Source of the DNA: Asterias rubens
Lineage: Eukaryota
Direction: 5' to 3'
Length of the DNA stretch: 64,000 nt
Assembly: GCF_902459465.1 (NCBI RefSeq)
Contig: NC_047064.1
Span: 640,762 to 704,761 of the forward strand
How positions within the stretch are numbered: the stretch's first letter is position 1; every line of letters begins with the position of its first letter. Positions 1 through 64,000 of the stretch are shown in pieces. The position numbers were made by a program, and so were the translations under genes. Below the pieces are notes generated by a model. That model made no database searches, was not told the origin of the DNA, and saw nothing but the letters and a program-made list of their open reading frames with translations.

Positions 1-302
1 TTGCAGTTTTTCAAAACGATCCCCTTCAATCTCCTCAACATATTGTCGAAATTCACTTTTCATTGTCTCAGCATCGTCATCAATTGCATCCTGTTGAATC
101 TATGCCAAGATTGAGATAAAAATTGAACAAAAGCTGTAAGGATAATTGTACAGATTACACACATTTTAAGCACACATGACCAATTTCGTAGAGTTGCTTA
201 CGCACAAACAATAAGCACGTAAAATTGGGCCAACCAGGGCCCAATTTCATAGTGCTGCATAACGATAAGCAAATTTTCGTGCTTACTGTAGCAAAAATTT
301 GT

Positions 303-665
303 GTAATTGTCAACATCCAATCTTCTTACTTGGTGTATCTCAACATGCATAAAAATAAAAAACTTGTGAAAATTTGAGCTCAATCGGTCGTCTAAGTTGC
401 GGGATAATAATGAAATTAAAAACACCCTTGTCACATGAAGTGGTGTGCGTTCAGATGCTTGATTTCGAGACCTCACATTCTAAATCTAGAGGTCTCGAAA
501 TCAAATTCGTGGAAAATTACTTCTTTCTCGAAAACTACATTACTTTAGAGGGAGCTGTTTCTCACAATGTTTTATACTGTCAACCTCTCCCCATTATTCG
601 TTACCAAGTAAGGTTGTATGCTAATAATTATTTTGAGTAAATACCAATAGTGTCCACTGCCTTTA
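303..665. mobile_element. MITE-A copy (5'-truncated), 3' terminus ...ACCAATAGTGTCCACTGCCTTTA
   Basis: Shares its interior (gtgaaaatttgagctcaat..cccttgtcaca..gatgcttgatttcgagacctca..) and its TIR with copies at 19777, 20314, 34130, 41233 and 47028. Confidence 0.6.
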
Positions 666-1136
666 TTTATATTAAGCAGCTCTATGAAATTGAGCCACGA
701 TATGAAGTAAAGATTTCCAAGACATACCCCAGCATCTATGAAGGCATCATGGAAGGGTTTGTAGAGTAACTGGAAGATTTCTTTACTGTGGTTGAATGTT
801 AGATCAGTTGTACATGAAATAGCCCGAGATGACTCATCTGCGTTCAGCATAATATTATTCATCGGACCTGTGGACAGATATTATGCCCAAAAAAGGTTAT
901 AATCCAATCTTTCAAAAAGAAGTTAAAAGGACATGGTTTCGAACTCTCTACTATTCCATGCTATGTAGTATGTGGAAGGACATGGTTTCGAAACTTTCTT
1001 GTATTCCATGCTATAAGTGGAACAATTTTTTGGCTAAAGGTTTGAGGTTACGTCATGTCATAAATTGAGTTTTACAGATTCACATTATTGTATATGTATA
1101 AAGACTACTACAAATTAGTACAACAATAGAAGACCA

Positions 1137-1348
1137 TCAGAATATAAACCTGCTAGTGTCAAGCACATAGGAAGGTTTCTTATTCACACTAGACACCATT
1201 TTGAGTAAGCAACTTTTTGGATGCAACAATAGATCAGAGCAGACATTGACCCCTGCTATCAGTGCTATAACAAAACATTTGCTTCCCAGAATGGCACCCA
1301 TGCCTAAAATTCTAATAACAAATCTCCAGTTGACCAATAAAATCTTTG
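1137..1348 (-). CDS. candidate terminal exon of the small membrane protein (stop 1137-1139); hydrophobic helix ILGMGAILGSKCFVIALIAGV
   Basis: ORF 1137..1337(-) stays open upstream to the acceptor tttaag|CA (AG at 1350-1349). Phase 1 is consistent with the exon-2 donor. The total CDS is 435 nt, or 144 aa. Confidence 0.3.
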
Positions 1349-1566
1349 CTTAAATATAGTAAACTCTTCATGGCACAACTGCCTTGTTCTTCAGATGTTT
1401 ATGTTAAAAAAAAAATGATCATGTACTTGTAGCTGAGGTCCAAATACACTTGAGAAAGTCTCCCGATAATTCGGCATGGTTGGCTGCCAAGTTTATTAGC
1501 ACCTCAAAACCTTTGAATGGCTCCATTGGATCCCTTCAATCTAAATAGCTCCCACATGAGGCAATG

Positions 1567-1783
1567 GACCCTTCCCATGAAATATTCTAATTACATTCAC
1601 GCATGCGTACAGACCCTGTTGGTTGGCAAACGCCATAGAGTTGTGCACTAAGCAGACGCGCAGTCGCGTCTGCGTCGCGGACCCATTAGCCGTGTACAAA
1701 ACAGTGCGATGTTCCCTCATTTTGCCAACCAAAACGTTAGTCCGCATGCGCTACGTGCAATTTACATCATCATGGGAAGGGTC
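1567..1783. mobile_element. MITE-F: near-palindromic ~217-bp element (TIR CAATGGACCCTTCCCATGAAATAT), followed by poly-C 1797-1813
   Basis: A second copy lies at 54420-54637. ORFs 1541..1747(-) and 54457..54699(+) translate almost identically. The interior is centred on the palindrome gcagacgcg..cgcgtctgc. Confidence 0.55.
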
Positions 1784-1920
1784 TATTGCCTCTGTGCCCC
1801 CCCCCCCCCCCCCGTTGTTGCCCTGATGCCCTTTGTTTCAAAGGAAACATACATATTTCTTTGAGATATCAAGGAAATCTGCATTTCCTAGCTTTGATAA
1901 CTAAATGATAAATTGGAAAT

Positions 1921-2013
1921 GGGGTTGAACAAAGAAAATTTTGAGTGGGACTCGAACCAAAGACCTCTGGATTAACATGCCAGCGCTCTACCAGCCGAAC
2001 TATTATAGCCCTA
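1921..2013 (-). mobile_element. tRNA-derived SINE copy (divergent subfamily): tRNA-like head with GTT-anticodon-like loop plus tail rc(AATTCTTTGTTCAACCCC)
   Basis: rc = GGGCTATAATAGTTCGGCTGGTAGAGCGCTGGCATGTTAATCCAGAGGTCTTTGGTTCGAGTCCCACTC. The T-stem is mispaired, so it is not a functional tRNA. It shares the tail motif with the copies at 33434-33765, 45421 and 51749. Confidence 0.5.
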
Positions 2014-2112
2014 TTTTGGCGGGCTCTCTATACAATTTAAAGTTTACTAAGACATTTTGCCTTGTGGTTAAAAATATTTGATATATTAAATGGAAGTGTA
2101 TAATATACTTAC

Positions 2113-2295
2113 CAGTTACCAATAAAAATATGGCATAACTTGTGATGAGACTTCGCCCAAACCGCCCAAAGAAAGTTGGCACGCTAAGTAGAACAATACA
2201 TCGAACCTGAACTGAGCAGGCAAATCCAAGAGCTAAAAGCAGGGTTAGAACTCCGCCAAACAATTGACGCTCTTGTTCTGGATAATTGAGTTTGT
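2113..2295 (-). CDS. candidate exon 2 of the small membrane protein; two hydrophobic helices (LFGGVLTLLLALGFACSV; IVLLSVPTFFGRFGRSLITSYAIFLLV)
   Basis: ORF 2003..2263(-). The in-frame TAG at 2296-2298 coincides with an acceptor AG. Entry phase 1 gives a GAC codon when joined to the exon-1 G. A consensus donor GTAAGT lies at 2112-2107. Confidence 0.3.
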
Positions 2296-2922
2296 CTACA
2301 ATACTGACATAAAGGCCTGCAGTTTGGAGGGGAAATGAAATGGTTTTAGTTTAGGAAAATGCCATGAAGTCTCTTCCATTTGGAACCAGGGTCAAGGGGG
2401 TTTTCTTCTTTGCTATCAAATATTTGTTTCTAAAATTTTGTGTTCTTTTGTTAACTTAAAGTTGTAATGCATTTAATTATAAAACAGTCCAATCTGTTGC
2501 TATTATACTGTAGTATCACATCCATAGACATTATAACCTCCAAATTAAGTTACTTTTTCTTTCATGTTTTTGATTTTTTTTTCCGGAACTGGCAAGATGG
2601 TAGGCCTATATGGGTCTATAATGCCATCGAAATAAATGGGGTTTGCCTTAGCCCAAAAGTAAGTGGTTTTAATTCAGAGAAAACACAAACTATTTCAAAC
2701 AAGACTTTGTCTTTGGAAAAGGTAAAACAATTAACGAATCATTACCTGCACCAAGCAGACCACCGAAGGCGAGACCCAACACTGTTCTTATGGCCACACA
2801 TTCACATCGACCAGTGCCAAAGAATATGCGGTAAATCCACGGACAGATACATTCAAGATACCCCTTTACAGCTGGATAGAATTAAACAAAAATCATGATA
2901 AAAAATATCTACAAAAATTAAT

Positions 2923-3010
2923 AGTTGCGATAACGTAACCCTCCTCCCGACGGCCGCGTAACCCTCCTCCCGACGGCCGCCGTCGGGAGGAGGGTTACGT
3001 TATCGCAACT
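2923..3010. mobile_element. MITE-B minimal foldback: TIR AGTTGCGATAACGTAACCCTCCTCCCGACGGC and its complement, with one extra half-repeat and no interior
   Basis: Direct inverted repeat seen in the sequence. The same TIR bounds a 159-bp element at 8449-8607. Confidence 0.5.
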
Positions 3011-3041
3011 AATCTACAAAATGCTCTCCTATACTTTTGTC

Positions 3042-3082
3042 AGTGGTTCAGTGGTTCAGTGGTTCAGTGGTTCAGTGGTTCG
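3042..3082. repeat. (GTGGTTCA)n microsatellite x5
   Basis: Direct tandem repeat. Confidence 0.9.
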
Positions 3083-3347
3083 ATTCTAAAAAAAGAACTA
3101 AGAGTCATTTAACTAAAGATGAGAAGACATAAATACATACATGATTACATGACATAAGAAAACTTTAATAATCTCCAAAGTAGTCCACCACTAGAACTTA
3201 GAAGAAATGACTTTGCTCGCACAAGTAAAAAAAAAAAAAAAAGCAAAAAAAAAAAAAAATGTTTTAGTGATGATTTTGAAATCACACTTGCTTATCGAAA
3301 TAAGATTGATTCGCATTAAATTAAAGATCAATATTAGCTCTTTGTCA

Positions 3348-3530
3348 TTGTGCAGGGAGCCGATTTCACGAAACTTTACGCAACTGCGTAAACTTGCAAA
3401 GCCGTAAGTCCACTTGCAGTTTTTTGCACAACGTTTATGGCGCAACTTTACGCCATAAACATGATAAACGTTGCGCAAGTGAACTTACGCAGTTGCGTGT
3501 AGGGTGAAATCGATGGACTTGCAAAAACAG
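3348..3530. mobile_element. candidate hairpin/MITE-like element with ~45-bp imperfect terminal inverted repeats (CGATTTCAC..GCAACTGCGTAA) and an internal palindrome
   Basis: Inverted repeats read directly from the sequence. Only this single copy is in the window. Confidence 0.3.
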
Positions 3531-3862
3531 GGTTGTCAAACGAAGCCTACTATTTACTAAATTAACCCCAAAAAAAATTAGGTCCTAACCACTGATTTTC
3601 GTTTTATAAAAGTTAAATAAACATAAGTTTCTGCATCACAATTTTGTTTGTCCTACGGCAGGGATATAGCTAGCTACAGGTCCGGTGAAGGTTACCAACA
3701 TGAACCAATCATACCACGACTTTAATTGGATTCGTTCAAACTTTCCGCCAACCGAGAGTGTCACAGTCCGTGCGCACCGGTCATGTTTTGTTTTGTTTTT
3801 TGTAATCGTATGAATACTGTATTTATTTTGCTTCTGCAATTGATCAGTCAATTTAAACTTAC

Positions 3863-3902
3863 CTGGTATGCAATAATCACAACATTTCACAAGACAACTC
3901 AT
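3863..3902 (-). CDS. candidate exon 1 (ATG at 3902-3900) of a small multi-pass membrane protein; encodes MSCLVKCCDYCIP then donor GTAAGT
   Basis: First ATG in ORF 3636..3932(-). Consensus donor gtaagt follows immediately (plus strand acttac 3857-3862). Phase 1 matches the next candidate exon. The upstream region is CpG-rich. Confidence 0.3.
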
Positions 3903-3939
3903 AGTTATTGCTACGATCAGTCCCGGCGACACCGAATTT

Positions 3940-4700
3940 TGTTTTCTTCAGCAGGTTGATCGTCTGCTAGTCGTCGGTTAGTAAGTAGGCCTCCTGCTGT
4001 GCACAGTGTCTCGTCGATCGTGTAGTAGAGAGATGTTCAGAGTGTTGTTGTCGGGCATGTGTGTGTGTGTGACGACGTACGTCGTACGTTAGTTTTTAAA
4101 AAATGCGTGCGTGCGTGTGTGTGTGCGCGGTATTGTTGTACGCGTTACTGGTCAGCGCTTTGCGATAATAGTTTTTTATGCAGGCTGTTTGCGGGCACCG
4201 GGTGGGCGTTCAACTTCACGCGTTGCGCAACGACCAATAGACCGATCCATTGCTAGACTTGTGGACAAGTCGTTAAATCGGCCCCACGCGCTGAGATAGT
4301 GCTCCCCCGACAACACTGCTCTCGCGCGAACTCACTGCTCTCGCGCGAACTGATGGCTCCCCGATTTCGACTGAGTCGAAATCGGGGAGCCATCAGTTCG
4401 CGCGAGAGCAGTGAGTTCGCGCGAGAGCAGTGTTGTCGGGGGAGCACTATCTCAGCGCGTGGGGCCGATTTAACGACTTGTCCACAAGTCTAATCCATTG
4501 CATGCATTGCAACGAAATAAAGCCCGACATGCGTGCGCGTATGCTTGGCGCGCGCGGCAGAGTTGTGCAGAAAGGCATTGTAGCTCTCACGTGCTCCTTT
4601 TGCTCATAGTCTCGTGAACGCAGTCTCGTGAACAAAGCGCCACTGCCTTCACACACGAAAACACCGCGACCGGGGCATTGACATCCCCAATGGCGCTACT
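3940..4700. promoter_or_regulatory. CpG-rich, GT/GC simple-repeat-rich block between the minus-strand small gene and the plus-strand PIP5K1; candidate promoter or CpG island
   Basis: High CpG density (cgtcg, gcgcgcg, acgtacgtcg) against an AT-rich background. It lies directly upstream of the candidate exon 1 at 3902. Confidence 0.3.
4253..4493. repeat. perfect 241-bp palindrome (120-bp arms, centre 4373)
   Basis: ORFs 4253..4447(-) and 4299..4493(+) give identical 64-aa translations, so the sequence equals its own reverse complement. Confidence 0.9.
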
Positions 4701-5399
4701 AAAAAATTTTATGAGAGAACGTTCATGTGATTCGGGTAAATTTAATAACGAAATCATGATTTGATATTCAAAGTTAATAGGAAAGTTTACTTAGTGTGGG
4801 CCACGCCTAAACGAACTACTATAATTGGATACATATGATATAAAAACATATACATATCCATATAAATTGGATACATATGATATAAAGTGTTTTTCAATGG
4901 CAGAAGAGATCCCCCACCCCACCCAGGTGCTGATGGAGGTGCCTCCTCCACCATCTGGCCTGTGCAAGGTGTCTCGCAAGAAGAAGTGACTTTTATCTGG
5001 ACTCTCTTGAAGACGTGACATGCATATGTGGGACAGAGCCACAAACTATAAACACCTATTTGGAGCGAGACTGCAAAATCGAGGACCTTGCACCCAGAGA
5101 ACAGTTTAAATTGCAATTGGAACTGTGTAAGAGTTCTGGCTGAAACATATCATCTAAGTGTTTGGTGGATACGATAAGAAGAAGAATGAAGTCAAAGTTT
5201 ATGTAAGTGGGTGAGAAATTCACCAGTACTGCAGTGCAGAGAATATCTTTCATTTTCTACTTTGTTGTGTATATCTATTTACTTGATCTTGAAAGGTCTG
5301 AAATTTTTATTGTTTGTCCCCCTTTCTAAGCCATCGCTTTTGGAGTCCCAGCAGAGAGGCTTTTTCCTAAACCTGAACTTCGTTTCCGTCTGCGGCTTT
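4366..5399 (+). repeat. segment E1 copy 1 (1034 bp, non-coding), identical to 6314-7347
   Basis: Four ORF pairs offset by exactly 1948 nt have identical translations. The segment begins with the right arm of the palindrome. Confidence 0.85.
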
Positions 5400-5400
5400 T

Positions 5401-6317
5401 TCAGATAAAGGATCATCCATGAAGTATAAAAGTCGAGCATCAACTATGGATGGAAGTGTAAGTGCTTTAAATTCTAATCGAGTTGGAAAATTTTTAGGCA
5501 TTTGAGGTTCAGATTTACTCAAGAGATTGGGTTGCTCGAGGAATATGCCAGTGATTTTTTTCACATAGCTCAAGAAATGACCGAGTATACAGTGCTAACA
5601 CATGTTGCAATTCTAGAGCAGTGTCATACCAACTAGACCACCGAGGTTGCCCGGCAGCTAGAGGCAGTTCGAATCCTATGTTTTGGCAGCGGGTACCGCA
5701 ACGATATAATAGATATAATAGATGTTGAATTTGCATCGGGGATAAAGAATATTAATTTTGGTTTTTTACCCATACACCGATGTGTGTTAGCACTGTATAC
5801 TCAGTACTTTCCCGAGTCCTGTGAAAAAATATCACAGGCATGTTACTCGGGTAACTTTTGTTTTCCCTCGCCCATCTTGAGGTATATTTTCTTATATTTG
5901 GTTTTGTACTGTTTGGCAAATAAAATAATAATAACATCCTAATCAGATAACAGTTGGTATCACATTGACATCCTGGTATTGCACGCATGTCGTACCTTAG
6001 TGTCGGATCTTCTTTGCATTGTGATTGGTCAATACGCAATGGGGCTAAGCTTAATGGATCGGTCTATTGTCTGAAACAAAAATCATGTTATTGGCCTGCT
6101 GGTCTGTCACAGGTTGTAGTTTGGGAACTGGCCTGGTGAACACTGACCAATCTTGTTTCTTTATCTTTTCTTCTATTCATTGTTCTATTGTAAGGGTGGC
6201 TGGTAATAGTATAAAACATTGTGAGAAACAGCTCCCAGTGAAGAAACTAAGTTTTTGAGAAAGAAGTTATTTTCAACGAATTTGAAATTCGAAAGGATCT
6301 GAAAGCACACAACTTCG
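5401..6317 (+). mobile_element. segment E2 copy 1 (917 bp); its 3' ~240 bp are homologous to the MITE-A interior
   Basis: Identical to 11385-12301 (ORFs 5515..5736 = 11499..11720, 5752..6039 = 11736..12023, 6067..6258 = 12051..12242). Confidence 0.8.
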
Positions 6318-7347
6318 ACTGAGTCGAAATCGGGGAGCCATCAGTTCGCGCGAGAGCAGTGAGTTCGCGCGAGAGCAGTGTTGTCGGGGGAGCACTATCT
6401 CAGCGCGTGGGGCCGATTTAACGACTTGTCCACAAGTCTAATCCATTGCATGCATTGCAACGAAATAAAGCCCGACATGCGTGCGCGTATGCTTGGCGCG
6501 CGCGGCAGAGTTGTGCAGAAAGGCATTGTAGCTCTCACGTGCTCCTTTTGCTCATAGTCTCGTGAACGCAGTCTCGTGAACAAAGCGCCACTGCCTTCAC
6601 ACACGAAAACACCGCGACCGGGGCATTGACATCCCCAATGGCGCTACTAAAAAATTTTATGAGAGAACGTTCATGTGATTCGGGTAAATTTAATAACGAA
6701 ATCATGATTTGATATTCAAAGTTAATAGGAAAGTTTACTTAGTGTGGGCCACGCCTAAACGAACTACTATAATTGGATACATATGATATAAAAACATATA
6801 CATATCCATATAAATTGGATACATATGATATAAAGTGTTTTTCAATGGCAGAAGAGATCCCCCACCCCACCCAGGTGCTGATGGAGGTGCCTCCTCCACC
6901 ATCTGGCCTGTGCAAGGTGTCTCGCAAGAAGAAGTGACTTTTATCTGGACTCTCTTGAAGACGTGACATGCATATGTGGGACAGAGCCACAAACTATAAA
7001 CACCTATTTGGAGCGAGACTGCAAAATCGAGGACCTTGCACCCAGAGAACAGTTTAAATTGCAATTGGAACTGTGTAAGAGTTCTGGCTGAAACATATCA
7101 TCTAAGTGTTTGGTGGATACGATAAGAAGAAGAATGAAGTCAAAGTTTATGTAAGTGGGTGAGAAATTCACCAGTACTGCAGTGCAGAGAATATCTTTCA
7201 TTTTCTACTTTGTTGTGTATATCTATTTACTTGATCTTGAAAGGTCTGAAATTTTTATTGTTTGTCCCCCTTTCTAAGCCATCGCTTTTGGAGTCCCAGC
7301 AGAGAGGCTTTTTCCTAAACCTGAACTTCGTTTCCGTCTGCGGCTTT
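6314..7347 (+). repeat. segment E1 copy 2
   Basis: See copy 1. It diverges from copy 1 after 7347 (ggctttGGGCTCC versus ggcttttTCAGAT). Confidence 0.85.
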
Positions 7348-8001
7348 GGGCTCCGTTTGATGTTAGAAACATCATATTTTTACCTCCATGGAAACACGGG
7401 GTTGAAAAATGTGCTCCAATCCGGGGGTCAAACTCAGCGTAAGTGGAAAATCACTGAACATTGACTTGAGTCAGCAAATACAGTTATTTACATCGTTGAG
7501 GGCGCTGAAAGAACACTGCTTTGGCCGTCTTTGTTATTAGACTGGTCCCCTGTCTTTATCATACGAGCTTCAAAGTAATGACGTCAGATGTTCGGGCAAG
7601 AAAGAGGCCGGTACTAAACTGGTACTCGATAAACCATTCAATAATGAATTGGAATATACAGCACACATGGAAACCAGCCAACATTTACAGGTTCAGTTGT
7701 TTCCGGTAATTGACAAGTAGAGAACTGAGAAATATCGGGATTAAAATACAACATTTTAGCAGAAAAGATGTGAAAATAATGAAAGTCGGCGACCTGAAGG
7801 AATCTTTATTGCTGCGAATTCCATGAGAGTGAACTGAATGGTCAGACGGAAATGTTATGAAGCTTAATAGTTCAACACACACGTGAGGCGACGGGCGGAG
7901 GCCGTATTTTGTACACAAAAAAAGACTGTGTGTGTGTGCTGCGGATGTGAATGTAACAATTTTTTTGAAATTGCTGTGTTCTTTTCTAAACGGGTGACAA
8001 A

Positions 8002-8080
8002 ATGGCAGACGCCGACACTCCAGCAGCGACTAGATTAGGGCAGGAAAGGGAAAGAGAACGAACCTTATCTGGAAATAGTA
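8002..8080 (+). CDS. PIP5K1: possible first coding exon of PIP5K1 (MADADTPAATRLGQERERERTLSGNS), donor gtaagt at 8081
   Basis: An ATG is followed by an open frame and a strong donor. Its phase (1) does not join the 12505 exon (phase 0), so an intervening exon is either missing or this call is wrong. Confidence 0.25.
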
Positions 8081-8448
8081 GTAAGTACTTGAAAACAATT
8101 AACAACAATGTCAATGTCATGTGTGAAGAAAGTCAGTCGGACTCTGGAAGACCGGAGTGGTGCTAAAAAGAAAATGTTTGCAAAGAGTATTGTTTGTAAC
8201 AACTTTTATTAGCACCAACCCAGGTCAAAGGTCAACGTTTACTGGGTCAAGGTTTTCATGATGGAATTTTGTGTATACTTTTTATGGATAACTTTCTGTA
8301 TAGCGCCACCACTTTTTCCCCTGAAATACTATTTCATATGAAATGAAAAAGCGGTGGCGGCATGCGTAAACTTTTCCCTTTTCAATTAGTATCAAGAATT
8401 AGACCACTTCGAGATAATTATACTAAATAGTAATAAAATTATTCTGGT

Positions 8449-8607
8449 AGTTGCGATAATGAAACCCCCCCTCCTAGAATTTGTGTCAGTGGTAAAAATT
8501 GAGCAAATCTGTTGATTGATTAATTAGACCATTTCGCCCTTTACATTCGTATTTGGCTCATAACCTACAGGCTCTGCTGTCGGGAGGAGGGTTTCGTTAT
8601 CGCAACT
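8449..8607. mobile_element. MITE-B copy (159 bp) with TIRs AGTTGCGATAAtGaAACCCcCCTCC / GTCGGGAGGAGGGTTTCGTTATCGCAACT
   Basis: The terminal inverted repeats match those at 2923-3010. Confidence 0.5.
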
Positions 8608-11384
8608 ATGCGCTGTGAAGGTGCGATTATTATAAGTGTGTACATCAATTCAAGCTGCATTCAAAATATTCATTCACAAATGGTGATGTCAATGAAATAG
8701 CATTTTATTTTTGTATAGTTTTTCAACTGTTTTATATTGTTCAACTTGAACTCAGTAATTTGTCTCTCATTCAATGTTTTGTACAGTCTATAGATTAGTT
8801 CCCACCTGAGGTGCTGTTCACACTTTAAAGTTGAATGTTTTTGAATGCACAAAGCAATTTGTTTTCTTCGCATAAATACTGCATGCGGCACAGACTTAAA
8901 CTCCTTGCATCATTCTTCAGTGAACCGCAGCATTAGACTGCTTTATGCGGCTCATTCAAGCCAAAACCCAAGTTGCTTGTAAAATTACGTCCATTACTGT
9001 CGAATAACTGCAACCAACTCCTCACAGGGAAGTGGTGTGGTGTGGCAAGTGGAAAACATTAGTGGTGAGCTCCCCTCATGAAAGTGGTCATTTGGATTTT
9101 ATCTAGCCTAGTCTTGAACGAGTCTATTGAAGGAGCTTCTCTTATACATTCTGGTAGGCGGTTCCATTCAACGAGTGTTCTTGGAACAAAAGAGAATTTG
9201 TAACAGTCTTTAATGGTTGAAGGGTGGGTGAACGCAATTTATGAGGATTTCCTAGTGATAATTTGGTTTTCCTGTGGTTTGAGTTGATACTGGTCCGTGT
9301 CGATAGCAATTTTATGGTGCACAGATTAATATTTAATGGATATTATCTGCACATATTATGGGGGAAAAAAAAAACCACCTTCCCACATGTGCACTAGGTC
9401 TCCTAAAAGACTGAGAACGAGTTTCAAAACTAGGGCAAAAGGCAAAATTTTGGATAAAGTACCAATACCCTTTAAAAGGTTTCAACCAAAACATTTGAAA
9501 ATTCTAGACCAATTTTTGTATGAGTATTATTTATTATGAGGTCTTCCTATAGTTTGTTCACAACACAAGACAACTTGATTGTAATTTTGTTACTTTCTGA
9601 TGTTTTTATGTGATAAATCATGGTTTTTGCGATTTAAGGTTTTGAACACAGTGTGTTTTGCATTGTTGAGTTTGACGCTTACCACCCCAACAATTCAAAA
9701 TCCAGCAGCATGTTTTGTTTGGGCGTGTTGCGCAAGCGCACCTGTTGAATGAGGTGCATTCTGGGATAGCTATGGATCCAATTTGATCCCTTGTTATCCG
9801 AAAATGCACCTTATTTCACGCCTAATGCGCACCTGAGTATTGCGAAAAACTTATTGTTACAGTGAGGAAGTATCCCAATAATTCGCTCATGGGTGTACTG
9901 TTTAGTGTTAGGGTGTTTTAATGGACCTGTCCTGTACTACACCCACTGCATTTTATTACACATGGTGACACCCCCTCTTGTTGATCATGTGGCAGTCCAA
10001 AGTCATTATTTGTGCTGATCTAAGTAATAGGAGATTCTATTTACAATCGCGTCTGTAATCTCAAAGTTATCTGTACAGTGGTGAGAAGGGCCTGCTAGGA
10101 CAAGAATGTGGTATCTTTAAATAGGGCATGATATCAATATTCTGGCCGTTCAAACAACTCAAATTTGAAGGTCCCCATGGTCCATTTTGTTGGCAAAAGT
10201 TGGTTTTGAGGTTCTTTAGTTATGGTAATTTTGAAATGGCTCTTAACGTTTGAGGACAAGAAAATGGAAAAAAGATGCCTTGTAGACTTTTGTAAAGTAC
10301 CAGGGGCTTTTCCCATTAGTCTCTTTTTTTCTCTTTTTTTCTTGAATGACCCCACAAGTAAACAAATACCACACAGACAAGATACACACACATACTGTAG
10401 CATCTTATTTTTTTCACACAGTCTGTTTTTATCTTCATGTAATATGTGATAAAGTGGCAGTAGGTACATTGTTTTGTTTTGATATTTCTTGTTATTAATT
10501 AGTTATGTCAAGATGAGTATAAATGTTTACAAGTGTAACTGTTGTATGTGTATGCGATTTTGTTATTACAATGTACGTGCTGTTTTGTGCCCAGTCACTT
10601 TCCAACACTACACTGATTGTACGTGAGCACAATGTAATCATTTGTGAATCTGACCTTATTTGAGAAACTATGTTGGCATTTTGAAGGTCAATAGAAATTC
10701 CATGGGCACTCATGCAAGACTGACCAGGTAGATACAGTTCACTGTCCATCATGGGATGAATTCTTATTTTGGTACTGTCTGTCTAGGAAAATGGAAAGTT
10801 GGTGTTTAAAGCAAGTTTACTGGCAATACATGTAGTCTGGAGTTTGTCCTGAACTGTTGGTGACTAGCCAGGAGGACAAGTTGTGTAGCTTCCACTGATT
10901 TCACTAGTCCCGGCCCCCAGCCCAAACGTACAATACAACAGGGACAGATGTCGTCCAGCAACTTTGTTTTAGCAAAATGTTTAGACTGTACAAGTTTTGT
11001 GCACACTGAATATTTATAATTGAGTGGCAAATGGTGGTTTTGGGGTAGCACTGGATACATTTTGGATAGCATTGTTCTCTGCTATATGAGGAAAATCGTT
11101 TTAGTTCGCTGTACAATTAAAGTCTTTAACACGTATAAATTTCCAAAGTATCGGATCAAATATCTAATTTTAGCATACTGCTACTTTTTGTAGTTGACGG
11201 ATTTGAAGGTTGGAATACTGGGTGTGACTAAGTAATGTACACCAAGAATGTGACATCAACTGTTTGTTTTGTTAAATTTGTTTGACTTAATTTGCACATC
11301 AGAAAGGAAAATGGCATTAATTGCCTTTCAATGTCACCTAATCTAACAGGTTTTTGTTTTGTTTTGATGTTTTCCTTTTCCTTC

Positions 11385-12424
11385 TCAGATAAAGGATCAT
11401 CCATGAAGTATAAAAGTCGAGCATCAACTATGGATGGAAGTGTAAGTGCTTTAAATTCTAATCGAGTTGGAAAATTTTTAGGCATTTGAGGTTCAGATTT
11501 ACTCAAGAGATTGGGTTGCTCGAGGAATATGCCAGTGATTTTTTTCACATAGCTCAAGAAATGACCGAGTATACAGTGCTAACACATGTTGCAATTCTAG
11601 AGCAGTGTCATACCAACTAGACCACCGAGGTTGCCCGGCAGCTAGAGGCAGTTCGAATCCTATGTTTTGGCAGCGGGTACCGCAACGATATAATAGATAT
11701 AATAGATGTTGAATTTGCATCGGGGATAAAGAATATTAATTTTGGTTTTTTACCCATACACCGATGTGTGTTAGCACTGTATACTCAGTACTTTCCCGAG
11801 TCCTGTGAAAAAATATCACAGGCATGTTACTCGGGTAACTTTTGTTTTCCCTCGCCCATCTTGAGGTATATTTTCTTATATTTGGTTTTGTACTGTTTGG
11901 CAAATAAAATAATAATAACATCCTAATCAGATAACAGTTGGTATCACATTGACATCCTGGTATTGCACGCATGTCGTACCTTAGTGTCGGATCTTCTTTG
12001 CATTGTGATTGGTCAATACGCAATGGGGCTAAGCTTAATGGATCGGTCTATTGTCTGAAACAAAAATCATGTTATTGGCCTGCTGGTCTGTCACAGGTTG
12101 TAGTTTGGGAACTGGCCTGGTGAACACTGACCAATCTTGTTTCTTTATCTTTTCTTCTATTCATTGTTCTATTGTAAGGGTGGCTGGTAATAGTATAAAA
12201 CATTGTGAGAAACAGCTCCCAGTGAAGAAACTAAGTTTTTGAGAAAGAAGTTATTTTCAACGAATTTGAAATTCGAAAGGATCTGAAAGCACACAACTTC
12301 GTGTGACACAGGTGTTTTTTCTTTCATTATTATCTCAGGTTTGTTGTTTTATGCATATTGAGATGGATACACTAAGTGAGAAGACTGGTCTTTGACAGTT
12401 ACCAATAGTGTCCAGTGTCTTTTA
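11385..12424 (+). mobile_element. segment E2 copy 2 (11385-12301) continuous with a MITE-A 3' end and TIR (12302-12424): a long MITE-A-related element
   Basis: After CACAACTTCG it continues tgtgacacaggtgttttt...accaatagtgtccagtgtc, exactly as the MITE-A interior does (cacgacttcgtgtgtgacaagggtg). Confidence 0.7.
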
Positions 12425-12504
12425 TTTGCTGGGTAGCAGTGCATTATATTTGAAAAGCTCAGTCTCAATCTTTGTCTATCTGGGTTTTTTTTTTCTCCCT
12501 TTAG

Positions 12505-12594
12505 AGTCCTGTTCTTGATGGACCAACCACCCCAAGACAGAAGAAGATTGGCCACAGGAGGGTTGACACCTTAGGGGAAACAACATATAAAAAG
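12505..12594 (+). CDS. PIP5K1: PIP5K1 exon: SPVLDGPTTPRQKKIGHRRVDTLGETTYKK
   Basis: Matches the conserved PIP5K N-terminal motif KKIGHRxVD..GETTYKK. The acceptor is ctccctttag and the donor is gtaagt. Confidence 0.75.
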
Positions 12595-13029
12595 GTAAGT
12601 TTTTTTCCTCCTAAGAATGATAACAAGATTTATTGTTAGTGTCTGTTATTTTGGCTGTAAGTCGTGCCTGTTCAATGTTTATTTTCCATTACTAAGTATT
12701 GACCCCTTGATTTGTGCCTATTGAACGTCATTTTTAGAGTCAATAGAAATAGTGTGCAAAATGACTCTGCTTACTGTTAAGCAGTGCTTTAAAAATTGAG
12801 CATTGTGTGCATCTATCTCACATGGGTTGCTATAGTTAAATGCACTAACTACACAATTGCGCAACCACGATTAATCAAAGGTGGTCATGTCAGGTGAAAT
12901 GGTTTCTACTTTTTCATTTATTGAACCGTTAAATAAATTAAAAAGTAGAAAATGCAAGTAATTGCTGCTCTTCAATTTACAGTTTGACATTCTCTCTACA
13001 ATGAAGCAGGGGAATTCTCATTAAAGGGA

Positions 13030-13155
13030 CTGTGTCATCTTGATCAGGCCTGTGTCATCTTGATCAGGCCTGTGGCATCTTGATCAGGCCTGTGGCATCT
13101 TGATCAGGCCTGTGTCATCTTGATCAGGCCTGTGTCATCTTGATCAGGCCTGTGG
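13030..13155. repeat. 21-bp minisatellite x6 (CTGTG[T/G]CATCTTGATCAGGCC)
   Basis: Direct tandem repeat. Confidence 0.9.
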
Positions 13156-15267
13156 TGGTTCATGAAATAATAAACTGCACATGCGGGACCTGCTTCTAAA
13201 TAATGCTTTCGAGAGGGCGCGAATTTGTGCGGTAACTGAGCAAGAGTTTATAATTCCATATACAGCCACAGGCGTGTTTTGATTATGACAACATAGCCCC
13301 TTTAAATTAATCATACATTAAAAAATTTCATTTTCTCTTTAGTATTCACATGATGTTTTCAATATGTCATCATTTTGTTTAAAAACATTCAGCATGTATG
13401 AAGTGTTGCAAACCAATATTTAAATCTGTCAATTTCTCTAAAAATCAATACTTTTATTTTTTGAAGGAAAGTGAGTTATTTATAGATCAATTGTTCATCT
13501 CTCAATTGTTCAGGTTTTTACAATTTGATTAAGGGCTGCAGAAGCAAGGTTGTGTATAACTTGAACACCTTGCAATTTAATTAATAACATAGGTTCATAT
13601 AGTTGTTATTATAGTAGCCGTGTGAATCCTATGTTAATTAAAGTTGGCCATATGGTGTAGTCAATATACAGGTCATGAGATTATTACACATTTGCCGCTG
13701 GAGCTCTTGGGCCTGGTTGGATTTAATGGCTTCCAATGTGGCTATGGCTGCCCACCTTCAATGTTGTCATTGATAGACAAAGTTGAAGCCAAAGTCATTT
13801 GATTTGCATGCAGCATTAGACAAGATTTAATGCCTTATGGATGATGGTCATGTACATTGTACATTGTATTAACAGTGATTAGTACATGTATGTGCAGTAA
13901 TCTATTACTTCTCAATGATAAATGTACCTCGTGCATTGAAGAAAATGAAAGATAACTCACATCATCATTCCAAGGATGATTCATTTTGGAACCAAATAAA
14001 TACATGTATACGTATGTAATAAACATTATAAAGTAATTAATCTAATAATTCATTGTAAGATACAAATTTAGAACCCCGCATAATGATAGTTCATGTCACT
14101 ACAGGTTTGCAATGTAAATTATTAGCCTATAACATTCATAAGTGCCAGCTTAAAAATATACTGCAATTCGTTTTGGGAAACCGGGAACTGTGTTAAATTA
14201 ACTTCCTACATGTATGCTACAGAACAAAAACACTATTATCCATTTTCTAACCATCTCTAAAGACAGAAACAGTTTTTGTTGTTGACTTCAGCCAATAATA
14301 TATCGGCCTAACTATAAAATGCAAATTAGGAGTTTCTATTTGTTATTAATTAATAATGTTTTGGGGTTAAATCAAGGTTGTTTTATAGTCATTGAACTTC
14401 AGCCATCTGGCATTGGGGATGTACAAATGTAAACCACTCATCAACTGTCTATTCTCAAGTCATCATCTTTGAACTTATTCCCTGACTGCATACAGTACAT
14501 TAAAAGTGATGAGTCATAGGGGATGAAAAGGGACCAGTCTAAATCATCTCTCATCCATCATTCTGATGCTAGCGTTGGATGTCCATATTTATATGTAGGC
14601 AGACGTGCTTGAAAGGCTGAGCATTTAAAAGCCTTGCTAGCTCATTTTCATTGTTTCATCAGAATATAGATTTAGCAAGTTTGCCAACTGCTTTTAAAAC
14701 CAAAAGGAAAATGGTTAATAGCCTGATTAGATGTTCCGACCCTACGTGTACATGTACGTAGCAGAGTCTATTTTTCCAAGGCTATACCATTTACAAATCG
14801 ATAGAATTATTGTCTAAGAATAGATCTGTGGGTTTGCACGACATTGGTAAGATTAACAATATAAATGTCACCAGAGTTCCACACAGTATAAAGATTGCCA
14901 CGGTAGAAATTTCCTTTTAAATATTTTTCTCGAAAACAGCTTTGATCTTGCGAGATCAAAGCTGGTCGAAAACAGTGACACAACCTTTACCTGTCTTCAT
15001 AGACTGATAGAGCCTTTGTTGTAAATTTTCACAAGCTTTCTTTCATGTATGTTGTGGCACACATGTACAGCGTGGGCATTGGTCTATGACAAATTACCAG
15101 TGTTATTCACATGCTTCATGAATAAAGTTCAAGGCCTGTCTGATGGGATGTATGATTTACAATTAAATTATATGAAGATGGATTGATAAGAAATAGCACC
15201 AGGCTTGAGTAGAAATGCAGTCTGCTGGTTAAAAACTAGTCATCTTTAAAGGGTAGTCACACGATGC

Positions 15268-15366
15268 ATACCATACCCTTGTTCCAAGTGGACCCAAACC
15301 ATACCATACCCTTGCTCCAAGTGGACCCAAACCATACCATACCCTTGCTCCAAGTGGACCCAAACC
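15268..15366. repeat. 33-bp tandem repeat x3 (ATACCATACCCTTGCTCCAAGTGGACCCAAACC)
   Basis: Direct tandem repeat. It ends in a partial inverted match (gtttggtccac). Confidence 0.9.
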
Positions 15367-17267
15367 CAGTTTGGTCCACATGTAAATGTACCTGGGTAAA
15401 TGAATTTGTAAACAATTGTTGTGTACAAGTGATCATTTTATCCTTAAAATAAACGGGGCATGAAAGGGTTTAAAAGTCATGATTTATATTTTAGTTTTGA
15501 TTGTATATAGGGGTTTGTGGCTTCATTTGTGCAGACATTGCATTCTAAACTAACCATTCTGTACAACAATAACGTACTGAGTAAATGTACACTGTCATTT
15601 ACATTGTAGCTGGCACATTTTGGGCTTTCTCAATCTTTATCGGAAATGTTCGGGGAGGGAAAATGGATGAACATTTAAGTGCCTACAGGTGTGGTGTGTA
15701 CATCATACATGGTGTTTCTAACCTAGTTGTTGGGACCAGTCCCATAAGAAAGTATACTGAGTGACATGTGATTATAAATGCAGACAGACATGACAGATCT
15801 ATACAGTGCTCTTGTCAAAAGCCAGCCTTAGGGTTAGATTATGACCAATCCATATACACGTACATGACTGATAACATTATATTGGCATTATGAAAACCAA
15901 TCACTAGTGGTGAATTGTTAGAAGGAATGATCCTGAAATCCATTGAAGTACGTACATGGTTCTGTTTGCAGGTCTTATTTCACTATGAGGATGTGAATTT
16001 GCCAAGTGACTTTGTTGATTTGTAAACTAAAGAAACCATTCAGTAATTTTAAACAAACAACTTGATGGGTTTTGGTTTTAATTCTAAATGTTAATTGCAG
16101 AATACTTCCCTTTTACATTACACTTGACATCTGATGATCAAAACAAAGTTTTTCGATTGAGATAGTTTTAATTTAATTGCGCTTGCTTTATTACATCAAA
16201 AGTTATTGTGTCATTTACAGTACTTAACTATTGATGTCTCACGCACATAAACTGTACAACATACGTATACCGTGTACTGATTGTTTAACTTCAAATACTA
16301 TTATTCTTAACATGAGGGAACCAATCTTCATTAATTGTACTGTACCATTGTATTTTGTGTATGATAGAATTACAAGCGGTTAGTGAAGGACATGCAAAAA
16401 TCGTAGACATTACGCTAACTTGTTCTTTTGACTAGTCAGCCAGGCAGTTGTCTAGCCAGTGTCAGTTCTGACATGTTGTCAGTTATGACAGTTCCTTCAA
16501 TGTATCTAAAAAATCATAATATACATAAAATCATTATTTCAAATGGGTGGGATACTAGTGTTTTACAGACACTACTAGCCAGGCTTTTACAGAGTCAAGT
16601 TTGCCTTGATTTAGCCTAAAAAACTTAACAAAAATAGTAAACAAATAAAATTTAAAAAATTAGCGAATTAATGCATTTTATGCAGCGCTAGACTTAATGT
16701 GCATTGCCCTTCAAACAGCTGCTGTGTGTTCCATTGCCTGTCTATGTCACACATAGACTGTTAGTGTACACACTGAAAATAAAAAACGATTAAAAATCAA
16801 TCGTAAAGCACAGCAGTTATTGAATTAAAATTACCATCGGTTTATTTCTGTGATTGTTGTGACATAATAGAATGGTCTGCAGCAAAGGTACATCGTTGCT
16901 CTAACTTATGTTTCCGTTCTAAATAGCGCTGCTGTGTAGCAGTGTGGTCAGACTGTCTATACCCTTGAGGGTTAACATAATATGTCAAGGTATGGAGTGC
17001 AGGCTGATTTCCCTATTAGCCAATACAGTTCAAATAACCACAGGCTAGATTGACCAAGATTCATAATTAGGATATTATTTTGTGGAGACGTCTTTTGCTT
17101 GTTTTTGTTTCTGTTGGTGTCAGTTACAGTGCACTCCCACTGGTGATGGTACACTTATGTCTTGAAAATGCCATGAAGGGAATGTCATCATGGAGGGAAT
17201 TGTTGTTCACAACTTCACTTTAAAATTTACTGTTCCTCCATGCTACAGTTTCACAGTAACGGCATTA

Positions 17268-17570
17268 TTAAAGCCATTGGACCCTTTCGGTTCAGAAACA
17301 AAAACAAAAAGTTCACAGATTTACAAATAACTTACAGGGTTTACAGTTAAGGCAAGCAATGGTGAAAGACTTCTCTTGAAATATTATTCCATGAAATGCT
17401 TTACTTTTTGAAAAAACAGCAAAACAATATAAATTCTCGTTAACAAGAATTACGGATTTATTTTAAACACATGTCATGACACGGCGAAACGCGCGGAAAC
17501 AAGGGTGGGTTTTTCCGTTGTTTTCTCCCGACTCCGATGACCGATTGAGCCTAAATTTTCACAATTGGAA
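17268..17570 (+). mobile_element. MITE-D 5' part (truncated; no 3' TIR)
   Basis: TTAAAGCCATTGGACCCTTTCGGT... Its interior is identical in organisation to 50925-51293. Confidence 0.6.
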
Positions 17571-18353
17571 GCCTCCTCAATACTATGAAGTAATGATTCT
17601 GCAACTGATGTTGACAAGAGTGCTACATCATGGAGACGGATCTCTGGATAACGACTGCTCTTTCTTTCTTTAAGCACAATTCCTGTTTGCTGCTGAATAC
17701 CTCGTAAAGCGTGCCTCATTATATAATCCAGCACAACCACGAAGAGGAAAGGTGCTAAAGTAAATAACAAAAGGATGGTCAGATAAATCCAACCTAAACA
17801 ATGATAGAAGATTTAAAGGATGTATTCTAAATGTATCAAAATAATAGCCTCTCACACATTCAGCAGTTAAAAATTTTCAGTTTTAAAAATAGACTTCACA
17901 CAAGTCCCTCGAATTAATCTGCATCTCAACCTACATCGCTTTGACTGCCTCATGCATACTTCTCTCAACTGGTTTACCGACGTGATGTATTGATTCTTTA
18001 GGGAGGGGACCGTCCAAAGTGGCATTTTCATCATCTCTTGGGGGGTGTAGTCTGAGCTAGCTGAGAAAAGCCACGCCCGAGCGCTCTGCTTAGTGGTGCC
18101 TGACATAAACCAAATCTGGTTACTCATCGCAAGAAAACACAAGTCTAAGACTTCAGTGGGTTGTACGACATGTTGTTACAGACAGTGTCTTCAGCTGGCA
18201 TACATTTGGTCAGCGTTTTCTCATTTGATTTCAATCTGTATGTCATCATTACTACGGCACACGCCGTGTGTTACTTTAGATTGAAACCATGTCGGAGTGG
18301 GAAAGAAATCCAGGAATTTAATGAAATATAGATATTTGAAGGTTGCTATTCAA

Positions 18354-18990
18354 TTAGATTAGAATGGGTGGATGAAGGGGTGGGTGGGTATAGGGCAAGG
18401 TTGAGAAATGGGATTGCATTGGATGGGTTGAGTGAAGAGGTACAAGTGGGAATGCATTAGGATGGGTGGATGAATGGGTAGTGGGTATGAGTAAGGTCGA
18501 GGGTGGAACACTGCATCTTAGAATGGGTGAATAAAGGGTAAGGTTGAGGAATGGGTTTGCATTAGGATGGGTGGATGAATGTGTAGTGGGTATGAGTAAG
18601 GTCAAGGGTGGAACAATGCATCAGGATGGTTGGATGAAGGGGTGGGCGGGTAAAGGGTAAGGTTGAGGAATGAGGATTGCATTAGGATCAGTGGATGAAA
18701 GGGTAGTGGGTATGAGTAAGGTCGAGGGTGGAACACTGCATCTTAGAATGGGTGAATAAAGGGTAAGGTTGAGGAATGGGTTTGCATTAGGATGGGTGGA
18801 TGAAGGGGTGGGTGGGTAACACTGGGTATAGGGCAGGGCTGAGGAATTGCAAAACTACCACAGGATGGGTGGATAAATGGGTGGGTGATTAAATGGTGGA
18901 GGAAGGATAAAGTTGCATTTGAATCAATTCAGTGGAGGGAGGGTTGTCGGGTGGATGGGATGGGTAGAGGGCAAGAGGGAAAATTGCTTG
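18354..18990. repeat. satellite block, GGGTGGATGAA/GGGTAAGGTTGAGGAATGGG motifs with a ~105-120-bp higher-order unit x~5
   Basis: Repeated blocks at 18460-18565, 18566-18685 and 18686-18790. The ORF 18354..18605(-) is a repeat artefact. Confidence 0.8.
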
Positions 18991-19776
18991 TCAGTGATTT
19001 ATTTACATTGGGAGTGGAACACTTATTCTCATAATGTCATAATTCCTTGAATTACATGATTGTAAGCTACGCATCAAGCTTGCATAAAGATAAACTTGCT
19101 ATCGCACAATCGCGAGTGGAATATTGAAAAACATAGCGCCTCTGCGTCCCATTACTGATGAAATTTTGGCCGCAGACGAACTTTGTTTTCAGCATTCAAC
19201 TCCAGCCTGTGTGCTAACTAAAAAGTATTACCTCGTGGGATTTTTCAGACAACTCATTTGCATGGCGGGAATCTGAGGCTGCAGTATGCATAACCTACCT
19301 ACATGTACAGCCAGTTTGTTTAGATTGAAATTCTCTGCATAAACAATCAAGACAATGAAGACATCATTGTTTACTTTCTACCCCCAGTGGTCAACTGTCT
19401 CCATCATTTCTCCAGAGTGTCTAGAAATCGCATCTCCAATTCACTTTCTATGTTTTAAACGATTCTTAACATTTTCTTTATTTTTTCAAAAACTAATGTT
19501 TTCAAGTATTGAAGTCTCACTTTAAAAGTCAAATCTACTTTCAGAGATCATATTCAACACCTTCAAATAATATTAAAGATGCTGAGAATGTTTTTTTTTA
19601 ATGATTTAATTCCAATATAATTAAATTCCAAGACTGACTGTTCTTTGCCCTGAGTGTTTGTTCAAATATTGTCTGTCTGCCAGTGTCTATCGGGACATCC
19701 AGCACAAGGAAATGCTTGAGTGAGGTTTGGTTTGGAGGGAGATGGAATATGGCACAAATTTAAAATCAAGCTTTTT

Positions 19777-20120
19777 AAAGGCAGTGGACACTATTGGTAA
19801 TTACTTTAAATAATTATTAGCATAAAACCTTACTTGGTAACGAGTAATGGGGAGAGGTTGATGGTATAAAACATTGTGAGGAAAGGCTCACTCTGAAGTG
19901 GAGTAGTTTGAGAGAAAGAAGTAATTTTCCACGAATTTGATTTTGAGACCTCAAGTTTAGAATTTGAAGGGTGGAATCAAGCATCTGAAAGCACACGACT
20001 TCGTGTGTGACAAGGGTGTTTTTCTTTCATTATTATCTCGCAACTTCGATGACTGATTGAGCTAAAATTTTCACAGGCTTGTTATCTTTGACAATTACCA
20101 ATAGTGTCCACTGTCTTTAA
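19777..20120 (+). mobile_element. MITE-A full copy (TTAAAG GCAGTGGACACTATTGGTAAT ... ATTACCAATAGTGTCCACTGTC TTTAA)
   Basis: 22-bp terminal inverted repeats and TTAAAG flanks, with a shared interior. Confidence 0.7.
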
Positions 20121-20313
20121 CAATTCTTGGCAGTAGGGCACATGCTCAGACCTATGGAGCAATATTAGCAAATGCACTCTCATAACTGCAATTGTTTTAT
20201 GCTCTGCATGTTTGGCTGTGTTTTTCACATTTTCAATAGTACACAAAAATATCCCTTCAAGAGACACATTTATACACTACATGTACATGTAGGTGATGAG
20301 AAGGAACGTATGG

Positions 20314-20721
20314 TTAAAGACACTGGACACTATTAGTGATTGTCAAAGACCAGTCTTCCCACTTGGTGTTTCTCAACATGTGCATAAAATAACAAACCTG
20401 TGAAAATTTGAACTCAATTGGTCGTCGAAGTAGCGAGATAATAATGAATGAAAAAAACACCCTTGTCACACAAATTTTGTGTGTGTGTGCTTTCAGATGC
20501 TTGATTTCGAGACCTCAAATTCTAAACCTGAGGTCTCAAAATCAAATTCGTGGAAAATTAATTCTTTCTAAAGAACTACATCACTTCAGAGGGAGCCATT
20601 TCTCGCAATTTTTTATACCATCAACCTCTCCCTATAACTTGTTACAAAATAAGGTATTACTATTTTGAGTAATTACCAATAACTATTTTTAGTAATTACC
20701 AATATTGTCCACTGCCTTTAA
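20314..20721 (-). mobile_element. MITE-A full copy, inverted relative to 19777-20120 and 193 bp away
   Basis: TTAAAG ACACTGGACACTATTAGTGATTGTC ... ACCAATATTGTCCACTGCC TTTAA. Confidence 0.7.
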
Positions 20722-21459
20722 GCGTTGCATTTTGTTGCTTGTGTCGTAGACCTATTTCACGACCCACATTCTGTGTAGAGCAGACACTACGTGCAACACA
20801 CCAAAAGCAAACTACATATTCAAAAAGAAACTTTACCATATAATTGGGTTACTGAACCTACAATAATACACAAGTAACACACCATTGATATTGTATTTTT
20901 GTAACTTGATGTCCTGGTTTCTCATTGTTGCATTTGATCTTGAGATGTTGTGTTTGCATTGATCAAACAAGGAAAACAGTTTCATATAATTATTACACTA
21001 TACAAGAAAAAAGTATAGTGTGTCATTAGTTTCCTTGGGATTGTTCACCCAGTAATTTTTTGTAATTTATATAGTTTTTATATTGTTTGTGTATATTGTA
21101 TTTGGCCAGTGTATGTCAAGTTTCTATGTTTTTAACATGGACAAATAAATAAAATCTAGTCTAAATCTAATCTAAATTTAATCTAAATCTAATTACATGT
21201 AGTATAGTGTACAGAATATTGTGTCAATACAGTGTGCATGTATGAGAGTGGGAACCATAAATTCATTACATGTTAATTTGGTTGCAAAAATATCTAAGTT
21301 GTGTATTATTTGATCATCTGGCTCCATCTGACAAGCCTTAAACATTTTAGATGTTTGTTCATGGTGATATGGTCTAATCCAATAATCAATTTGTGAATGT
21401 TTATGGAGTTTGCAGAGAAGTTTAACCAATACTTTTTCTGGTATATTCTTTCCTTGCAG

Positions 21460-21518
21460 ACAAGTTCTTCGGCTTTGATGGCCGCAATTCAACTTGGTAT
21501 TGGTCATTCAGTGGGAAG
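21460..21518 (+). pseudogene. partial duplicate (copy 1) of the 5' 59 nt of PIP5K1 exon 21656..21786 with its acceptor; no donor
   Basis: Part of a 98-bp x3 tandem array (21421-21714). The third copy is the real exon start. Confidence 0.7.
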
Positions 21519-21557
21519 TTTAACCAATACTTTTTCTGGTATATTCTTTCCTTGCAG

Positions 21558-21616
21558 ACAAGTTCTTCGGCTTTGATGGCCGCAATTCAACTTGGTATTG
21601 GTCATTCAGTGGGAAG
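21558..21616 (+). pseudogene. partial duplicate (copy 2) of PIP5K1 exon start with acceptor
   Basis: Same 98-bp array, identical in sequence. Confidence 0.7.
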
Positions 21617-21655
21617 TTTAACCAATACTTTTTCTGGTATATTCTTTCCTTGCAG

Positions 21656-21786
21656 ACAAGTTCTTCGGCTTTGATGGCCGCAATTCAACTTGGTATTGGT
21701 CATTCAGTGGGAAGTTTATCAGCCAAACCAGAGAGAGACGTCCTTTTACAAGACTTCGCCGTCGTCGAGAGTATATTTTTCCCAAG
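21656..21786 (+). CDS. PIP5K1: PIP5K1 exon: [43 protein letters not shown](S)
   Basis: Near-identical to the vertebrate PIP5K1 segment [36 protein letters not shown]. The acceptor is ccttgcag and the donor is AG|gttaaa. Confidence 0.9.
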
Positions 21787-22002
21787 GTTAAAACTTAAGA
21801 CTTTTCTATTCTATAAAAATATCTTATATTATTGAATACTGTGGGGGGGGGGGGGGGGAGCTCATGCACTTCAGAGCATTTCAAACTATATCAGGACAAA
21901 CCCAAGAGAGTTTGAGGAATGTGGTTTACTGTGCCAGGCTTGTATGCTTTGTTTTTGAAATGGCACCAAGTATGGGGCACCCTTTGAGGAAATTGTGAAT
22001 TC

Positions 22003-22757
22003 CACTGATGTTATTGATTTCACTGATGTTATTGATTTCACTGATGTTATTGATTTCACTGATGTTATTGATTTCACTGATGTTATTGATTTTACTGATG
22101 ACATTGATTTCACTGATGACATTGATTTCACTGATGTTATTGATTTCACTGATGTTATTGATTTCACTGAAGTTATTGATTTCACTGATGTTATTGATTT
22201 CACTGATGACATTGATTTCACTGATGTTATTGATTTCAGTGATGTTATTGATTTCACTGATGTTATTGATTTCACTGATGTTATTGATTTCACTGATGTT
22301 ATTGATTTCACTGATGTTATTGATTTCACTGATGTTATTGATTTCAGTGATGTTATTGATTTCACTGATGTTATTGATTTCACTGATGTTATTGATTTCA
22401 CTGATGTTATTGATTTCACTGATGTTATTGATTTCACTGATGTTATTGATTTCACTGATGTTATTGATTTCACTGATGTTATTGATTTCACTGATGTTAT
22501 TGATTTCACTGATGACATTGATTTCACTGATGTTATTGATTTCACTGATGTTATTGATTTCACTGATGACATTGATTTCACTGATGTTATTGATTTCACT
22601 GATGTTATTGATTTCACTGATGTTATTGATTTCACTGATGTTATTGATTTCACTGATGTTATTGATTTCACTGATGTTATTGATTTCACTGATGTTATTG
22701 ATTTCACTGATGACATTGATTTCACTGATGACATTGATTTGATTTCACTTATTTCAC
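22003..22757. repeat. 18-bp minisatellite (CACTGATGTTATTGATTT, variant ..GACATTGATTT) ~41 copies inside PIP5K1 intron 21787-22807
   Basis: Explains the 244-282-aa ORFs in three frames (21886..22734-, 21995..22810+, 22008..22742+). Confidence 0.95.
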
Positions 22758-22807
22758 TGATTTTGATGATTTTATCTGATTTTAACTTCCATTCAATCCT
22801 GTTGCAG

Positions 22808-22925
22808 TGAGGGGAGTAACATTACACCAGCACACAGTTATCCAGACTTTAGATTCAAGACATATGCACCAATTGCCTTCCGATATTTCAGAGAACTGTT
22901 TGGAATTCAACCGGATGACTTCTTG
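22808..22925 (+). CDS. PIP5K1: PIP5K1 exon: (S)[39 protein letters not shown]
   Basis: Matches [38 protein letters not shown]. The acceptor is tgttgcag and the donor is gtgagt. Confidence 0.9.
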
Positions 22926-23261
22926 GTGAGTTGAGATGCATGTCAGCCATATTTGTTAATTTCTATGGGGAGAGATTGGGTGAATCGGTTGTAGGCCTGT
23001 ATGCTTCATTTTTAAAAAGGACACGGACACCAAGGCATTTTCTCCTTGGTAAAGGGCATCCTTTGAGGACATTTTAAAGTTCTACTGGAACATTTCAAGG
23101 GCACAAAGGGGGCATGGAGGCAATCGCCTTTGTTGGTTCTGTGAAGTATCAGGCCTGATGTGGTAAACAATTTCTCCCCCACCCCTTCCCAGGATTATTA
23201 ACAGTCAGTTCTTATACACATTTTATGCACCAGGATCTTAAAGCACTTATTGATATCGAAG

Positions 23262-24240
23262 ACTGGGGTTGCTAAGGTTTTGAATTATGACACCTATTTA
23301 CACTACACCCTGTAAGTGTTTTACAAGGTGACAGGCAGAGTCGGCAGCCAACCATACCAGAAAACACAGAGGCAAACCCCTTCTATTAACGATACCTGTA
23401 CTGAGTAATTTTACATTCATTTCACAACAAATGGGACCAACAACTTCATGTCCCATCAAAGAAAGAAGTAGATGTTGGTTTAAGTGCCGTGCTTATGGAC
23501 AAACATGTCAAGACCAGTACTCGAACCCACACTCTGCTGATCAGAAACACCAGAGCTTGAGTCCACTCAAGCCACAAATACATCTTGTATTCTTAGAGCA
23601 ATGGAAAGAGCAAGAAATAGACAAATAAAAAACATTTATTTCTAAAATACATTTAAGAAGGATCAGTCGGTTCTTATACAATGCTTTATTAACGGTCTCT
23701 TAAAGAGCTTAGTGATCTGTATCTAAGACTGATTTGTTATGGTTTTGAATAATAACACCCATTGATAATGCACCTTGTAAGTGTTTTACATGGTGACTGG
23801 ATCAGTATTGAGAAGAGTAGGGGGAAAGGGGTAGGCAGTAGAGCAGAAATGTGGTAGGAAAGGTGGGATGGAGTGGAAAGGAGGGGTGAGAAAACATATA
23901 ATGGAGGGAAAATGATAACAGAGTGTGTAGTGATATTGTACCGATAAGGAAAAGGAAAAACACCACGGATCAGCAACACTAGAGCTTGAGTGCACTCTCA
24001 TGCCACACTATGCCACAGAAGAGGGGAAGGGGTTCAGCAGAAAGGAGTAGAGGAGGGGGAAGATTGGAGTGGAGGGGTGGGGAGGGGGGCATGGGATACA
24101 TGTCAGAGAAATTACAAGAGATTATAGTGAAAGATAAGGAAAAGGGAAAAGATAGCACAAGATAAAGAGAACCACTGTCTACCATTGACATCAATGCTGA
24201 GTTCCTCATGGATATCTTAGATTCAATGGAATGATTCATA
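23262..24240. repeat. two diverged direct copies (~23270-23575 and ~23737-24000) of an unclassified ~300-bp repeat, plus a GA-rich tandem remnant
   Basis: They share a head (GGTTTTGAAT.AT.ACACC...CCTTGTAAGTGTTTTACA.GGTGAC) and a tail (GATCAG.AACAC.AGAGCTTGAGT.CACTC). Confidence 0.35.
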
Positions 24241-27200
24241 ATGAATTCACAGACGTCTCTAGCCCTGACCTACATGTATGCCACCCACCCCCTTCCTTTC
24301 AAATGTCTGTCTTGGTTTTAGTCTTGGAATAACACAGGATTTCACAGGCATGATACTCTTCAGTTTGTTTTCTGATTTTTCTGTTCAGCTTAACAACAGC
24401 TGTATCCATGGCAACGAGGGTTGAAGATGTCATTTCGTTGGGTGCCAGACAGCATCAAATGAGATAAAAATGGATCAGTTACAAAAAAATTCTCGTTGGG
24501 ACAAAGTCATTTCCTGGGCATGAAAAATGTGAGGAATTAGATGAAAGATAATGTTTGCTTCAGAAACGAAGAAGTCTAATTTGAGATTGGTACCCGTGCA
24601 ACCAGGTGTTTAGGTGATTAAGGTTGAGCAGTGAATGACAGCTAAATGATGGGTTCTTGTAAGATGCTTTATTTCCAATCTGTGACATGGCGGGAATATG
24701 ATGGTGTTTCTTGTCTTGGTTTTGGCACCAGGGCGGCAGAGAGAGAGCGGAGTGACGTGCTATGAATCTATTACGAGGGTAGGAATGTTGTTAGGTACAC
24801 AACAAACATAATTGGCTAGGAAGGAACTGGCAACGGATCAGAGCAATGAAGGGAACCAGTGAATACCAAGTGAGATACTTCCGTGTATCCCCCAGTGCGT
24901 TCAAGTAGTAGCTTTGACGTCATTGTTTTGGCTCACTCAGGACAGACCCAAGTAAAACAAGTTCGTCCCAGGTGCATGGCGTCATGCCTCAAACAAGTTT
25001 CAATGGCAACCATTTTTTTTTTAATTCAGCATGACACTTTCAGAAAGATTGACACTCATAAAACAGCAACTTTGTGAGCATTAAGTCACATTGTGGATTT
25101 TAAAAAGGATGTCATATTAAGTTTTTTTATCAAAATAAGAATAGGTTTTCAATAGTAATATTAATGTCTCCTAAGAAGATAAACAAGATGTGGTTAATTA
25201 AACTCATTTCCTGTTCCTTTTCAGTATTTAGCTAGTACAACCCAGATTACATTTGGATGTTGTACTGTACATGGCTTATCGTTGCTTAGCGGTCAAATGG
25301 CCACTGATTTTTTTTTATCATCATTTCAAGTTCCGGTCTTGACACATGTGTTTGTTAACCATCATTGCGTCATCGTATGGATTGGACGTATTATTATGTA
25401 AAGCCTTATTCCCATGTGTTGTGTGCAAATGTATGCACGAAAAAGCACCAAGTACACTTATTATCATAGAAGAATAGGGGTTCACCCCATTGTTTCTGGC
25501 ATGGCAGGCTGCATAAAGTTTGTGCCACAACTACATGTACATGAGCATGTATGGTTCTTACGATTTCAAACATAAATCTGCATTCCTGTAGGAGATAGGC
25601 CTATTACTTATCGGATATGAAAAGCACTAAATAAGAACTGTGTAATACATGTACATATTATTTAAACTACCTGTACATGTACATCTGTAACTAGTCATCA
25701 ACATCTACAAAACGTATGTATTGTACACGGAATGTGTACTGTACATGCATACATGTATACTACATACATACATTAGGCATGTGATGTGAAGTGTAGATAT
25801 ACATTATTCCCTTCATCAAGGTACATACATTAAATCCGCATCAGTGATAATGCATGCATTGCCTGTCTGTCAAACACAACAAATTGCTGATTAAATATTG
25901 TGATATTTCAATGTTTTCAAATTTACGTAAATACCACTCATCAATCAAATACAAGTATTTGAATTGACAATAATCAAATTTGGGTACAAGAGATTCTGGT
26001 GCTGATATTCCACTAGAAACTACTGTCCCATTTATATGAATCTAAAACACACATTGTGAATGTGTACACTGTGCATCAATACTCATTGATATTACATGTG
26101 CCTGAGCTTCACAGACGTCAATTCACATGCTGGATAAATTTCTGTTTTAATCATCACTATTTGATTCTGTCTCTGACGTGCGTACTTCATCAGGCAAGAG
26201 AGACAAACTACCCTAAGGTTCTAACCACCTTCTTGATCAATTGTGTTCGGTAACTCTCATATTTTCAAAAACAGATGAACAAATATTTTGAACAAAATGA
26301 TGTGTTTTCTTCGTGAGAAGCGAGAGTATTGTGTTACTTCACCATTAGATTAGAGAGATTAGACTTAAGATTTGTCTTGAGGGAGTGAGGTTGTAATTTT
26401 GACGACACATAACATGTTTTGTTACTCTAAGGCAGATTCTATTGAAGTTATACATTAGGGCTCGGTACATCCTTTGTGTTTGCAGAGAGTAAAGTGAAGT
26501 GATAATTAGATTGGATGTACCTGTGTAAAGTCGTCTTGGGCTGAGAGGAGAGTCTTGTTAATTGAGGTGATTGACCTCTAGCCATGCGTGGTGTTGTCTT
26601 GTGAGTGTTCAGTTGCAGCTGAGATGCTTAGCATTCTACTTGCCTCAGGTTTTAAAAGCTGGAAGTTACATGCTCTATTACAGTGTTTGTTTGGCCATTT
26701 ATACAAAAAATCAAAGTTTCTTAGAATTCTCACTCGACCAAAAAAAAAAAAAAAAACACAGGCTGTTTTTTATTATGCATTATTTCTCTTTGTCTCAGTA
26801 TACAATTGAAAGAAACACCAAAGTTCACAGTTTTTTTCCCATGTCCAACTTGTTTTTCATACATGTAAGCAAACTCAGAGTTGATGGAAATGAAAATGAT
26901 TTGCAATTTATTAGTCAAATTCTTACTAGAATATCAGTAGAAGAAACTAAATCTTCTGTTGATATACAGAAGTGCCTAAGATGACAGATTTTACCCATGT
27001 GATGTCCAACTTGTTTCTTCTAGTAATCTCAGTGTATAGAGAGGGGAATGATAATGTTCCAATTTATTAGTCAAACTCACTACCTGCAATTTGGACAATG
27101 TGAAGCTTCAAGAGCAGCGAGTCTGTTTTGTCTGCAACCTTCTACTAGATTCTTAGAGTATGGGTATAAAGATGCACCAGTGAACATCACTACTCAAGGA

Positions 27201-29090
27201 TGAGTAAGTTATTAAGATGTAAAGCCTTGAGACTTCTTATAGGGCTCAGGGGTATATGTCTACTTCGACCCTTTCCCACTGGAGAGATTTTACTGGAAAT
27301 TCTGAGAAAAATTATATGACCTTTTCACACCTCGATTATTCACCCTTCAAAACTCAATAGGTACCCTTCATTTGGGTGTGGGGTTAAGGGCTAGGCTTAC
27401 AGTTTTCATTTTCCACAGAAGTGTAAACTGAAGATGGGTGAAAGTGGGGTTCAAATTCCCCAGGGTTTCGGTGGTGTGAACAGGGCTAAGATAATGCCTG
27501 AAGCCTCTCTCATTGTCCTCTAGTCTTGCCTCACCACAATGCAATTACTTGTTTAGTCCCTTGGGTCTGTCTGTCTGATGGCATTGTCTGTCTGTCTGTA
27601 TTAATGCATGCAATTTGCATGTAATTAACTAGGAGTCGCTCAAATGGACAGTGAACTTGAGCTGATGCTTTTTGAGCCCATTTCACAAGTCATTATGGGC
27701 TGTTTATAAACATGTATCTCTAACGGCCTGGACGCTTGGATATATTATTCTAATTATGCTGAACCAGGGTCGATCGGCACAATCTCTCTACATGGGGACA
27801 AGGTTGTCAATGTGTGTGTAAAACCTCAACCCCATGATGTCGGCCATGTAATTTGATTAAGAGACCTTAGTGATGGGAAGAGGGGGGGGGCGTGGCGTGT
27901 TGTAACGTGTACCTTTGCCACTGTATGCAGATTCTGTGCGTGTAACGGAAGAGCAGAATTAAATTAAATAAATTAAAGGCTATCAACACCATACATGTGA
28001 TTGGGAGACCGTCTCTAATTGAATTAAGAGAAATTAAGTGTAATAGGTACATATGTACATGGATAAGGGAACATCAAATATGCTAAGCAAAATAAGCTTA
28101 CCAGCCAAAATACCATGTCACATACATGTATGACTGGTGTTGTTTGATTGGTTATTTTTTCTTGCTTAGCAGAAAAATTGTTTTAACAAGCAATATTTTA
28201 TGCTTAGTACAGCTCTATGACATTGAGCACAGGTCCATGAAGACAGAAATTTAATGGTTCCAAAACGCAAAGGTATGCTTTGTCTATAAATAGCCTGGAA
28301 GGTAAAATAAAGCCTACACTATAAACAAGTACATGTGTGTAGGATAGCCGATTAAATACTTGACTAAATATTCCTACGTTTTTCCATATCATGTCTGATT
28401 AGGCTATCCCTTGAAATATTTTTGTTCTCTTAAAAATTAAAGGATTGAAATGAAAATGTTGGACTGAAAACCAGTGCTGTAGCATTCCTTGAAAGGACAT
28501 TGCTCTTTTTGTAAATCCTTTAGGTCTACCTTATGTTTTTGGTTAATCTACCCAGGCTGCCTGTCAATTTAGGGTCTTATTGAGGTTCATACACGGAACA
28601 CCTTAACGTCATCAGAGATTGCACATATGTTGCAATATATGATACTATATGACCTTTACAGACTGAGTAATGGCGTTATAATGTACTGTCTGTATGAATG
28701 GATTGTTACTATACAAACGTGTAAGCTTCAAACGCTCAAACTGAGTGCCATGAGAGCACATTTCACAAACACTAGAATGAAAGACGACAATTGTTTAACA
28801 GATGTTGGACACACATGAACGATACGTGGATGTAATTTATGCAGATAGACAGCTTGGTTTAAAAATACAATTAACGATGAACCTGTATGTCATGTTGATC
28901 AAATTTAAATGTCTGATTTTTAACTTGCTGTCTCAGTCAGTAGTATTTTGTTGTTAATCTTGTTGTTGGTTATAAAATACAACAAACATGTAACATGTAT
29001 CATGTTGATGAAATTGACATGCCTGGTTTTAAAATTTTATCTTGTGTTCTCATTTATGTCAGTAGTGTGCTGTTGTTTTGTAATTTAAAA

Positions 29091-29196
29091 TTAACTTATT
29101 AAATGTATTTTCTAAGAAACACAGCCAAATACTCCTGTGATTTTGTTTACGTGAGTATTTGGCTGTGTTTCTTAGAAAATACATTTAATAAGTTGA
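29091..29196. repeat. hairpin: 44-bp stem (1 mismatch) and 18-nt loop
   Basis: ttaacttattaaatgtattttctaagaaacacagccaaatactc ... gagtatttggctgtgtttcttagaaaatacatttaataagttga. Confidence 0.85.
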
Positions 29197-29749
29197 TATT
29201 TTACCAGCCTGATGAACGTCTTTCATGAATTTAAAATTAGCAGAACAAGGCCATAGGAAAAGACGATTGTAAGAACAGATGAAAATTTCTCTGTTTTTAG
29301 ATAAATATCTTCTTCAAGAAGTAAAATCTCATCGACCTTGGAAGACAGATGATTTTCCATTGCAGCACCGCATTTCTGGAATCAGCTATCCCTAAAACCT
29401 CTAATAATATTCACTCATTCAAAAAGTCTCTCAAAACACACCTACATTTAGTTCCTCTTAACTTAATTTTCTTTTGGTCCCTTTACCTTGCTTGATTTTC
29501 TCTTCCTTTGGTAGAGCGTCTTGAGCAACTTTGGTGGATTTGTGCACTTTATAAGACCTTGTCATTATTATTATTGTTGCCTAAGATGGTCCGGTCTAGA
29601 TCAAAAGCTAAGGCCATCTACCCTACGCCTTGAACACCCAGCAGGGTGGATATGTGCGCATTACAAGTCTTATTATTTATTATTTATTTATTTTTTATTA
29701 TTATACCGTACTTTACACTTTAGTCATTTTCCGTTTTGATTCTTTGTAG

Positions 29750-29902
29750 ATATCTCTGGTAGATCAGGCTTTACGAGAGTTGTCTAATCCTGGAGCTAGT
29801 GGAAGTGTCTTCTATCTTACTGATGATGATGAGTTTATCATTAAGACTGTACAACATAAGGAAGCAGACTTTCTTCAGAAGCTGCTACCCGGTTATTACA
29901 TG
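29750..29902 (+). CDS. PIP5K1: PIP5K1 kinase-core exon: [51 protein letters not shown]
   Basis: Matches the PIPK catalytic core motif [11 protein letters not shown]..[26 protein letters not shown]. The acceptor is tctttgtag and the donor is gtaagt. Confidence 0.95.
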
Positions 29903-29960
29903 GTAAGTCAAACATCTAAAGGTTGTGGGTTCAAATCTCACCCGAGTCATATATCCCTAT

Positions 29961-30086
29961 GAGTTGTCTAATCCTGGAGCTAGTGCGAGTGTCTTCTATC
30001 TTACTGATGATGATGAGTTTATCATTAAGACTGTACAACATAAGGAAGCAGACTTTCTTCAGAAGCTGCTACCCGGTTATTACATG
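29961..30086 (+). pseudogene. duplicate (copy 2) of the PIP5K1 kinase-core exon segment LSNPGAS(A)SVFY...GYYM with an intact gtaagt donor; 2-nt change GGAAGT to GCGAGT
   Basis: Member of a 184-bp x3 tandem array. It lacks the 27 nt 5' of the real exon. An AG at 29962-29963 (tatgag) would give an in-frame 123-nt cassette. Confidence 0.6.
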
Positions 30087-30144
30087 GTAAGTCAAACATC
30101 TTAAGGTTGTGGGTTCAAATCTCACCCGAGTCATATATCCCTAT

Positions 30145-30271
30145 GAGTTGTCTAATCCTGGAGCTAGTGCGAGTGTCTTCTATCTTACTGATGATGATGA
30201 GTTTATCATTAAGACTTGTACAACATAAGGAAGCAGACTCCCTTCAGAAGCTGCTACCTGGTTATTACATG
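30145..30271 (+). pseudogene. degenerate copy 3 of the same exon segment (1-nt insertion frameshift; further substitutions)
   Basis: 184-bp array; aagacttgtacaac has one extra T compared with the real exon. Confidence 0.6.
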
Positions 30272-30662
30272 GTAAGTCAAACATCTTTGCATCTTGAAAC
30301 GGAAGTTCATGAGATTTGTTCTTCAATTTAAAGGTAGATTGGCAAAGGTCGTGGGTTCAAATCCCACACGAATCATTTGCCTGTGATTTAATTTGTTTTT
30401 CTTCACAGAACTCTGAAAAGTACTGAAGTATACAGTGCACATCAGTGTGAGGGTAGAACCTTTCACTAAATATGAAGGGTTTTTTTCCCCTTTTTAAATG
30501 CGCCGTTTTAAAGTCACCTGGAAATATTTTTTTTTTTCTTTCAAACATAAGAGTATGTGCTTACGAATAATAAAACAATTTTTTTAGTAATTGTTTGTCA
30601 CGATTTATATGTTTAAAAAATATATAAAGTTGTTAGGGGGGCTGACTCCGCCTACCCCTTTT

Positions 30663-30924
30663 GTGACGTCAATCGAGGCAGACTTTGCCTGCAATGCGTA
30701 TAGTAAACACACGTGCAAAGTACATGTACGTCCAAGTCGTGAGTTGGTACATTTCAAAAAGTGTTTTTCTGCATTCAGCAGCAATACACCTGGTCGGCAT
30801 TGCCGGAAAAAAAACAATTTTTTTTTTTTTTAAATGTACAAACTCACGACTTGGTCCGTACATGTACTTTGCAATTGTGTTTACTCTACGCATTACAGGC
30901 AAAGTCTGCCTCGATTGACGTCAC
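30663..30924. mobile_element. inverted-repeat element: ~110-bp arms (~88% identical) starting GTGACGTCAATCGAGGCAGAC, ~40-bp spacer
   Basis: Symmetric ORF translations on both strands (30605..30817- versus 30761..30967+), and the arms are visible in the sequence. Confidence 0.5.
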
Positions 30925-31939
30925 GAACAGCGCCCTCTCGGGTCGGGGTCTACTCTTAAATTTGTAAATAACATAAGAACTGGTTTTTTAAAACCTTAGT
31001 TAACTGTTTATTCACATTCCACTCATCAAAACACATATATTAGTGACAAAAGCTTTATTTTGAAAAAGTACCACTTCCAGGTGACTTTAAATTCATCACT
31101 TTGCAGGGTTACAAAATTTCAGTTATTTTTCTTATCAACATTTAGAAAAGCTTAACAAAATTAACTCAGATTTTTTGTTTTACACAGAATTTTGAAACAC
31201 CTACAACAGAACAAGGGTAATTTTAGTTTCAAGCCCCCCCCCCCCCCCAAAAAAAATATTAAAAAAATAAATAAATAAATAAATAAATAAAAGCGGACTG
31301 AAAGAGTCAAAGGAAGGATCTGAGCTCCTCCTTTGGGATTATTATCTTACGGGTCCTCCATGACTGGAGAGGGATTTATTAATATTTCTTAAGACTTAAG
31401 AGTCATTCATTATTCACATAAATACCCATTGGCTCTTTGTCTAGTACATGTTGTTCATGACGCCAGTACATCCCGACTTGCAACAAATTACATGTAATGC
31501 ATGTATTTTTTTCGACAGGAAAATAAATAAATAAATTCTGGAACATCTGGGACGTTTTTCCTCCCAAATTGCTTGAGCAAACAAAGTTGTAAAATTTGAT
31601 CCCACGCAAAGAGAGTTTGGATGAATAATCATGCTATGTCAATGTGTAGTACCACCATATTGGGTGTGACTCATTTACACTAAAACCAATATTTCATTTG
31701 CAGATATTGTTTTTGTCTTTTGGTCCATTTTGTCATTTTCCAAATAGAATAGGAAATAAAATTAGCTGTTGCAAAATGCTTACCGACCAAAAGGACCAAT
31801 AGTGTAAAATAAAAAAATAGTTAATTGACCTCACTTTGACCAGACTCTGCTAGGGTCAAAATGGGACAATAACTGTTTTTGCAATAAATATTAATTTAAC
31901 CCCATATTTTACATGAAGTTTCTTTCTTTACCGCTCTAG

Positions 31940-32239
31940 AATCTGAACCAAAACCCGCGAACGTTACTACCCAAGTTCTATGGATTGTACACCTACCAGA
32001 GCGGAGGTCGTAATATTCGTCTGGTTGTTATGAACAACTTGATGCCATCAGACATTACAATGCACCAGAAGTTTGACCTGAAGGGGTCAACATACAAGAG
32101 GAAGGCTTCAAAAGCTGAGAGGCAGAAGAAATCTCCAACATTGAAAGATTTAGATTTTATGGAAGTGCATCCGGAGGGTTTAATGTTAGACACTGCGACT
32201 TACAATGCTCTGGTGAAGACACTACAGCGTGACTGTAGG
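31940..32239 (+). CDS. PIP5K1: PIP5K1 exon: [38 protein letters not shown]...[32 protein letters not shown]
   Basis: 100 codons, colinear with vertebrate PIP5K1 ([50 protein letters not shown]). The acceptor is ctctag and the donor is gtaggt. Confidence 0.95.
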
Positions 32240-32364
32240 GTAGGTACTATGTGGAGCTAGATTTATCCCCTTCTTGGTCCTCCCCTCTCAGAAAAAAACT
32301 TTGGTATCTTTATTATTGTTTGATATTCTAGATCTAGATACATTCAGACAGGCCTTGAACTTTC

Positions 32365-32622
32365 CTCTGGAAGGGGCAGGGCATGTGTCCTCTGGTAAGG
32401 GGCAGGGCATGTGACCTCTGGAAGGGGCAGGGCATGTGTCCTCTGGAAGGGGCAGGGCATGTGTCCTCTGGAAGGGGCAGGGCATGTGTCCTCTGGAAGG
32501 GGCAGGGCATGTGTCCTCTGGAAGGGGCAGGGCATGTGTCCTCTGGTAAGGGGCAGGGCATGTGTCCTCTGGAAGGGGCAGGGCATGTGTCCTCTGGAAG
32601 GGGCAGGGCATGTGTCCTCTGA
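32365..32622. repeat. 25/28-bp minisatellite (GGGGCAGGGCATGTGTCCTCTGGAA) x~10 in a PIP5K1 intron
   Basis: Direct tandem repeat. The ORFs at 32288-32843 are artefacts. Confidence 0.9.
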
Positions 32623-33117
32623 AAGGGGCACTTCTATGGGGAAAGGTCAATTTGTATTTGAACTTTGCAAAAGGGCACCACAGTAAAAGCACAGGGCACC
32701 ACGTTCATGTAAGCTGTAGATGCTTCAATTTCCCTTCATCCCAAATGTCCTCCTATTTTGCTCTCTGGTTATCTGCTGGCAGCACAAATACTTCTTATGT
32801 CAGTAAAGTAACCGGTAACCATTTGCCTCTGAATCTGAACTAAGTCGGCAACACATCCTAATGGAAACATCACACCAACTATTTGTGGAGAAGACACTGA
32901 AGAAATTCCAGTTTTAATTGTGGGAGAAAAACCCCTTTATAGGGTAAACCCACGCAGTCAAGCGGGGGAAGAAAAAAAATCTGGAAAACAAAATCCACAT
33001 GCAAGGCTCCGGTCTGGGCTCGAACCGGGGTTCAAAGAAGTGAAAGGCATATAGAGAAATAACTTAGCCAGCCTGACTACCAATACTTACTTACTGTGGA
33101 TTTTCTCTCTATTTCAG

Positions 33118-33195
33118 GTCTTGGAAAGTTTTAAGATTATGGATTACAGTTTACTGGTGTCAATGCACAATGTTGACCAAGCAGAGACTGAAAAG
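33118..33195 (+). CDS. PIP5K1: PIP5K1 exon: VLESFKIMDYSLLVSMHNVDQAETEK
   Basis: Matches VLQSFKIMDYSLLMSIHNIDHAQRE. The acceptor is tatttcag and the donor is gtaagt. Confidence 0.9.
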
Positions 33196-33433
33196 GTAAG
33201 TCTTACTGGAGGAGTGGTGGAAAACCCAGGTACATGACATATAAAATGGAACAAAAATAGCTTGAAATTGCTTTGAAAATATTGTCATTACAACCAGTAG
33301 ACAAGCTGCTATCTTCCCTCCGCATCACTGATCCCACAAAGAATGCATTCATGATATAAGTATTAACGTTCTATAATTGTAGCAATTATTATTACTTTTT
33401 GTAGCAATTATTATTCCTTTTTTTTTTTTTTTT

Positions 33434-33765
33434 GGGGGGGGGGTTGAACCAACGACCTCCGGATTAACGTGCCGGCGCTCTACCAACTGAGCTATCCCCT
33501 GGTGATCCCCTGGATGCCGCTTCCCAGGTTATATCGGAATTTGGGTGTGATCCCTGGCTACACGGCAGTTGACGGTTACATGGCTTCTGACTGGCACCTA
33601 TTGACGAAATAGGGACACCGCTAATATAGGGCTAGATAGCTCAGTTGGTAGAGCGCCGGGTTGTTGGTTCGAATCCCACTCTAGTCAATTCTTTGTTCAA
33701 CCCCAAAAGTCATTTAAAAAATTACCCAGTCAGTTTCCCTTGTGGTTTATATTGATAATTATTAT
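33434..33765 (+). mobile_element. composite tRNA-derived SINE locus: inverted partial tRNA-like head, X region, forward tRNA-like head (anticodon arm deleted), AATTCTTTGTTCAACCCCAAAAG tail
   Basis: GGGCTAGATAGCTCAGTTGGTAGAGCGCCGG..GTTGGTTCGAATCCCACTCTAGTCA. It is the reverse complement of locus 51749-52065. Confidence 0.55.
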
Positions 33766-33821
33766 TACTGTGATGACACATTTAACAAAGTGATCTTGTA
33801 TTTTTCTTTGGCTGTGGTTAG

Positions 33822-34099
33822 CGCAATGAAAACAACAGTACAGACGGCAACACAGAATCCAGAACAGCTGATATTCAGCAACCTCAACAGACCTCTGAGA
33901 TTATTAAACGTCCAACGATGCTCCGAAGTCTCTCAGATTCAGGTTCGGCTGAAGAGCATCATGGAGATAAACCACCTCACAGATTAGAAAGATCCAAGTC
34001 TTATCTTAATAAATCCAAACGGCCTGCTTTCTCGACAACGAGAGAGGCGATTCAAGGGCATACGAAGGAAACATGGGTGCCAGAAGATGAAGAGGAACC
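33822..34099 (+). CDS. PIP5K1: PIP5K1 variable-linker exon (92 codons, Ser/Glu-rich; ...STTREAIQGHTKETWVPEDEEEP)
   Basis: Open frame from the acceptor ggttag to the donor CC|gtaagt. Both phases link the flanking conserved exons. The AIQG motif aligns to vertebrate AMESIQGE just before the GGIP motif. Confidence 0.7.
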
Positions 34100-34129
34100 G
34101 TAAGTTGGGAATTATATTTCAAAGGACTC

Positions 34130-34503
34130 TTAAAGGCAGTGGACACTGTTGGTAATTACTCAAAATAATTGTTAGCATACAAAATTACTTGGTAATGAGC
34201 AATGGAGAGCTGTTGGTAGTACAAAACATTGTGATAAATGGCTCCCTCTGATGTAACATAGTTTTTGAAGAAGGAGGTTATTTCTGACTCAAATAATAAA
34301 AGACTTCAGCTGAAGCCTTTCAATATGCTTCTGACTACACAAAGAAATGCTTCATGGTTGTGTTTTCTTTCATTATTTTTTTGCTAATTCGATGACCAAC
34401 TGAGCCCAAATTTTCACAGGTTTGTTATTTTATGCTCATGTTGGGATACGCCAAGTGAGAATACTGGTCTTTGACAATTACCAAAGGTGTCCAGTGTCTT
34501 TAT
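34130..34503 (+). mobile_element. MITE-A copy filling most of the 496-bp PIP5K1 intron 34100-34595
   Basis: TTAAAG GCAGTGGACACTGTTGGTAAT ... CCAAAGGTGTCCAGTGTC TTTATTA. Confidence 0.7.
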
Positions 34504-34595
34504 TATTTGTTCTTTTGATTCATCAGTGCATGCCTCTAAATAACCCATGGCACACACCGTATTATTTTGTGTTTTATGTTTTTTGTTATTTTCAG

Positions 34596-34679
34596 GAATG
34601 GTGGTATTCCAGGCAAGAATTTCAAAGGAGAACGTATCGAACTGTTTATAGGAATTATTGATATATTGCAATGCTTCAA
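34596..34679 (+). CDS. PIP5K1: PIP5K1 exon: (P)[27 protein letters not shown](K)
   Basis: Matches [27 protein letters not shown]. The acceptor is ttttcag and the donor is AA|gtaagt. Confidence 0.9.
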
Positions 34680-35195
34680 GTAAGTATAATAGTAATAATA
34701 ACTTTTTTTTATTATAGCACTTTGTACAATCGAAGGGCGTCTCACATCAGTTCCAACACTATTACCCCTGGTCACTGGGCCATTTAATTAATTCACTTAG
34801 TAAATATGAAATATTATATAACACCGAAGCAGATTCTTGCCATTTGATTGGAGGATTGTCTGTCACGCGATAGCAAATAAAAGTACTATTGCACGCTACG
34901 CCACTCACCGTGCATTTTTCGTTCCATCCGATAAGTACAATTGCACGCTGAGCAAAAAACATCACTGTGTGCGCGTGTCTTTGGTAACGCAGCAGGGTTA
35001 CTACAATGCACATACTAGCATTCGGCAACTGCGTGTCTCAAAACAGCTGTACTACAGAACGCACATTGTCAAACAGGCGACCCAAAAGAAACGGGTGTAA
35101 TTTCACAATTAGAAATTGTAGGCCTACGCGTTGTTTATTTTGAACGTTGTATCCTCCAATCAAAATGACAAAGATCTACTTGGATATTATAAAAC

Positions 35196-35356
35196 AAATA
35201 ATGAATGTTTTTCATTCGTGCAATAGTGCAAATATGTTCATTCATTGAAAGATAAAATGTTCTATTCAACTCGGCTCCGCCTCGTTGAATAGAACATTCC
35301 ATCTTTCAACTCATGAACATATTTGCACCATTGCACTCATAAACATTCATTATTTG
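35196..35356. repeat. imperfect inverted repeat (~72-bp arms, ~85% identity) flanking TCGGCTCCGCCTCG, in a PIP5K1 intron
   Basis: aaataatgaatgttt..ttctattcaac / ttgaatagaa..aaacattcattatttg. Confidence 0.7.
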
Positions 35357-35489
35357 TATACTATTTGCTGTAATTCTCCACTTTGCATGACAAGAATATA
35401 ACAAAAAGATAACATTATTTGAAGAACTTAGTAAGCATTGATACAATCGCATGGCTTTTATTATGTTTCCTTTCTCCCTATCCAAACAG

Positions 35490-35623
35490 ATTGAAAAAGA
35501 AATTAGAACACACGTGGAAGAAAATGGTGCATGATGGAGACACAGTTTCTGTTCACCGACCGAGCTTCTACGCCTCGCGCTTTCAAGAATTTATGTCCAA
35601 AACTGTCTTCAGGAAGATGCCAC
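35490..35623 (+). CDS. PIP5K1: PIP5K1 exon: (K)[44 protein letters not shown]
   Basis: Matches [44 protein letters not shown]. The acceptor is ccaaacag and the donor is gtaagt. Confidence 0.9.
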
Positions 35624-35664
35624 GTAAGTCAAGAGTAGATACCAAAAGATGATTAGGATTCAAC

Positions 35665-35785
35665 CAGTAAAACTGTCAATCAGTAAAACTGTCAATCAGT
35701 AAAACTGTCAATCAGTAAAACTGTCAATCAGTAAAACTGTCAATCAGTAAAACTGTCAATCAGTAAAACTGTCAATCAGTATATT
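35665..35785. repeat. 16-bp tandem repeat (CAGTAAAACTGTCAAT) x8
   Basis: Direct tandem repeat. Confidence 0.9.
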
Positions 35786-36440
35786 GATAACAGATATTTT
35801 TATCAACTGATGAGTGTTGATTGAAAGACAATCTTTAATTTTTATTGTGACATTGGATGTTTCTCTTTTCTTGTGCCCAATGCACCCTTCTAGTGACCGT
35901 TTTTGTATGGTTTAACACTAACCAAAGACTGTCTGCTGTTTTGCAGAACAAAAAAGAAATAAAAATTGTTGACCTTTGGTACCAGCCACCTATTACTTTG
36001 GGCTAGACTCAATTTTTTTATCAGAGTCAAGAGAAGATGAAAAGGTTGTGTGCAGGTTGTTGGCTACGGCTATTGCTGTTGCTATGGTTATCCTATGCTT
36101 CAGCACATGTTCACCAAGCCACAGTCACACATCCGAACACAGCCTCAGATTCCTTGTTGGCCATGGGGGGGGGGGATGTAAGTGGATATTAATTTGTCTT
36201 GAGAATCAACCAGATTGCTGTGTGAAACTAACCCTAGCAGTGCCTTTATGGCATGCATTTTACTCTTTTAATTTCAACTATATTTTAGAAAATACAGATA
36301 CAAATTCTTGATTCAATGACTGCAGTCAGGGCATGCACAAGTTCTAAAGCTGACTTCAAACCTTCATTTTGGTCACAACAAGAACTTTTAAAAAGGTTAT
36401 TTTCTAGACATGTTGTGACTATAAGAAATGCATTATAAAC

Positions 36441-36643
36441 AGGGTAATTGATCAGCCCTACCAATACATAGGGTAATTGATCAGCCCTACCAATACATAG
36501 GGTAATTGATCAGCCCTACCAATACATAGGGTAATTGATCAGCCCTACCAATACATAGGGTAATTGATCAGCCCTACCAATACACAGGGTAATTGATCAG
36601 CCCTACCAATACACAGGGTAATTGATCAGCCCTACCAATACAT
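36441..36643. repeat. 29-bp tandem repeat (AGGGTAATTGATCAGCCCTACCAATACAT) x7
   Basis: Direct tandem repeat. Confidence 0.9.
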
Positions 36644-37399
36644 ACATGTAGTCCAAAAATTCTGTTCAGAACACTGCTTGGGTTAAAAATTCATTCCTTA
36701 TCTTACTTTTAACAAAAAGATGGCATAAAGATAGCCAGTGTGTTTGCTTTTGTTTTACATTTAAAAATACAAAGTGTGATATATTTTGAAGTGCTTAACA
36801 ATTCTTCAATGTTTGTTGCTGATTCTTATATCCATGTTTTTTACAAACTGTAAACAGCTTGATTGGTTGAGCTTTGAGTGTTGTGTTCTCCTGCGCATGA
36901 GTGACTTGATTTTCACCTCATTTTTGCGTGTGTTGCTTTATTCTTTCTTTTCTGTTTTATTTTTTATCCTCTTTTTGATGCTACTGACCTTGCATGATTG
37001 ATGAGTGACTAATACCAGTCTATTACATGGTAATATCTTCAAGAAAGCTGTATCATTTTCATCCATTTGTTTGTTCCCCCTCCTCATTTATCACTTTCCA
37101 TCATATTTTCGTTGGTGAAATGTTTTTTTAAGCTGATATTAATTTCACAGAATGATATAATCAAGCCTGTATCTGCTCTGACTGAATAGCTCATTCTTTT
37201 AAAAGCAAATGATGCATTGCTGTCTTTTTTTGCGGCTTATTTAAGGTCTTCTTTATGTCGGTTTGACTAGCTCTCTCTATGAAGACAATGGCGGTTGTTC
37301 ATCTTGACTCACTTTGTCATAACTTTACTTTTAACTGGATCACAAACTAAAGGCCTTTGTTTTCTATTTAGCAAAACTTGTTCTCGTGTTTCACAATAA

Positions 37400-37720
37400 G
37401 ACAATATAATGGGTTGCATGGGTGGCTAGTGTATAAAGTCCTCGCCTCTCACCACTCTCGCCCTAGTTCAAATCCCGGCTGGGGCCATATGTGAGTAGAG
37501 TTGTGCGATGTTGCTCTGCAGCAAGGGTTTTTTCTCGGGACACCCTGTTCTCCTCCCTCAGGAAATATCAATCACTTTTTATCTCTAGCCATGCTCTGTG
37601 GTCGTATATGGGTTGCCGGGCTGGCTGACAAAGGGCAGCCTTGCATGCCTGCGGTGCAAACTTGTTGTAGACCCCGTCCTTCACAATTCAGATTCTCAGC
37701 TGAATAAGTATGATTAGCCT
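37400..37720 (+). mobile_element. possible SINE-like element (tRNA-like T-loop motif GTTCAAATCCCGGCTGGGGCC near its 5' end)
   Basis: Motif only. The ORF 37501..37707 has no recognisable product. Confidence 0.2.
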
Positions 37721-39949
37721 CCCAAATCATTTAAAATCCTTACCAATTGAGCATACTTTATCCTGGTGTATCACACCCTTAGCAGCGGCTTTGGTTATGG
37801 GTAATGCATGAACCCCATTCTACAACATTGTTCTGCAGTCAATAGCCAGTAGCCATAACCAAAGTGGCTTCATTCAGACATGGCTGTAGTAGATTGTTCA
37901 TTGCTGTAGCTTAACAATAGAGGGCGCTCTTCATTAATGTATCAATAGAGGAAACCTCCACTTGGGATCCAGATTGGTTCAACTTCATAATACAGGGATT
38001 AATTAACAACTCAATAAGAAATCCTGGAGTTTGGTTTGCACAAGTGATGATCATCTACTCAAAGGATTTTTTATTGAATCGTCTGTCTGTAGCATATTCA
38101 TTAGACTGCGACCACTGCCAACTTGGAAGAACTGTACAAGATGATCTGCTAATGTAGGATGATTTTGGACAACAACAAAAACGGCAATAAACCAAAATTA
38201 TTTAGTGATGTTAGAGGTAGCACAAGTCTCATGTCTTTGAGTAGTGCTGTCTCTGAGAAGAACCGGTGGTTGACAACTCAACACTATACCCAAAGAGACT
38301 AACACACGGTGCTACTGTAAACCTCACCTAATTATACATCCCCACCATGCAAAGTTTCAATCTCTTTAATGTGCCAAATACACAGAGAATGAATAGAGCT
38401 CTAACTCAGTGACCTTTTACCTGGTCGGAGCTTGTTTTTTTCAGATGATGTCATCAGTAGTCATGTGATCCGAGTATAACCTAAAAAACATGGCCACCAT
38501 TACTAAACCATGTACATAATAATTTGAATGACATTGTTAATCAATCTAACCGACACAATCCACCGACTAATGGTAACCATTGACATAAATAACAAATTTT
38601 ACCCATAAATTTATGTAGTTTCTATTCATTAAGTTTGTTAATTTTTAAAGTGCACCCTTTTTAACCCAAATTAAGAAGACTGTAATGTACTTGTAATTAA
38701 TTTCTTTGGCCACTTTAATAGTGGCTTGGTTTTTGAAAACAAAATCATTGCACGTTTTTTCTTACTTTTCTCTCAGTACAAATTTTGTAATTTTTAAGTC
38801 ACTTTATGGGGTTATAATGATGTTGACTTTTATAGACCTTTTTATTGTTGATAAACAAACTGCACTGGTTGCCATGGACAGCCGGATGATAGTAAAACAC
38901 TCAATCATGTTAGCAGATGTTTTGACCAAAGTCAACATTGCGGCAAACTTTCAACCACAAAAAATACAATATGATTTTTGAATAATTGAGTAACATTGTT
39001 AGAAACTGTTGTATCTGTTTTTGCTTTGCATTTATGGCTTTCCTTAGTTTTCCAATTTTGAATGACAAAAACTTTTGACTACATTTGACTACATAACATT
39101 ATAATATTGAAGTCCAATTATAGCGCAAGTATCTTCTGAACAAGGTACTCAAGGCGCTAAGTATATACAAACTTTCAGAAAGATAGGTTATTGTAGCGAT
39201 GAATGTATGACATTGCAATAGAAAGGTCTATATTGTTTCCTCGTTGTTTCTTTTGGGAATTGATTTTTGTGTTGTCCGTTTTGTTTAGCACTTGGTTATA
39301 TTCTTTTGAGTTTACACTCAGTTTCACAAACTGTAGCAAAGTAAATCTTTAGAATCATGAACTGTAGAGAAGTAAGAATCATGAACTGTAAAGAAGTGCA
39401 TTCTTACTGAGGTTCATCAAACGTAGAAAAGTGCATCTTTATTAGGATGAGTTCGCTTGGCATTTGTTGATATGTTGATCCCCTTCCCCTAATGGTTTGC
39501 AATATTTGTCTTGGGTATCGTATTTCAAACACTTGTTTCTTTAAAGGGATGATACTGGTTTTGACAAGAGGTTAATTTTATCCAACCTTCAAGCACAGTA
39601 CAAGACGTTGACAAAAGTCCACACTGTTATTAGAATGCATTCAAAACCATCTTTAAAGTTTGTTTGTATAAAAAAGAACTTGCTGTAAAAGAATTGTTTA
39701 TCTCTCTCTCAAAATGTGAATCATATTGAAATGAGATCTTTATTACTGGTCTGTAGTCCCTGTAACTCTATAGCAAGTAGAATTAGTTGATTTTGTTTGA
39801 AAAATAGTTAATGGCCTGATGTTTCCATCTTAGCAGAGTCTTTCTTGAAGGTTAAGCTTATAGTGTTAGGAAAAACAATCAAGTGTAGATTCAGGGATTA
39901 ATTTTGCATTTATCAAGTTTTCTAATTTTCCCTTGTCTTTCCTCCACAG

Positions 39950-40132
39950 CTTCCAAACATTCTCCCTCTAAACGAAGAGGTTTTAATTATACTCCATCAG
40001 TAGGGGGTAGTAGACCGAGAGCGCGCACCGTCCCAGCAGAACTGGCTGATAATCAGCAAGCTAATCGGACACACGGGGGCAGTATGACAGCAACGCTAGA
40101 AGCTGGCGGGTCATTACCACAAGGCAGCCAAG
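39950..40132 (+). CDS. PIP5K1: PIP5K1 C-terminal tail exon: (P)SKHSPSKRRGFNYTPSVGGSRPRARTVPAELADNQQ...LPQGSQ
   Basis: The entry phase joins exon 35490..35623 to give ..KMPPSKHSPSKRR (compare vertebrate KKIPLKPSPSKK). The acceptor is cctccacag and the donor is G|gtaagt. Confidence 0.6.
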
Positions 40133-40490
40133 GTAAGTCTCAAAAGGTCATGCCTATCATCTTAAAGGCACTGCAGCTGCTTTCACGAAACGCTAGGATT
40201 AATCTTATCTCGTCCTAACTAGGATTAATCCTAGCTTGTCCTAACTTGGGATTAATCTTAAGGTTTACATGCTACAGTGCAGGGCTGGGACTCATCCTAA
40301 GTATAAGTATGCACCCTATTCAACTGAAACTTTCACAAGTGACTTTTATTCCATCTTTCTTGAAAATTTCGCTTATAAATCTGCATTGCGTTGACAAAAA
40401 CCAAGAAAAAATAAATGTCTTGAAAGAAATGAAAAGAATACATCAAGGATTTCCTTCTATTATTTTTTAACCTGCGTGTAAAAACTACAG

Positions 40491-40773
40491 GTGGTGCAAA
40501 GCCCAAGTTCGGTAGACCCGATCTCGTTCCAAGTACTCCACCAAATTATGGTGAGGCCCTAGAAATGGAGAGTGCACACCGGAAAACCGGCAACAGCAAG
40601 CGTCAAGAAGCCATCGTTAAATTTGAGAGTCCAACTCACAGCTCATCTGACGGGGGTGTTGTAGAAATTGAAGATATTACGATAAGAACGGAGACGATAG
40701 AAGATCCTTTTGCTACGGAAGAACTTAAGCAGAAACTAAGGGAGATGGATGTAAAGTTTGACTACAACCAGAG
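40491..40773 (+). CDS. PIP5K1: PIP5K1 C-terminal tail exon: GAKPKFGRPDLVPSTPPNYGEALEMESAHRK...REMDVKFDYNQ(R)
   Basis: Phase-compatible open frame from the acceptor aaactacag to the donor AG|gtgaga. It has no strong homology, so this is supported by splice logic only. Confidence 0.5.
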
Positions 40774-41232
40774 GTGAGAATGCTTAGCAAGAAAGTCTGC
40801 TTTAATTAGCAAGAAAGTCTGCTTAACGAAATAATATGGGAACACAGTTACTCTGCCGGTTGAAAAAGCTATAAAGACTTGGCCATGAAATATGTCACTA
40901 TGTTTGTGCTACATAAACTCAATCTATTTAGAAAACTATACACAAAAAATGAAGGCAAAATTTCCGGATTTAGTTTTCACTTCAAATTTATTTCAAATCT
41001 TAGTTGAAACAAGTTCAGTGTAGTTCAACTTTGATGAACTGCGATGCCTTGACATATTATTTGTTGCAATTTTGATTCAATGTGTAGCACTCTAATTCAC
41101 ACTTTCAAATGGCGCACATCCCATTCATGCTCGTTTGCAAATTAACTCATCAATAATAACCATAAATAACAGTAAGTTAACTAACCCTGAACCACTTGAT
41201 GCTTATTAGGCCAAACTTGTGTGGAAGTTAAT

Positions 41233-41605
41233 TAAAGGCACTGTACACATTTGGTAATTGTCAAAGACCAGTGTTCTTACTTGGTGTATACCAGCATAAG
41301 CATAAAATAACAAACCTGTGAAAATTTGAGCTCAATTGGTCATCGAAGTTGCGAGAAAATGATGAAAGAAAAAACACCTTTGTTGGACTTAATTGTGTGC
41401 TTTCAGAAAGAATTCAAACTTCTAGCTAAAAGTCTTATAATATATTAGTGAGAAATTACCTCTTTCTCAAAAACTATATCACTTCAGAGGGAGTCGTTTC
41501 CCACAATGTTTGATACTATCAACAGCTCTCCAATGCTCGTTACCAAGTCAGTTTTTAAATTAATATTTGTTTTGAGTAACTACCAAACGTGTACCTTACC
41601 TTTAA
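41233..41605 (-). mobile_element. MITE-A subfamily-2 copy (TIR GGCACTGTACACATTTGGTAAT / ..CCAAACGTGTACCTTACC)
   Basis: Its interior is ~90% identical to 47028-47404 and it has TTAAAG flanks. Confidence 0.65.
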
Positions 41606-41981
41606 ATTGAAATAACTGATATATAGTTCATAGCTAATCACACAGTGTATGTATGTTCTGTCTGTGTTTATGGCATGATGTCAATATGTCTAGTTACTAA
41701 GTTGATTAGTAGAATCCAAACTTCATTTACTCAGAACTGAAACATCCTCATTCACAGTACGTGCTCAAAAACATAGATTAAATAATCACAGTTTGTTACT
41801 ACCAAATGAAATTTTTAGTGTTTTCTAACCATACCAAACTTTCTAAAATAATCAAACAGTGCAGTCCATTTTTCAAGGAGCTCCAAATTTCAAAGATGAT
41901 ATTTCTGAAATTCTCTGAAAAGGGATGTTTCATCTCTGAGCTGTCAACGTCATTGTTGCTGTTATACTACGCACTCTAGAC

Positions 41982-43168
41982 CACTCAGCTACCCTCTCTT
42001 ATCCCAATAGCTACCAACTCTCAATACCGCAGCTACCCTTTCTCACCCCCACAACTACTTAATATCAACCCCTTAGCTATTTAGTCTAAACCACAAATTT
42101 ACCCGCTCTCAACCCATATAGCTATCCACTTTCAACCCTATAGGTACCCACTCTCAACCCTATAGGTACCCACTCTTAACCCTATAGGTACCCACTCTCA
42201 ACCCCATAGCTACCCACTCTCAACCCCATAGCTACCCACTCTCAACCCCATAGCTACCCACTCTCAACCCCCTAGCTACCCACTCTCGACCCCATAGCTA
42301 CCCACTCTCGACCCCTTAGCTACCCACTCTCAACCCCCTAGCTACCCACTCTCAACCCCATAGCTACCCACTCTCAACCCCCTAGCTACCCACTCTCAAC
42401 CCCCTAGCTACCCACTCTCGACCCCATAGCTACCCACTCTCAGTCCCATAGCTATCCACTCTCAACCCCATTGGTACCCACTCTCAACCCTATAGGTACC
42501 CACTCTCAACCCCCTAGCTACCCACTCTCAACCCCCTAGCTACCCACTCTCAACCCTATAGGTACCCACTCTCGACCCCATAGCCACCCACTCTCAACCC
42601 CATAGCTACCCACTCTCAACCCCCTAGCTACCCACTCTCGACCCCCTAGCTACCCACTCTCAGTCCCATAGCTACCCACTCTCAAACCCCTAGCTACCCA
42701 CTCTCAACCCTCTAGCTACCCGATCTCAACCCTATAGGTACCCAATCTCAACCTCTTAGCTACCCACTCTCAACCCCATAGCCACCCACTCTCAACCCCC
42801 TAGCTACCCACTCTCAACCCCCTAGCTACCTACTCTCAACCCTCTAGCTACCCACTCTCAACCCCATAGCCACCCACTCTCAACCCCCTAGCTACCCACT
42901 CTCAACCCCCTAGCTACCCACTCTCAACCCCCTGGCTACCCACTCTCAACCCCATACCTACCCACTCTCAACCCCATACCTACCCACTCTCAACCCCCTA
43001 GCTACCCACTATTGACCCCCTAGCTACCCACTCTCAACCCCCTAGCTACCCACTCTCAACCCCAGAGCTGCCCACTCTCAACCCCCTAGCTACACACTCT
43101 CAACCCCATAGCTACCCACTCTCAACCCCATAGCTACCCACTCTCAACCCTATAGCTACCCACTCCAA
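41982..43168. repeat. ~1.2-kb satellite of a 22-bp unit (TAGCTACCCACTCTCAACCCCA and variants) ~54 copies in the last PIP5K1 intron
   Basis: Direct tandem repeat. Confidence 0.95.
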
Positions 43169-43382
43169 ACTAGGATTGATGAAAAGGATCAACTGTAGTT
43201 GATTAGAATTTAGCACACAGTTAGTTTCATTTGTACTTTACTAGACTCATTACATGTTATGTAAAATAGTTGCCCTGGTAACTCATTTTGTATTCATTTA
43301 GTGAAATCATTGTTTATACTAACACTAGTCATAACTAATGTACATTGCCTGCTGCTTGCCTTCCATCTTTCTCGCATCACAG

Positions 43383-43701
43383 GCCCACACTGACCACCAT
43401 GTTCCCAACGACCCCAACCACAACCCCAACAACATCCCCTACAATGACTCCTCCCTCCCTATCCACCCCTCGTACCTACAGCGGTAGCAGTACCATCGAC
43501 ACCCAGAGTGAATCATCACCTCGTAAGACGGCAGATCTATCGGAAGGATCCCTCGAGGGGCTTCAAGAATTATCCAGCCCAGTCAGGGAAGGAGCTGTTG
43601 CCATGACGATACTCCATAGTGATAAAGAGGCAGAAAATGTTGGGGCATCGTCGGTAGGTGATGGAGAGTTTGCAGAAGGGGATGAGCAATGTTGGTTGTG
43701 A
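43383..43701 (+). CDS. PIP5K1: PIP5K1 terminal coding exon (Thr/Pro-rich tail, stop TGA 43699-43701)
   Basis: The acceptor is tctcgcatcacag and the phase joins 40773. The ORF 43345..43701 is low-complexity (TTPTTTPTTSPTMTPP). A possible AATAAA lies at 44354-44359. Confidence 0.45.
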
Positions 43702-44794
43702 GACAAGAAGTCTGATTCCTCATTAGGATGGTCGGACACTAACACCTGTTTGCCAAGATCTGAACCTAATTGTTTTTCATCAATGACATCTCAGCAAATA
43801 CAGGGGCCAGCTTATGATAATTGTGAACTAACGGCAAGTCATGAGTGTTATCGGAAGATTTAACAGCTTCTTGAATGACTGATAAGTGTGCAGACAATGG
43901 GCTTCTAACATCATCATGTTTAATGAACTAACGCATTAGAGTTAACCTTCAAAGACTACGCTTTAATCAGTAAACTCTGCCAAAGTCAAACCTATGGAGC
44001 TAATTAAAGAGGACTTCATGTATTCTTAGTAACTTTATCTTTAAACCAATTGAGGAAATGTGCACTAAAATGTAAATTTCCCTGTAAACAATTACGAAAA
44101 ATAAGAAACACAAATACCTTGTTTAGGGGGGAGTTCATGCAAGTTTTGTGTTAATTTTGTTTTGTAATGCATCAAAGTTCCAAAGTTCTTTGCACTGCAA
44201 AATCTCCCTGCTGCGGTGGGTATTTCACAGATGTCAAGTTCAAATTATACAACATGCAATTTCCACTAATGACAGTGATTTGTTTTCCCTAATTGGCAGC
44301 TATTTCAACCTTGATTATTTTGCTTTGGCTTCGCCAGCTGTAACCCATCTGCAATAAAGTACCATTAAGGCATTAAACCCCAGTCTATTCTGTGCACTAA
44401 AGGATGTTTTCCACCATTCATAAACCAGGACTCAGTTTCACATGATAAGGATAGCTTCAGGAGGTAGTGCTTTCTGCTCTACCAGTCAGGCGTCGGATTG
44501 ATGATACCCAAGCCTACATTCTTATGGACTGTAAAGGGGGTAACCCTGTTTCAGCCCCAAGAGTAGGTGGCATCGACCCCTCGAAAAATAGTTGATTGTA
44601 GACCACACCTTGTAGTGGCCTTCAGGCCTTGTGTGTCAGGCAACTTGCATACAAACATTTTAAAGATAGTGGTCTGCTACAGAAATTCTTACTCTCAACA
44701 ATCAAACCTGGGAAACCTTTCATTCAGCACATGCTTAAATTGAATTCAGGAAACAATACTAATATGGTTACATAAATAACACTGTTTTACATGC

Positions 44795-45165
44795 TTAAAG
44801 CCATTGGACCCTTTCGGTAAACAGTATTGTCCAAGGCCCACACTTCGTGTGTCACAACATCTATATCAAATAACAAACCTGTGAAAATTTGGGCTTAATC
44901 GGAGTCGGGAGAAAATAACGGGAAAACCCACCCTTGTATCCGCGCGTTACGCCGTGTCATGACATGTGTTTAAAACAAATCCGTAATTCTCGTTAACGAG
45001 AATTGGTATTGTTTTACTGTTTTCTCAAAAAGTAAATCATTTCATGGAATAATATTTCAAGAGAAGTATTTCACCACTACCTTCTGTAAACCCTGTAAGT
45101 TATTTGTAAATCTGTGAACTTTTTTTTTTTTTTTTTTTTTTACCGAAAGGGTCCAATGGCTTTAA
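44795..45165 (-). mobile_element. MITE-D full copy with internal poly-T (45121-45141)
   Basis: TIRs AAAGCCATTGGACCCTTTCGGTA / TACCGAAAGGGTCCAATGGCTTT with TTAAAG flanks. Confidence 0.7.
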
Positions 45166-45420
45166 AAGGCTGTTATTATTTGGCATATTTAGTGATAAGA
45201 TATGTATCTTTGTTAGTTTCCTTTAAGTTGTTACCAGTGATGGGGCATCTTGAGCCAAATACTTTGCTTTTTACCTTTGTATCTAGCACTTTGAGGCCTT
45301 TTTTTGCAATTTGGCGCTTTATAAATATCTTTTTATTATTATTATTATTAATAGATCATTACCTCCTTTTGCTAAATCAAACTAAAACTTAAAGCGTTAA
45401 ACCTTAAGACTTTTAATATT

Positions 45421-45489
45421 GACTTTTGGGGTTGAACAAAGAATTGACTAGAGTGGGATTCGAACCAACGACATCCGGATTAACGTATT
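45421..45489 (-). mobile_element. tRNA-derived SINE fragment (tail plus T-arm/anticodon part)
   Basis: ggggttgaacaaagaattgactagagtgggattcgaaccaacgacatccggattaacgt. Confidence 0.5.
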
Positions 45490-47027
45490 GCTTATTTGTC
45501 ATTGTTCAAAATTATTATTCATCATTCAGTTTACTTTGCAATTTGGTTGTCACTTTTTTTGTAAGTGGCATGATTTTGATGATTCTTTTGTACCAGGTTT
45601 CCTAAAGATGCTAGCTTTGAAATATCATGCATAACAATGTACATCCTGCATAACTAAAAGAAAATTCAGTTATTTTTGCTTCCCTCAATGCAGCTAGATT
45701 ACTTGTAGTTGACATTAATCCTGGGGGTGGGGGTAAAGTTGATAGCGTTTAGATGCTGGTCTTTTTGAAGTTTGTCATATCGATGAGGTAGATATCTCTA
45801 CAAGAAATTGTCTTTTCTTTCAGTTTACAGAACATGTGCAGCACACAAATGCTCTGGTATTTTGTCAACCAGCAGCATCCCTTTTTGAACCAAACATTTT
45901 TGAGAAAGTTCAAAAGATGAAAAATCTTAGGAGGAATTGCCATAAGAGGAATGGTTCAAATGTAGTACCAAAATGCTTACCACATGTCTTAGGTTGTAAC
46001 AAAGTCGAGTGTTATGTCAGGTTCAATACACCTAAAGTTGGTTTCATTTCTTGTGGTTGGTAGTGATTTCATAGAGCTACTTATCTTACAATTTGTTGCA
46101 TGTTAACATTTCTTATCGCTGAAATAAACTGCTTGATCAAAGTAGCATACTAACAAACTGCAGGTCTCCAACTAACCCATGGCACACATGCTGCCCTGTG
46201 TTTTTTCTTTGGTGCCCTTTGCAAATACAAAGTAATTTTTTCCCCATAGAAATGCCCGATTCAGAATTGTTGTGCTCCTTCCAGAGCAATGATAAGGTCC
46301 TTTCAAAAAGGCAATCATCTCGTTTTAACGCCCAAAGTTAAGTCATTTAAAATGCATTTCCCAGGCTGTATTTTTAAAACACTATGCTGAATCCAATGCT
46401 GACAGTCAAACTTAGCATAAAGATGAGAAAAGATAAGTTTGATTGAGTTAAAACCACTGGAAATGTGAAGAGTATTTCACTGCATTACATTAGAAAAACA
46501 TTTTTCAGAGAAGTTGTCTTTTAATTTGCCGGTAGAACTTGTCTGACCTCTGCTAGAATGTGATGGTTTTTGGAAATACCTTAAACAAAAGCTAAAAGTT
46601 TGTCTACATTTTGATAGCATTTCTGAATTGTGTAAGTTGCTGAGACAATATGTTGTCAAACTTACCAAACCTAATTTTAGTTGTAAATTGAAATTGTAAA
46701 AATTGTGAATATTAATTTTGGTTAATTGTTTAATTCTAAAAGCTGCTTTGTCTAATTTGGGATGGTTGAAAACACTAAACCAGTCCCTTTTTATTTGATT
46801 GGATAGATGTACAGTATACATACACACACAATGACACAATAGTGCACACAGCTCAGTGTTACAGCCGATCTGGGGACATTTTGTTCTATCTGTGCACTTA
46901 TGACAAAAAGTATTCTTCAACACTGTCAAAAACAATTGTGTGGCCGTGTGTAAGTCCAAATAGTGTTTCATGTCTGCACAATATTTGAAATTCTTTTGTT
47001 CTCTCAGGTCCACATTTTGTGTCTATT

Positions 47028-47404
47028 GCTTAAAGACACTTGACACTATTGGTAATTGCCAAAGACCAGTCTTCTCACTTGGTGTATCTCAACATATGCA
47101 TAAAATAACAAACCTTTGAAAATTTGGGCTCAATTGATCATCGAAGTTGCGAGAAAATGATGAAAGAAAAAACACCCTTGTTGGACGAATTTGTGTGCTT
47201 TCAGAGAGGAATAAAAGACTTCTAGCTAGAATTCTTTTTATTTTTTAGTGAGAAATTACCTCTTTCTCAAAAACTACGTTACTTCAGAGGGAGTCGTTTC
47301 CCACAATGTTTTATACTATCAACAGCTCTCCAATGCTCGTTACCAAGTCAGTTTTTAAATTAATATTTGTGTTGTCTACAAAATGTGTACCTTCCCTATA
47401 AATA
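47028..47404 (-). mobile_element. MITE-A subfamily-2 copy
   Basis: TTAAAG ACACTTGACACTATTGG ... CAAAATGTGTACCTTCC CTATAAA. Confidence 0.65.
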
Positions 47405-48956
47405 CACACACACAGATGTTTGTGAATCCTGCTAATCTAGGACTTCTCTGGGTTCTCCCAATGTTTTGTAGCGATGTCCCAGTTGGTTTTGTACATAAAA
47501 GCAAAGCAAGGACGTCCTTGCCCTGTCAAACACCCATATCCCTCTTCGTTAAAGTCCTTGGTTTTGACGCATGTTGGTTTAGACACACAGCATTAAGACA
47601 TGCAAGCATAAATCTCTACATATCTTGCTACCACAGATTCTAAATCAAAACACAAGAGGGTGCCCCCAAGCTATTGAGTTGCAGCCATTAAAATTGAGAG
47701 TTGCAACAGCTTGCGAGTAGAAACCATTTTGTGTAAAAGAAAAGCATGGATGGATTCTTGGTGCCAGACTTGATCTGCCCACTGGGCTGCATTTGGGCCG
47801 AAAATGGCGGTTAGCAACCACGCCGATTCCAGACGTGTTAAGTGCATTTTGTCATGAAGTAATTTGCACCATTGCAAATTATTACATCTTTTAATTGCTA
47901 TTCAGAAATTGGACCAATAACTGGGTGTAAACTAGTAGACTAACATACACAGATCAAAGTAATAACAACACAACATTTACAATGCGCATTTTTCTTGTAA
48001 AACAATCCCGTCAAGGAGTAACTGTCCATGAAGAGTTGAGCTCATTTCTAATGTATTCCGGTTTCCTTTGAAAACTGATCATTTGAGGCGATATCAGATT
48101 TTATTAACTGCTTTTTATTTGTACTCTTTTAAAACTAGAAATAAGGCCCGTAAGTTTGTCATGAAGTGTTAATCTTGATGTTTTTTGTAAAATCAAATAA
48201 AACGGAAACAATGTACCAAATAGAGCAAACCAAGAATGTATCATTTTTCATGCCCTAGCATGGCAAACAAGACAAATTAAAATGTTGCTTTATATTTTAT
48301 TTTTTTTATTCAAATGATTTTGGTGAAATTTTTCTTTGTCATTCTAGCCAAAACCCTGATTTACTTTTTCATATTGAAAATAACTTTACAGTATTTAACA
48401 TATTGCCAAGAATAAAGTGCAGGTTTGAGAAATATTATTTAAACTAGGATTGGCCGTCGATTTATATATTCCTGTTTCTTCCCATTTGAGGCGTGTGCTG
48501 GATAAACATGATTCTGTTCAAACTGTGGCTTATTTATAAGTAACCAATGTGATCTTGTTAGCTTTTGTATGTATTTATGTGATATTAAGACTCAATGACT
48601 GTATATTTTTCCTTCTGTGCATGTAATTGCTTTTTTCCTTCTCCTTTTCGGTATCTAACCTCCCTGTATTGGTTATTAAAATGCTGGCATGATTGCTGTA
48701 TAGAAACCAAACATGCTAAACAGTAAGTTTGAAGTTGTAAATAATATTTATCATCTATTATACAAAACGTCCATGAAGAAATCATGAGTGGAATGAGTTT
48801 TGTTTTGTTCAATAAAACTTAAGAAATAATGGCACAAACTGAAGAATAAGACTTTGTGTTGTATTTGGAGTGTGATCTTTCCTTCTACGTGAAATTTATT
48901 TCTTGTCTGATTTGTGCAGTGATGGTAAAAAAGGGGTGGAGCCGTCATCCTGAGAA

Positions 48957-49055
48957 GAGCCAATCAGCTTTCACAATGACTGATTGACAGCAAGTGGCAG
49001 CCAATCAGAGTGCATGAATGGTAAATCCCTTAACCAATCAGGAGTTTGGAATTAC
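48957..49055 (+). promoter_or_regulatory. cluster of three CCAAT boxes (AGCCAATCAG, CAGCCAATCAGAG, AACCAATCAGGAG) within 100 bp
   Basis: Motifs only. They are intergenic between the convergent PIP5K1 and DCLK 3' ends. Confidence 0.2.
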
Positions 49056-50504
49056 TAGGGGGCATAAGTGATCATGTTGCCCAATTTTAAAAAGACTGAA
49101 ACATTTTGGGGCAGGCAAGATACTACACTGTTGATATACATACATGTACACACAATTTTAGATTTTGTATTGTAACTCAATATAAAATAACGTCTGAAAC
49201 AGTGAAGAAAACAGTGTGCTAATATCCACTGTAGAATTTTAGAAGTTTTTGTTGTGCCTGCAGGAAATCTGACTATGACTCTGTTGTAAAAAATCTTGTT
49301 TCTCAAATAACATGGTCTGTGAAATTAGCAGGAACATTTCTGAACATTCAAATACTAATTCCAATCTCAATTTGATCATCCAGGTTTTGTCTTGGAAATC
49401 ATTTACCAATTCCAAGCTCAATTTGATCATGCAGATAGTTAACATTACAAGTCATGGTTTTCTTTAGATATGTAGTCTTTTCATTCCTCCCCAGAAATAA
49501 GAAATCTATGGAGCATTGGAAGTGCCATCTGACATGTTGAAATCCTGAGATAATTTCCTTGAAGATGGTAACATCAAAAACGAAAGATGACAACATCCTG
49601 AGATGGTATATCTCAAGATGACAACATCCTAAAGTAAGATGACATCTTCCCGATATATTTTATATAAGGATGTTGACATCATGAAGTAAATGATTACTTT
49701 CCAATATTATTATCTCAGGATGTTGTCTTCCTGAGCGTAAGACATCTACTTCCCGAGATAATCCATTATGGGATTGTAACAATTATCCTGAAAATGTCAA
49801 GAACCCAAGATAAATTATCTTTGGGAAGAAAACATTCTCAAGACATCATCCCAAGATCAATTTACTGCAGTTAGATGATGACATCCTGAGAAAATTGATC
49901 TCAATTCTCAAGACGTCATCAAGATGTCATCATCCCAAGATCAATTTTCTCAGGATGTCTTCATTTTACTGCAGTAAATTATCCCACAATTTCAAAAAGT
50001 TGGATGGCACTTACAAAGCTCCGAGATATCAGTATGTTAGAGAAGAAAGACTTGTTGGACACAACTCTTTGACCAAATGTTTAAAGAGAATACAATCCAG
50101 AATGTCAAATATATGGTTTTGTTAGAACTTCATGAGTTGAATTAAGTACTTTACAAATCTCCACAAATCAGTTAACATTGCGCACAAATCTGAAAAATGT
50201 TTTACATCTCTGTTATCTTGCTGTGTGATATTAAATTGTAAATCTGTTCCAAATAATTTTTGGGAAAAGTAAAGAAAATTTGTAATACATTTTTGAAAAA
50301 CAGATGAAAAAGCTAGCATGAGTTCAAAATACTCTGTTAGTTAGGGGGTGGCCGTTTTTTCAGACGGTTCCCAGTTAATACTTAAATGTTTTTGTTTGAT
50401 CTCAAATTGGGAATAAATAAGTTATGATAAGCATGTCCAAATTAGGATGAATCGATTGCTGACAAATCTGATACTAAATCTGATAAAATTACACAAATAT
50501 TGTT

Positions 50505-50778
50505 TACCTGTTTACCGGTTTAACTACTGACTGTTTTAAATGTTGACTGGTTTAACTGCGGACTGGTTTAACAGTTGACTGGTTTAACTGTTGTCTGGTT
50601 AAACTGTTGACTGGTTTATCAGTTGATCGATTTAACTACTTACTGGTTTAAGTGTTGACTGGTTTGACTGTTGACTGGTTAAACAGTTGACTGGTTTAAC
50701 AGTTGACTGGTTTAACAGTTGACTGGTTTAATATTTGACCGGTTTAACTGTTGGCTGGTTTAATTGATGACAGGTTAT
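50505..50778. repeat. 16-bp tandem repeat (GACTGGTTTAACAGTT) x~17
   Basis: Direct tandem repeat. Confidence 0.9.
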
Positions 50779-50924
50779 TGAGCCTGTGAGTTTTAGTTTG
50801 CTATATTAGCAACTGTATTATTTATATTTCACAGTTAATCTTTTGAAACTGTTATGATTGATAGAACTTTAAAAACCATTACATCAAGATGATAAATTTA
50901 TACATTAAATTTATATTATTATCG

Positions 50925-51293
50925 TTAAAGCCATTGGACCCTTTCGGTACAGAAAAAAAAAAGGTAACAGATTTACAAATAATTTACAGGGTTTACAGAA
51001 GGTAATGGTGAAAGACTTCTCTTGAAATATTAGTCCATGAAATGCTTTACTTTTTGAGAAAACGGTAAAACAATATAAATTCTCGTTAGCGAGAATTACG
51101 GATTTGTTATAAACACATGTCATGACACGGCGAAACGCGCGAAAACAGGAGTGGGTTTTCCCGTTATTTTCTCCCGACTCCGATGTCCGATTGAGCCTAA
51201 ATTTCTACAGGATTGTTATTTTATATATAAGTTGTGATACACGAAGTGTGGGACTTGGACAATATTGCTACCGAAAGCGTATAATGGCTTTAA
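50925..51293 (+). mobile_element. MITE-D full copy
   Basis: TIRs as for 44795-45165. Its interior (cggcgaaacgcgcg..ctcccgactccgatgtccgattgagcctaaattt) resembles the MITE-A interior. Confidence 0.7.
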
Positions 51294-51748
51294 GTTGAAG
51301 GGCATCTTAACAAGCTATGATTTGTTATTATTATTTTTGTAACTCACAGTTTGTTTTTATATATGCCGTGTGCAATGGAAGGAGTTTTATCAAATTCCTT
51401 GCAGATTGTTGAACCTCTTAGCTGCATAGGAATGTTACAACGCTGATGCAGCTTAAAGCCAAAACAAAGATGGCGCTGCTTACCACCTAATTCTGCTCTT
51501 ACGATACCCTGAGGGCGTGATTCTTTGGGCAGTAAGCACAGAAGTTGGCGGTAAGAAATGCCATTTTAAAACTAGAAACATTTATCACAATGTACACTAA
51601 ATGTGTATGACCTCCAGTAAGTAGTTTATTTTTGTACATAAACCTCCATTAGTTAACAGTGTAACTGTAGACGCTCTTTCAATATATGTTTATACAAACT
51701 GCCTATACACAACCCCTCTCATTGGATCGTAATTTCAAAGTATTTTTG

Positions 51749-52065
51749 TGGTTGAACAAAGAATTGACTAGAGTTGGATTCGAACCAACGACCTCCGGAT
51801 TAACGTGCCGGCGCTCTACCAACTGAGCTATCTAGCCCTATATTGGCGGTGTCCCTATTTTGTCAATATCTTTGTTCGGGGGTGCCAGTCAGAAGCCATA
51901 CAACCGTTAACTGCCTTGTAGCCAGGGATCACACCCAAAGTACGATACAACCTGGGAAGCGGCAGCCAGGGGATCACCATAAGTCAATTCTTTGTTCAAC
52001 CCCAAAAATCATTTCAAAATTTACCCAGTCAGTTTCCTTGTGGTTTATATTGATATTCAAAGTAT
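51749..52065 (-). mobile_element. composite tRNA-derived SINE locus with a full cloverleaf-capable tRNA-like head (GTT-anticodon-like loop ACGTTAA)
   Basis: rc = GGGCTAGATAGCTCAGTTGGTAGAGCGCCGGCACGTTAATCCGGAGGTCGTTGGTTCGAATCCAACTCTAGTCAATTC. The X region and tail are shared with 33434-33765. Confidence 0.55.
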
Positions 52066-54419
52066 TTTGTTATTTTTTCAGGATAGAGATGTAGTTAATT
52101 ATGCTAGTTCCCGACAGTAAAAATACTTTAGGCTTATTGTATTCATTTAAGATGATTTCATCAGAGTTTTTTTTCTTTCTTTTTTTTCAATTTTTATGCA
52201 AACTTGCCCCAAATAAGGCTTAAAGCAAGTAAGAACAATTTTAAAGATGAAAATAACTCGGGGGGGGGGGGGAGCTGGAAGTAGGAATTGATATTCCTCT
52301 TCAAACAATCTAGATTGTAGGATGGAATACATAATAGAAATGTCATAAAGTTTGGTCTGTTACGGTTAAGGAAAGAGACAGGGTTAGATTTGGGGTCGGG
52401 CAAGGGATAGTTTTGGGATACAGGAGAGTTAAGGGTAAGGTAGGTGTTCAATTTGAGTTTAGGGAGGTTCCTAGTCAAGCCTTTAGTTTCTGTCACTTGT
52501 TCAAGTTGATTGTACCAAAAAAACAGACACAATTTTTTACTCATTGTCTTCTGTACTTGTAATGATTTTATTTCTTACATATCATGCATGCTAAGTTTGG
52601 TTCAGAAGAAAAATATGTACACTGGATATATACTTACAAATTCTGATTTTATTAATTACATTATGTACTGTGTTTCTTATAGTTGGTTATAGTGTACATG
52701 TTAGGGTAACATACACACCAAAATAAAAGATATTTTCCTCAGAAATGTGAATTTGTAGCCAGACTTCTTGAAGACCTCTTGAAGACCTCTTGAAGCAAAA
52801 ACCTTGCAAAAATAAACTACAAAATGCCTACACTCAACAAGGTACAGGCTACGTCCACTTTTTAAAAACACACACTTTGCATATTATTTGTAATTTTTAA
52901 AATGTGAAACATTGAAGTTGCTTCCATATAAACTGTCATGTGCAGAACGCCTACAAAAATTACAAACATTAAACCATAATGATTTATTTGACATTTGTAA
53001 TTATCCAAACAGAACTCTATTTGTTAGACCCAAAGATTGAATCAAATGTTGCCATGCCATCACATATATCTCAAGGACTACACTCTGTGATTGGATGCTT
53101 TATATGTGACATCACATTTGCCATAGCAACATTGCTGTCTGTACATTCTACATTGCAATGGTTCGTGATATTCTCAACGTTAAGTGTGGCATTTAAAGGA
53201 TGACATGGTAACTTGTGCTGACCTTTATAAAAAGTATTAACTATCGTTTATTTTCTTAATATTGGAATTGAAGAAAATAACAAGAAATACACAATGGACA
53301 TAAATAATATTATACATGTAACATGACTATCTGCAGCAAAACAGTAAACTATTATATAAGTAGTTTGTACTTGAGAAATAACTATTGTCAAAACTTTATT
53401 TTAACCCGGTTGTCCTTTATCGAAATAATATATTTACATTTATAAATATATTTTTTTGGAAACTAAAGCGGTTCACTGGTTTGAAATTTACATTTAATAC
53501 AATAATTTTATAATTCACAAAAATGAAGTTTAAATATAATTTGTTTGTTTATAAAAAGTTGTCGGGCAAAGCATTTCTATAGATTTGAAGTGAAGATTTC
53601 TCCGGAATATTTCCTTTTAAGTCATAAAAAACTAATTGATACAAACAATGTTTGTTGAAGTATTTGTTATAAATATAGTCAAAAAAATCAAAAGTATCAT
53701 CATGAAAAGATGCATCTATTAATTTGGCTGATCAAAACAAAATTTTCAAATTTTTGACATCATGAAAACATGCCACAAGAACCCCCTGACTTAAAGCAAA
53801 TTTGGAATGCAGTGGAAGACTGTTGAATTTCATCGTCAAGTTTAAGTGTAAAATAAAAACACCACAAATATGGAAAACAACCCTAACATTTGCATTTTGT
53901 ACAATTACAACCATCAAGGTGAAATGTGGAAGATTATAACAGGGAAGTGAAAATACAAAATACAACATCACCAGAAAAAAAACATTGGAAATCTGTAGAA
54001 TTTTCCATCTGTATATCTTTGGCAAACGTCTTCTTATCTAGTGCTATTGGTCAAAGTTTCCCCCTTACTATTCATGTCATCGCTAATTTCAGTGGCATAC
54101 CTATCAATATCACCACCTAACTGTAAAAATTTGCCCTAAAGGAATTTCTTAAAGAAATATGTTCTTTTTGTGTCATATTTGAACTTCTATCCTTGACGAC
54201 TACATATAAAAACTCAAAATTTTGATATAAGGATGGAATGATCACACATCATGAGAAAATAGTCAGGCTCCTGCTATACACTGAGGATCAGTACTTGTGG
54301 GTGAACAGGAAACCAGACAGGAATAAGACTGAGGCTAAACATGCTGGGCTGAAGATTTAACACTATCTGTCATAGCTTTTCTATTGAGCCTGTTCCACTC
54401 TATCCTACAGGCACCAATA

Positions 54420-54637
54420 GACCCTTCCCATGAAATATGTAAATTGCACATAGCGCATGCGCACTAACGTTTTGGTTGGCAAAATGAGGGAACATCGCGC
54501 TGTTTTGTACACGGCTAATGGGTGCGTGACGCAGACGCGATTGCGCGTCTGCTTAGTGCACAACTCTATGGTAATTGCCAACCAACAGAGTCTGTACGCA
54601 TGCGTGAATGTAATTAGAATATTTCATGGGAAGGGTC
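54420..54637. mobile_element. MITE-F copy 2 (in the DCLK 3' flank/UTR)
   Basis: See 1567-1783. Confidence 0.55.
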
Positions 54638-54911
54638 CATTGAATAGAAAGGAATTGACGCTTGCGAAGCATGCAATTCCACACTTACGTCAAGTGTAAT
54701 TTACAGGTTAGCAGGAGTTTATTCTGCTTGTGTGTGTATGTACTCCACGTTACTAGGCTTACGCAGCTAGCGCAGAAATTTGGCCCTTTCATAGTAAGCA
54801 AGAACAGAGATTGTAAGCGCAGAATTCGGCGGTCAGCACAGCCATGAAGTTAGGCCCTGAAGACGTCCAGCTTGAGGTACAAGACGGATTCCCCCCCCCT
54901 CCCTCACTCTT

Positions 54912-55123
54912 CTATCGAACCCCTCCTCCTCCTTTACGCCTTCCACTCTTCCTGCCTTCAAAGTTCTTCTCTAGATTCATAGAAACTTCTCTCTGTAGAT
55001 TTGGGAGCGCTTCTTTAAGCTTTCCTCCTCCGCTGGTGATCCATGGATGTTTCATGACTTGCTTTGCCGTATAGCGTTTCCTTCGACTGACTACCAGAAG
55101 ATGATCAATTAAATCTTTGGCAC
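54912..55123 (-). CDS. DCLK: DCLK-like terminal coding exon: SAKDLIDHLLVVSRRKRYTAKQVMKHPWITSGGGKLKEALPNLQ...GGGGVR* (stop at 54914-54912)
   Basis: Matches DCLK1 [29 protein letters not shown]. The acceptor is aacag|GT (plus strand 55124-55125). A possible AATAAA lies on the minus strand at 54722-54717. Confidence 0.85.
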
Positions 55124-56929
55124 CTGTTGGAGAGACACAGTAATCATAAGTACCAAAACTTAACTCTAGATATCACATCGTCAGATTCTATTTAAATATA
55201 GAACTGACATTTAACAAATGTTACACCCTTCATTTTATTATTTATTGAGGGAATTAGGATTTGCAACATGATTACAAATGTTCGAAATTTTGTTTTTATT
55301 CAAATACGGATTTAAACCCTTCATTTTTAATTTTTATTATTTATATTATATGAAATTTGCCACAAATTTCTAGCCTTGGAAATCTAATGGAATGCTTAAG
55401 TTTTGTTGTAAATACTGTCCTTTGATTTAATTAATATATTTTTGTTTAATTAATTTTAAGAACTAACATTATTTAAAAGACAAATTTTTTTAATTGAAAA
55501 GTACAATTTCATGAACATCAAAGAACAGTTGAGCATGTTCAACCCAGAAATGCTCATTAAAAAAACCTGTTCTTTTCAGAACCAACACAACTCGTGGAGA
55601 GACATTTCCTGTGCATTGTGTTACCACAAACTCTGCCGTGAAAATTCCCCTTTTTATTTGTAGTTTGGTCCAGGGTTCACCCTCAACAAGTCAGTGACTT
55701 GTGAAGATGAGATTAACACATTCATTTCAGTTATTTAACTTATACATGTATCAGTACACATCCAGTAGGACTACTTTCCTTGGGGTAACGCCCATTCAGT
55801 CCAGCTGTCTTTGTTTAGCAGCATGGTCAAGAACAAAGACTTTCTAAACAATGACATTCCTAGTTCTTAGTTTTCCAGACCTGGCCAGTGAAAGCTAAGA
55901 TAGGGTGAGTTGGCTTTTTGGGTGTGACCAGATAACATCATGTGTGTGGATGGCTGAAGGTTCAGCACATGCTGCAATGTACCATGGAGGAAGGAAATGC
56001 TACTAGGCTGGCCCAGAATCAGAGTAAGTTATTTTGTATACTTTGGAAAGTATTACTCAAGTTTTAAAGATACTTGTGTGATTTGCTTTTAAATTATAGT
56101 CTATACCATAATGGATTCTGCAGATATGTATCAATCTGCTACACCTTTTACTTTCAGCTGCCAATATTATTGTTGATATTAACCAAGGCATAGAAGTAAG
56201 CATTCACATGTAATAAGGTTCTCCCCAGAGTGTTAAACAAAAAATGGCATTCTGGATTTAAAATTGGCCGAAGCAAGCTGTCTTCAAACAAGGCCCTCAG
56301 AATGTATTTACTTGATGTTTATGTTTAGTTTAACAGGATTTCCGTGCAAATTTGAACATTTATTGTTTGTTTTTTTATTAAGAAAAACATTATCAGTAAG
56401 ATTTCTGTATCCTGCCACCATTCTTTTACTAATTCGTGGCAGGGTACAGACATTTTTAGAAAAATCTGACAATGATGAAATGAACAGAAAGAATGTGCAT
56501 GCACTGAACCATTGCACCAGTAAGAGGAGTACTTATATTGTGTGACATGTAGTGTGGGCTATGGGCTTCGTTTCTGTACAGTGCATTGTGTGTGCATGCT
56601 CATTGGAAATGCATTTATAGGTATCAGGGAAAAGATATTTTCTGCAGAGTAGAATTTCATTAAAGTACTTAGTGAAGGACAAAAATATAATGAAGCGCAA
56701 CAAAGCAAATCCAACAATGATAAATAATTACAACTATTTAAAACAAAAAAATAATAAAATTTAATGTTTCCAAGTCACATAAAGTTCTTCAAAGCGCTGT
56801 ACAATTAAAAATTCACACGTTATTAAGGAATACATATAAAAATCAGTTCAAACAAGAGACAAATAATTAAAAAAATAACAATTACAATTGAGTGATTCTT
56901 AGAAGGGTAGATTTTGATTGGTTACTTAC

Positions 56930-57097
56930 TATCTGAGATATTATCCCAATACGGTGAGAGGTAAACAAACTCTCCTGATTGGATGATTTCAAATAACTCT
57001 TCTTGGTCTCGATCTAAACTTCGGAATGGTGGAAACCCACACAGTAAGATGTAACAAATGACACCAGTAGCCCACATGTCAACCTCTAGGCCGTAAC
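56930..57097 (-). CDS. DCLK: DCLK-like kinase exon (subdomains IX-XI): [55 protein letters not shown]
   Basis: Matches DCLK1 [55 protein letters not shown]. The acceptor is ttccag|GT and the donor is A|gtaagt. Confidence 0.9.
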
Positions 57098-57468
57098 CTG
57101 GAAAGGCAAAATCAAAATAATCTCATTCAGTCTCGATAGTATTAGTGGTTTTTACTCGACCAAATCAACACAACGAGGAACAAAGTACAATGAAAACTAA
57201 GTAAATTTGATAAAATAAAGTACGAGGAAAGATCCAAGAAAGTAAGCAATAAATAAACACTAGGGGGGCCCGAAATACAAGAAACCCATGGCACCTAGAG
57301 GACGTGTCTCCATTTAAACAGTAGCCCAGTTCCGAGACAAATCTCACAACTCTTTCTTTTCCATTTCAGGAACAATACTTCTTCCAAAAAAAATTCATAA
57401 ATTGTCACTTTATAAATTTTAAAGACAATTTTGAGCTTAAGGAGGGAAAAAGGAGGTGAAATATTTAC

Positions 57469-57601
57469 CTGTTTCTGCTAGTATTTCCGGAGCCACATAA
57501 GTTGGAGTTCCACAGACTGTAAAGATGGGTGATTTAACCTCCATAGCCAGACCAAAGTCAGCTAGCTTTAAAGTCACATCTCCTGAAGATGATTTGCTGA
57601 T
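57469..57601 (-). CDS. DCLK: DCLK-like kinase exon (subdomains VII-VIII): [45 protein letters not shown]
   Basis: Matches DCLK1 [38 protein letters not shown]. The acceptor is ttccag and the donor is G|gtaaat. The phases link both neighbouring exons. Confidence 0.9.
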
Positions 57602-59798
57602 CTGGAAACAAAGAAACAAATCTCATAACCTTCACTATTCTCAAGCTATATTATAATTATATCTCATTCATTAAGGTTCTTTGTATAGATCGTTAGCCTT
57701 CCAGGCATCAAGCATGTCGACAGATCTGCACATTTTAAACTGCAAACAAAGAATGGAAATGGCCAACCACTTTACTTTGTACAGCTAGTGTTGTCCCTAC
57801 TATTTATTAGACGAATTAGAGGACATAAGTTAACAACTGAAAGTGTCATGCGTGTAAATGAGACCAGTGTATTCACAGCTCAAAAACAGATTTTGTCTGA
57901 ATAGTTTTTAAAAACCTGCCACTTTTGGCAGATTGAGTACTATTTATTTACTTGATTGATTAAGAAACGTGTGCAGTAAGAAACACAAAATTCATTGTAG
58001 TCTATCTATGACACAGAGATGTTTGGATTGATCAGTTATTTTGTATCTGAGGATGAAAGTCAGATAATCAGTTAAGACTGTAGTATTTTCTATAAAGACT
58101 TTAGTAACAAGAAAACAAACTGATAAATGTACCTGAATTTATTCACAATTATTAGCGATGATGCAAAATAAACAGATTTAGGAATAAGCAACAGCAATGA
58201 AAACAGGTAGTGATTTGAATGCAAGGCAAACGTAAACAAGCATCAGCAGTGAAAACCAAAATCACCCATGAAAATAAATTGTGTATGAACATTCAAATGA
58301 ATTCTTCAATCCATCAATATTGATCAACAACGAGCAAGTTCAGATGGATATTTGATATTATACAATGCATGTAACCAGTGAACAAAACAAACATCAAACT
58401 CAGTGAGTGCTTCCTTACAGCTTATTTCCCATTTTTGTAAACAGCTAAAATGTTAATACATGTCCACGGTATTTCTGTTGCCCAATGATCAGGCAGAACA
58501 TATTATTCGCTTGATCAAGGATAGCGAAGCTATGTCTGTTTGCAATGGATTTACTGACCTTGTAGATAACGTTGTTAGAAATGTTTGGATTGGCTGGAAT
58601 CAATAATTAAAGCTTTTCAATTCAATCACAGGGATGTAGGAATGTAATATTAGCCAAGGAATGTTATTACTAAAGCTCTACTCATATTAAGGACCAATGC
58701 TTGCAAATTACTCATGGATTTCAAATATCTTGTCCCAACACAATTTTTCAGATGGGGGATAAATAATATAATAATAATAGTGGCTTCTTATACATTTGCC
58801 ACACAGTGACATACATTTTTACCATACATTTTTTCCTGCAAGTTATGTGGATAACTAAAACTGTTTCCCTCAATCTTTTCTTCTTTTCTCAATCCATTAA
58901 TTTTATAATGTACCCATTAATGTTTGTGAAATTTTTGAAATGTGTTAAAATATTTGAAGCAACACAAAGAGGATTTTCACACTAAATTTGAGGACTCACC
59001 TTTCGATTGGCAAACTAGCCAAGCAGAAGAATCAAGAAAAAATGGAATGAAATGAAGAGAGGAAATGACAAGATATTAATATGAAAATAAAATATGATGA
59101 ATGAAGGGGAATTGTTAAATTCATGCATTTTCACGGCACACAAAGTAAAAACCTCTAATTAACCCCCACCCCTTGCAAAATGTCCTTCGTTTCTTTACAG
59201 TATGAAAATATTTCATAGAGATGCCCTTATTTAAAATTGTAAAGTTGTCAATAAAACTCCCACAGTAATATGCTTCATCATGTTAAGCAGGGGCAGATTT
59301 GATTGCTTCCAAGATTGGTTGCCATCTGCGACTCAACGCTCAAAATTTAACGCATGGATTAGTAAGATGTATAGTGTTGAATTTAGCTAAGTCGTAGAAG
59401 TGTTTTAAAAAACACAAATCGTGCCTCTTGAACAAGATGACACATACAGGCGTTGAACTTCACAATTTGCCTCTGGTAAGAGGCACTCCACATGTATTGG
59501 AACTGCGAAGGTCACCACTGCAATTGCTGTGGCTGCAGCGGGTTATTTCAAGGCCTGCACATATTACCGTTGACACGTTTATAGTAGCTACAATGAAAAT
59601 CTTAAATCAAATAACAATTATTTTGATGAATGCACTGTTCATGCCAGCCATGCATGGTTTAACTTAAGCCTCCATCTCCAACACAAATTAAGTGTGGATG
59701 GGTTTTTGGATGCTTTACAAACTATGATTATTCTTCTTCCTCGTTACAGAAACAACTTTTGAATATTCACAATCATTTCAGTTTATCCTTCAACTTAC

Positions 59799-61465
59799 CA
59801 GTAAGTTTTCTGGCTTCAGATCGCGATGCACGATATTAAGTCCATGAAGGTAAGCGAGGGCGCTAGCCATATCGCTAATGATAATTGCTGCATCTGCTTC
59901 AGTGAACTTTACACTTTCTGTAATGGCGTCAAACAGATCTCCTCCCTTGATGTACTCCATCACGAGGTAGATGTTTTCCTCTGTCTCATGCTCCTCAAAG
60001 AGCTTCGCGATGTTTGGATGTTTGATATTCTTCATGATCCCAATCTCGTTCTCAATCATATGTTCTTTACTTGTCAGTTTTGATTTGTCAACAATCTTCA
60101 TCGCGAAAACCTGATCTGTGTTTTTCAATGTTGCCTCGTGGACATCGGCAAAATTACCGTCTCCTATTTTGGGGCCGATGGTGTACCTCTTGAGGATGGA
60201 GTCCTTGTCAACGATCTCCCGAGGATCGGAAGAAAAATTTGGTTTGTTCTCTTTGTCGTTTGATGAGTTGTCTTCATCAAGAATGTTAAGTTCACGTTTA
60301 TCATAATTGATCTCATCACTTGGAATATCGTCAGAGTATGAATCTTGATTACCAAATAATTCTTTTTCATCTTCCAGTTCTGCTCTATCATCATATTCTA
60401 GTTCATCTTCTAATTCGGACAATCTCTTCCGGTCCTCTTCTTCTAACCTCTTCTCTTCTTCACGTCTTCTCTCAGTTTCTTCTTCTTCACGTTTTTTCTT
60501 TGCATCCTCCTCCTCCTTTCTCTTTCGTTCCTCTTCTTCTTTCTTCTTAAGTGATTCCTCTATAGCTTTGAGCTCTGCCTCTTTCTTAGCAATAGCCTTA
60601 AGACGTTCCTTCTCTGACTTTGTTTTCTTATCTGCTGCCAGTTGTTTTTCCAGATCTTCTTCTCGCTTCTTAAGTTCTTTTTCTTTCCGTCTTAATTCTT
60701 CCTCTTTCTTCAGGTTTGCTTCCTCCCTCTCCACCTCATCTTTACTCTTCTCCTCAACATCTTTATCCCCTCTTGGAGATTTTTCAATGTCTTTTATTTT
60801 TCTCTCTGATTTTTTCTGCGGACGAATGCTCAAGCTCTCGCTTCTTTCATCGTCTTCAAGACTGCTATCAGTCTTACTTTCTCTACCCTTAGTCCGTCTC
60901 CTATTACCCTTGGTATAAGGCATATTAGGAAAGCTATCCGCATAGACTTCAGCAACTTCATCTCGTGTTAGTGGATGTTTAGATGTTGATGCAATGAAAG
61001 CATCGTCAGGATTCCTGAAGAAATCAGCCACACCTTTAACTTCTTTCCCGCTTATCGTAAACAGCTTCCTAATCCTATGATTCTTATACTTAGGAAGTCC
61101 AAATGCATCGGAGATGTCTTGGACAAGCTGCTCGTAAGATTGAACGCTACGTTTGTTCAATAAGAGAGAAACTATTTGCGGAGGTTTTGCTCCTGCCTTA
61201 GCAATCTTACAGAGTTTTGGTTTGGATGGACTGTGATCAGAATAAAGCACCCCAGTAGACTTTGAGACTGGGTCCATCTCCCTGTGAGATAGCGGAGGTC
61301 TCCTGACACTAGAGAAAGAGAATGACACTGGTCCACTTCCACCCTTCTTGAGAGATCCTGGCCCTCCTACTGGGCTTCTTGCGTAGGCAGCTGCGTATTT
61401 GCCAGTACTTGGGTAAGAGTAGCTTAAATGTCCGTACAGATCACTCTGGAGCTGACTGTGTTTAC
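59799..61465 (-). CDS. DCLK: DCLK-like exon: Ser-rich linker, second doublecortin repeat, ~190-aa Glu/Lys-rich coiled-coil, and kinase subdomains I-VIb (to HRDLKPENLL)
   Basis: ORF 59790..61328(-). KPKLCKIAKAGAKPPQIVSLLLNKRSVQSYEQLVQDISDAFGL...ADFFRNPDDAFIA matches the DCLK1 C-terminal DC repeat ([43 protein letters not shown]). Kinase motifs GDGNFADV, AMKIV and HRDLKPEN are present. The donor is CTG|gtaagt (plus strand 59798-59793). The acceptor cag|GT at 61466-61467 is inferred. The frame has a stop at 61476-61478, so the exon start must lie within 61329-61475. Confidence 0.85.
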
Positions 61466-64000
61466 CTGTACAAGATCAAATCAAAACAAGTCAGATCAAA
61501 TCAGATGAAACCAAAAAGAATTGAAAGATATTTTAAAATTAAAGAATTCAGATCCAGGTTTATAAGAATTCAGATTCAGGTTTACAACTTCTCAAAGTAT
61601 GAGCAGGAGTTTCAGGCCTAATACTCCACACAGAGGCATTGCAGGCGATTCCTACTTTGCCCTTTGTCATTACCTTGGTGCTCCTTGAACTGTTTCAATA
61701 GAAATTTACAATTTCCTCATAGAGTGTGTCCTTTAACAGGGTGACACCGCCTTGATGCCTTTGCCCTTTCAAAACACAGCATCAGGTCTGCAGCTGTGAC
61801 ACAATCGTTATAACTGTTTGTTTTTTGACACTTGAGTGTTAAGTACTGTTGCTTTTTACTTTGATGTTCTGTTTTATTTCAAAAAAAGAAAGATAAGCGC
61901 AACACTGAGCTATCCTAGACTATTTCATGGAAGTAACAACTAGTCGTTATCCTTTTGATTTTGTCATTATTTCAAAGGAACCTCATCAGCAGCAGCCACA
62001 AACATGTAAGTATTAGTAAACTTCGCAAGTTTCATAATCATTGCTAGGGGTACGGGACTTCAGTCAAGTGAGTTGTTTTATTGTAAGTTGGGCTCTTTCT
62101 GAATCAGCTGCTATGGCTACATCACCATGACAACATGCATTGAAGCATTGGTTGCCCTTAGTAACACCCATAGCAACTGCCACCATTTTTGATCCTGCCT
62201 GACCTGGATTGCCGCCAGCAAACTGGTGAATCTTAAGAGCCTTGATGAAGGTGAATGGGGGCTTTTAGATACGAGACAAGACCTATACTATTGTGTACCT
62301 ATTCACTGCTACTATATTAATATACAGTTTGTATTCATATAATAATTTGTAACATTTTATGAATTCAACTTGACGTTGAGTCATGTTTACAGACCTATAT
62401 AATAACTCAAATCTCTATTCTTGGAATGACCCTAAACATGGTGATCTACAAAGAGCTGTTTCTACCGATAGGATTTGTATTGATTGGGCAATAAAGGCGT
62501 TCCCTGTATAGGGTCAGCGGGTTGAGGATTCTAGACAGATAATCTGGTTATTGATTAGGGTGATTGTATACATTGGCATTCAGGTTGGTAGACAGTTGCG
62601 TATGCGTATTTATGTGTATAAACATCAGGTCATACTATTTTTGGTGAAAATTTATGTAGGGTACGTGAAAATCACAAATAAAAAAAGAAGAAATAAACTG
62701 CTCGATTTATTGTAGAAGTACGGCTTTCACTAGGGGCTGTTCTGGTGACTGGGTGGTTTTATTCATCTACATGTAGGGTTGATTTCACAAAGAACAAACA
62801 TAATATTTGTTTTCTTTGAAAAAAGTAAGAACATTCTATTTAGTACAAGGGCCGACCTACATGTTAAGGTGGTATAGGCTATAGGCTTTAATATACTTAT
62901 TTTCAAATCACAATCATTCTGGTTTTTCCAAAGGGCATAACAATCGGACCAGTTTAGGAGCAATATTTTGGACAATATGTGGAGAACCGAACCACTATAT
63001 TTTAACTTACTGCGTCCACATTTTGCCTACATGCCACTTTCAGTTTCTGATCAAAGTAAAAAAAACAAATTGTTAAAAAACAAATTAACATTCCTTCATT
63101 TGCTATAAAATTGTACTGTCAGAACTGGTTCTACAGTACAATTTTTACAAATTTTCTCTAAAAATTCAAAATTGCATTTTAAAACTTAAATGCAAATTAA
63201 AATAAATTAAAATCCATTAATCAGAATGAAGGATTGTCAACACATGTATCCACAACACAACAGATTAAAACTAACTCTTTTGTTCCCGAACAAAAAGGCT
63301 GCATATTTAATTAAATGCCATATGTTTGCATTCAAGTGCTTACAGATTTGTTTTTGTCTACGTGGCAAGTTAAGAATTAATTACTTACAAGAACTGTGAA
63401 TACTGTAAGTAGTAAAAGCACTGAGTGACATAAATGGTCTTTTGGGCTCCACTGACATTAATTCGATAGGGAACATTAATTTTGTAGATGTTTTCATAAT
63501 TATGACCACAAAATGGCTCAAGTTATTTTCTTTTTAATGATCATCTTCAGTTTATCAACAGAATCGGGGCTTGAATTTGTTGAGAAAATCCACAAGACCA
63601 CAGGCCTTGTAGCTCCAAATACATGTACTTACAGGACCAGATTTCTTGTTTTAAATAAGACCAGAATCAAAATGATCAAACAAAACTACATCTACACACT
63701 TTAATATACAAATTGTTTTGAGGGAAGATTGATCTTATTTGTCTATGGGCAAGAAGTAAAATTTTGATTATCATCAGAATAGAAAGATACTTGACAGACT
63801 CGAGGCATTATAAGTTTGAAAACATTATATGCACCTGTGCTTCTAACTTTTAAAATAAAAAAGTCTAGCAGCAGCATTAAATATGTACATGTAATGTTGC
63901 AATCAAGTTTAATAAATGGCATTTACTGATTAAATCAACAAGATGGTTTAGCCAGTGTACCGGTTTCCATGGTTACTGTTGATGACGTTTGTAAGTAACA

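Follow-up and report, generated by a model that had tools for sequence, protein, structure and literature searches.

The long inverted repeats of the Drosophila element FB, which is flanked by 9-bp target-site duplications (TSDs), and of Galileo and BuT5 of the P superfamily dominate these elements, contain internal tandem repeats and are associated with chromosomal rearrangements. BuT5, a miniature inverted-repeat transposable element (MITE), and its P element produce TSDs of 8-9 bp (PMC3698922). The described architecture that comes closest to the family reported here is found in Mutator-like elements (MULEs) of the type 2 foldback kind, among them Muta1 from Aedes aegypti. Muta1 has TSDs of 8-9 bp and a terminal inverted repeat (TIR) of 145 bp, in which a palindromic terminal motif is combined with subterminal tandem repeats, both needed for binding and cleavage by the transposase (PMC5499845). 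In the same class, non-autonomous derivatives consist of approximately the two TIRs alone (PMC5499845).

Palindromes are also known as sites of DNA instability. They break at the centre and rejoin through end joining (PMC4940405), perfect palindromes stall replication forks, and Mre11 attacks hairpins whose loops measure less than 9 nt (PMC8053094). Human palindromic AT-rich repeats (PATRRs), engineered perfect palindromes and Alu inverted repeats in yeast, all near-perfect and a few hundred bp long, share centre breaks, end joining, small central deletions and polymorphic centres (PMC4940405, PMC8053094).

The locus analysed here, part of a 64-kb stretch of DNA (hereafter, the window), unites features of both groups of systems. 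A MITE of the foldback type, complete and without coding capacity, occupies 4254-4492; its dispersed family has not been described previously, and the class to which it belongs is known. A 1948-bp duplication begins within the same segment. Taking the two together, we consider it very probable that a foldback MITE inserted with a 9-bp TSD and that a break or template switch at the centre of the palindrome subsequently gave rise to the duplication.

Anatomy and target site of the palindromic element

As delimited by a repeat finder and a centre scan, the palindrome spans 239 bp. Its two arms, 119 nt each, are 100% complementary and are separated by a single G, and the bases immediately outside, C4253 and A4493, are unpaired. 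The preliminary description had correctly recognized a perfect palindrome at this position but assigned to it 241 bp and arms of 120 bp, limits that derived from two identical 64-aa open reading frames (ORFs), 4253-4447(-) and 4299-4493(+), which are mirror-image pseudo-ORFs. The CpG-rich repeated motif that it reported in the arms is indeed present: each arm carries CACTGCTCTCGCGCGAACT twice in tandem, the mirror of the left-arm pair lying at 4395-4432 in the right arm, and the motif search agrees with the tandem repeat finder (TRF). The 5' terminus of the element, TAGACTTGTGGACAAGTC, which is conserved in the related copies L003, L004 and L005, includes GACTTGT/ACAAGTC as a small palindromic terminal motif (GACTTGT-GG-ACAAGTC).

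The element has a GC content of 58% and a CpG observed/expected ratio of 1.29; the corresponding window values are 37.5% and 0.50. Because the CpG-rich patch reaches past the element on both sides, the insertion lies inside a CpG-island-like region. Folded as single-stranded DNA, the palindrome forms one unbranched hairpin of -177 kcal/mol, far beyond what is expected by chance given that shuffled sequences fold with a mean of -44 +/- 3.6 (z = -37) and that 0 of 200 shuffles folded equally well. No Pfam domain was detected in any of the 10 ORFs tested in or near the palindrome region, the palindrome pseudo-ORF included, and no Rfam family matched at the palindrome.

The entire palindrome is bracketed by a direct 9-bp repeat, ATCCATTGC, which is the signature of an insertion with a 9-bp staggered cut and which the preliminary description had overlooked. 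The chance of an abutting 9-bp direct repeat is about 4e-6 per site. In the window, this 9-mer occurs 4 times, compared to 0.74 occurrences expected by chance, and one of these is the copy at 6441-6449 that was generated by the duplication. No empty site of this insertion came to light.

Table 1. Coordinates of the element, its target site, the duplication (segments A, B and X as defined in the text) and the related copies; positions refer to the window except for L003, L004 and L005, where they refer to the respective contig
Feature	Position	Strand	Evidence or description
CpG-island-like patch, insertion site of the element	3950..4700	.	GC 51-57%, CpG o/e 1.2-1.5 on both sides of the element vs 0.50 in the window
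Left TSD copy, 9 bp, ATCCATTGC	4245..4253	.	Identical to 4493-4501; adjoins the element end
Left arm (TIR) of the foldback MITE	4254..4372	+	119/119 complementary to 4374-4492; 5' terminus TAGACTTGTGGACAAGTC
Two tandem 19-nt subterminal repeats CACTGCTCTCGCGCGAACT, left arm	4314..4351	+	TRF: period 19, 2.0 copies, 100% match
Centre of symmetry, single G	4373	.	Centre scan: odd centre, arm length 119
Right arm (TIR) of the foldback MITE	4374..4492	+	Repeat finder, centre scan, motif search
Right TSD copy, 9 bp, ATCCATTGC	4493..4501	.	Direct repeat of 4245-4253
Extra 1948-bp composite segment, copy 1	4366..6313	+	A (4366-5399) joined straight to B (5398/5401-6317), without X
Copy 2, full-length template	6314..12301	+	A 6314-7347, X 7348-11381 (4,034 bp), B 11382-12301
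Duplication junction, end of B to palindrome centre	6314..6317	.	4-nt microhomology TTCG = 4366-4369 and 12298-12301
Half element made by the duplication	6314..6449	+	7 innermost left-arm nt, centre, full right arm 6322-6440, ATCCATTGC 6441-6449
L003 copy	463-666		204-bp near-palindrome; 79% identity to the window copy over the full length; TSD GAGTTGAGT
L004 copy	682-898		217 bp; 70.5% identity to the window copy; TSD ACCTGTTAA
L005 copy	706-901		Allele or orthologue of the L004 locus, 89% flank identity; TSD ACCTGTTAA
L008			Partial; further allele of the L004/L005 locus
L006 and L007			Allelic pair; solo 54-bp right end, 98% identity to the window arm

A dispersed foldback family with variable centres

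To identify relatives of the element, the 64-aa pseudo-ORF served as query in an index-free HMMER search, which was followed by a profile search; an exact look-up of the same ORF and a word-indexed protein search gave no match. The HMMER search matched 2 predicted proteins whose sequences run through a related element, and the profile search brought the number of such ORFs to 6, all in ENA seawater metagenome assemblies and most of them from a Mediterranean time series, the Illumina DNA metagenomes sampled every month at the SOLA coastal station of Banyuls. Two of the metagenome ORFs, P0121 and P0122, were compared with Pfam and contained no domain. Altogether, the family is represented by 4 loci, namely 3 with full copies and 1 with a solo end, and includes a single insertion in the window. 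The copies are 196-239 bp long, and the full copies, which show 70-79% full-length identity to the window copy, start with TAGACTTGTGGAC and finish with GTCCACAAGTCTA or a near variant. These termini are kept in the window copy, L003, L004 and L005, and also at the solo end (L006-L008). Perfect 9-bp TSDs, different in each case, flank the 3 independent insertions: ATCCATTGC in the window, GAGTTGAGT in L003 and ACCTGTTAA in L004/L005.

The metagenome contigs that harbour the family share further repeats with the window, at up to 97% identity (for example, L004 1-155 vs window 30937-31090), and hence come from the same host as the window or from a closely related one. In the window itself, searches for additional copies of the arm, the 20-nt terminus or the subrepeat (blastn with word size 7, nhmmer, a fuzzy regular expression and the family HMM) returned only the three arm copies already known. 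Matches to the subrepeat in 2 JGI metagenome contigs were rejected as chance matches to the pattern alone, in bacterial sequence of 62-70% GC. With respect to its other content, the window contains only one clear coding exon, at 59790-61328(-), which is doublecortin-like kinase (DCLK)-like; its best match, to enteropneust hemichordates, covers only the kinase domain and shows 70% identity.

The combination of short length, lack of coding capacity, long TIRs and a TSD of fixed length at unrelated loci identifies these sequences as a foldback-type MITE. The copies are well below the size of about 800 bp that bounds MITEs and the TIRs have conserved termini; the inverted repeats make up approximately the whole element, with 2 subrepeats of 19 nt per arm, and collapse into a single hairpin. 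The foldback element that the preliminary description had listed among its options is therefore essentially the right one, as the TSDs and the dispersed palindromic copies indicate. With respect to the superfamily of the transposase that would have acted in trans, Mutator is a candidate, as is the P superfamily with its TSDs of 8-9 bp: the TSD is 9 bp at all 3 loci, within the 8-11 bp required of MULEs, and the TIRs are approximately 100-119 nt long. Mutator elements typically have G-rich termini, which the TAG...CTA ends of this element do not match, and no transposase ORF was found in the 64-kb window. Two other superfamilies were considered and rejected. An assignment to hAT would require an 8-bp TSD, whereas all 3 insertions show 9 matching bases on each side, and a Helitron would be inserted between A and T with no TSD and would display a 5' TC, a 3' CTRR and a short 3' hairpin, in place of the 9-bp TSDs and TAG...CTA ends observed here.

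Both Muta1 and the present family have TSDs in the range of 8-9 bp and long TIRs built from a palindromic terminal motif and tandem subterminal repeats, and both include non-autonomous copies reduced almost to the two TIRs (PMC5499845). They differ in that each arm of the window family contains 2 subterminal repeats of 19 nt, as opposed to 9 repeats of 12 nt in Muta1, and in that the terminus is TAGACTTGTGGAC rather than GGGTCTACCC; moreover, no transposase partner was found for the window family, and the host is a marine invertebrate. The similarity to FB and Galileo/BuT5 resides in the dominance of the inverted repeats, the internal tandem repeats and the association with rearrangement. However, the arms of FB and Galileo are imperfect and extend over hundreds to thousands of bp, and their rearrangements result mostly from ectopic recombination between copies, not from a break at the centre of a single copy.

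The window copy is young or recently homogenized, given that its arms are identical at 119 of 119 positions and its TSD at 9 of 9. It is the only perfect palindrome in the family; in L003, 12 of the 100 sites aligned between the arms are mismatched. Both arms of the window copy contain one more subrepeat unit, an indel of approximately 19 nt, which is missing from both arms of all other copies and implies that the arms do not evolve fully independently. Regeneration of one arm from the other by fold-back synthesis is a more speculative possibility that would explain both the symmetry of the window copy and the mirrored indel.

In this family, the centre of the element is unstable. When the A>G changes described below are allowed for, the centre of L004/L005 can be reconstructed as a perfect 42-nt palindromic core, CCCCGATTTCGACTCCTCATTAATGAGGAGTCGAAATCGGGG. 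The centre of the window copy corresponds to this core minus the central 13 nt, and that of L003 to the core minus 9 nt (TCCTCATTA), so that 3 independent copies display 3 different centres or central deletions whereas the arms are otherwise conserved. By analogy with PATRRs, the centres of which vary in a similar manner (PMC4940405), such differences would be the expected outcome of processing at the hairpin tip.

The composite duplication and its junction at the palindrome centre

Self-BLAST of the window revealed two repeated segments, here denoted A and B. Segment A (1034 bp) is repeated with 100% identity at an offset of 1948 bp, and segment B (920 bp; 5398-6317 and 11382-12301) is repeated with a single mismatch. 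The sole difference between the copies, T at 5400 vs C at 11384, lies exactly at a junction, with complete identity over the remaining 1034 bp and 917 bp. With 0 substitutions in approximately 1.95 kb, the divergence is below about 0.15%, and the duplication is accordingly very recent. The structure had previously been read as a 1948-bp tandem unit of which the right arm formed the first ~120 bp. The 1034-bp repeat at the 1948-bp offset and its connection to the palindrome hold, but this is not a simple tandem, because the second unit is interrupted by the 4,034-bp segment X (7348-11381), and the unit starts not with the right arm but at 4366, 7 nt to the left of the centre.

Both junctions of the duplication are marked by microhomology. 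In copy 1, A passes into B through GCGGCT-TT-T-TCAGAT, with 2 nt (TT) in common. The B|A junction falls at 4366-4370, that is, 3-7 nt to the left of the centre at 4373, and by a post-hoc estimate over a span of ~6 kb, a breakpoint within +/-7 nt of the centre would occur by chance in about 15 of 6000 cases (~0.25%). Since this junction lies in the left arm near the tip, copy 2 opens with half an element, and the palindrome must predate the duplication. Segment X lacks TIRs, a poly-A tract and any clean duplication of its target, and thus is not an evident transposon insertion in copy 2; it is more likely that X was skipped in, or deleted from, copy 1.

The proximity of the duplication start to the centre suggests a break or a template switch at a hairpin or cruciform, a causal role that we infer from one positional coincidence. 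The sequence of events could have been as follows. A transposase supplied in trans would have made 9-bp staggered cuts and inserted the MITE, with the visible duplication of the target ATCCATTGC. Following insertion, the perfect palindrome would have constituted a fragile or fork-stalling site through formation of a hairpin or cruciform. A break or template switch 3-7 nt from the tip may then have been joined through TTCG to a point ~6 kb downstream, and another jump, at a microhomology of 2 nt, may have bypassed the 4,034 bp of X, leaving an extra 1948-bp composite segment that ends in half an element. Two routes can be envisaged. Under one, the cruciform or hairpin would be cleaved and its tip opened a few nt off-centre, producing an end that comprises the right arm and a few left-arm nt beyond the tip and that would be joined by microhomology. 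Under the other, the nascent strand would switch template twice, forward over X at the T-run and back to the single-stranded hairpin tip. Either route would reproduce the observed structure. Experimental precedent exists for centre breaks followed by end joining (PMC4940405) and for hairpin attack and fork stalling (PMC8053094).

This locus resembles PATRRs in that the duplication junction is located 3-7 nt from the centre and the family displays three central-deletion variants. It differs from them in that PATRRs are AT-rich by definition whereas the window palindrome has 58% GC and is a transposon, known here from its sequence, and in that the rearrangement led to a tandem duplication at the locus itself, with part of the template skipped, not to a translocation. 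Fork stalling and template switching (FoSTeS) and microhomology-mediated break-induced replication (MMBIR) generate complex duplications via replicative template switching. The microhomology of 2-4 nt at both junctions, the base change at one of them and the pairing of a duplication with an internal skip are similar to the products of these processes. The palindrome, in contrast, does not derive from template switching of this sort, and the two junctions may have arisen in one event or in two.

Alternative readings and the A>G substitutions in a sibling copy

Among the options of the preliminary description, the favoured one was that template switching at a fork had added the left arm as a second, inverted copy. 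Under this reading, the right arm would be native to the locus and the left arm would have been copied from it by intrastrand fold-back or template switching, in agreement with the identity of the arms, with the short inverted repeat that the 7 nt flanking the centre on either side form and that could have served as a fold-back primer, and with the presence of microhomology-mediated rearrangement in the neighbourhood. Such copying, however, would place the right flank in inverted orientation (GCAATGGAT) to the left of the palindrome, and what is found there is a direct 9-bp repeat that brackets the palindrome as a whole. In addition, palindromic units with the same ends and other 9-bp TSDs occur at unrelated loci, so that the arm is not native to the window locus. 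We therefore consider a local inverted duplication to be very improbable. Even less credence can be given to the suggestion that the hairpin is an origin or terminus of a rolling-hairpin or rolling-circle replicon, be it a parvovirus-like inverted terminal repeat (ITR), a Helitron end or a hairpin telomere. Arms of ~120 nt with a GC-rich repeated motif do recall parvoviral ITRs. These ITRs carry Rep-binding repeats and form branched (T- or Y-shaped) hairpins beside NS1/Rep and capsid genes. The fold observed here is unbranched, no second terminal copy of the arm is found at the far end of any unit, and no replication or capsid ORFs were found nearby, the ORFs tested there having no Pfam match. 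Searches of viral and prokaryotic genome collections with the subrepeat and the terminus produced no match, and no viral contigs matched. The exact 9-bp TSDs at 3 loci are, by contrast, a transposase signature that Helitrons do not leave.

A cloning or assembly error, the other possibility raised at the outset, has to be judged separately for the palindrome and for the duplication. Palindromes are known sequencing trouble spots (PMC4940405), and a chimeric long read, two haplotypes with a 4-kb indel stacked in tandem, or a graph traversed incorrectly at the palindrome could each have introduced into the assembly a palindrome or a 1948-bp segment that the organism lacks. For the palindrome, this is ruled out by the TSD and by the related full palindromes in independent Illumina metagenome contigs. 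For the duplication, an artefact would account for copies that are 100% identical save for one junction base. Exact look-ups of ORFs across the B|A, A|B, X|B and element-right-flank junctions found no record, an outcome that speaks neither for nor against the duplication. On the other side, assemblers require long overlaps, not microhomologies of 4 nt and 2 nt; identity over 1.9 kb would not be expected of stacked haplotypes, considering that alleles at other loci in this taxon differ by 5-11%; and neither Ns nor contig ends are present. On balance, an artefactual origin of the duplicated segment is the less likely interpretation, albeit one with an appreciable minority share of our confidence, and insertion of a MITE followed by a rearrangement at its centre is the reading that we retain.

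The sibling copy L004/L005 displays a strongly asymmetric pattern of substitution. Relative to the window copy, 25 of the 43 aligned A sites have changed to G, in contrast to 0 of the 42 aligned T sites that have changed to C (Fisher p = 4e-10). The A>G changes are found in both arms on the same strand, where they convert A-T pairs of the hairpin into G.T; when the sequence is folded as RNA, the + strand reaches -179 kcal/mol with 27 G.U pairs and the - strand only -107. The skew is restricted to the element (84 G vs 57 C; in the flanks, G = C), and most of the A>G changes are common to the three diverged alleles (L004/L005/L008). The pattern looks as if a hairpin RNA had undergone hyper-editing of the ADAR type and the result had become fixed in DNA. 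Under such a scenario, the family hairpin would be transcribed and hyper-edited, and the edits would be written into germline DNA at this locus, through RNA-templated repair of the break-prone palindrome or through re-integration of reverse-transcribed hairpin RNA. However, no ADAR 5'-neighbour preference was detected at the L004 A>G sites, where a 5' G precedes 9 of 25 and is not depleted, so that classical ADAR editing finds no support in the motif, and we regard the complete scenario as improbable.

The same substitutions bear on the possibility that the element, or some of its copies, has been recruited as a hairpin-RNA gene, either a small-RNA precursor or a structured RNA, with the symmetry maintained by selection. 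The CpG-island-like patch could provide a promoter, and in L004/L005, A>G and C>T together account for 30 of 39 changes and preserve G.U pairing on one RNA strand. Nevertheless, the lack of compensatory T>C changes counts against long-term selection on structure and gives the impression of a mutational burst, no Rfam family matched at the palindrome, and the other copies simply decay, as illustrated by the divergence between the L003 arms. Recruitment of this kind is quite unlikely in our estimation.

Taken as a whole, these observations identify the odd structure as a young copy of a foldback MITE and argue against an assembly error, a duplication by fold-back and an origin of replication. 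In annotation, the 1948-bp "tandem unit" is best treated as a structural variant that is recent and may be spurious. What is truly puzzling is only the sibling copy with one-strand A>G changes. At this locus, a perfect palindrome rich in GC coincides, in a natural setting, with the breakpoint of a duplication that is very recent and was joined by microhomology, and both the position of the breakpoint and the central deletions in the sibling copies agree with the experiments on palindrome fragility in yeast and human cells. Thus, although the element belongs to an ordinary class, the locus is instructive with regard to palindrome-driven DNA instability.

Repeats at the duplication breakpoint and tandem arrays

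One family of interspersed repeats, about 350-400 bp in length, recurs across the window in both orientations, with 77-89% identity between copies. The end of segment B, the right-hand part of the extra 1948-bp composite segment, is itself one copy of this family, so that the right breakpoint of the duplication falls within a repeat.

Four minisatellite arrays were also found. Self-match offsets are multiples of 18 bp in the array of ~790 bp, which yields long spurious open reading frames, and multiples of ~22 bp in that of ~1.2 kb. On a smaller scale, the native flank directly to the right of the palindromic foldback MITE (4254-4492) holds a tandem pair of its own at 4600-4632, AGTCTCGTGAAC (x2), that is alike in form to the MITE subrepeat CTCTCGCGCGAAC. 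This likeness may be a coincidence or may reflect a promoter motif.

Repeats, inverted-repeat elements and genes in the window
Feature	Position	Strand	Remarks
Interspersed repeat copies	300-665; 6199-6292; 12183-12428; 19775-20720; 34130-34505; 41232-41607; 47030-47403
Minisatellite	21999-22784		~790 bp
Minisatellite	41964-43168		~1.2 kb
Minisatellite	13030-13154		CTGTGTCATCTTGATCAGGC, 6 x 20 bp
Minisatellite	29777-30287		direct repeat, offset 184 bp
Second palindromic element	2922-3011		ends TAGTTGCGATAACG...CGTTATCGCAACTA
Solo arm of second palindromic element	8576-8609		inside segment X; ends at same terminus
MITE-like inverted-repeat elements	30507-31091		nested set, termini TTTAAAGTCACCTGGAA
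MITE-like inverted-repeat elements	44795-45165; 50925-51293		about 370 bp each, termini TTAAAGCCATTGGACCC
MITE-like inverted-repeat element	17268-17558
Doublecortin-like kinase exon	59790-61328	-	large, open, 512 aa
tRNA gene, full	51765-51837	-
tRNA-like match, weaker	33630-33687	+

Coding exon and tRNA sequences

The doublecortin-like kinase exon encodes a DCX region and a linker rich in Glu and Lys; of the kinase domain it covers the N-terminal part. Its top matches, at about 70% and covering the kinase part only, come from hemichordates (Ptychodera flava and Glandiceps talaboti). Because an inverted 25-nt tRNA-like partner lies at 33472-33496, 138 nt upstream of the weaker tRNA-like match, the two may form a pair of tRNA-derived repeats.

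Probable further foldback elements and a changed sibling of the MITE

The second palindromic element is small, CpG-rich and almost without a loop, and its left arm contains the subrepeat GTAACCCTCCTCCCGACGGCCGC twice. The direct repeat ATCTACAAAA surrounds it at 2907-2916 and 3012-3021, the left copy being offset by 5 nt. This element probably represents another foldback MITE family, likewise starting TAG...CTA. Elements of the type found in the nested set occur, at 83-97% identity, on three seawater metagenome contigs as well (L004, L006 and L007).

A sibling copy of the MITE, carried by three metagenome contigs that are alleles of one locus (L004, 682-898; L005, 706-901; L008, 1-54), differs from the window copy by 25 A>G and no T>C changes. 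The A>G changes affect one strand in both arms, are restricted to the element and are common to the three diverged alleles. This pattern resembles that of ADAR-like hyper-editing, although it is seen in DNA.

Follow-up and report, generated by a model that had tools for sequence, protein, structure and literature searches.

A 64,000-nt stretch of the Asterias rubens genome (GCF_902459465.1, NC_047064.1, positions 640,762-704,761, forward strand; referred to here as the window) carries two perfectly repeated segments, E1 and E2, in the order E1-E2-E1-X-E2. The E1-E2-E1 part probably stems from a very recent local duplication of the microhomology-mediated complex tandem type, with the structure of "Pack-TIR gap-filling", which would have followed a break or a stalled fork at the tip of a hairpin. 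The locus is probably an ordinary duplication and not a new mobile element. Exact-match extension paired positions 4366-5399 with 6314-7347 (E1; 1034 bp, 0 mismatches, offset 1948) and 5401-6317 with 11385-12301 (E2; 917 bp, 0 mismatches, offset 5984), and both pairs were also recovered by repeat finding and self-BLAST of the window. They are the only long 100%-identical repeats within these 64 kb, where other dispersed repeats reach at most 95% identity, and a chance origin of the identity is excluded. The components of the locus are listed below.

4366-5399, forward strand: E1 copy 1, 1034 bp, with its original left-hand surroundings, the left palindrome arm and flank A.
5400, forward strand: junction J1 (E1|E2), one T; the parental flanks, G after E1 and C before E2, are both unmatched.
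5401-6317, forward strand: E2 copy 1, 917 bp, the derived copy, whose 3' end truncates a dispersed repeat.
6314-6317, forward strand: junction J2 (E2|E1), a TTCG microhomology common to both parental sequences.
6314-7347, forward strand: E1 copy 2, 1034 bp, beginning 3-7 nt to the left of the palindrome centre and so with the right palindrome arm only.
7348-11384, forward strand: X, unique, 4037 bp, with no terminal inverted repeats and no target-site duplication.
11385-12301, forward strand: E2 copy 2, 917 bp, whose neighbouring sequence is ancestral at either end.

The preliminary description of this DNA reported a 1948-bp unit repeated 1.53 times in tandem at apparent 100% identity. The identity held, but the unit is present as two full copies, the second of which is split by X, and the E2 at 11385, previously taken for a free copy, makes up the second half of unit copy 2, whose completion had been missed. 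The E1 length of 1034 bp stood, and the E2 match, 917 bp long, overlaps E1 by the TTCG at 6314-6317. E1 copy 2 runs on into X, as it does in wild DNA, and J1 and J2 are the only new junctions. The E1-X, X-E2 and E2-B junctions are ancestral, and the ancestral order is A - [239-bp palindrome] - E1 - X - E2 - B.

J1 contains GCGGCTTTTTCAGATAAAGG (31-mer, GTTTCCGTCTGCGGCTTTTTCAGATAAAGGA) and J2 contains CACACAACTTCGACTGAGTCG (31-mer, AAAGCACACAACTTCGACTGAGTCGAAATCG); the k-mers of the ancestral junctions are GCGGCTTTGGGCTCCG, TTCCTTCTCAGATAAAGG, and CACAACTTCGTGTGACAC. The 1-nt filler at J1 and the 4-nt microhomology at J2 are typical of end-joining or template switching, and by our own calculation at least 4 nt of microhomology would occur by chance with a probability of ∼1.6%. 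At its 3' end, E2 runs into a member of a dispersed repeat family of ∼300 bp.

12183-12443, forward strand: dispersed repeat, intact copy; its equivalent at 6199-6317 is cut by J2.

In E2 copy 2 this repeat continues in register with six other family members, whereas in E2 copy 1 it ends at ...AACTTCG, where E1 begins. J2 is thus a breakpoint, since it falls inside a dispersed repeat that is intact in the other E2 copy. The sequence joined to the repeat at J2 starts 3-7 nt from the centre of the palindrome, the only perfect one in the window, and chance placement of the E1 breakpoint this close to such a centre within a few kilobases has a probability below 1%. The "hairpin" previously noticed at the start of the unit is indeed this perfect 239-nt palindrome (4254-4492). 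Its features are as follows.

4254-4492, no strand: perfect palindrome, 239 bp, with 119-nt arms and its centre at G4373; resembles a foldback-type element.
4245-4253, forward strand: left 9-bp direct repeat ATCCATTGC, a putative target-site duplication; the match between the end of the left flank and the start of the right flank is exactly 9 nt long (chance, ∼4e-6).
4493-4501, forward strand: right 9-bp direct repeat ATCCATTGC, which recurs at 6441-6449 inside E1 copy 2.

The arms are 100% complementary, each with two tandem 19-mers (AGTTCGCGCGAGAGCAGTG), and the predicted fold of the palindrome DNA has an energy of -174 kcal/mol (z = -35). Long inverted arms with tandem subrepeats and a direct repeat of 9 bp, within the 8-10 bp range, are two hallmarks of foldback/Mutator-type elements; this form and this flanking repeat suggest that the palindrome is an insertion of that type, and the predicted sequence of its empty site is GACCGATCCATTGCATGCATTGC. 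The 9-bp direct repeats around the hairpin had previously been overlooked. Drosophila FB and Meloidogyne Tm1 (PMC3169594) are likewise made up mostly of inverted repeat, with short tandem subrepeats in the arms (2 x 19 nt in the palindrome) and a 9-bp direct duplication as further shared traits; the size of this duplication agrees with that of FB/MULE elements. Unlike these elements, the palindrome is seen in one copy in the window, lacks the Tm1 terminal motifs, and comes with no known transposase or family consensus. Further copies of it were found neither within the 64-kb window nor in a JGI metagenome scan (0 hits). Rfam searches of the palindrome returned miRNA-precursor matches below threshold only (48 bits versus a gathering score of 95); they reflect the perfect hairpin, and membership in an Rfam miRNA family was rejected.

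The anatomy of the junctions backs the "very recent segmental duplication" that had been listed among the alternatives for this locus. As in a tandem duplication, each outer flank is ancestral, on the left of the left copy and on the right of the right copy. The new junctions bear just a few shared or inserted nucleotides, long homology being absent, and the unduplicated junctions E1-X and X-E2 are seen in wild contigs. We propose that the palindrome extruded a hairpin or cruciform that was cut, or at which the fork stalled, a few nucleotides from the tip. Repair synthesis would have copied E1 from the sister or homologue and then switched template, jumping ahead past X to the beginning of E2 and leaving one untemplated T; after 917 bp of E2 had been copied, the broken end would have been rejoined via the 4-nt TTCG microhomology. 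Such a process would place a templated insertion of 1948 bp at the centre of the palindrome, i.e., a head-to-tail duplication of E1-X-E2 with X missing from the first copy. Breakage at the tip is thus the putative trigger, and one event instead of two presumably sufficed.

Microhomology-mediated complex tandem duplications are products of FoSTeS/MMBIR-type template switching (see also PMC11790251). The locus shares with them the head-to-tail copies, two new junctions (0-4 nt of microhomology or one inserted nucleotide), cis templates that lie within 8 kb, and the combination of a duplication with a skipped segment, but here the mechanism is deduced from a single assembled haplotype. Palindromes are known fragile sites (reviewed in PMC7999016). 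Human PATRRs also combine a long perfect palindrome with breakpoints a few nucleotides from the symmetry centre; however, they are >90% AT, whereas the palindrome described here is GC-rich, and the presumed breakage led to a local duplication and not to a translocation or deletion.

The window was compared with independent contigs from several ENA marine metagenome assemblies; ENA samples in which the species occurs are ERZ1764465 and SAMEA7060528/30/33/39/41. These wild contigs match the window at 99.6-99.9% identity (26 differences in 12046 positions, ∼0.22%); four of them (L001 to L004) cross E1-X and three (L007 to L009) cross X-E2. Between two alleles, ∼4 differences would be expected over the 1951 bp at which the E1 and E2 copies show none (P(0), ∼0.015), which gives the copies a more recent date than the typical divergence between alleles. 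No independent contig in the ENA marine assemblies spans J1 or J2. The MEGAHIT contig L008 passes unbroken from X 177 nt into E2, where J1 at equal depth would give a branch in the assembly graph. Judging from this contig, the wild population is probably not fixed for the duplication, as would be the case for a private variant and for an artefact alike. The starts of L001 to L004, 11-66 nt before the end of E1, were also considered as marks of a graph branch, but no k-mer size fits them. Exact-sequence look-ups of nine ORFs yielded no record in the protein collection, a protein search with a 1253-aa concatenate of the junction, E1 and E2 ORF translations gave no match, and two JGI metagenome scans found nothing.

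The proposed gap filling also has a published match. Single-copy Pack-TIRs of animals have been attributed to transposition-independent gap filling: their fillers are reported to come from nearby (mostly <5 kb), the median microhomology at the breakpoints is 2 bp, and the breakpoints are concentrated towards the element's middle. Among the known cases is Ssk-FB4, with an FB element (Tan et al. 2021, PMC8277862). In the A. rubens locus, host DNA including an exon likewise lies between the inverted arms of a TIR-type element with a putative flanking target-site duplication, the parental segments are in cis 0-7 kb away, one breakpoint shows microhomology, and the element is broken in its middle with none of its sequence lost. 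The filler of 1948 bp, with the left arm at 4254-4372 on one side and the right arm at 6322-6440 on the other, falls within the 100-5000 bp of non-TE sequence set for Pack-TIRs, and its parents are 100% identical to it, the threshold being at least 90%. However, a parental segment should not lie within 100 bp of the element, whereas the parental E1 starts inside it and includes its right arm; the pipeline of Tan et al. excludes such cases as segmental duplications. Moreover, the TIRs of a Pack-TIR belong to the consensus of an annotated TE family, and the element here is not known as a member of one. A bolder reading, fairly unlikely in our estimation, takes the locus for a newborn Pack-TIR, in which a foldback-type transposon broke at its tip and received a 1.9-kb fill from its own flank and an exon of the neighbouring PIP5K gene. 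If this reading were true, the 2187-bp unit (4254-6440), bounded by intact arms and the original 9-bp duplication, could be mobilised, with a fill that is still 100% identical to its adjoining sources. The locus would then show in nature how host sequence is captured, a step whose mechanism has long been debated for Pack-MULEs.

An artefact of library preparation or assembly is an unlikely explanation. The individual would then carry a single E1-X-E2, to which chimeric molecules or reads (e.g., from in vitro template switching of a polymerase at the hairpin) or misassembly added E1-E2. The perfect identity of both repeat pairs is compatible with this, as are the restriction of independent contig support to the ancestral junctions and the unbroken L008, which suggests that J1 is absent or rare in the wild sample. 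The gene around the repeats, a PIP5K gene, holds two further small tandem duplications, a perfect one of 98 bp x 3.1 and a 184-bp triplication; the former, as a second perfect tandem repeat in the same gene, also speaks for an artefact. In contrast, the copies of the triplication are 96-98% identical, and it can therefore not be an assembly artefact; its diverged state indicates that real local duplications happen in this gene. Furthermore, overlap assembly cannot make junctions that share 0-4 nt, so that reads with J1 and J2 must exist, and a single chimeric read is unlikely to have determined the consensus. Stacking of haplotypes would leave differences of ∼0.2% between the copies and would truncate neither a repeat nor the palindrome.

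Two real events, a 5988-bp tandem duplication of E1-X-E2 via TTCG and a later 4037-bp deletion of X, with its extra exon 1, from the upstream copy, would yield an identical final sequence. Both steps are common types of mutation, and the junctions differ in signature, J1 being blunt with one added nucleotide and J2 sharing 4 nt. Nevertheless, we hold this history to be unlikely: both events must fit within a period that saw no substitution in 1951 bp, and one event in which the template was switched twice is the more economical account.

Very unlikely is the homologous recombination at E1 of a 1948-bp extrachromosomal circle (E1 plus E2), or of its rolling-circle concatemer. Integration of a circle with J1 and J2 into the chromosomal E1 would give exactly E1-E2-E1-X-E2, but it requires two nonadjacent segments and two junctions, hence more steps than the alternatives, and there is no Rep/helicase, no Helitron terminus and only one extra unit. 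The concatemer of rolling-circle type suggested earlier, with its start at the hairpin, is an idea of this kind and does not hold up: the right end of the unit is a breakpoint in a dispersed repeat and no element terminus, and Rep/helicase and Helitron ends are lacking. Helitrons have 5'-TC and 3'-CTRR ends, a subterminal 3' hairpin and an A^T target, with Rep/helicase in autonomous copies. A Helitron was rejected here: the unit ends ...CACACAAC inside the dispersed repeat, which continues in the other copy, the hairpin is on the 5' side, and no Rep/Hel domain is present.

An LTR-type or other defined mobile unit E1-E2-E1 is extremely improbable, the likeness to an LTR retrotransposon being confined to the two identical direct repeats that bracket an internal segment. 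E1 starts TTCG.. (TTCGACTG) and ends ..CTTT (GCGGCTTT) instead of TG..CA, the flanks CCGAT (4361-4365) and GGGCT (7348-7352) form no target-site duplication, and neither a TGG primer-binding site (E1 is followed by TTCAGATAAAGG) nor a polypurine tract is seen. No gag/pol is present, with no Pfam domain in the 10 E1/E2 ORFs; the "internal" part consists of a host exon, intron and repeat fragments; the left edge of E1 lies inside the palindrome and the right edge of E2 inside another repeat; and the 64 kb hold no further copies. Missing TG..CA termini, target-site duplication, primer-binding site and gag/pol bear out the earlier judgement against an LTR element, and E1-E2-E1 should be kept from LTR annotation. 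Two other origins were discarded. X is not a transposon inserted in copy 2: it has no inverted repeats, target-site duplication or poly-A, it holds an exon 1, and E1-X and X-E2 are wild type. Nor did E1|E2 arise from spliced RNA: 4 nt separate the junction from the exon downstream of it, and ∼860 nt of intron are still present in E2.

The following exons of the PIP5K gene, an animal lipid-kinase gene, were delineated, with hand-assembled exon segments used in the Pfam check.

8002-8080, forward strand: predicted PIP5K exon 1, with ATG, 26 codons plus 1 nt and a GTAAGT donor; the ORF is also present in wild contigs.
11389-11441, forward strand: predicted PIP5K exon 2, 53 nt, required for the frame between exons 1 and 3.
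5405-5457, forward strand: duplicate of PIP5K exon 2, with an AG acceptor and a GTAAGT donor, at an offset of -5984 from 11389-11441.
12505-12594, forward strand: predicted PIP5K exon 3, SPVLDGPTTPRQKKIGHRRVDTLGETTYKK.

X holds a PIP5K-type exon 1 and intron 1, and exon 1 splices in frame via exon 2 in E2 to exon 3; X likely contains the PIP5K promoter as well. The unit is therefore not wholly noncoding, contrary to the earlier statement, because E2 opens with the predicted 53-nt coding exon; exon 1 in X and exon 2 in E2 had both gone unnoticed. The coding exons of the downstream PIP5K copy are untouched, and no function is implied for the duplication. For biology at large the locus matters little, as another young, probably private structural variant in a repeat-rich invertebrate genome. 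It is nonetheless a clean example, with a perfect palindrome at the breakpoint, two legible junctions and both templates beside the product, and it could illustrate hairpin-induced microhomology-mediated templated repair as well as the gap-filling route to Pack-TIRs. Finally, the duplicated exon 2 and its upstream region could confuse PIP5K gene models.

Exact-match extension delimited two repeat pairs with zero mismatches, E1 (1034 bp; 4366-5399 = 6314-7347) and E2 (917 bp; 5401-6317 = 11385-12301), both recovered also by a repeat finder and by self-BLAST. Across the 64-kb window, all other repeat pairs of at least 150 nt are at most 95% identical, and a chance origin of the E1 and E2 identity is excluded. 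The order is E1-E2-E1-X-E2, where X is a unique 4037-bp segment (7348-11384). The preliminary description thus had the repeat coordinates right, but its extent of 1.53 tandem copies was too small: the 1948-bp unit is complete twice, with copy two divided by X. The window (~36% G+C) is rich in micro- and minisatellites and dispersed repeats, and carries on the + strand, from ~8 kb onward, a type-I PIP5K gene whose assembled exon segments match Pfam PF01504 (234 bits).

8002-8080, + strand: predicted PIP5K exon 1, with a good ATG context, ending one base into a codon at a GTAAGT donor
11389-11441, + strand: predicted PIP5K exon 2, 53 nt, bounded by cag and gtaagt
12505-12594, + strand: predicted PIP5K exon 3 (...KKIGHRRVDTLGETTYKK)
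5405-5457: duplicate of PIP5K exon 2, in E2 copy 1

In this 5′ gene model, the reading frame is held only with the 53-nt exon 2 included, exon 1 and intron 1 both fall in X, and E1 lies upstream of the ATG (roughly -3.6 to -0.65 kb). E2 reaches from 4 nt before exon 2 to ~860 nt into intron 2, so the 1948-bp unit, initially taken as non-coding, is not purely so, and its first E2 copy holds the duplicate exon.

The 3′ part of E2 falls within a ~300-bp dispersed repeat, whose family (~300-350 bp) has copies 65-93% identical in both orientations, with an inverted pair at 19823-19976/20506-20659.

303-665, 12183-12443, 19776-20140, 20316-20676, 34209-34509, 41208-41574, 47006-47374: copies of the dispersed ~300-350-bp repeat

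In an alignment with six other window copies, the copy at 12183-12443 crosses 12301 in register with the family, whereas that at 6199-6317 breaks off at ...AACTTCG into E1; the junction between E2 and the right flank (12301/12302) is therefore ancestral. Several marine metagenome assemblies in ENA (SOLA22-1 records, ERZ1764465, and others) include short contigs with 99.6-99.9% identity to the window. Contigs L001-L004 span the E1-X boundary (7347/7348) and L007-L009 the X-E2 boundary (11384/11385), and both junctions are likewise ancestral. The boundary of the left flank with E1 (4365/4366) is unbroken with the palindrome described below. The only derived junctions are the following two.

5399/5401: J1, joining E1 to E2, with a single T unlike either parent
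6314-6317: J2, joining E2 to E1, with TTCG common to both parents

By our calculation, microhomology of at least 4 nt is expected at ~1.6% of random junctions. Insertion of X into copy two is ruled out, since it has neither terminal inverted repeats nor a target-site duplication nor poly-A, and since it has exon content.

The E1 and E2 copies show 0 differences in 1951 bases compared, versus ~4 expected between two random alleles (P of none, ~0.015); between the wild contigs and the window, 26 of 12046 positions differ (~0.22%). The copies are thus younger than ordinary allelic divergence, or are homogenized by conversion. At assumed mutation rates between 1e-8 and 1e-9 per site per generation, the duplication would be no older than roughly 8e4 to 8e5 generations (95% upper bound). 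Of the alternatives listed earlier, the very recent segmental duplication is the one that the junction anatomy supports. The MEGAHIT contig L008 runs unbroken from X to 177 nt inside E2, at low coverage there, which argues weakly, and only suggestively, that its sample has J1 rarely or not at all; the duplication is therefore probably not fixed. DNA this close to the window (99.6-99.9%), covering 7282-8907 and 9111-11664 in contigs L001-L009, is present in at least six marine assemblies of this kind (SOLA22-1_SAMEA70605xx_METAG, ERZ1764465/78), so the DNA of this species is common in those water samples.

4254-4492: perfect palindrome, 239 nt, arms of 119 nt, with the central G4373 as sole unpaired base

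The palindrome as single-stranded DNA has a folding energy of -174 kcal/mol (z = -35). Two 19-mers lie in tandem in each arm, and a 9-nt direct repeat, ATCCATTGC, lies on either side (chance at exactly these positions, ~4e-6). The duplicated block begins at 4366-4370, 3-7 nt left of the symmetry centre, and E1 copy 2 consequently has the right arm only. Near-total inverted repetition, arm sub-repeats, and a 9-bp duplication are also the form of foldback/Mutator-superfamily non-autonomous elements (PMC3169594). Because no second copy was found in the 64-kb window, we only infer from this likeness that the palindrome may be a foldback/Mutator-type transposon. Its tip (4333-4417, both strands) gives only sub-threshold Rfam matches, to miRNA precursors (mir-873, 48 bits versus a gathering score of 95; mir-BART5; mir-2235), which stem from the perfect hairpin; a transcript of the 119-bp hairpin would plausibly serve as a Dicer substrate. 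Directly to the left of the palindrome, a 17-mer, AATGGATCGGTCTATTG (4235-4251, - strand), overlaps the 9-bp flank repeat and recurs inverted within E2 (6053-6069 and 12037-12053, + strand; 0.17 matches expected by chance). The reconstructed palindrome "empty site" resembles this E2 motif across ~35 nt, and the motif may represent a regulatory module that contains CCAAT, or else a small repeat.

Two equivalent readings fit the structure: either E1-X-E2 (5988 bp) was duplicated in tandem, with X missing from the upstream copy, or 1948 bp (4370-6317) were inserted at the palindrome centre, templated in direct order by two non-adjacent downstream segments. We favour a single event. Palindromes are well-documented fragile sites (PMC7999016); a hairpin or cruciform may have been cleaved at its tip, or have stalled a fork there, followed by repair synthesis through E1 on the sister or homologue, a forward template switch to E2 that would have left the 1-nt filler, and recapture of the broken end by means of TTCG. 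This anatomy is that of the single-copy animal "Pack-TIRs", ascribed by Tan et al. to transposition-independent gap filling, in which TIR elements break at internal sites, possibly induced by secondary structure, fillers come from nearby sources (mostly <5 kb), and breakpoints show microhomology (median, 2 bp) and a skew to the element's middle, with little element sequence lost (PMC8277862). An internal, mid-element break, near templates, microhomology, and little loss are all common to both. Unlike in Pack-TIRs, one parental copy adjoins the element itself, a configuration that the pipeline of Tan et al. drops as plain segmental duplication (PMC8277862), and we accordingly call the locus a complex tandem duplication of Pack-TIR-like structure rather than a certified Pack-TIR. 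That a foldback element was caught here while packing host gene fragments is unlikely. Overall, the locus represents an ordinary structural variant of very recent origin, with instructive anatomy.

An assembly artefact behind the extra E1-E2 seems rather improbable. The copies are perfectly identical, the duplication lacks independent support, and the PIP5K gene holds another perfect micro-duplication (98 bp x3.1, 21417-21718); but overlap assembly cannot make junctions with 0-4 nt of overlap, stacked haplotypes would show ~0.2% differences and would leave both the repeat and the palindrome uncut, and an older tandem triplication in the same gene (184 bp, 96-98% identical, 29777-30286) must be real. 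An LTR element fails on termini, primer-binding site, and polypurine tract, as already argued despite the LTR-like E1-E2-E1 layout, and on target-site duplication and coding content; a Helitron, or the rolling-circle-type concatemer proposed previously, fails on ends and Rep.

Three exon-overlapping tandem duplications occur in the PIP5K gene. The 98-bp unit (100% identity, with GAAGTTTA microhomology at the repeat edges) comprises 41 nt from the 3′ end of an intron, AG acceptor included, and the first 57 nt of the next exon; the upstream acceptors, if spliced to, would lead into a stop codon. The 184-bp unit (x2.8) comprises the 3′ 127 nt of an exon, the GT donor, and 57 nt of intron, with a 1-nt insertion in copy 3. 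Within E2, an inner ~280-bp inverted-repeat structure (5547-5838 and 11531-11822; arms of 47 nt, 83% complementary) has a tRNA-like core (..GGCAGTTCGAATCC..) and is probably a tRNA-derived SINE or MITE; the intron after the 184-bp repeat contains a related piece (30398-30499). A tRNA-like match in the PIP5K gene region (33630-33687, + strand, 58 nt, 42 bits) is probably a SINE-derived relic, and a tRNA-Asn(GTT) gene lies at 51765-51837 (- strand, 63 bits). Long minisatellites include an 18-nt unit x41 in a PIP5K intron (21999-22740), with spurious 240-280-aa ORFs on both strands, a 22-nt unit x53 with extreme C-skew (41987-43165), and a G-rich array of 59-61-nt units (18358-18911). Finally, a 512-aa open exon of a doublecortin-like kinase (59790-61328, - strand) encodes a doublecortin domain, a long Glu/Lys-rich linker, and the start of the kinase domain, with best matches in the enteropneust hemichordates Ptychodera flava and Glandiceps talaboti (only ~70% identity across the kinase portion, 30% of the query).

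Follow-up and report, generated by a model that had tools for sequence, protein, structure and literature searches.

The type I PIP5K gene of the starfish Asterias rubens carries, across one of its intron-exon boundaries, a perfect tandem triplication of a 98-bp segment that includes the end of the intron and the beginning of the exon. Comparison with the single-copy locus of Asterias amurensis suggests, as the simplest explanation, a recent lineage-specific microhomology-mediated tandem duplication (MTD) that has grown to three copies. As a whole, the explanation that we consider probable is a recent tandem triplication by microhomology, with the distal acceptor sustaining gene function and leaky decoy-spliced transcripts being removed by nonsense-mediated decay (NMD). 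The analysis covered a 64,000-nucleotide stretch of contig NC_047064.1 (RefSeq assembly GCF_902459465.1), hereinafter the window, to which all coordinates refer.

Tandem Repeats Finder (TRF) delineated a single array with a period of 98, 3.1 copies, 100% matches, 0 indels and a score of 604, and a repeat search of the window recovered three 106-nt copies at a spacing of 98 with 100% identity throughout. The 302 bp of the array consist of 3 x 98 bp plus a terminal 8-mer, GAAGTTTA, which occurs four times, at each end of the array and at each of the two internal junctions. Perfect periodicity over 302 bp cannot be produced by chance. The preliminary description of this sequence had placed the array at 21421-21714; those coordinates describe this array with a 4-nt shift in register, and identity extends over the whole of 21417-21718. 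The earlier reading of the unit, as 39 nt of intron with polypyrimidine tract and AG followed by 59 nt of exon, was correct, and so were the statements that the three copies are identical, that only the last one continues into the exon and a donor, and that the two upstream copies offer decoy acceptors, which lie 98 and 196 nt before the authentic one.

The intronic part of each unit (gtttaaccaatactttttctggtatattctttccttgcag, ending ttccttgcag) contains a sole yTnAy branch-point candidate, TTAAC, with the A at -35, and a tract with 15 pyrimidines out of 20, which is followed by AG (ending at 21459, 21557 and 21655 in the three copies). The exonic part, ACAAGT...GTGGGAA, encodes 19 residues plus (S). 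Because the unit thus brings together branch candidate, pyrimidine tract, AG and the first 59 exon nucleotides, the pre-mRNA contains three identical 3' splice sites. Sequence comparison showed that the three acceptors are the same over branch candidate, tract and AG, and that they are on par with the other acceptors of the gene. The remainder of the exon and its donor adjoin the third copy only (Table 1).

The gene was recognized as a type I PIP5K on the forward strand with a tblastn search in which a human PIP5K1A sequence served for locating exons only, all results being then taken from the window sequence. The resulting 11-exon model, in which the third acceptor is used, has canonical AG/GT boundaries and consistent phases. 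Its 536-aa translation is 100% identical over the full length to the RefSeq Asterias PIP5K1 cluster (A. amurensis and A. rubens), which is annotated as 'PIP5K type-1 alpha-like' and in which all matches carry Pfam domain PF01504 (PIPK catalytic domain); this domain, together with type I sequence signatures, identifies the product as a type I PIP5K. The model is 79% identical to the amphioxus protein. The sequence ...ILHSDKEAENVG encoded by the last exon agrees with A. rubens XP_033624185; A. amurensis has ...DEEAENVG. The A. amurensis locus (GCA_032118995.1, CP134956.1; locus L005) shows 90-95% nucleotide identity to the window, and the closest non-Asterias relative (P0093/L001; 96% amino acid and 92% nucleotide identity) is a cDNA-like contig, spliced in part, whose sequence begins downstream of the array and therefore says nothing about it.

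Table 1. Features of the PIP5K locus discussed in the text (window coordinates)
Feature	Position	Strand	Basis or remark
ATG exon and following exon, two further coding exons	8002-8080, 11389-11441
Model exons, first six	12505-12594, 21656-21786, 22808-22925, 29750-29902, 31940-32239, 33118-33195	+	11-exon model
Model exons, last five	33822-34099, 34596-34679, 35490-35623, 39950-40132, 40491-40550	+	11-exon model
Upstream exon (SPVLDG...GETTYKK), phase 0 end	12505..12594	+	donor faces three acceptors over ~9-kb intron
Whole tandem array, 3 x 98 bp + 8-mer	21417..21718	+	TRF, repeat search, self-BLAST
GAAGTTTA occurrence 1, left edge of array, ancestral	21417..21424	+	same place in single-copy A. 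amurensis locus
Decoy 3' splice region 1, TTAAC candidate (A at 21425), AG 21458-21459	21421..21459	+	same as authentic acceptor
Decoy exon start 1, 59 nt	21460..21518	+	sequence; intronic when third acceptor used
GAAGTTTA occurrence 2, copy 1/copy 2 junction	21515..21522	+	junction in metagenome contigs L002, L003, L004
Decoy 3' splice region 2, AG 21556-21557	21519..21557	+	sequence
Decoy exon start 2, 59 nt	21558..21616	+	sequence
TGA reached from acceptor 1 (21460)	21574..21576	+	overlaps copy 2 ATG (TGATG)
GAAGTTTA occurrence 3, copy 2/copy 3 junction	21613..21620	+	junction in L002
3' splice region of frame-preserving acceptor, AG 21654-21655	21617..21655	+	gene model
Real exon, 131 nt, phase 0 start, donor AAG|gttaaa at 21787	21656..21786	+	tblastn, 11-exon model, RefSeq identity
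TGA reached from acceptor 2 (21558)	21672..21674	+	overlaps ATG 21674-21676
Met81 ATG (MAAIQLG...), start codon of A. rubens X1-X3, inside repeated unit	21674..21676	+
GAAGTTTA occurrence 4, right edge of array, ancestral, inside real exon, codons G-S-L	21711..21718	+	sequence, A. amurensis
Next downstream exon (...DDFL)	22808..22925	+	gene model
Real exon with duplicated 3' part and donor (GT at 29903); decoy donors 30087, 30272	29750..29902	+
Second array in the same gene, 184 bp x 2.8, ~97%	29777..30286	+	TRF, A. amurensis comparison

The perfect identity of the copies is what would also be seen if the genome contained one 98-bp copy and the extra ones had been introduced by the assembler or by polishing, and the preliminary description had left room for assembly noise. 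Self-BLAST of the window revealed further near-perfect duplications (4366-5399 = 6314-7347 and 5398-6317 = 11382-12301) and, upstream in the same gene, a perfect palindrome of 239 bp (4254-4492), so that this region of the assembly is structurally unusual and its repeats deserve suspicion. Wild DNA speaks against such an artefact. Exact look-up of a 104-aa minus-strand ORF running from unit 1 into the unique upstream intron yielded three contigs from three ENA metagenome samples (SOLA22-1; SAMEA7060530, SAMEA7060541 and SAMEA7060540), each of which extends from unique upstream sequence across the copy 1/copy 2 junction; the single-copy state was absent from all three contigs with the flanking ORF. 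Literature searches for the assembly and sample accessions gave no hits. Contig L002 (1122 bp) is 100% identical to positions 20546-21667 of the window and includes both copy junctions, and L003 (1086 bp, three SNPs) and L004 (752 bp, one SNP) include the first junction. Furthermore, the junction employs a pre-existing 8-bp microhomology, which an assembler has no reason to respect. Because three independently assembled contigs carry the junction, two of them with SNPs of their own and one with both junctions, the array is not an artefact of the window assembly: at least three haplotype backgrounds in wild DNA bear the duplication. We accordingly regard a single-copy genome with spurious extra copies as extremely improbable, and the suspicion of assembly noise can be dropped.

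The number of copies in wild DNA is bounded from below. All three contigs end at 21569 or 21667, which is one and the same phase of the repeat, and these ends fit a k=55 de Bruijn graph loop passed once or twice, as far as the behaviour of the assembler can be reconstructed. The presence of at least two copies is directly shown by the contigs; that of at least three is supported via the assembler path only, because a loop traversed twice implies no fewer than three copies. As copies cannot be counted from loops in a short-read graph, the figures per contig are to be read as at least two for L003 and L004 and at least three for L002. Exact-protein look-ups with a 59-aa junction ORF and with two ORFs (55 and 61 aa) at the right-hand exit of the array found no contigs; those on the exit side are probably too short, being bounded by an 18-bp minisatellite. 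Nor were contigs recovered for the junction of a second, 184-bp array in this gene (see below) or for the B/A' junction of the upstream duplication when the same look-up was applied.

The ancestral state is directly visible in A. amurensis, where positions 18336-18441 of the orthologous locus contain one copy between the same left and right flanks, with GAAGTTTA at both ends, 98 bp apart. One member of this ancestral pair is intronic, 43 nt upstream of the AG, and the other is located in the exon. Thus, the ancestral single copy is bounded by identical short direct repeats, and the A. rubens array has a unit length equal to the spacing of the microhomologies (98), a head-to-tail arrangement, n+1 microhomologies and no filler. 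Slippage or template switching had been put forward in the preliminary description, and the two GAAGTTTA copies 98 bp apart in the single-copy species are the MTD signature expected of such events. A. amurensis is the species on which the comparison is based, and parsimony together with the perfect identity of the A. rubens copies is what argues against loss of copies in its lineage. Because there are 0 differences among the copies compared with 6-10% interspecies divergence in the flanks, the duplication appears to have occurred well after the split of the two species, which one study dates to ~28 My (PMC11090083).

In the scenario that we favor, slippage or template switching between the GAAGTTTA microhomologies would have duplicated the intervening 98 bp, and the resulting 98-bp homology would then have allowed one more unit to join, by slippage or by unequal exchange between the first two copies. 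Because of the same homology between units, the copy number is likely to vary between individuals. Published work names MTD as the principal source of tandem duplications as well as of newly formed tandem repeats (PMC8639346; bioRxiv 10.64898/2026.02.28.708716).

The unit length of 98 is not divisible by 3, and the frame is therefore kept by the third acceptor only. Joining the upstream exon to 21656 gives the open 11-exon ORF that is 100% identical to RefSeq; joining it to 21460 or 21558 causes a frameshift and a stop, yielding a 112-residue ORF that ends in QVLRL. By sequence logic, transcripts are expected to carry the junction ...TATAAAAAG|ACAAGT, productive ones reading ...GTGGGAAGTTTATCAGCC, and decoy-spliced RNA would read ...GTGGGAAGTTTAACCAATAC and contain GTGGGAAGTTTAACCAAT; by the same logic, junction reads with an overhang shorter than 59 nt fit all three acceptors equally. 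A homology search with the predicted 112-aa decoy product gave no match. The possibility that the upstream copies act as mini-exons was also considered and rejected: the sole GT after the 59-nt fragment (GAA|gtttaa) is very weak as a donor, and inclusion of 59 nt would disrupt the frame.

When the third acceptor is used, copies 1 and 2 would simply become part of the 9-kb intron, leaving the protein unchanged. The gene would survive provided that the acceptor nearest the exon body, with its weak donor AAG|gttaaa, is chosen often enough, as exon definition would favor. Use of an upstream acceptor would produce the truncated 112-residue ORF, and because its stop lies far upstream of later exon junctions, such transcripts should undergo NMD and be cleared. 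On this view, the array would be an insertion that carries a small cost and is tolerated, and no adaptation. Our best estimate from the gene structure is that splicing to the distal acceptor suffices to sustain function; some decoy use, with its products cleared by NMD, is probable, at about even odds against wholly silent decoys.

The stricter variant, under which the third acceptor is used essentially always and the decoys never, with the truncated isoforms in RefSeq (see below) reflecting ambiguous mapping of reads, is possible, and we give it a real but minor chance. The protein is under strong constraint, with 1 residue (K/E) differing between the two species among 647-665 aligned, and the presence of the array on at least three haplotype backgrounds means that it is not strongly deleterious. 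In the donor-side minisatellites of F7 IVS7, LMNB2 and PDGF, one of many identical sites is used (PMC1557585), and the inability of short junction reads to tell the three acceptors apart could account for the annotation. Against complete silence, all three sites are complete and identical, and in a human BRCA1 tandem duplication, the cDNA kept the duplicated part of the intron, that is, the upstream acceptor was used, with a frameshift (PMC11839443). Experiments with duplicated acceptors conflict: in the discussion of PMC1557585, globin constructs with duplicated sites are described as using only the proximal copy in the hands of one group and the opposite in those of another. A partly spliced intragenic duplication can spread where reduced dosage is tolerated (PMC3265369).

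The RefSeq isoforms of the two species differ in a manner that bears on decoy use. A. rubens X4 (760 aa) is full-length, and the peptide encoded by the repeat appears in it a single time. But for the one K/E difference, A. rubens X1, X2 and X3 (665, 663 and 647 aa) correspond to A. amurensis X2, X3 and X4 (745, 743 and 727 aa) from which precisely residues 1-80 have been removed; three of the four A. rubens isoforms are thus without the first 80 residues, in contrast to all five A. amurensis isoforms, which have the full N-terminus. Judging from the sequence, the simplest reading is that the X1-X3 transcript models enter the exon at a decoy acceptor, which breaks the N-terminal ORF, and that the annotation pipeline then resorts to the next long ORF, which begins at Met81. 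The Met81 isoforms XP_033624182, XP_033624183 and XP_033624184 could represent either real decoy use or confusion of the annotation by ambiguous junction reads; an alternative promoter is possible as well. Skipping of the ATG exon was rejected as their cause, given that the exon after it offers ATGs in frame (MKYKS...) ahead of Met81.

In each decoy-use ORF, the TGA stop shares bases with the start codon of the following unit (TGATG); the final ATG of this series lies in the reading frame of the entire kinase. This arrangement raises the question of whether the array is a functional switch, with the decoys tuning PIP5K dosage by regulated unproductive splicing, or with termination-reinitiation giving an N-truncated kinase. 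Apart from the stop-start overlap itself, such a role would be in line with RefSeq X1-X3 beginning at exactly this methionine and with the Met81 product retaining all sequence that aligns to the conserved PIPK core. Reinitiation after an ORF of 112 codons is normally very inefficient, and production of the Met81 protein by this route appears unlikely. Moreover, the PIP5K gene of the sister species functions with no such array; the identity of the copies reflects their youth and not conservation; and the 98 bp x 3 array is one of many neutral-looking arrays at the locus. We therefore consider a switch highly unlikely. If it did exist, it would be a natural, species-specific case of a micro-duplication that at once created regulated alternative use of 3' splice sites, and its output would be either a lower amount of PIP5K or a kinase minus the first 80 residues, as annotated in three of the four A. 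rubens isoforms.

Returning to the array as a tolerated insertion, the preliminary description had pointed to a second duplication of an exon boundary in the same gene, and this array is indeed present at 29777-30286, where it covers an exon end and donor. Its 184-bp unit joins the last 126 nt of the exon, with the donor ATG|gtaagt, to 58 nt of intron. The authentic end of the exon is in copy 1, which retains the conserved GASGS motif and adjoins the ancestral left flank. GASAS replaces this motif in copies 2 and 3; copy 3 additionally bears a 1-nt insertion and adjoins the ancestral right flank. The segment is single copy in A. amurensis. From these differences, the 184-bp array appears to be older than the 98-bp array, and, on comparison of the two loci, it is clearly real and a straightforward member of the donor-reiterating boundary minisatellites. 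The intronic tail of the 184-bp unit resembles a tRNA-like SINE fragment located ~60 nt further down the ancestral intron, and because of this resemblance, its history has involved an extra deletion or a more complex event.

The occurrence of two such events in one gene had been taken as a hint that something is locally special. This inference is not supported: TRF shows that the two Asterias loci abound in small tandem arrays, many of them perfect, and when the 18 arrays of the gene were placed at random in a permutation test, 2.0 were expected on exon boundaries compared with 2 observed (P(>=2)=0.63). A hotspot of exon-boundary duplication is thus rejected. For the two long-unit arrays alone, the chance of both falling on a boundary is 0.04, a value that reflects post hoc selection.

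The array has value as a natural experiment, offering three identical, complete 3' splice sites 98 nt apart in an essential, conserved gene, along with a sister species that has a single copy. It can be used to ask whether an acceptor is chosen by proximity to the upstream donor or by exon definition from the downstream donor, and there is a parallel in the F7 IVS7 minisatellite, which served that purpose for donors. The locus also displays the before and after states of MTD in an animal germline. With regard to annotation, the ambiguity of short junction reads calls for caution and may account for the three of four A. rubens PIP5K1 isoforms that lack the N-terminus.

Several known systems resemble the array in part. 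As in other cases of MTD, a segment with short direct repeats (here 8 bp, 98 bp apart) has become a head-to-tail array with n+1 microhomologies, and the ancestral state can be seen directly in the sister species; the known cases are subclonal events in microbes, whereas the starfish array is a germline allele that is probably fixed or common. MTD as a class is ascribed to replication slippage or to errors in the processing of Okazaki fragments and counts as reversible. With the model of Rogers and the ATP2A1 case (Hellsten et al. 2011, PMC3265369), the array shares a tandem duplication neutralised by splicing, with the peptide unchanged, and partial splicing efficiency that is tolerable at first (PMC3265369). 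However, the starfish gene gains no new intron: the segment already had an acceptor, A. amurensis has its intron at the same position, and the existing intron has merely been extended by 196 nt, with former exon sequence turned intronic. A duplication of BRCA1 intron 9 and the start of exon 10 (PMC11839443) has the same topology, with intron tail, acceptor and exon start in tandem and out of frame, but it is a 2-kb duplication in a patient, classed as pathogenic, whereas that of the starfish is 98 bp long, triplicated and present on several wild haplotypes of a healthy species.

The closest relatives are the minisatellites whose first monomer lies across an exon-intron boundary, namely the human F7 IVS7 37-bp VNTR and those of 6-16, CBS, LMNB2 and PDGF (PMC1557585), in which copy number is polymorphic and normal mRNA is still made via the site adjoining the exon body, alone or along with the nearest pseudo-sites (PMC1557585). 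The likeness consists in an array over an exon boundary, with an authentic site accompanied by identical intronic pseudo-sites, and the 98-bp array reiterates its splice site identically within the intron, giving three acceptors. The 184-bp array, with three ATG|gtaagt donors, is a direct donor-side example and has its decoys downstream of the real donor as in these genes. The 98-bp array does not share this arrangement, its reiterated sites being acceptors and its decoys preceding the authentic one; it is the mirror case, in which the last monomer lies over the intron-exon boundary and 3' splice sites are reiterated together with a branch-point candidate. The 98-bp array has only three copies, and the starfish units measure 98 and 184 bp, compared with the 37-bp unit of human F7. 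Within the library searched, a literature search for acceptor-side boundary minisatellites found no example. Collectively, these comparisons show that the array belongs to known kinds, repeats born by MTD and boundary-spanning arrays of splice sites, and that it is no new element or mechanism; the less documented twist is its position on the acceptor side.

Of the four PIP5K1 isoforms annotated for A. rubens, three (P0241-P0243, compared with the A. amurensis counterparts P0121, P0246 and P0247) are missing exactly residues 1-80, and the start methionine of these shortened products lies inside the 98-bp repeated unit (window 21674 onward). All five PIP5K1 isoforms of A. amurensis, a sister species that is single-copy at this array, are full length. 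The shortened A. rubens isoforms probably result from the triplication of the acceptor, either through real decoy splicing or through ambiguity of read mapping. A run of ~18 G (21834-21852) is located 50 nt 3' of the donor of the triplicated exon, with ~12 G at the matching position in A. amurensis; this run may serve as a splicing element of the G-run type, or it may be no more than a homopolymer prone to mutation.

Separately, a near-perfect segmental duplication occupies window positions 4254-12301, within the same gene and upstream of the 98-bp array. The duplicated segments (see the table) are arranged in the order A-B-A'-X-B'; coding exon 2 is present twice, with a second copy (5405-5457) within B as against that at 11389-11441, and the 4-kb X segment, which carries the ATG exon (8002-8080), is missing from the extra A-B copy. 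A perfect palindrome of 239 bp (4254-4492) is located at the start of segment A, and the junctions of the duplication have a microhomology of 2-4 bp (TTCG) in common. In A. amurensis, A-X-B is found once only, and a search for an independent contig for the B/A' junction returned none. The layout could represent a very recent complex duplication or an artefact of haplotypes or assembly.

Duplicated segments, minisatellites and retroelement-like features at the PIP5K locus (window coordinates)
Feature	Position	Strand	Details
Segments A / A'	4366-5399 = 6314-7347		100%, 1034 bp
Segments B / B'	5398-6317 = 11382-12301		1 mismatch in 920 bp
ORF with presumed reverse-transcriptase-like motif …FVVVLDYIMRHALRG…	17474-17770	-	9-kb intron upstream of 98-bp array
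Intronic minisatellite	21999-22763		18 bp x 41, 96%; intron directly after triplicated exon
tRNA-like SINE fragments	29917-29960, 30101-30144, 30343-30386, 33500-33719, 51733-51979		GGTTCAAATC T-arm
Intronic minisatellite	41987-43165		22 bp x 53; ahead of last exon

The tail of the 184-bp unit, which forms the second array of the gene, is similar to a SINE fragment ~60 nt farther along the ancestral intron, and the tRNA-Asn-like sequence called by ARAGORN at 51765-51837 (-) falls within a repeat 82% similar to 33500-33719. The minus-strand ORF contains a motif that we take to be reverse-transcriptase-like; megablast comparison yielded no A. amurensis alignment to its region, which suggests a lineage-specific retroelement fragment. 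In addition, a 1.7-kb contig from the deposited genome assembly of a close relative (L001; GCA_014845345.1, JACSEG010016447.1) matches window 22740-34024 with 92% nucleotide identity and is a partly spliced, cDNA-like PIP5K copy. Five exons are joined in this contig and both of its ends keep intron sequence, which suggests that the assembly includes either sequence derived from RNA or a processed copy.

Finally, the A. amurensis counterpart of the 18-bp minisatellite consists of merely ~80 bp of degenerate 9-mers, and the 22-bp minisatellite has 28.5 copies in that species compared with 53 in the window. Further arrays at the PIP5K locus (20 x 6, 33 x 3, 25 x 10.6, 16 x 7.6 and 29 x 7) are likewise unlike between the window and A. 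amurensis, so that the turnover of tandem arrays at this locus is high.

Follow-up and report, generated by a model that had tools for sequence, protein, structure and literature searches.

A probable lineage-specific tandem duplication across an exon–intron border of a type-I PIP5K gene

Why would a conserved kinase gene carry the end of one of its exons, together with the splice donor that follows it, nearly three times in a row? The question is raised by a 64,000-nt stretch of NC_047064.1, referred to here as the window, in which all coordinates are window positions on the + strand and all features are read on that strand. It has three parts, namely whether the repeat is real, how it arose and what it does to the transcript. 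The answer put forward is that, in sequence prone to tandem arrays, a real, lineage-specific tandem duplication probably straddles an exon–intron border of a type-I PIP5K gene that is intact in other respects.

The host is an intact gene for a type I phosphatidylinositol-4-phosphate 5-kinase (PIP5K). Its exons were placed on the + strand with a human PIP5K1A sequence that served as a probe only, and the splice sites were set by eye and then verified by translation (Table 1). Each of the nine exons is preceded by an AG acceptor, with C or T at -3, and followed by a GT donor, and more PIP5K C-terminal sequence is found near 40.5 kb. The joined product of 455 aa is free of stops when copy 1 of the 184-bp array discussed below and the last acceptor of a second, 98-bp array are used. 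This product matches Pfam PF01504 (PIP5K) with 329 bits over 284 of the 288 profile positions, and it matches the zebrafish PIP5K1A crystal structure (PDB 4TZ7) with an E value of 1e-163, compared with about 1e-47 for PIP4K2 (type II) chains. The gene is assigned to type I because the match to the PIP5K1A structure is far better than the matches to type II kinases. The Pfam and structure matches also bear out the claim of a first-pass annotation of this DNA that a PIP5K catalytic-core exon segment and its donor are tandemly repeated within the gene. The affected exon (29750-29902) encodes the part of the N-lobe with the glycine-rich loop (G-loop) and the IIKT lysine. The PIP5K introns measure 0.4-9 kb; those around this exon are 2-7 kb long, and those around the two exons affected by arrays are 1-9 kb long.

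Table 1. Exons, array copies and tRNA-like pieces in the PIP5K region (window positions)
Feature	Position	Strand	Remarks
PIP5K exon	12505-12594	+	
98-bp array, 3.1 copies, 100% identical	21417-21718	+	TRF; exon probe matched the exon at 21.6 kb three times
PIP5K exon, acceptor and 5' part triplicated by the 98-bp array	21656-21786	+	
PIP5K exon	22808-22925	+	
PIP5K exon, 153 nt, phase 0/0, 51 codons	29750-29902	+	acceptor ttctttgtag; donor ATG/gtaagt at 29903
Copy 1 of 184-bp unit	29777-29960	+	last 126 nt of real exon, 15 nt of intron start, 43-nt junction piece
Junction piece F, first copy, 43 nt	29918-29960	+	tRNA-like 3' half with variable loop, T arm and 3' strand of the acceptor stem; 10-nt tail
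Copy 2 of 184-bp unit	29961-30144	+	pseudo-exon fragment 29961-30086, frame open; donor copy at 30087
Junction piece F, second copy	30102-30144	+	
Copy 3 of 184-bp unit, partial (142-143 nt)	30145-30287	+	pseudo-exon fragment 30145-30271; donor copy at 30272; native intron next
tRNA-like element D, 63 nt, native intron	30313-30375	+	Rfam tRNA 27 bits; fold
3' half of D plus tail, nearest available relative of piece F	30344-30389	+	
PIP5K exon (ends RDCR), supplies the acceptor for any of the three donors	31940-32239	+	
PIP5K exon	33118-33195	+	
PIP5K exon	33822-34099	+	
PIP5K exon	34596-34679	+	
PIP5K exon	35490-35623	+	

The 184-bp array is placed by TRF at 29777-30286, with 2.8 copies, 97% matches, 0% indels and a score of 969. 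The copies lie head to tail in one orientation, a repeat finder and blastn agree with TRF, and the blastn E values for the unit (1e-96 for copy 2 and 7e-62 for copy 3) indicate a similarity far above chance. Each full unit is made up of 126 nt of coding sequence that ends in LLPGYYM, 15 nt of intron, gtaagtcaaacatct, which include the donor, and 43 nt of tRNA-like sequence. The first-pass annotation described three units between 29777 and 30330, each with about 55 bp of intron. The tandem repeat, the 126 nt of exon and the donor are all real, but the third copy is incomplete, the array stops at 30286/30287 and is followed by unique intron at 30288-30330, and the intron within a unit comes to 58 nt (15 + 43).

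Copies 1 and 2 differ at three bases in a base-by-base comparison. Two of these are the GA to CG change at 29986-29987, through which codon 29985-29987 in the GASGS loop goes from GGA (Gly) to GCG (Ala), and the other is an A to T change at 30102, which had been missed when copy 2 was described as intact apart from the Gly to Ala replacement. Copy 3 has the same GCG as copy 2 and an additional T at 30216/30217 that shifts the reading frame. It was this insertion that had been reported for copy 3, and the changes of TT to CC at 30240-30241 and of C to T at 30259 had gone unnoted; the changes in this copy include a Phe to Ser replacement in the original frame. Copy 3 is without the tRNA-like piece. 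Both the tag acceptor and the initial 27 nt of the exon precede copy 1 only, and copies 2 and 3 are exon fragments, so that the view of copy 1 as the sole carrier of the full exon and its canonical acceptor is confirmed at the base level. The copies have diverged from one another by 1.6-4%. The duplication had been called very recent, which is true only in a relative sense, as the nested pattern of differences needs at least two events separated by mutation.

Are the additional copies still constrained to encode a kinase? The Gly that is changed in copies 2 and 3 is invariant in 120 of 120 homologous exon fragments (GASGS in 116 and GAGGS in 4). Because this residue is lost and copy 3 is frameshifted, the two copies appear to have been freed from coding constraint, and they look like unconstrained pseudo-exon remnants that are decaying in the intron. 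Copy 2 alone keeps an open frame. It had been proposed that an AG at its start would make it an in-frame cassette of 123 nt, and the arithmetic of this proposal is correct, as 29964-30086 is 123 nt long, in frame and free of stops. The acceptor and the residue, however, speak against it. The only usable AG ahead of copies 2 and 3 is tatGAG, which has G at -3 and a pyrimidine tract of 63% and is weaker than all nine real PIP5K acceptors (68-89% pyrimidines, C or T at -3), its use as a cassette acceptor implies an upstream intron of 61 nt, and copy 2 encodes Ala at the invariant Gly. An in-frame acceptor at aaAG/G (29920-29921) was also considered and was ruled out, as it lies 17 nt past the donor. 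Neither extra copy combines an acceptor and a donor of its own with a preserved frame and preserved residues, as a cassette exon does. The three donors (29903, 30087 and 30272) are identical over at least 15 nt and lie 184-185 nt apart. Use of either downstream donor extends the exon through a TGA at 29960-29962, and the identical duplicated donors would be a more direct risk to the transcript than the cassette.

The sequence that closes copies 1 and 2 is the 43-nt junction piece AAAGGTTGTGGGTTCAAATCTCACCCGAGTCATATATCCCTAT. Past copy 3, after the same 15-16 intron bases, the intron goes on as ttgcatcttgaaacgg and not as the junction piece. Because the piece marks the junction of the duplication and does not recur after copy 3, it reads as a junction insert and not as contiguous native intron or as a flanking repeat that mediated recombination. 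The piece ends in ATATCCCTAT, and exon sequence follows directly, without a SINE body, a tail or an A-rich end. In the first-pass annotation it was labelled a tRNA-like SINE fragment. The tail of the unit is indeed tRNA-like, but there is no dispersed family in the 64 kb and no body or tail that would make it a SINE. When the 64-kb window was searched for other copies of the junction piece (with up to 3 mismatches and by short-word blastn), only the two junction copies and the tRNA-like element D were found, and a search of metagenome contigs for SINE-family relatives with a degenerate 32-mer of the tRNA-like piece gave no match.

Element D scores 27 bits with the Rfam tRNA model, just short of the gathering score of 29 bits, and it is not called by ARAGORN; in its fold the acceptor stem and the T arm are both perfect, and the middle has collapsed. 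Its 3' half begins at 30344, which is 57 nt past the breakpoint. Piece F matches this half at 29 of 33 core positions (88%), and at 83% over 48 columns with two gaps, and the alignment spans the junction, where exon GAGTT is aligned with intron GATTT. A microhomology of GA or GA(G/T)TT, common to the exon and the D tail, is present at the return point, and no clear microhomology was found at the CATCT/AAAGG switch. There are 8 mismatches in 43 positions between F and D, compared with 6 in 141 between the exon-part copies (Fisher p 0.005, or 0.04-0.10 for the core only). Because the divergence between F and D is greater than that among the exon-part copies, the idea that the piece was copied from D at the time of the duplication fits poorly, and the piece may instead have been copied from an unseen member of D's family. 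At one of the four core mismatches, F has the state of the window's tRNA-Asn-like repeats and D differs. The tRNA-Asn gene of the window and the tRNA-Asn-like repeats were considered as a source of the piece and were rejected; they are about 80% alike, which is worse than D.

A second array is found at the opposite border of another PIP5K exon. The 98-bp unit consists of 43 nt of intron end, with the pyrimidine tract and the cag acceptor, and 55 nt of exon start, and the array is thus the mirror image of the 184-bp array. It is flanked by an 8-nt direct repeat, GAAGTTTA. These octamers are a textbook signature of slippage, and the array probably arose by slippage between the two. There are three identical acceptors, 98 nt apart, before 21460, 21558 and 21656. 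The frame is open from the last of these only, and use of either of the other two leads to a stop after 69 residues in the 455-aa model, counted from exon 12505.

Does the presence of two arrays on exon borders of a single gene call for a special explanation? The window contains 33 tandem arrays that make up 8.1% of its bases. When arrays of the same lengths are placed at random, 1.06 of them (whole window) or 1.21 (gene span) are expected to contain an exon border, and 2 were observed, with a probability of 0.28-0.35 for two or more. An enrichment of arrays at exon borders, which might have hinted at a mechanism linked to splicing or transcription, was rejected on this basis. Two border arrays in one gene are not special because random placement suffices in DNA that is this prone to arrays. 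The same gene region also holds kilobase duplicates that are 100% and 99.9% identical. Two hairpins, at 29092-29194 and 30658-30929, match Rfam microRNA families at scores far below gathering and were read as MITE-like inverted repeats.

Other genomes bear on the direction of the change. The exon is single-copy in five of the five loci from relatives (L001-L005), where it has the same 51-codon borders and there are no tandem arrays. These are distant relatives, with 75-82% nucleotide identity over the exon. Among homologous exon fragments the best reach 86% identity along the whole exon, or as much as 93% along a part, and no protein from the same species or a close relative was found in the collections searched. 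Because all five relatives carry the exon once, the comparison with related species places the triplication as a derived state, which would be specific to this lineage. Seven ORFs, the junction-spanning ones among them, were looked up as exact matches in a collection of 15 billion proteins and none was found, and a metagenome scan for a 30-mer of the exon end and intron start gave no match.

The order in which the copies were made can be proposed from the differences between them. Two successive events are indicated because the derived GCG is found in copies 2 and 3, copy 2 is otherwise like copy 1 and three further changes are confined to copy 3. In the first step, a replication or repair error would have made a second copy of the exon's final 126 nt together with the 15-16 nt of intron that follow, and the junction would have been left with 43 nt related to the tRNA-like element D, which lies 57 nt deeper in the intron. 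This may have been one event with two template switches, in which 57 nt were skipped, about 43 nt of D were copied and synthesis returned about 240 nt upstream at GA(G/T)TT (GAGTTG). It may also have been a plain duplication of 241 nt that was followed by a deletion of 57 nt in the upstream copy. The two routes are regarded as equally good accounts of the structure. In the second step, the downstream copy would have gained the GGA to GCG change, and a third would then have arisen from the two copies by unequal exchange or slippage, with a crossover between unit positions 27 and 72 that created the middle copy.

When a donor is duplicated in tandem, the complete exon invariably stays first in the array, and when an acceptor is duplicated, the complete exon stays last. 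Judging from the splice-site anatomy and the long flanking introns, the donor nearest to the exon's own acceptor (29903) should win, and the same should hold for the acceptor at 21656. When the flanking introns are large, the sites that are closest across the exon are preferred (PMC9225289). Another quoted rule of splice choice would pick the wrong donor here, and this was counted against the best explanation. Copies 2 and 3 would be spliced out as intron and would then decay. Leaky use of 30087 or 30272 would give transcripts with premature stops, and some leakage of this kind is plausible.

How do other explanations of the locus compare? One is that the array is an artefact of assembly and that in truth the locus has a single copy, or fewer copies than assembled, either as a result of repeat mis-assembly or because divergent haplotypes were laid side by side. 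The 98-bp array is 100% identical, as assembly stutter would also give, and perfect repeats such as this array and the kilobase duplicates of the gene region are typical of very recent events or of assembly errors. The protein collection lacks the junction ORFs and both metagenome scans are empty, which leaves the array with no independent sighting. Nevertheless, an artefact is considered unlikely. The main argument is that the differences among the three 184-bp copies are nested, which stutter would not yield. Stacked haplotypes would require alleles of a conserved kinase in which an invariant Gly is replaced and a frameshift is present, and they would not make the exon-to-tRNA-like junction twice. 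The window is also without N and crosses minisatellites of 0.7-1.2 kb free of gaps, and long reads, which we infer were used, would span the 510-bp array. It has also been considered whether SINEs drove the duplication, by recombination between dispersed tRNA-derived copies or by an insertion with a very long target-site duplication. Such an origin would agree with the tRNA-like nature of the junction piece, with the related tRNA-like element in the same intron and with the tRNA-Asn-derived repeats elsewhere in the window, and the layout of 141 nt, a 43-nt insert and 141 nt formally resembles a target-site duplication around an insert. It is nonetheless very unlikely. The downstream tRNA-like copy has no counterpart upstream of the array with which to pair, so recombination between repeats cannot yield the structure, and the suggestion of the first-pass annotation that an adjacent SINE fragment mediated the duplication was dropped for this reason. 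The insert corresponds to the 3' half of a tRNA-like head and has nothing of a body, tail or A-rich end, further family members are lacking in the 64-kb window and in the metagenome contigs, and the similarity of the piece to the window's tRNA-Asn-like repeats is no more than about 80%.

Could the extra copies instead serve the gene? Copy 2 might be used as a cassette that adds a Gly to Ala duplicate of the G-loop, or the duplicated sites might act as regulated NMD decoys that tune PIP5K output. The open frame of 29964-30086 and the copy 2 donor, which is the same as the real donor over at least 15 nt, would fit such a role, as would a branch-like CTCAC about 22 nt 5' of the AG, as read from the sequence. 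Identical donors that are 174 nt apart compete in vitro (PMC3413131), and a single gene holds two arrays that copy splice sites. These points are set against a GAG acceptor that has the weakest pyrimidine tract of the set, an upstream mini-intron of 61 nt where the other introns measure 0.4-9 kb, and the lack of coding constraint, which is evident in the frameshift of copy 3 and the loss of the invariant Gly from both extra copies. A tandem repeat of 41 aa within the kinase N-lobe would be unlikely to fold, the two border-spanning arrays match random placement and the five relatives do without arrays. A functional splicing element therefore seems highly improbable. Even less credence is given to the idea that the two arrays form a natural splice-decoy system, which would divert a regulated share of the PIP5K pre-mRNA into premature-stop transcripts, or that they provide a tissue-specific isoform with a duplicated Gly to Ala G-loop. 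If that were true, the dosage of a core phosphoinositide kinase would be controlled through a recent tandem duplication of splice sites. Taken together, the cassette and decoy roles are given a very small residual chance.

The preferred reading, a real tandem duplication over the exon–intron border with extra copies that would be lost with the intron, makes the locus useful in several ways. It is a clean worked example of how a duplication across a splice site spares a gene, since one full exon and the correct neighbouring site survive. Provided that the copy numbers are real, it is also a natural setting, with long introns, in which to study how splice sites are chosen. The insert at the junction may record template-switching repair in the germ line of an animal. 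In addition, the locus is a hazard for annotation, as the extra copies could lead gene predictors to a false repeat of 41 residues in the kinase core.

Tandem exon duplication can give mutually exclusive or cassette exons. The PIP5K array resembles such duplications in that a coding segment lies in tandem within one gene and copy 2 keeps the frame and a donor. It differs from them in that the copies are partial exons without the first 27 nt and the acceptor, that copy 3 is frameshifted and that an invariant residue is lost. Tandem duplication that supplies splice signals, through the AG/GT proto-splice site, is also an accepted route of intron evolution (PMC2891723, PMC3265369, PMC4974935). 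As in intron gain by duplication of an AG/GT segment, the PIP5K duplication brings ready-made splice signals and the surplus copy lies within an intron. In the PIP5K gene, however, an existing donor or acceptor is spanned and the intron is merely lengthened. No new intron position is found, as both arrays span splice sites whose positions match those of the relatives.

The locus may also be compared with pre-mRNAs designed for the study of splice-site competition. The model pre-mRNA C174C has two consensus 5' splice sites that are 174 nt apart (PMC3413131), and rules for exon and intron definition have been described (PMC9225289). The PIP5K gene is alike in that it presents a natural design for competition in cis, with three identical donors spaced by 184-185 nt and three identical acceptors spaced by 98 nt. 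It differs from C174C-type pre-mRNAs in that it is a natural gene with kilobase introns.

With respect to mechanism, the closest parallels are found in end joining and template switching. In C. elegans, end joining by polymerase theta gives tandem duplications that range from about 100 bp to 10 kb and whose junctions show microhomology and templated inserts (PMC8654963). The PIP5K arrays may be likened to polymerase-theta and FoSTeS/MMBIR duplications in their size, in the GA(G/T)TT match at the return point, in an insert that resembles sequence 57 nt from the breakpoint and in the 8-nt repeat at the 98-bp array. The inserts of those systems, however, are normally near-identical to their template, whereas the PIP5K insert is 83-88% identical to D and its template is uncertain.

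Partial-exon tandem duplications are common polymorphisms. In a Drosophila survey, as cited in PMC2891723, there were 1901 duplications with a median length of 367 nt, 624 of which contained exon sequence. The PIP5K duplication shares with the small intragenic duplications of Drosophila its head-to-tail copies of a few hundred bases over an exon–intron border, its derived state and the retention of one complete exon. It differs from them in having three copies and not two, a 43-nt insert at each internal junction and a second, independent array at another border. By this comparison the PIP5K locus is a real but ordinary case of a known type of partial-exon tandem duplication, and its points of interest are modest: an insert at the junction, three copies, and a mirror-image array elsewhere in the gene.

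PIP5K contains a second tandem array, a 98-bp unit that lies over the acceptor of the exon at 21656-21786. The array carries three copies of the intron end, the acceptor and the first 55 nt of this exon, and an 8-nt direct repeat, GAAGTTTA, is found at its bounds. The three acceptors are identical; splicing to two of them would shift the reading frame and lead to a premature stop. About 19 consecutive G residues are located shortly 3' of the same exon (21843-21861) and could be a replication obstacle. Tandem arrays make up 8.1% of the window in total. Minisatellites are numerous, and several of them lie directly 3' of PIP5K exons.

Repeat and coding features of the window
Feature	Position	Strand or gene	Details
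98-bp array	21417-21718	PIP5K	x3.1, perfect
Minisatellite	13030-13154		20 bp x6
Minisatellite	21999-22763		18 bp x41
Minisatellite	32363-32630		25 bp x10.6
Minisatellite	35660-35781		16 bp x7.6
Minisatellite	36441-36644		29 bp x7
Minisatellite	41987-43165		22 bp x53
Inverted repeat	29087-29200		48-nt arms, 96%
Inverted repeat	30660-30927		71-nt arms, 93%, 126-nt spacer
tRNA-Asn-related tRNA-like copy	33630-33687	+	
tRNA-Asn-related tRNA-like copy	about 45440-45490	-	
tRNA-Asn(GTT) gene	51765-51837	-	63 bits
Open reading stretch	59790-61328	-	512 aa

A larger duplicated unit of 1948 bp is present in two head-to-tail copies, which together occupy 4366-7347 and 11382-12301, in a more GC-rich region 5' of the first mapped PIP5K exon. 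One matching part, 4366-5399 and 6314-7347, is 100% identical and the other, 5398-6317 and 11382-12301, is 99.9% identical. The second copy is interrupted by about 4 kb (7348-11381) with a junction overlap of TTCG. A very recent duplication combined with an insertion could account for this arrangement, as could an error of assembly. At the other end of the window, the long minus-strand open reading stretch contains two Pfam domains, doublecortin (DCX, 31.8 bits) and protein kinase (Pkinase, 128 bits), the latter represented by its first half. The stretch forms one large exon of a neighbour of PIP5K, a doublecortin-like kinase gene.

The 184-bp array, which repeats the end of another PIP5K exon (29750-29902) with its donor, has a strong inverted repeat on either side. 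Two neighbouring repeat fragments that resemble each other lie at 29500-29700, shortly 5' of that exon, each with a GTGCxC...TTAxAAG motif at its end followed by an ATT-rich microsatellite; no further copies were detected in the rest of the window at the sensitivity used. The two inverted repeats look like MITE-type hairpins, and their matches to plant microRNA families in Rfam are sub-threshold: 46 bits for MIR9486, and 114 bits for MIR2646, where the gathering score is 245.

The tail AATTCTTTGTTCAACC is common to the tRNA-Asn(GTT) gene and its tRNA-like relatives in the window, of which there are at least two, and blocks of 83-90% similarity connect 33500-33708, 44794-45175, 50925-51294 and 17257-17558. 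Taken together, the tail and the blocks suggest that the window holds a tRNA-Asn-derived dispersed repeat family, one that is distinct from the 43-nt tRNA-like piece in the 184-bp array.
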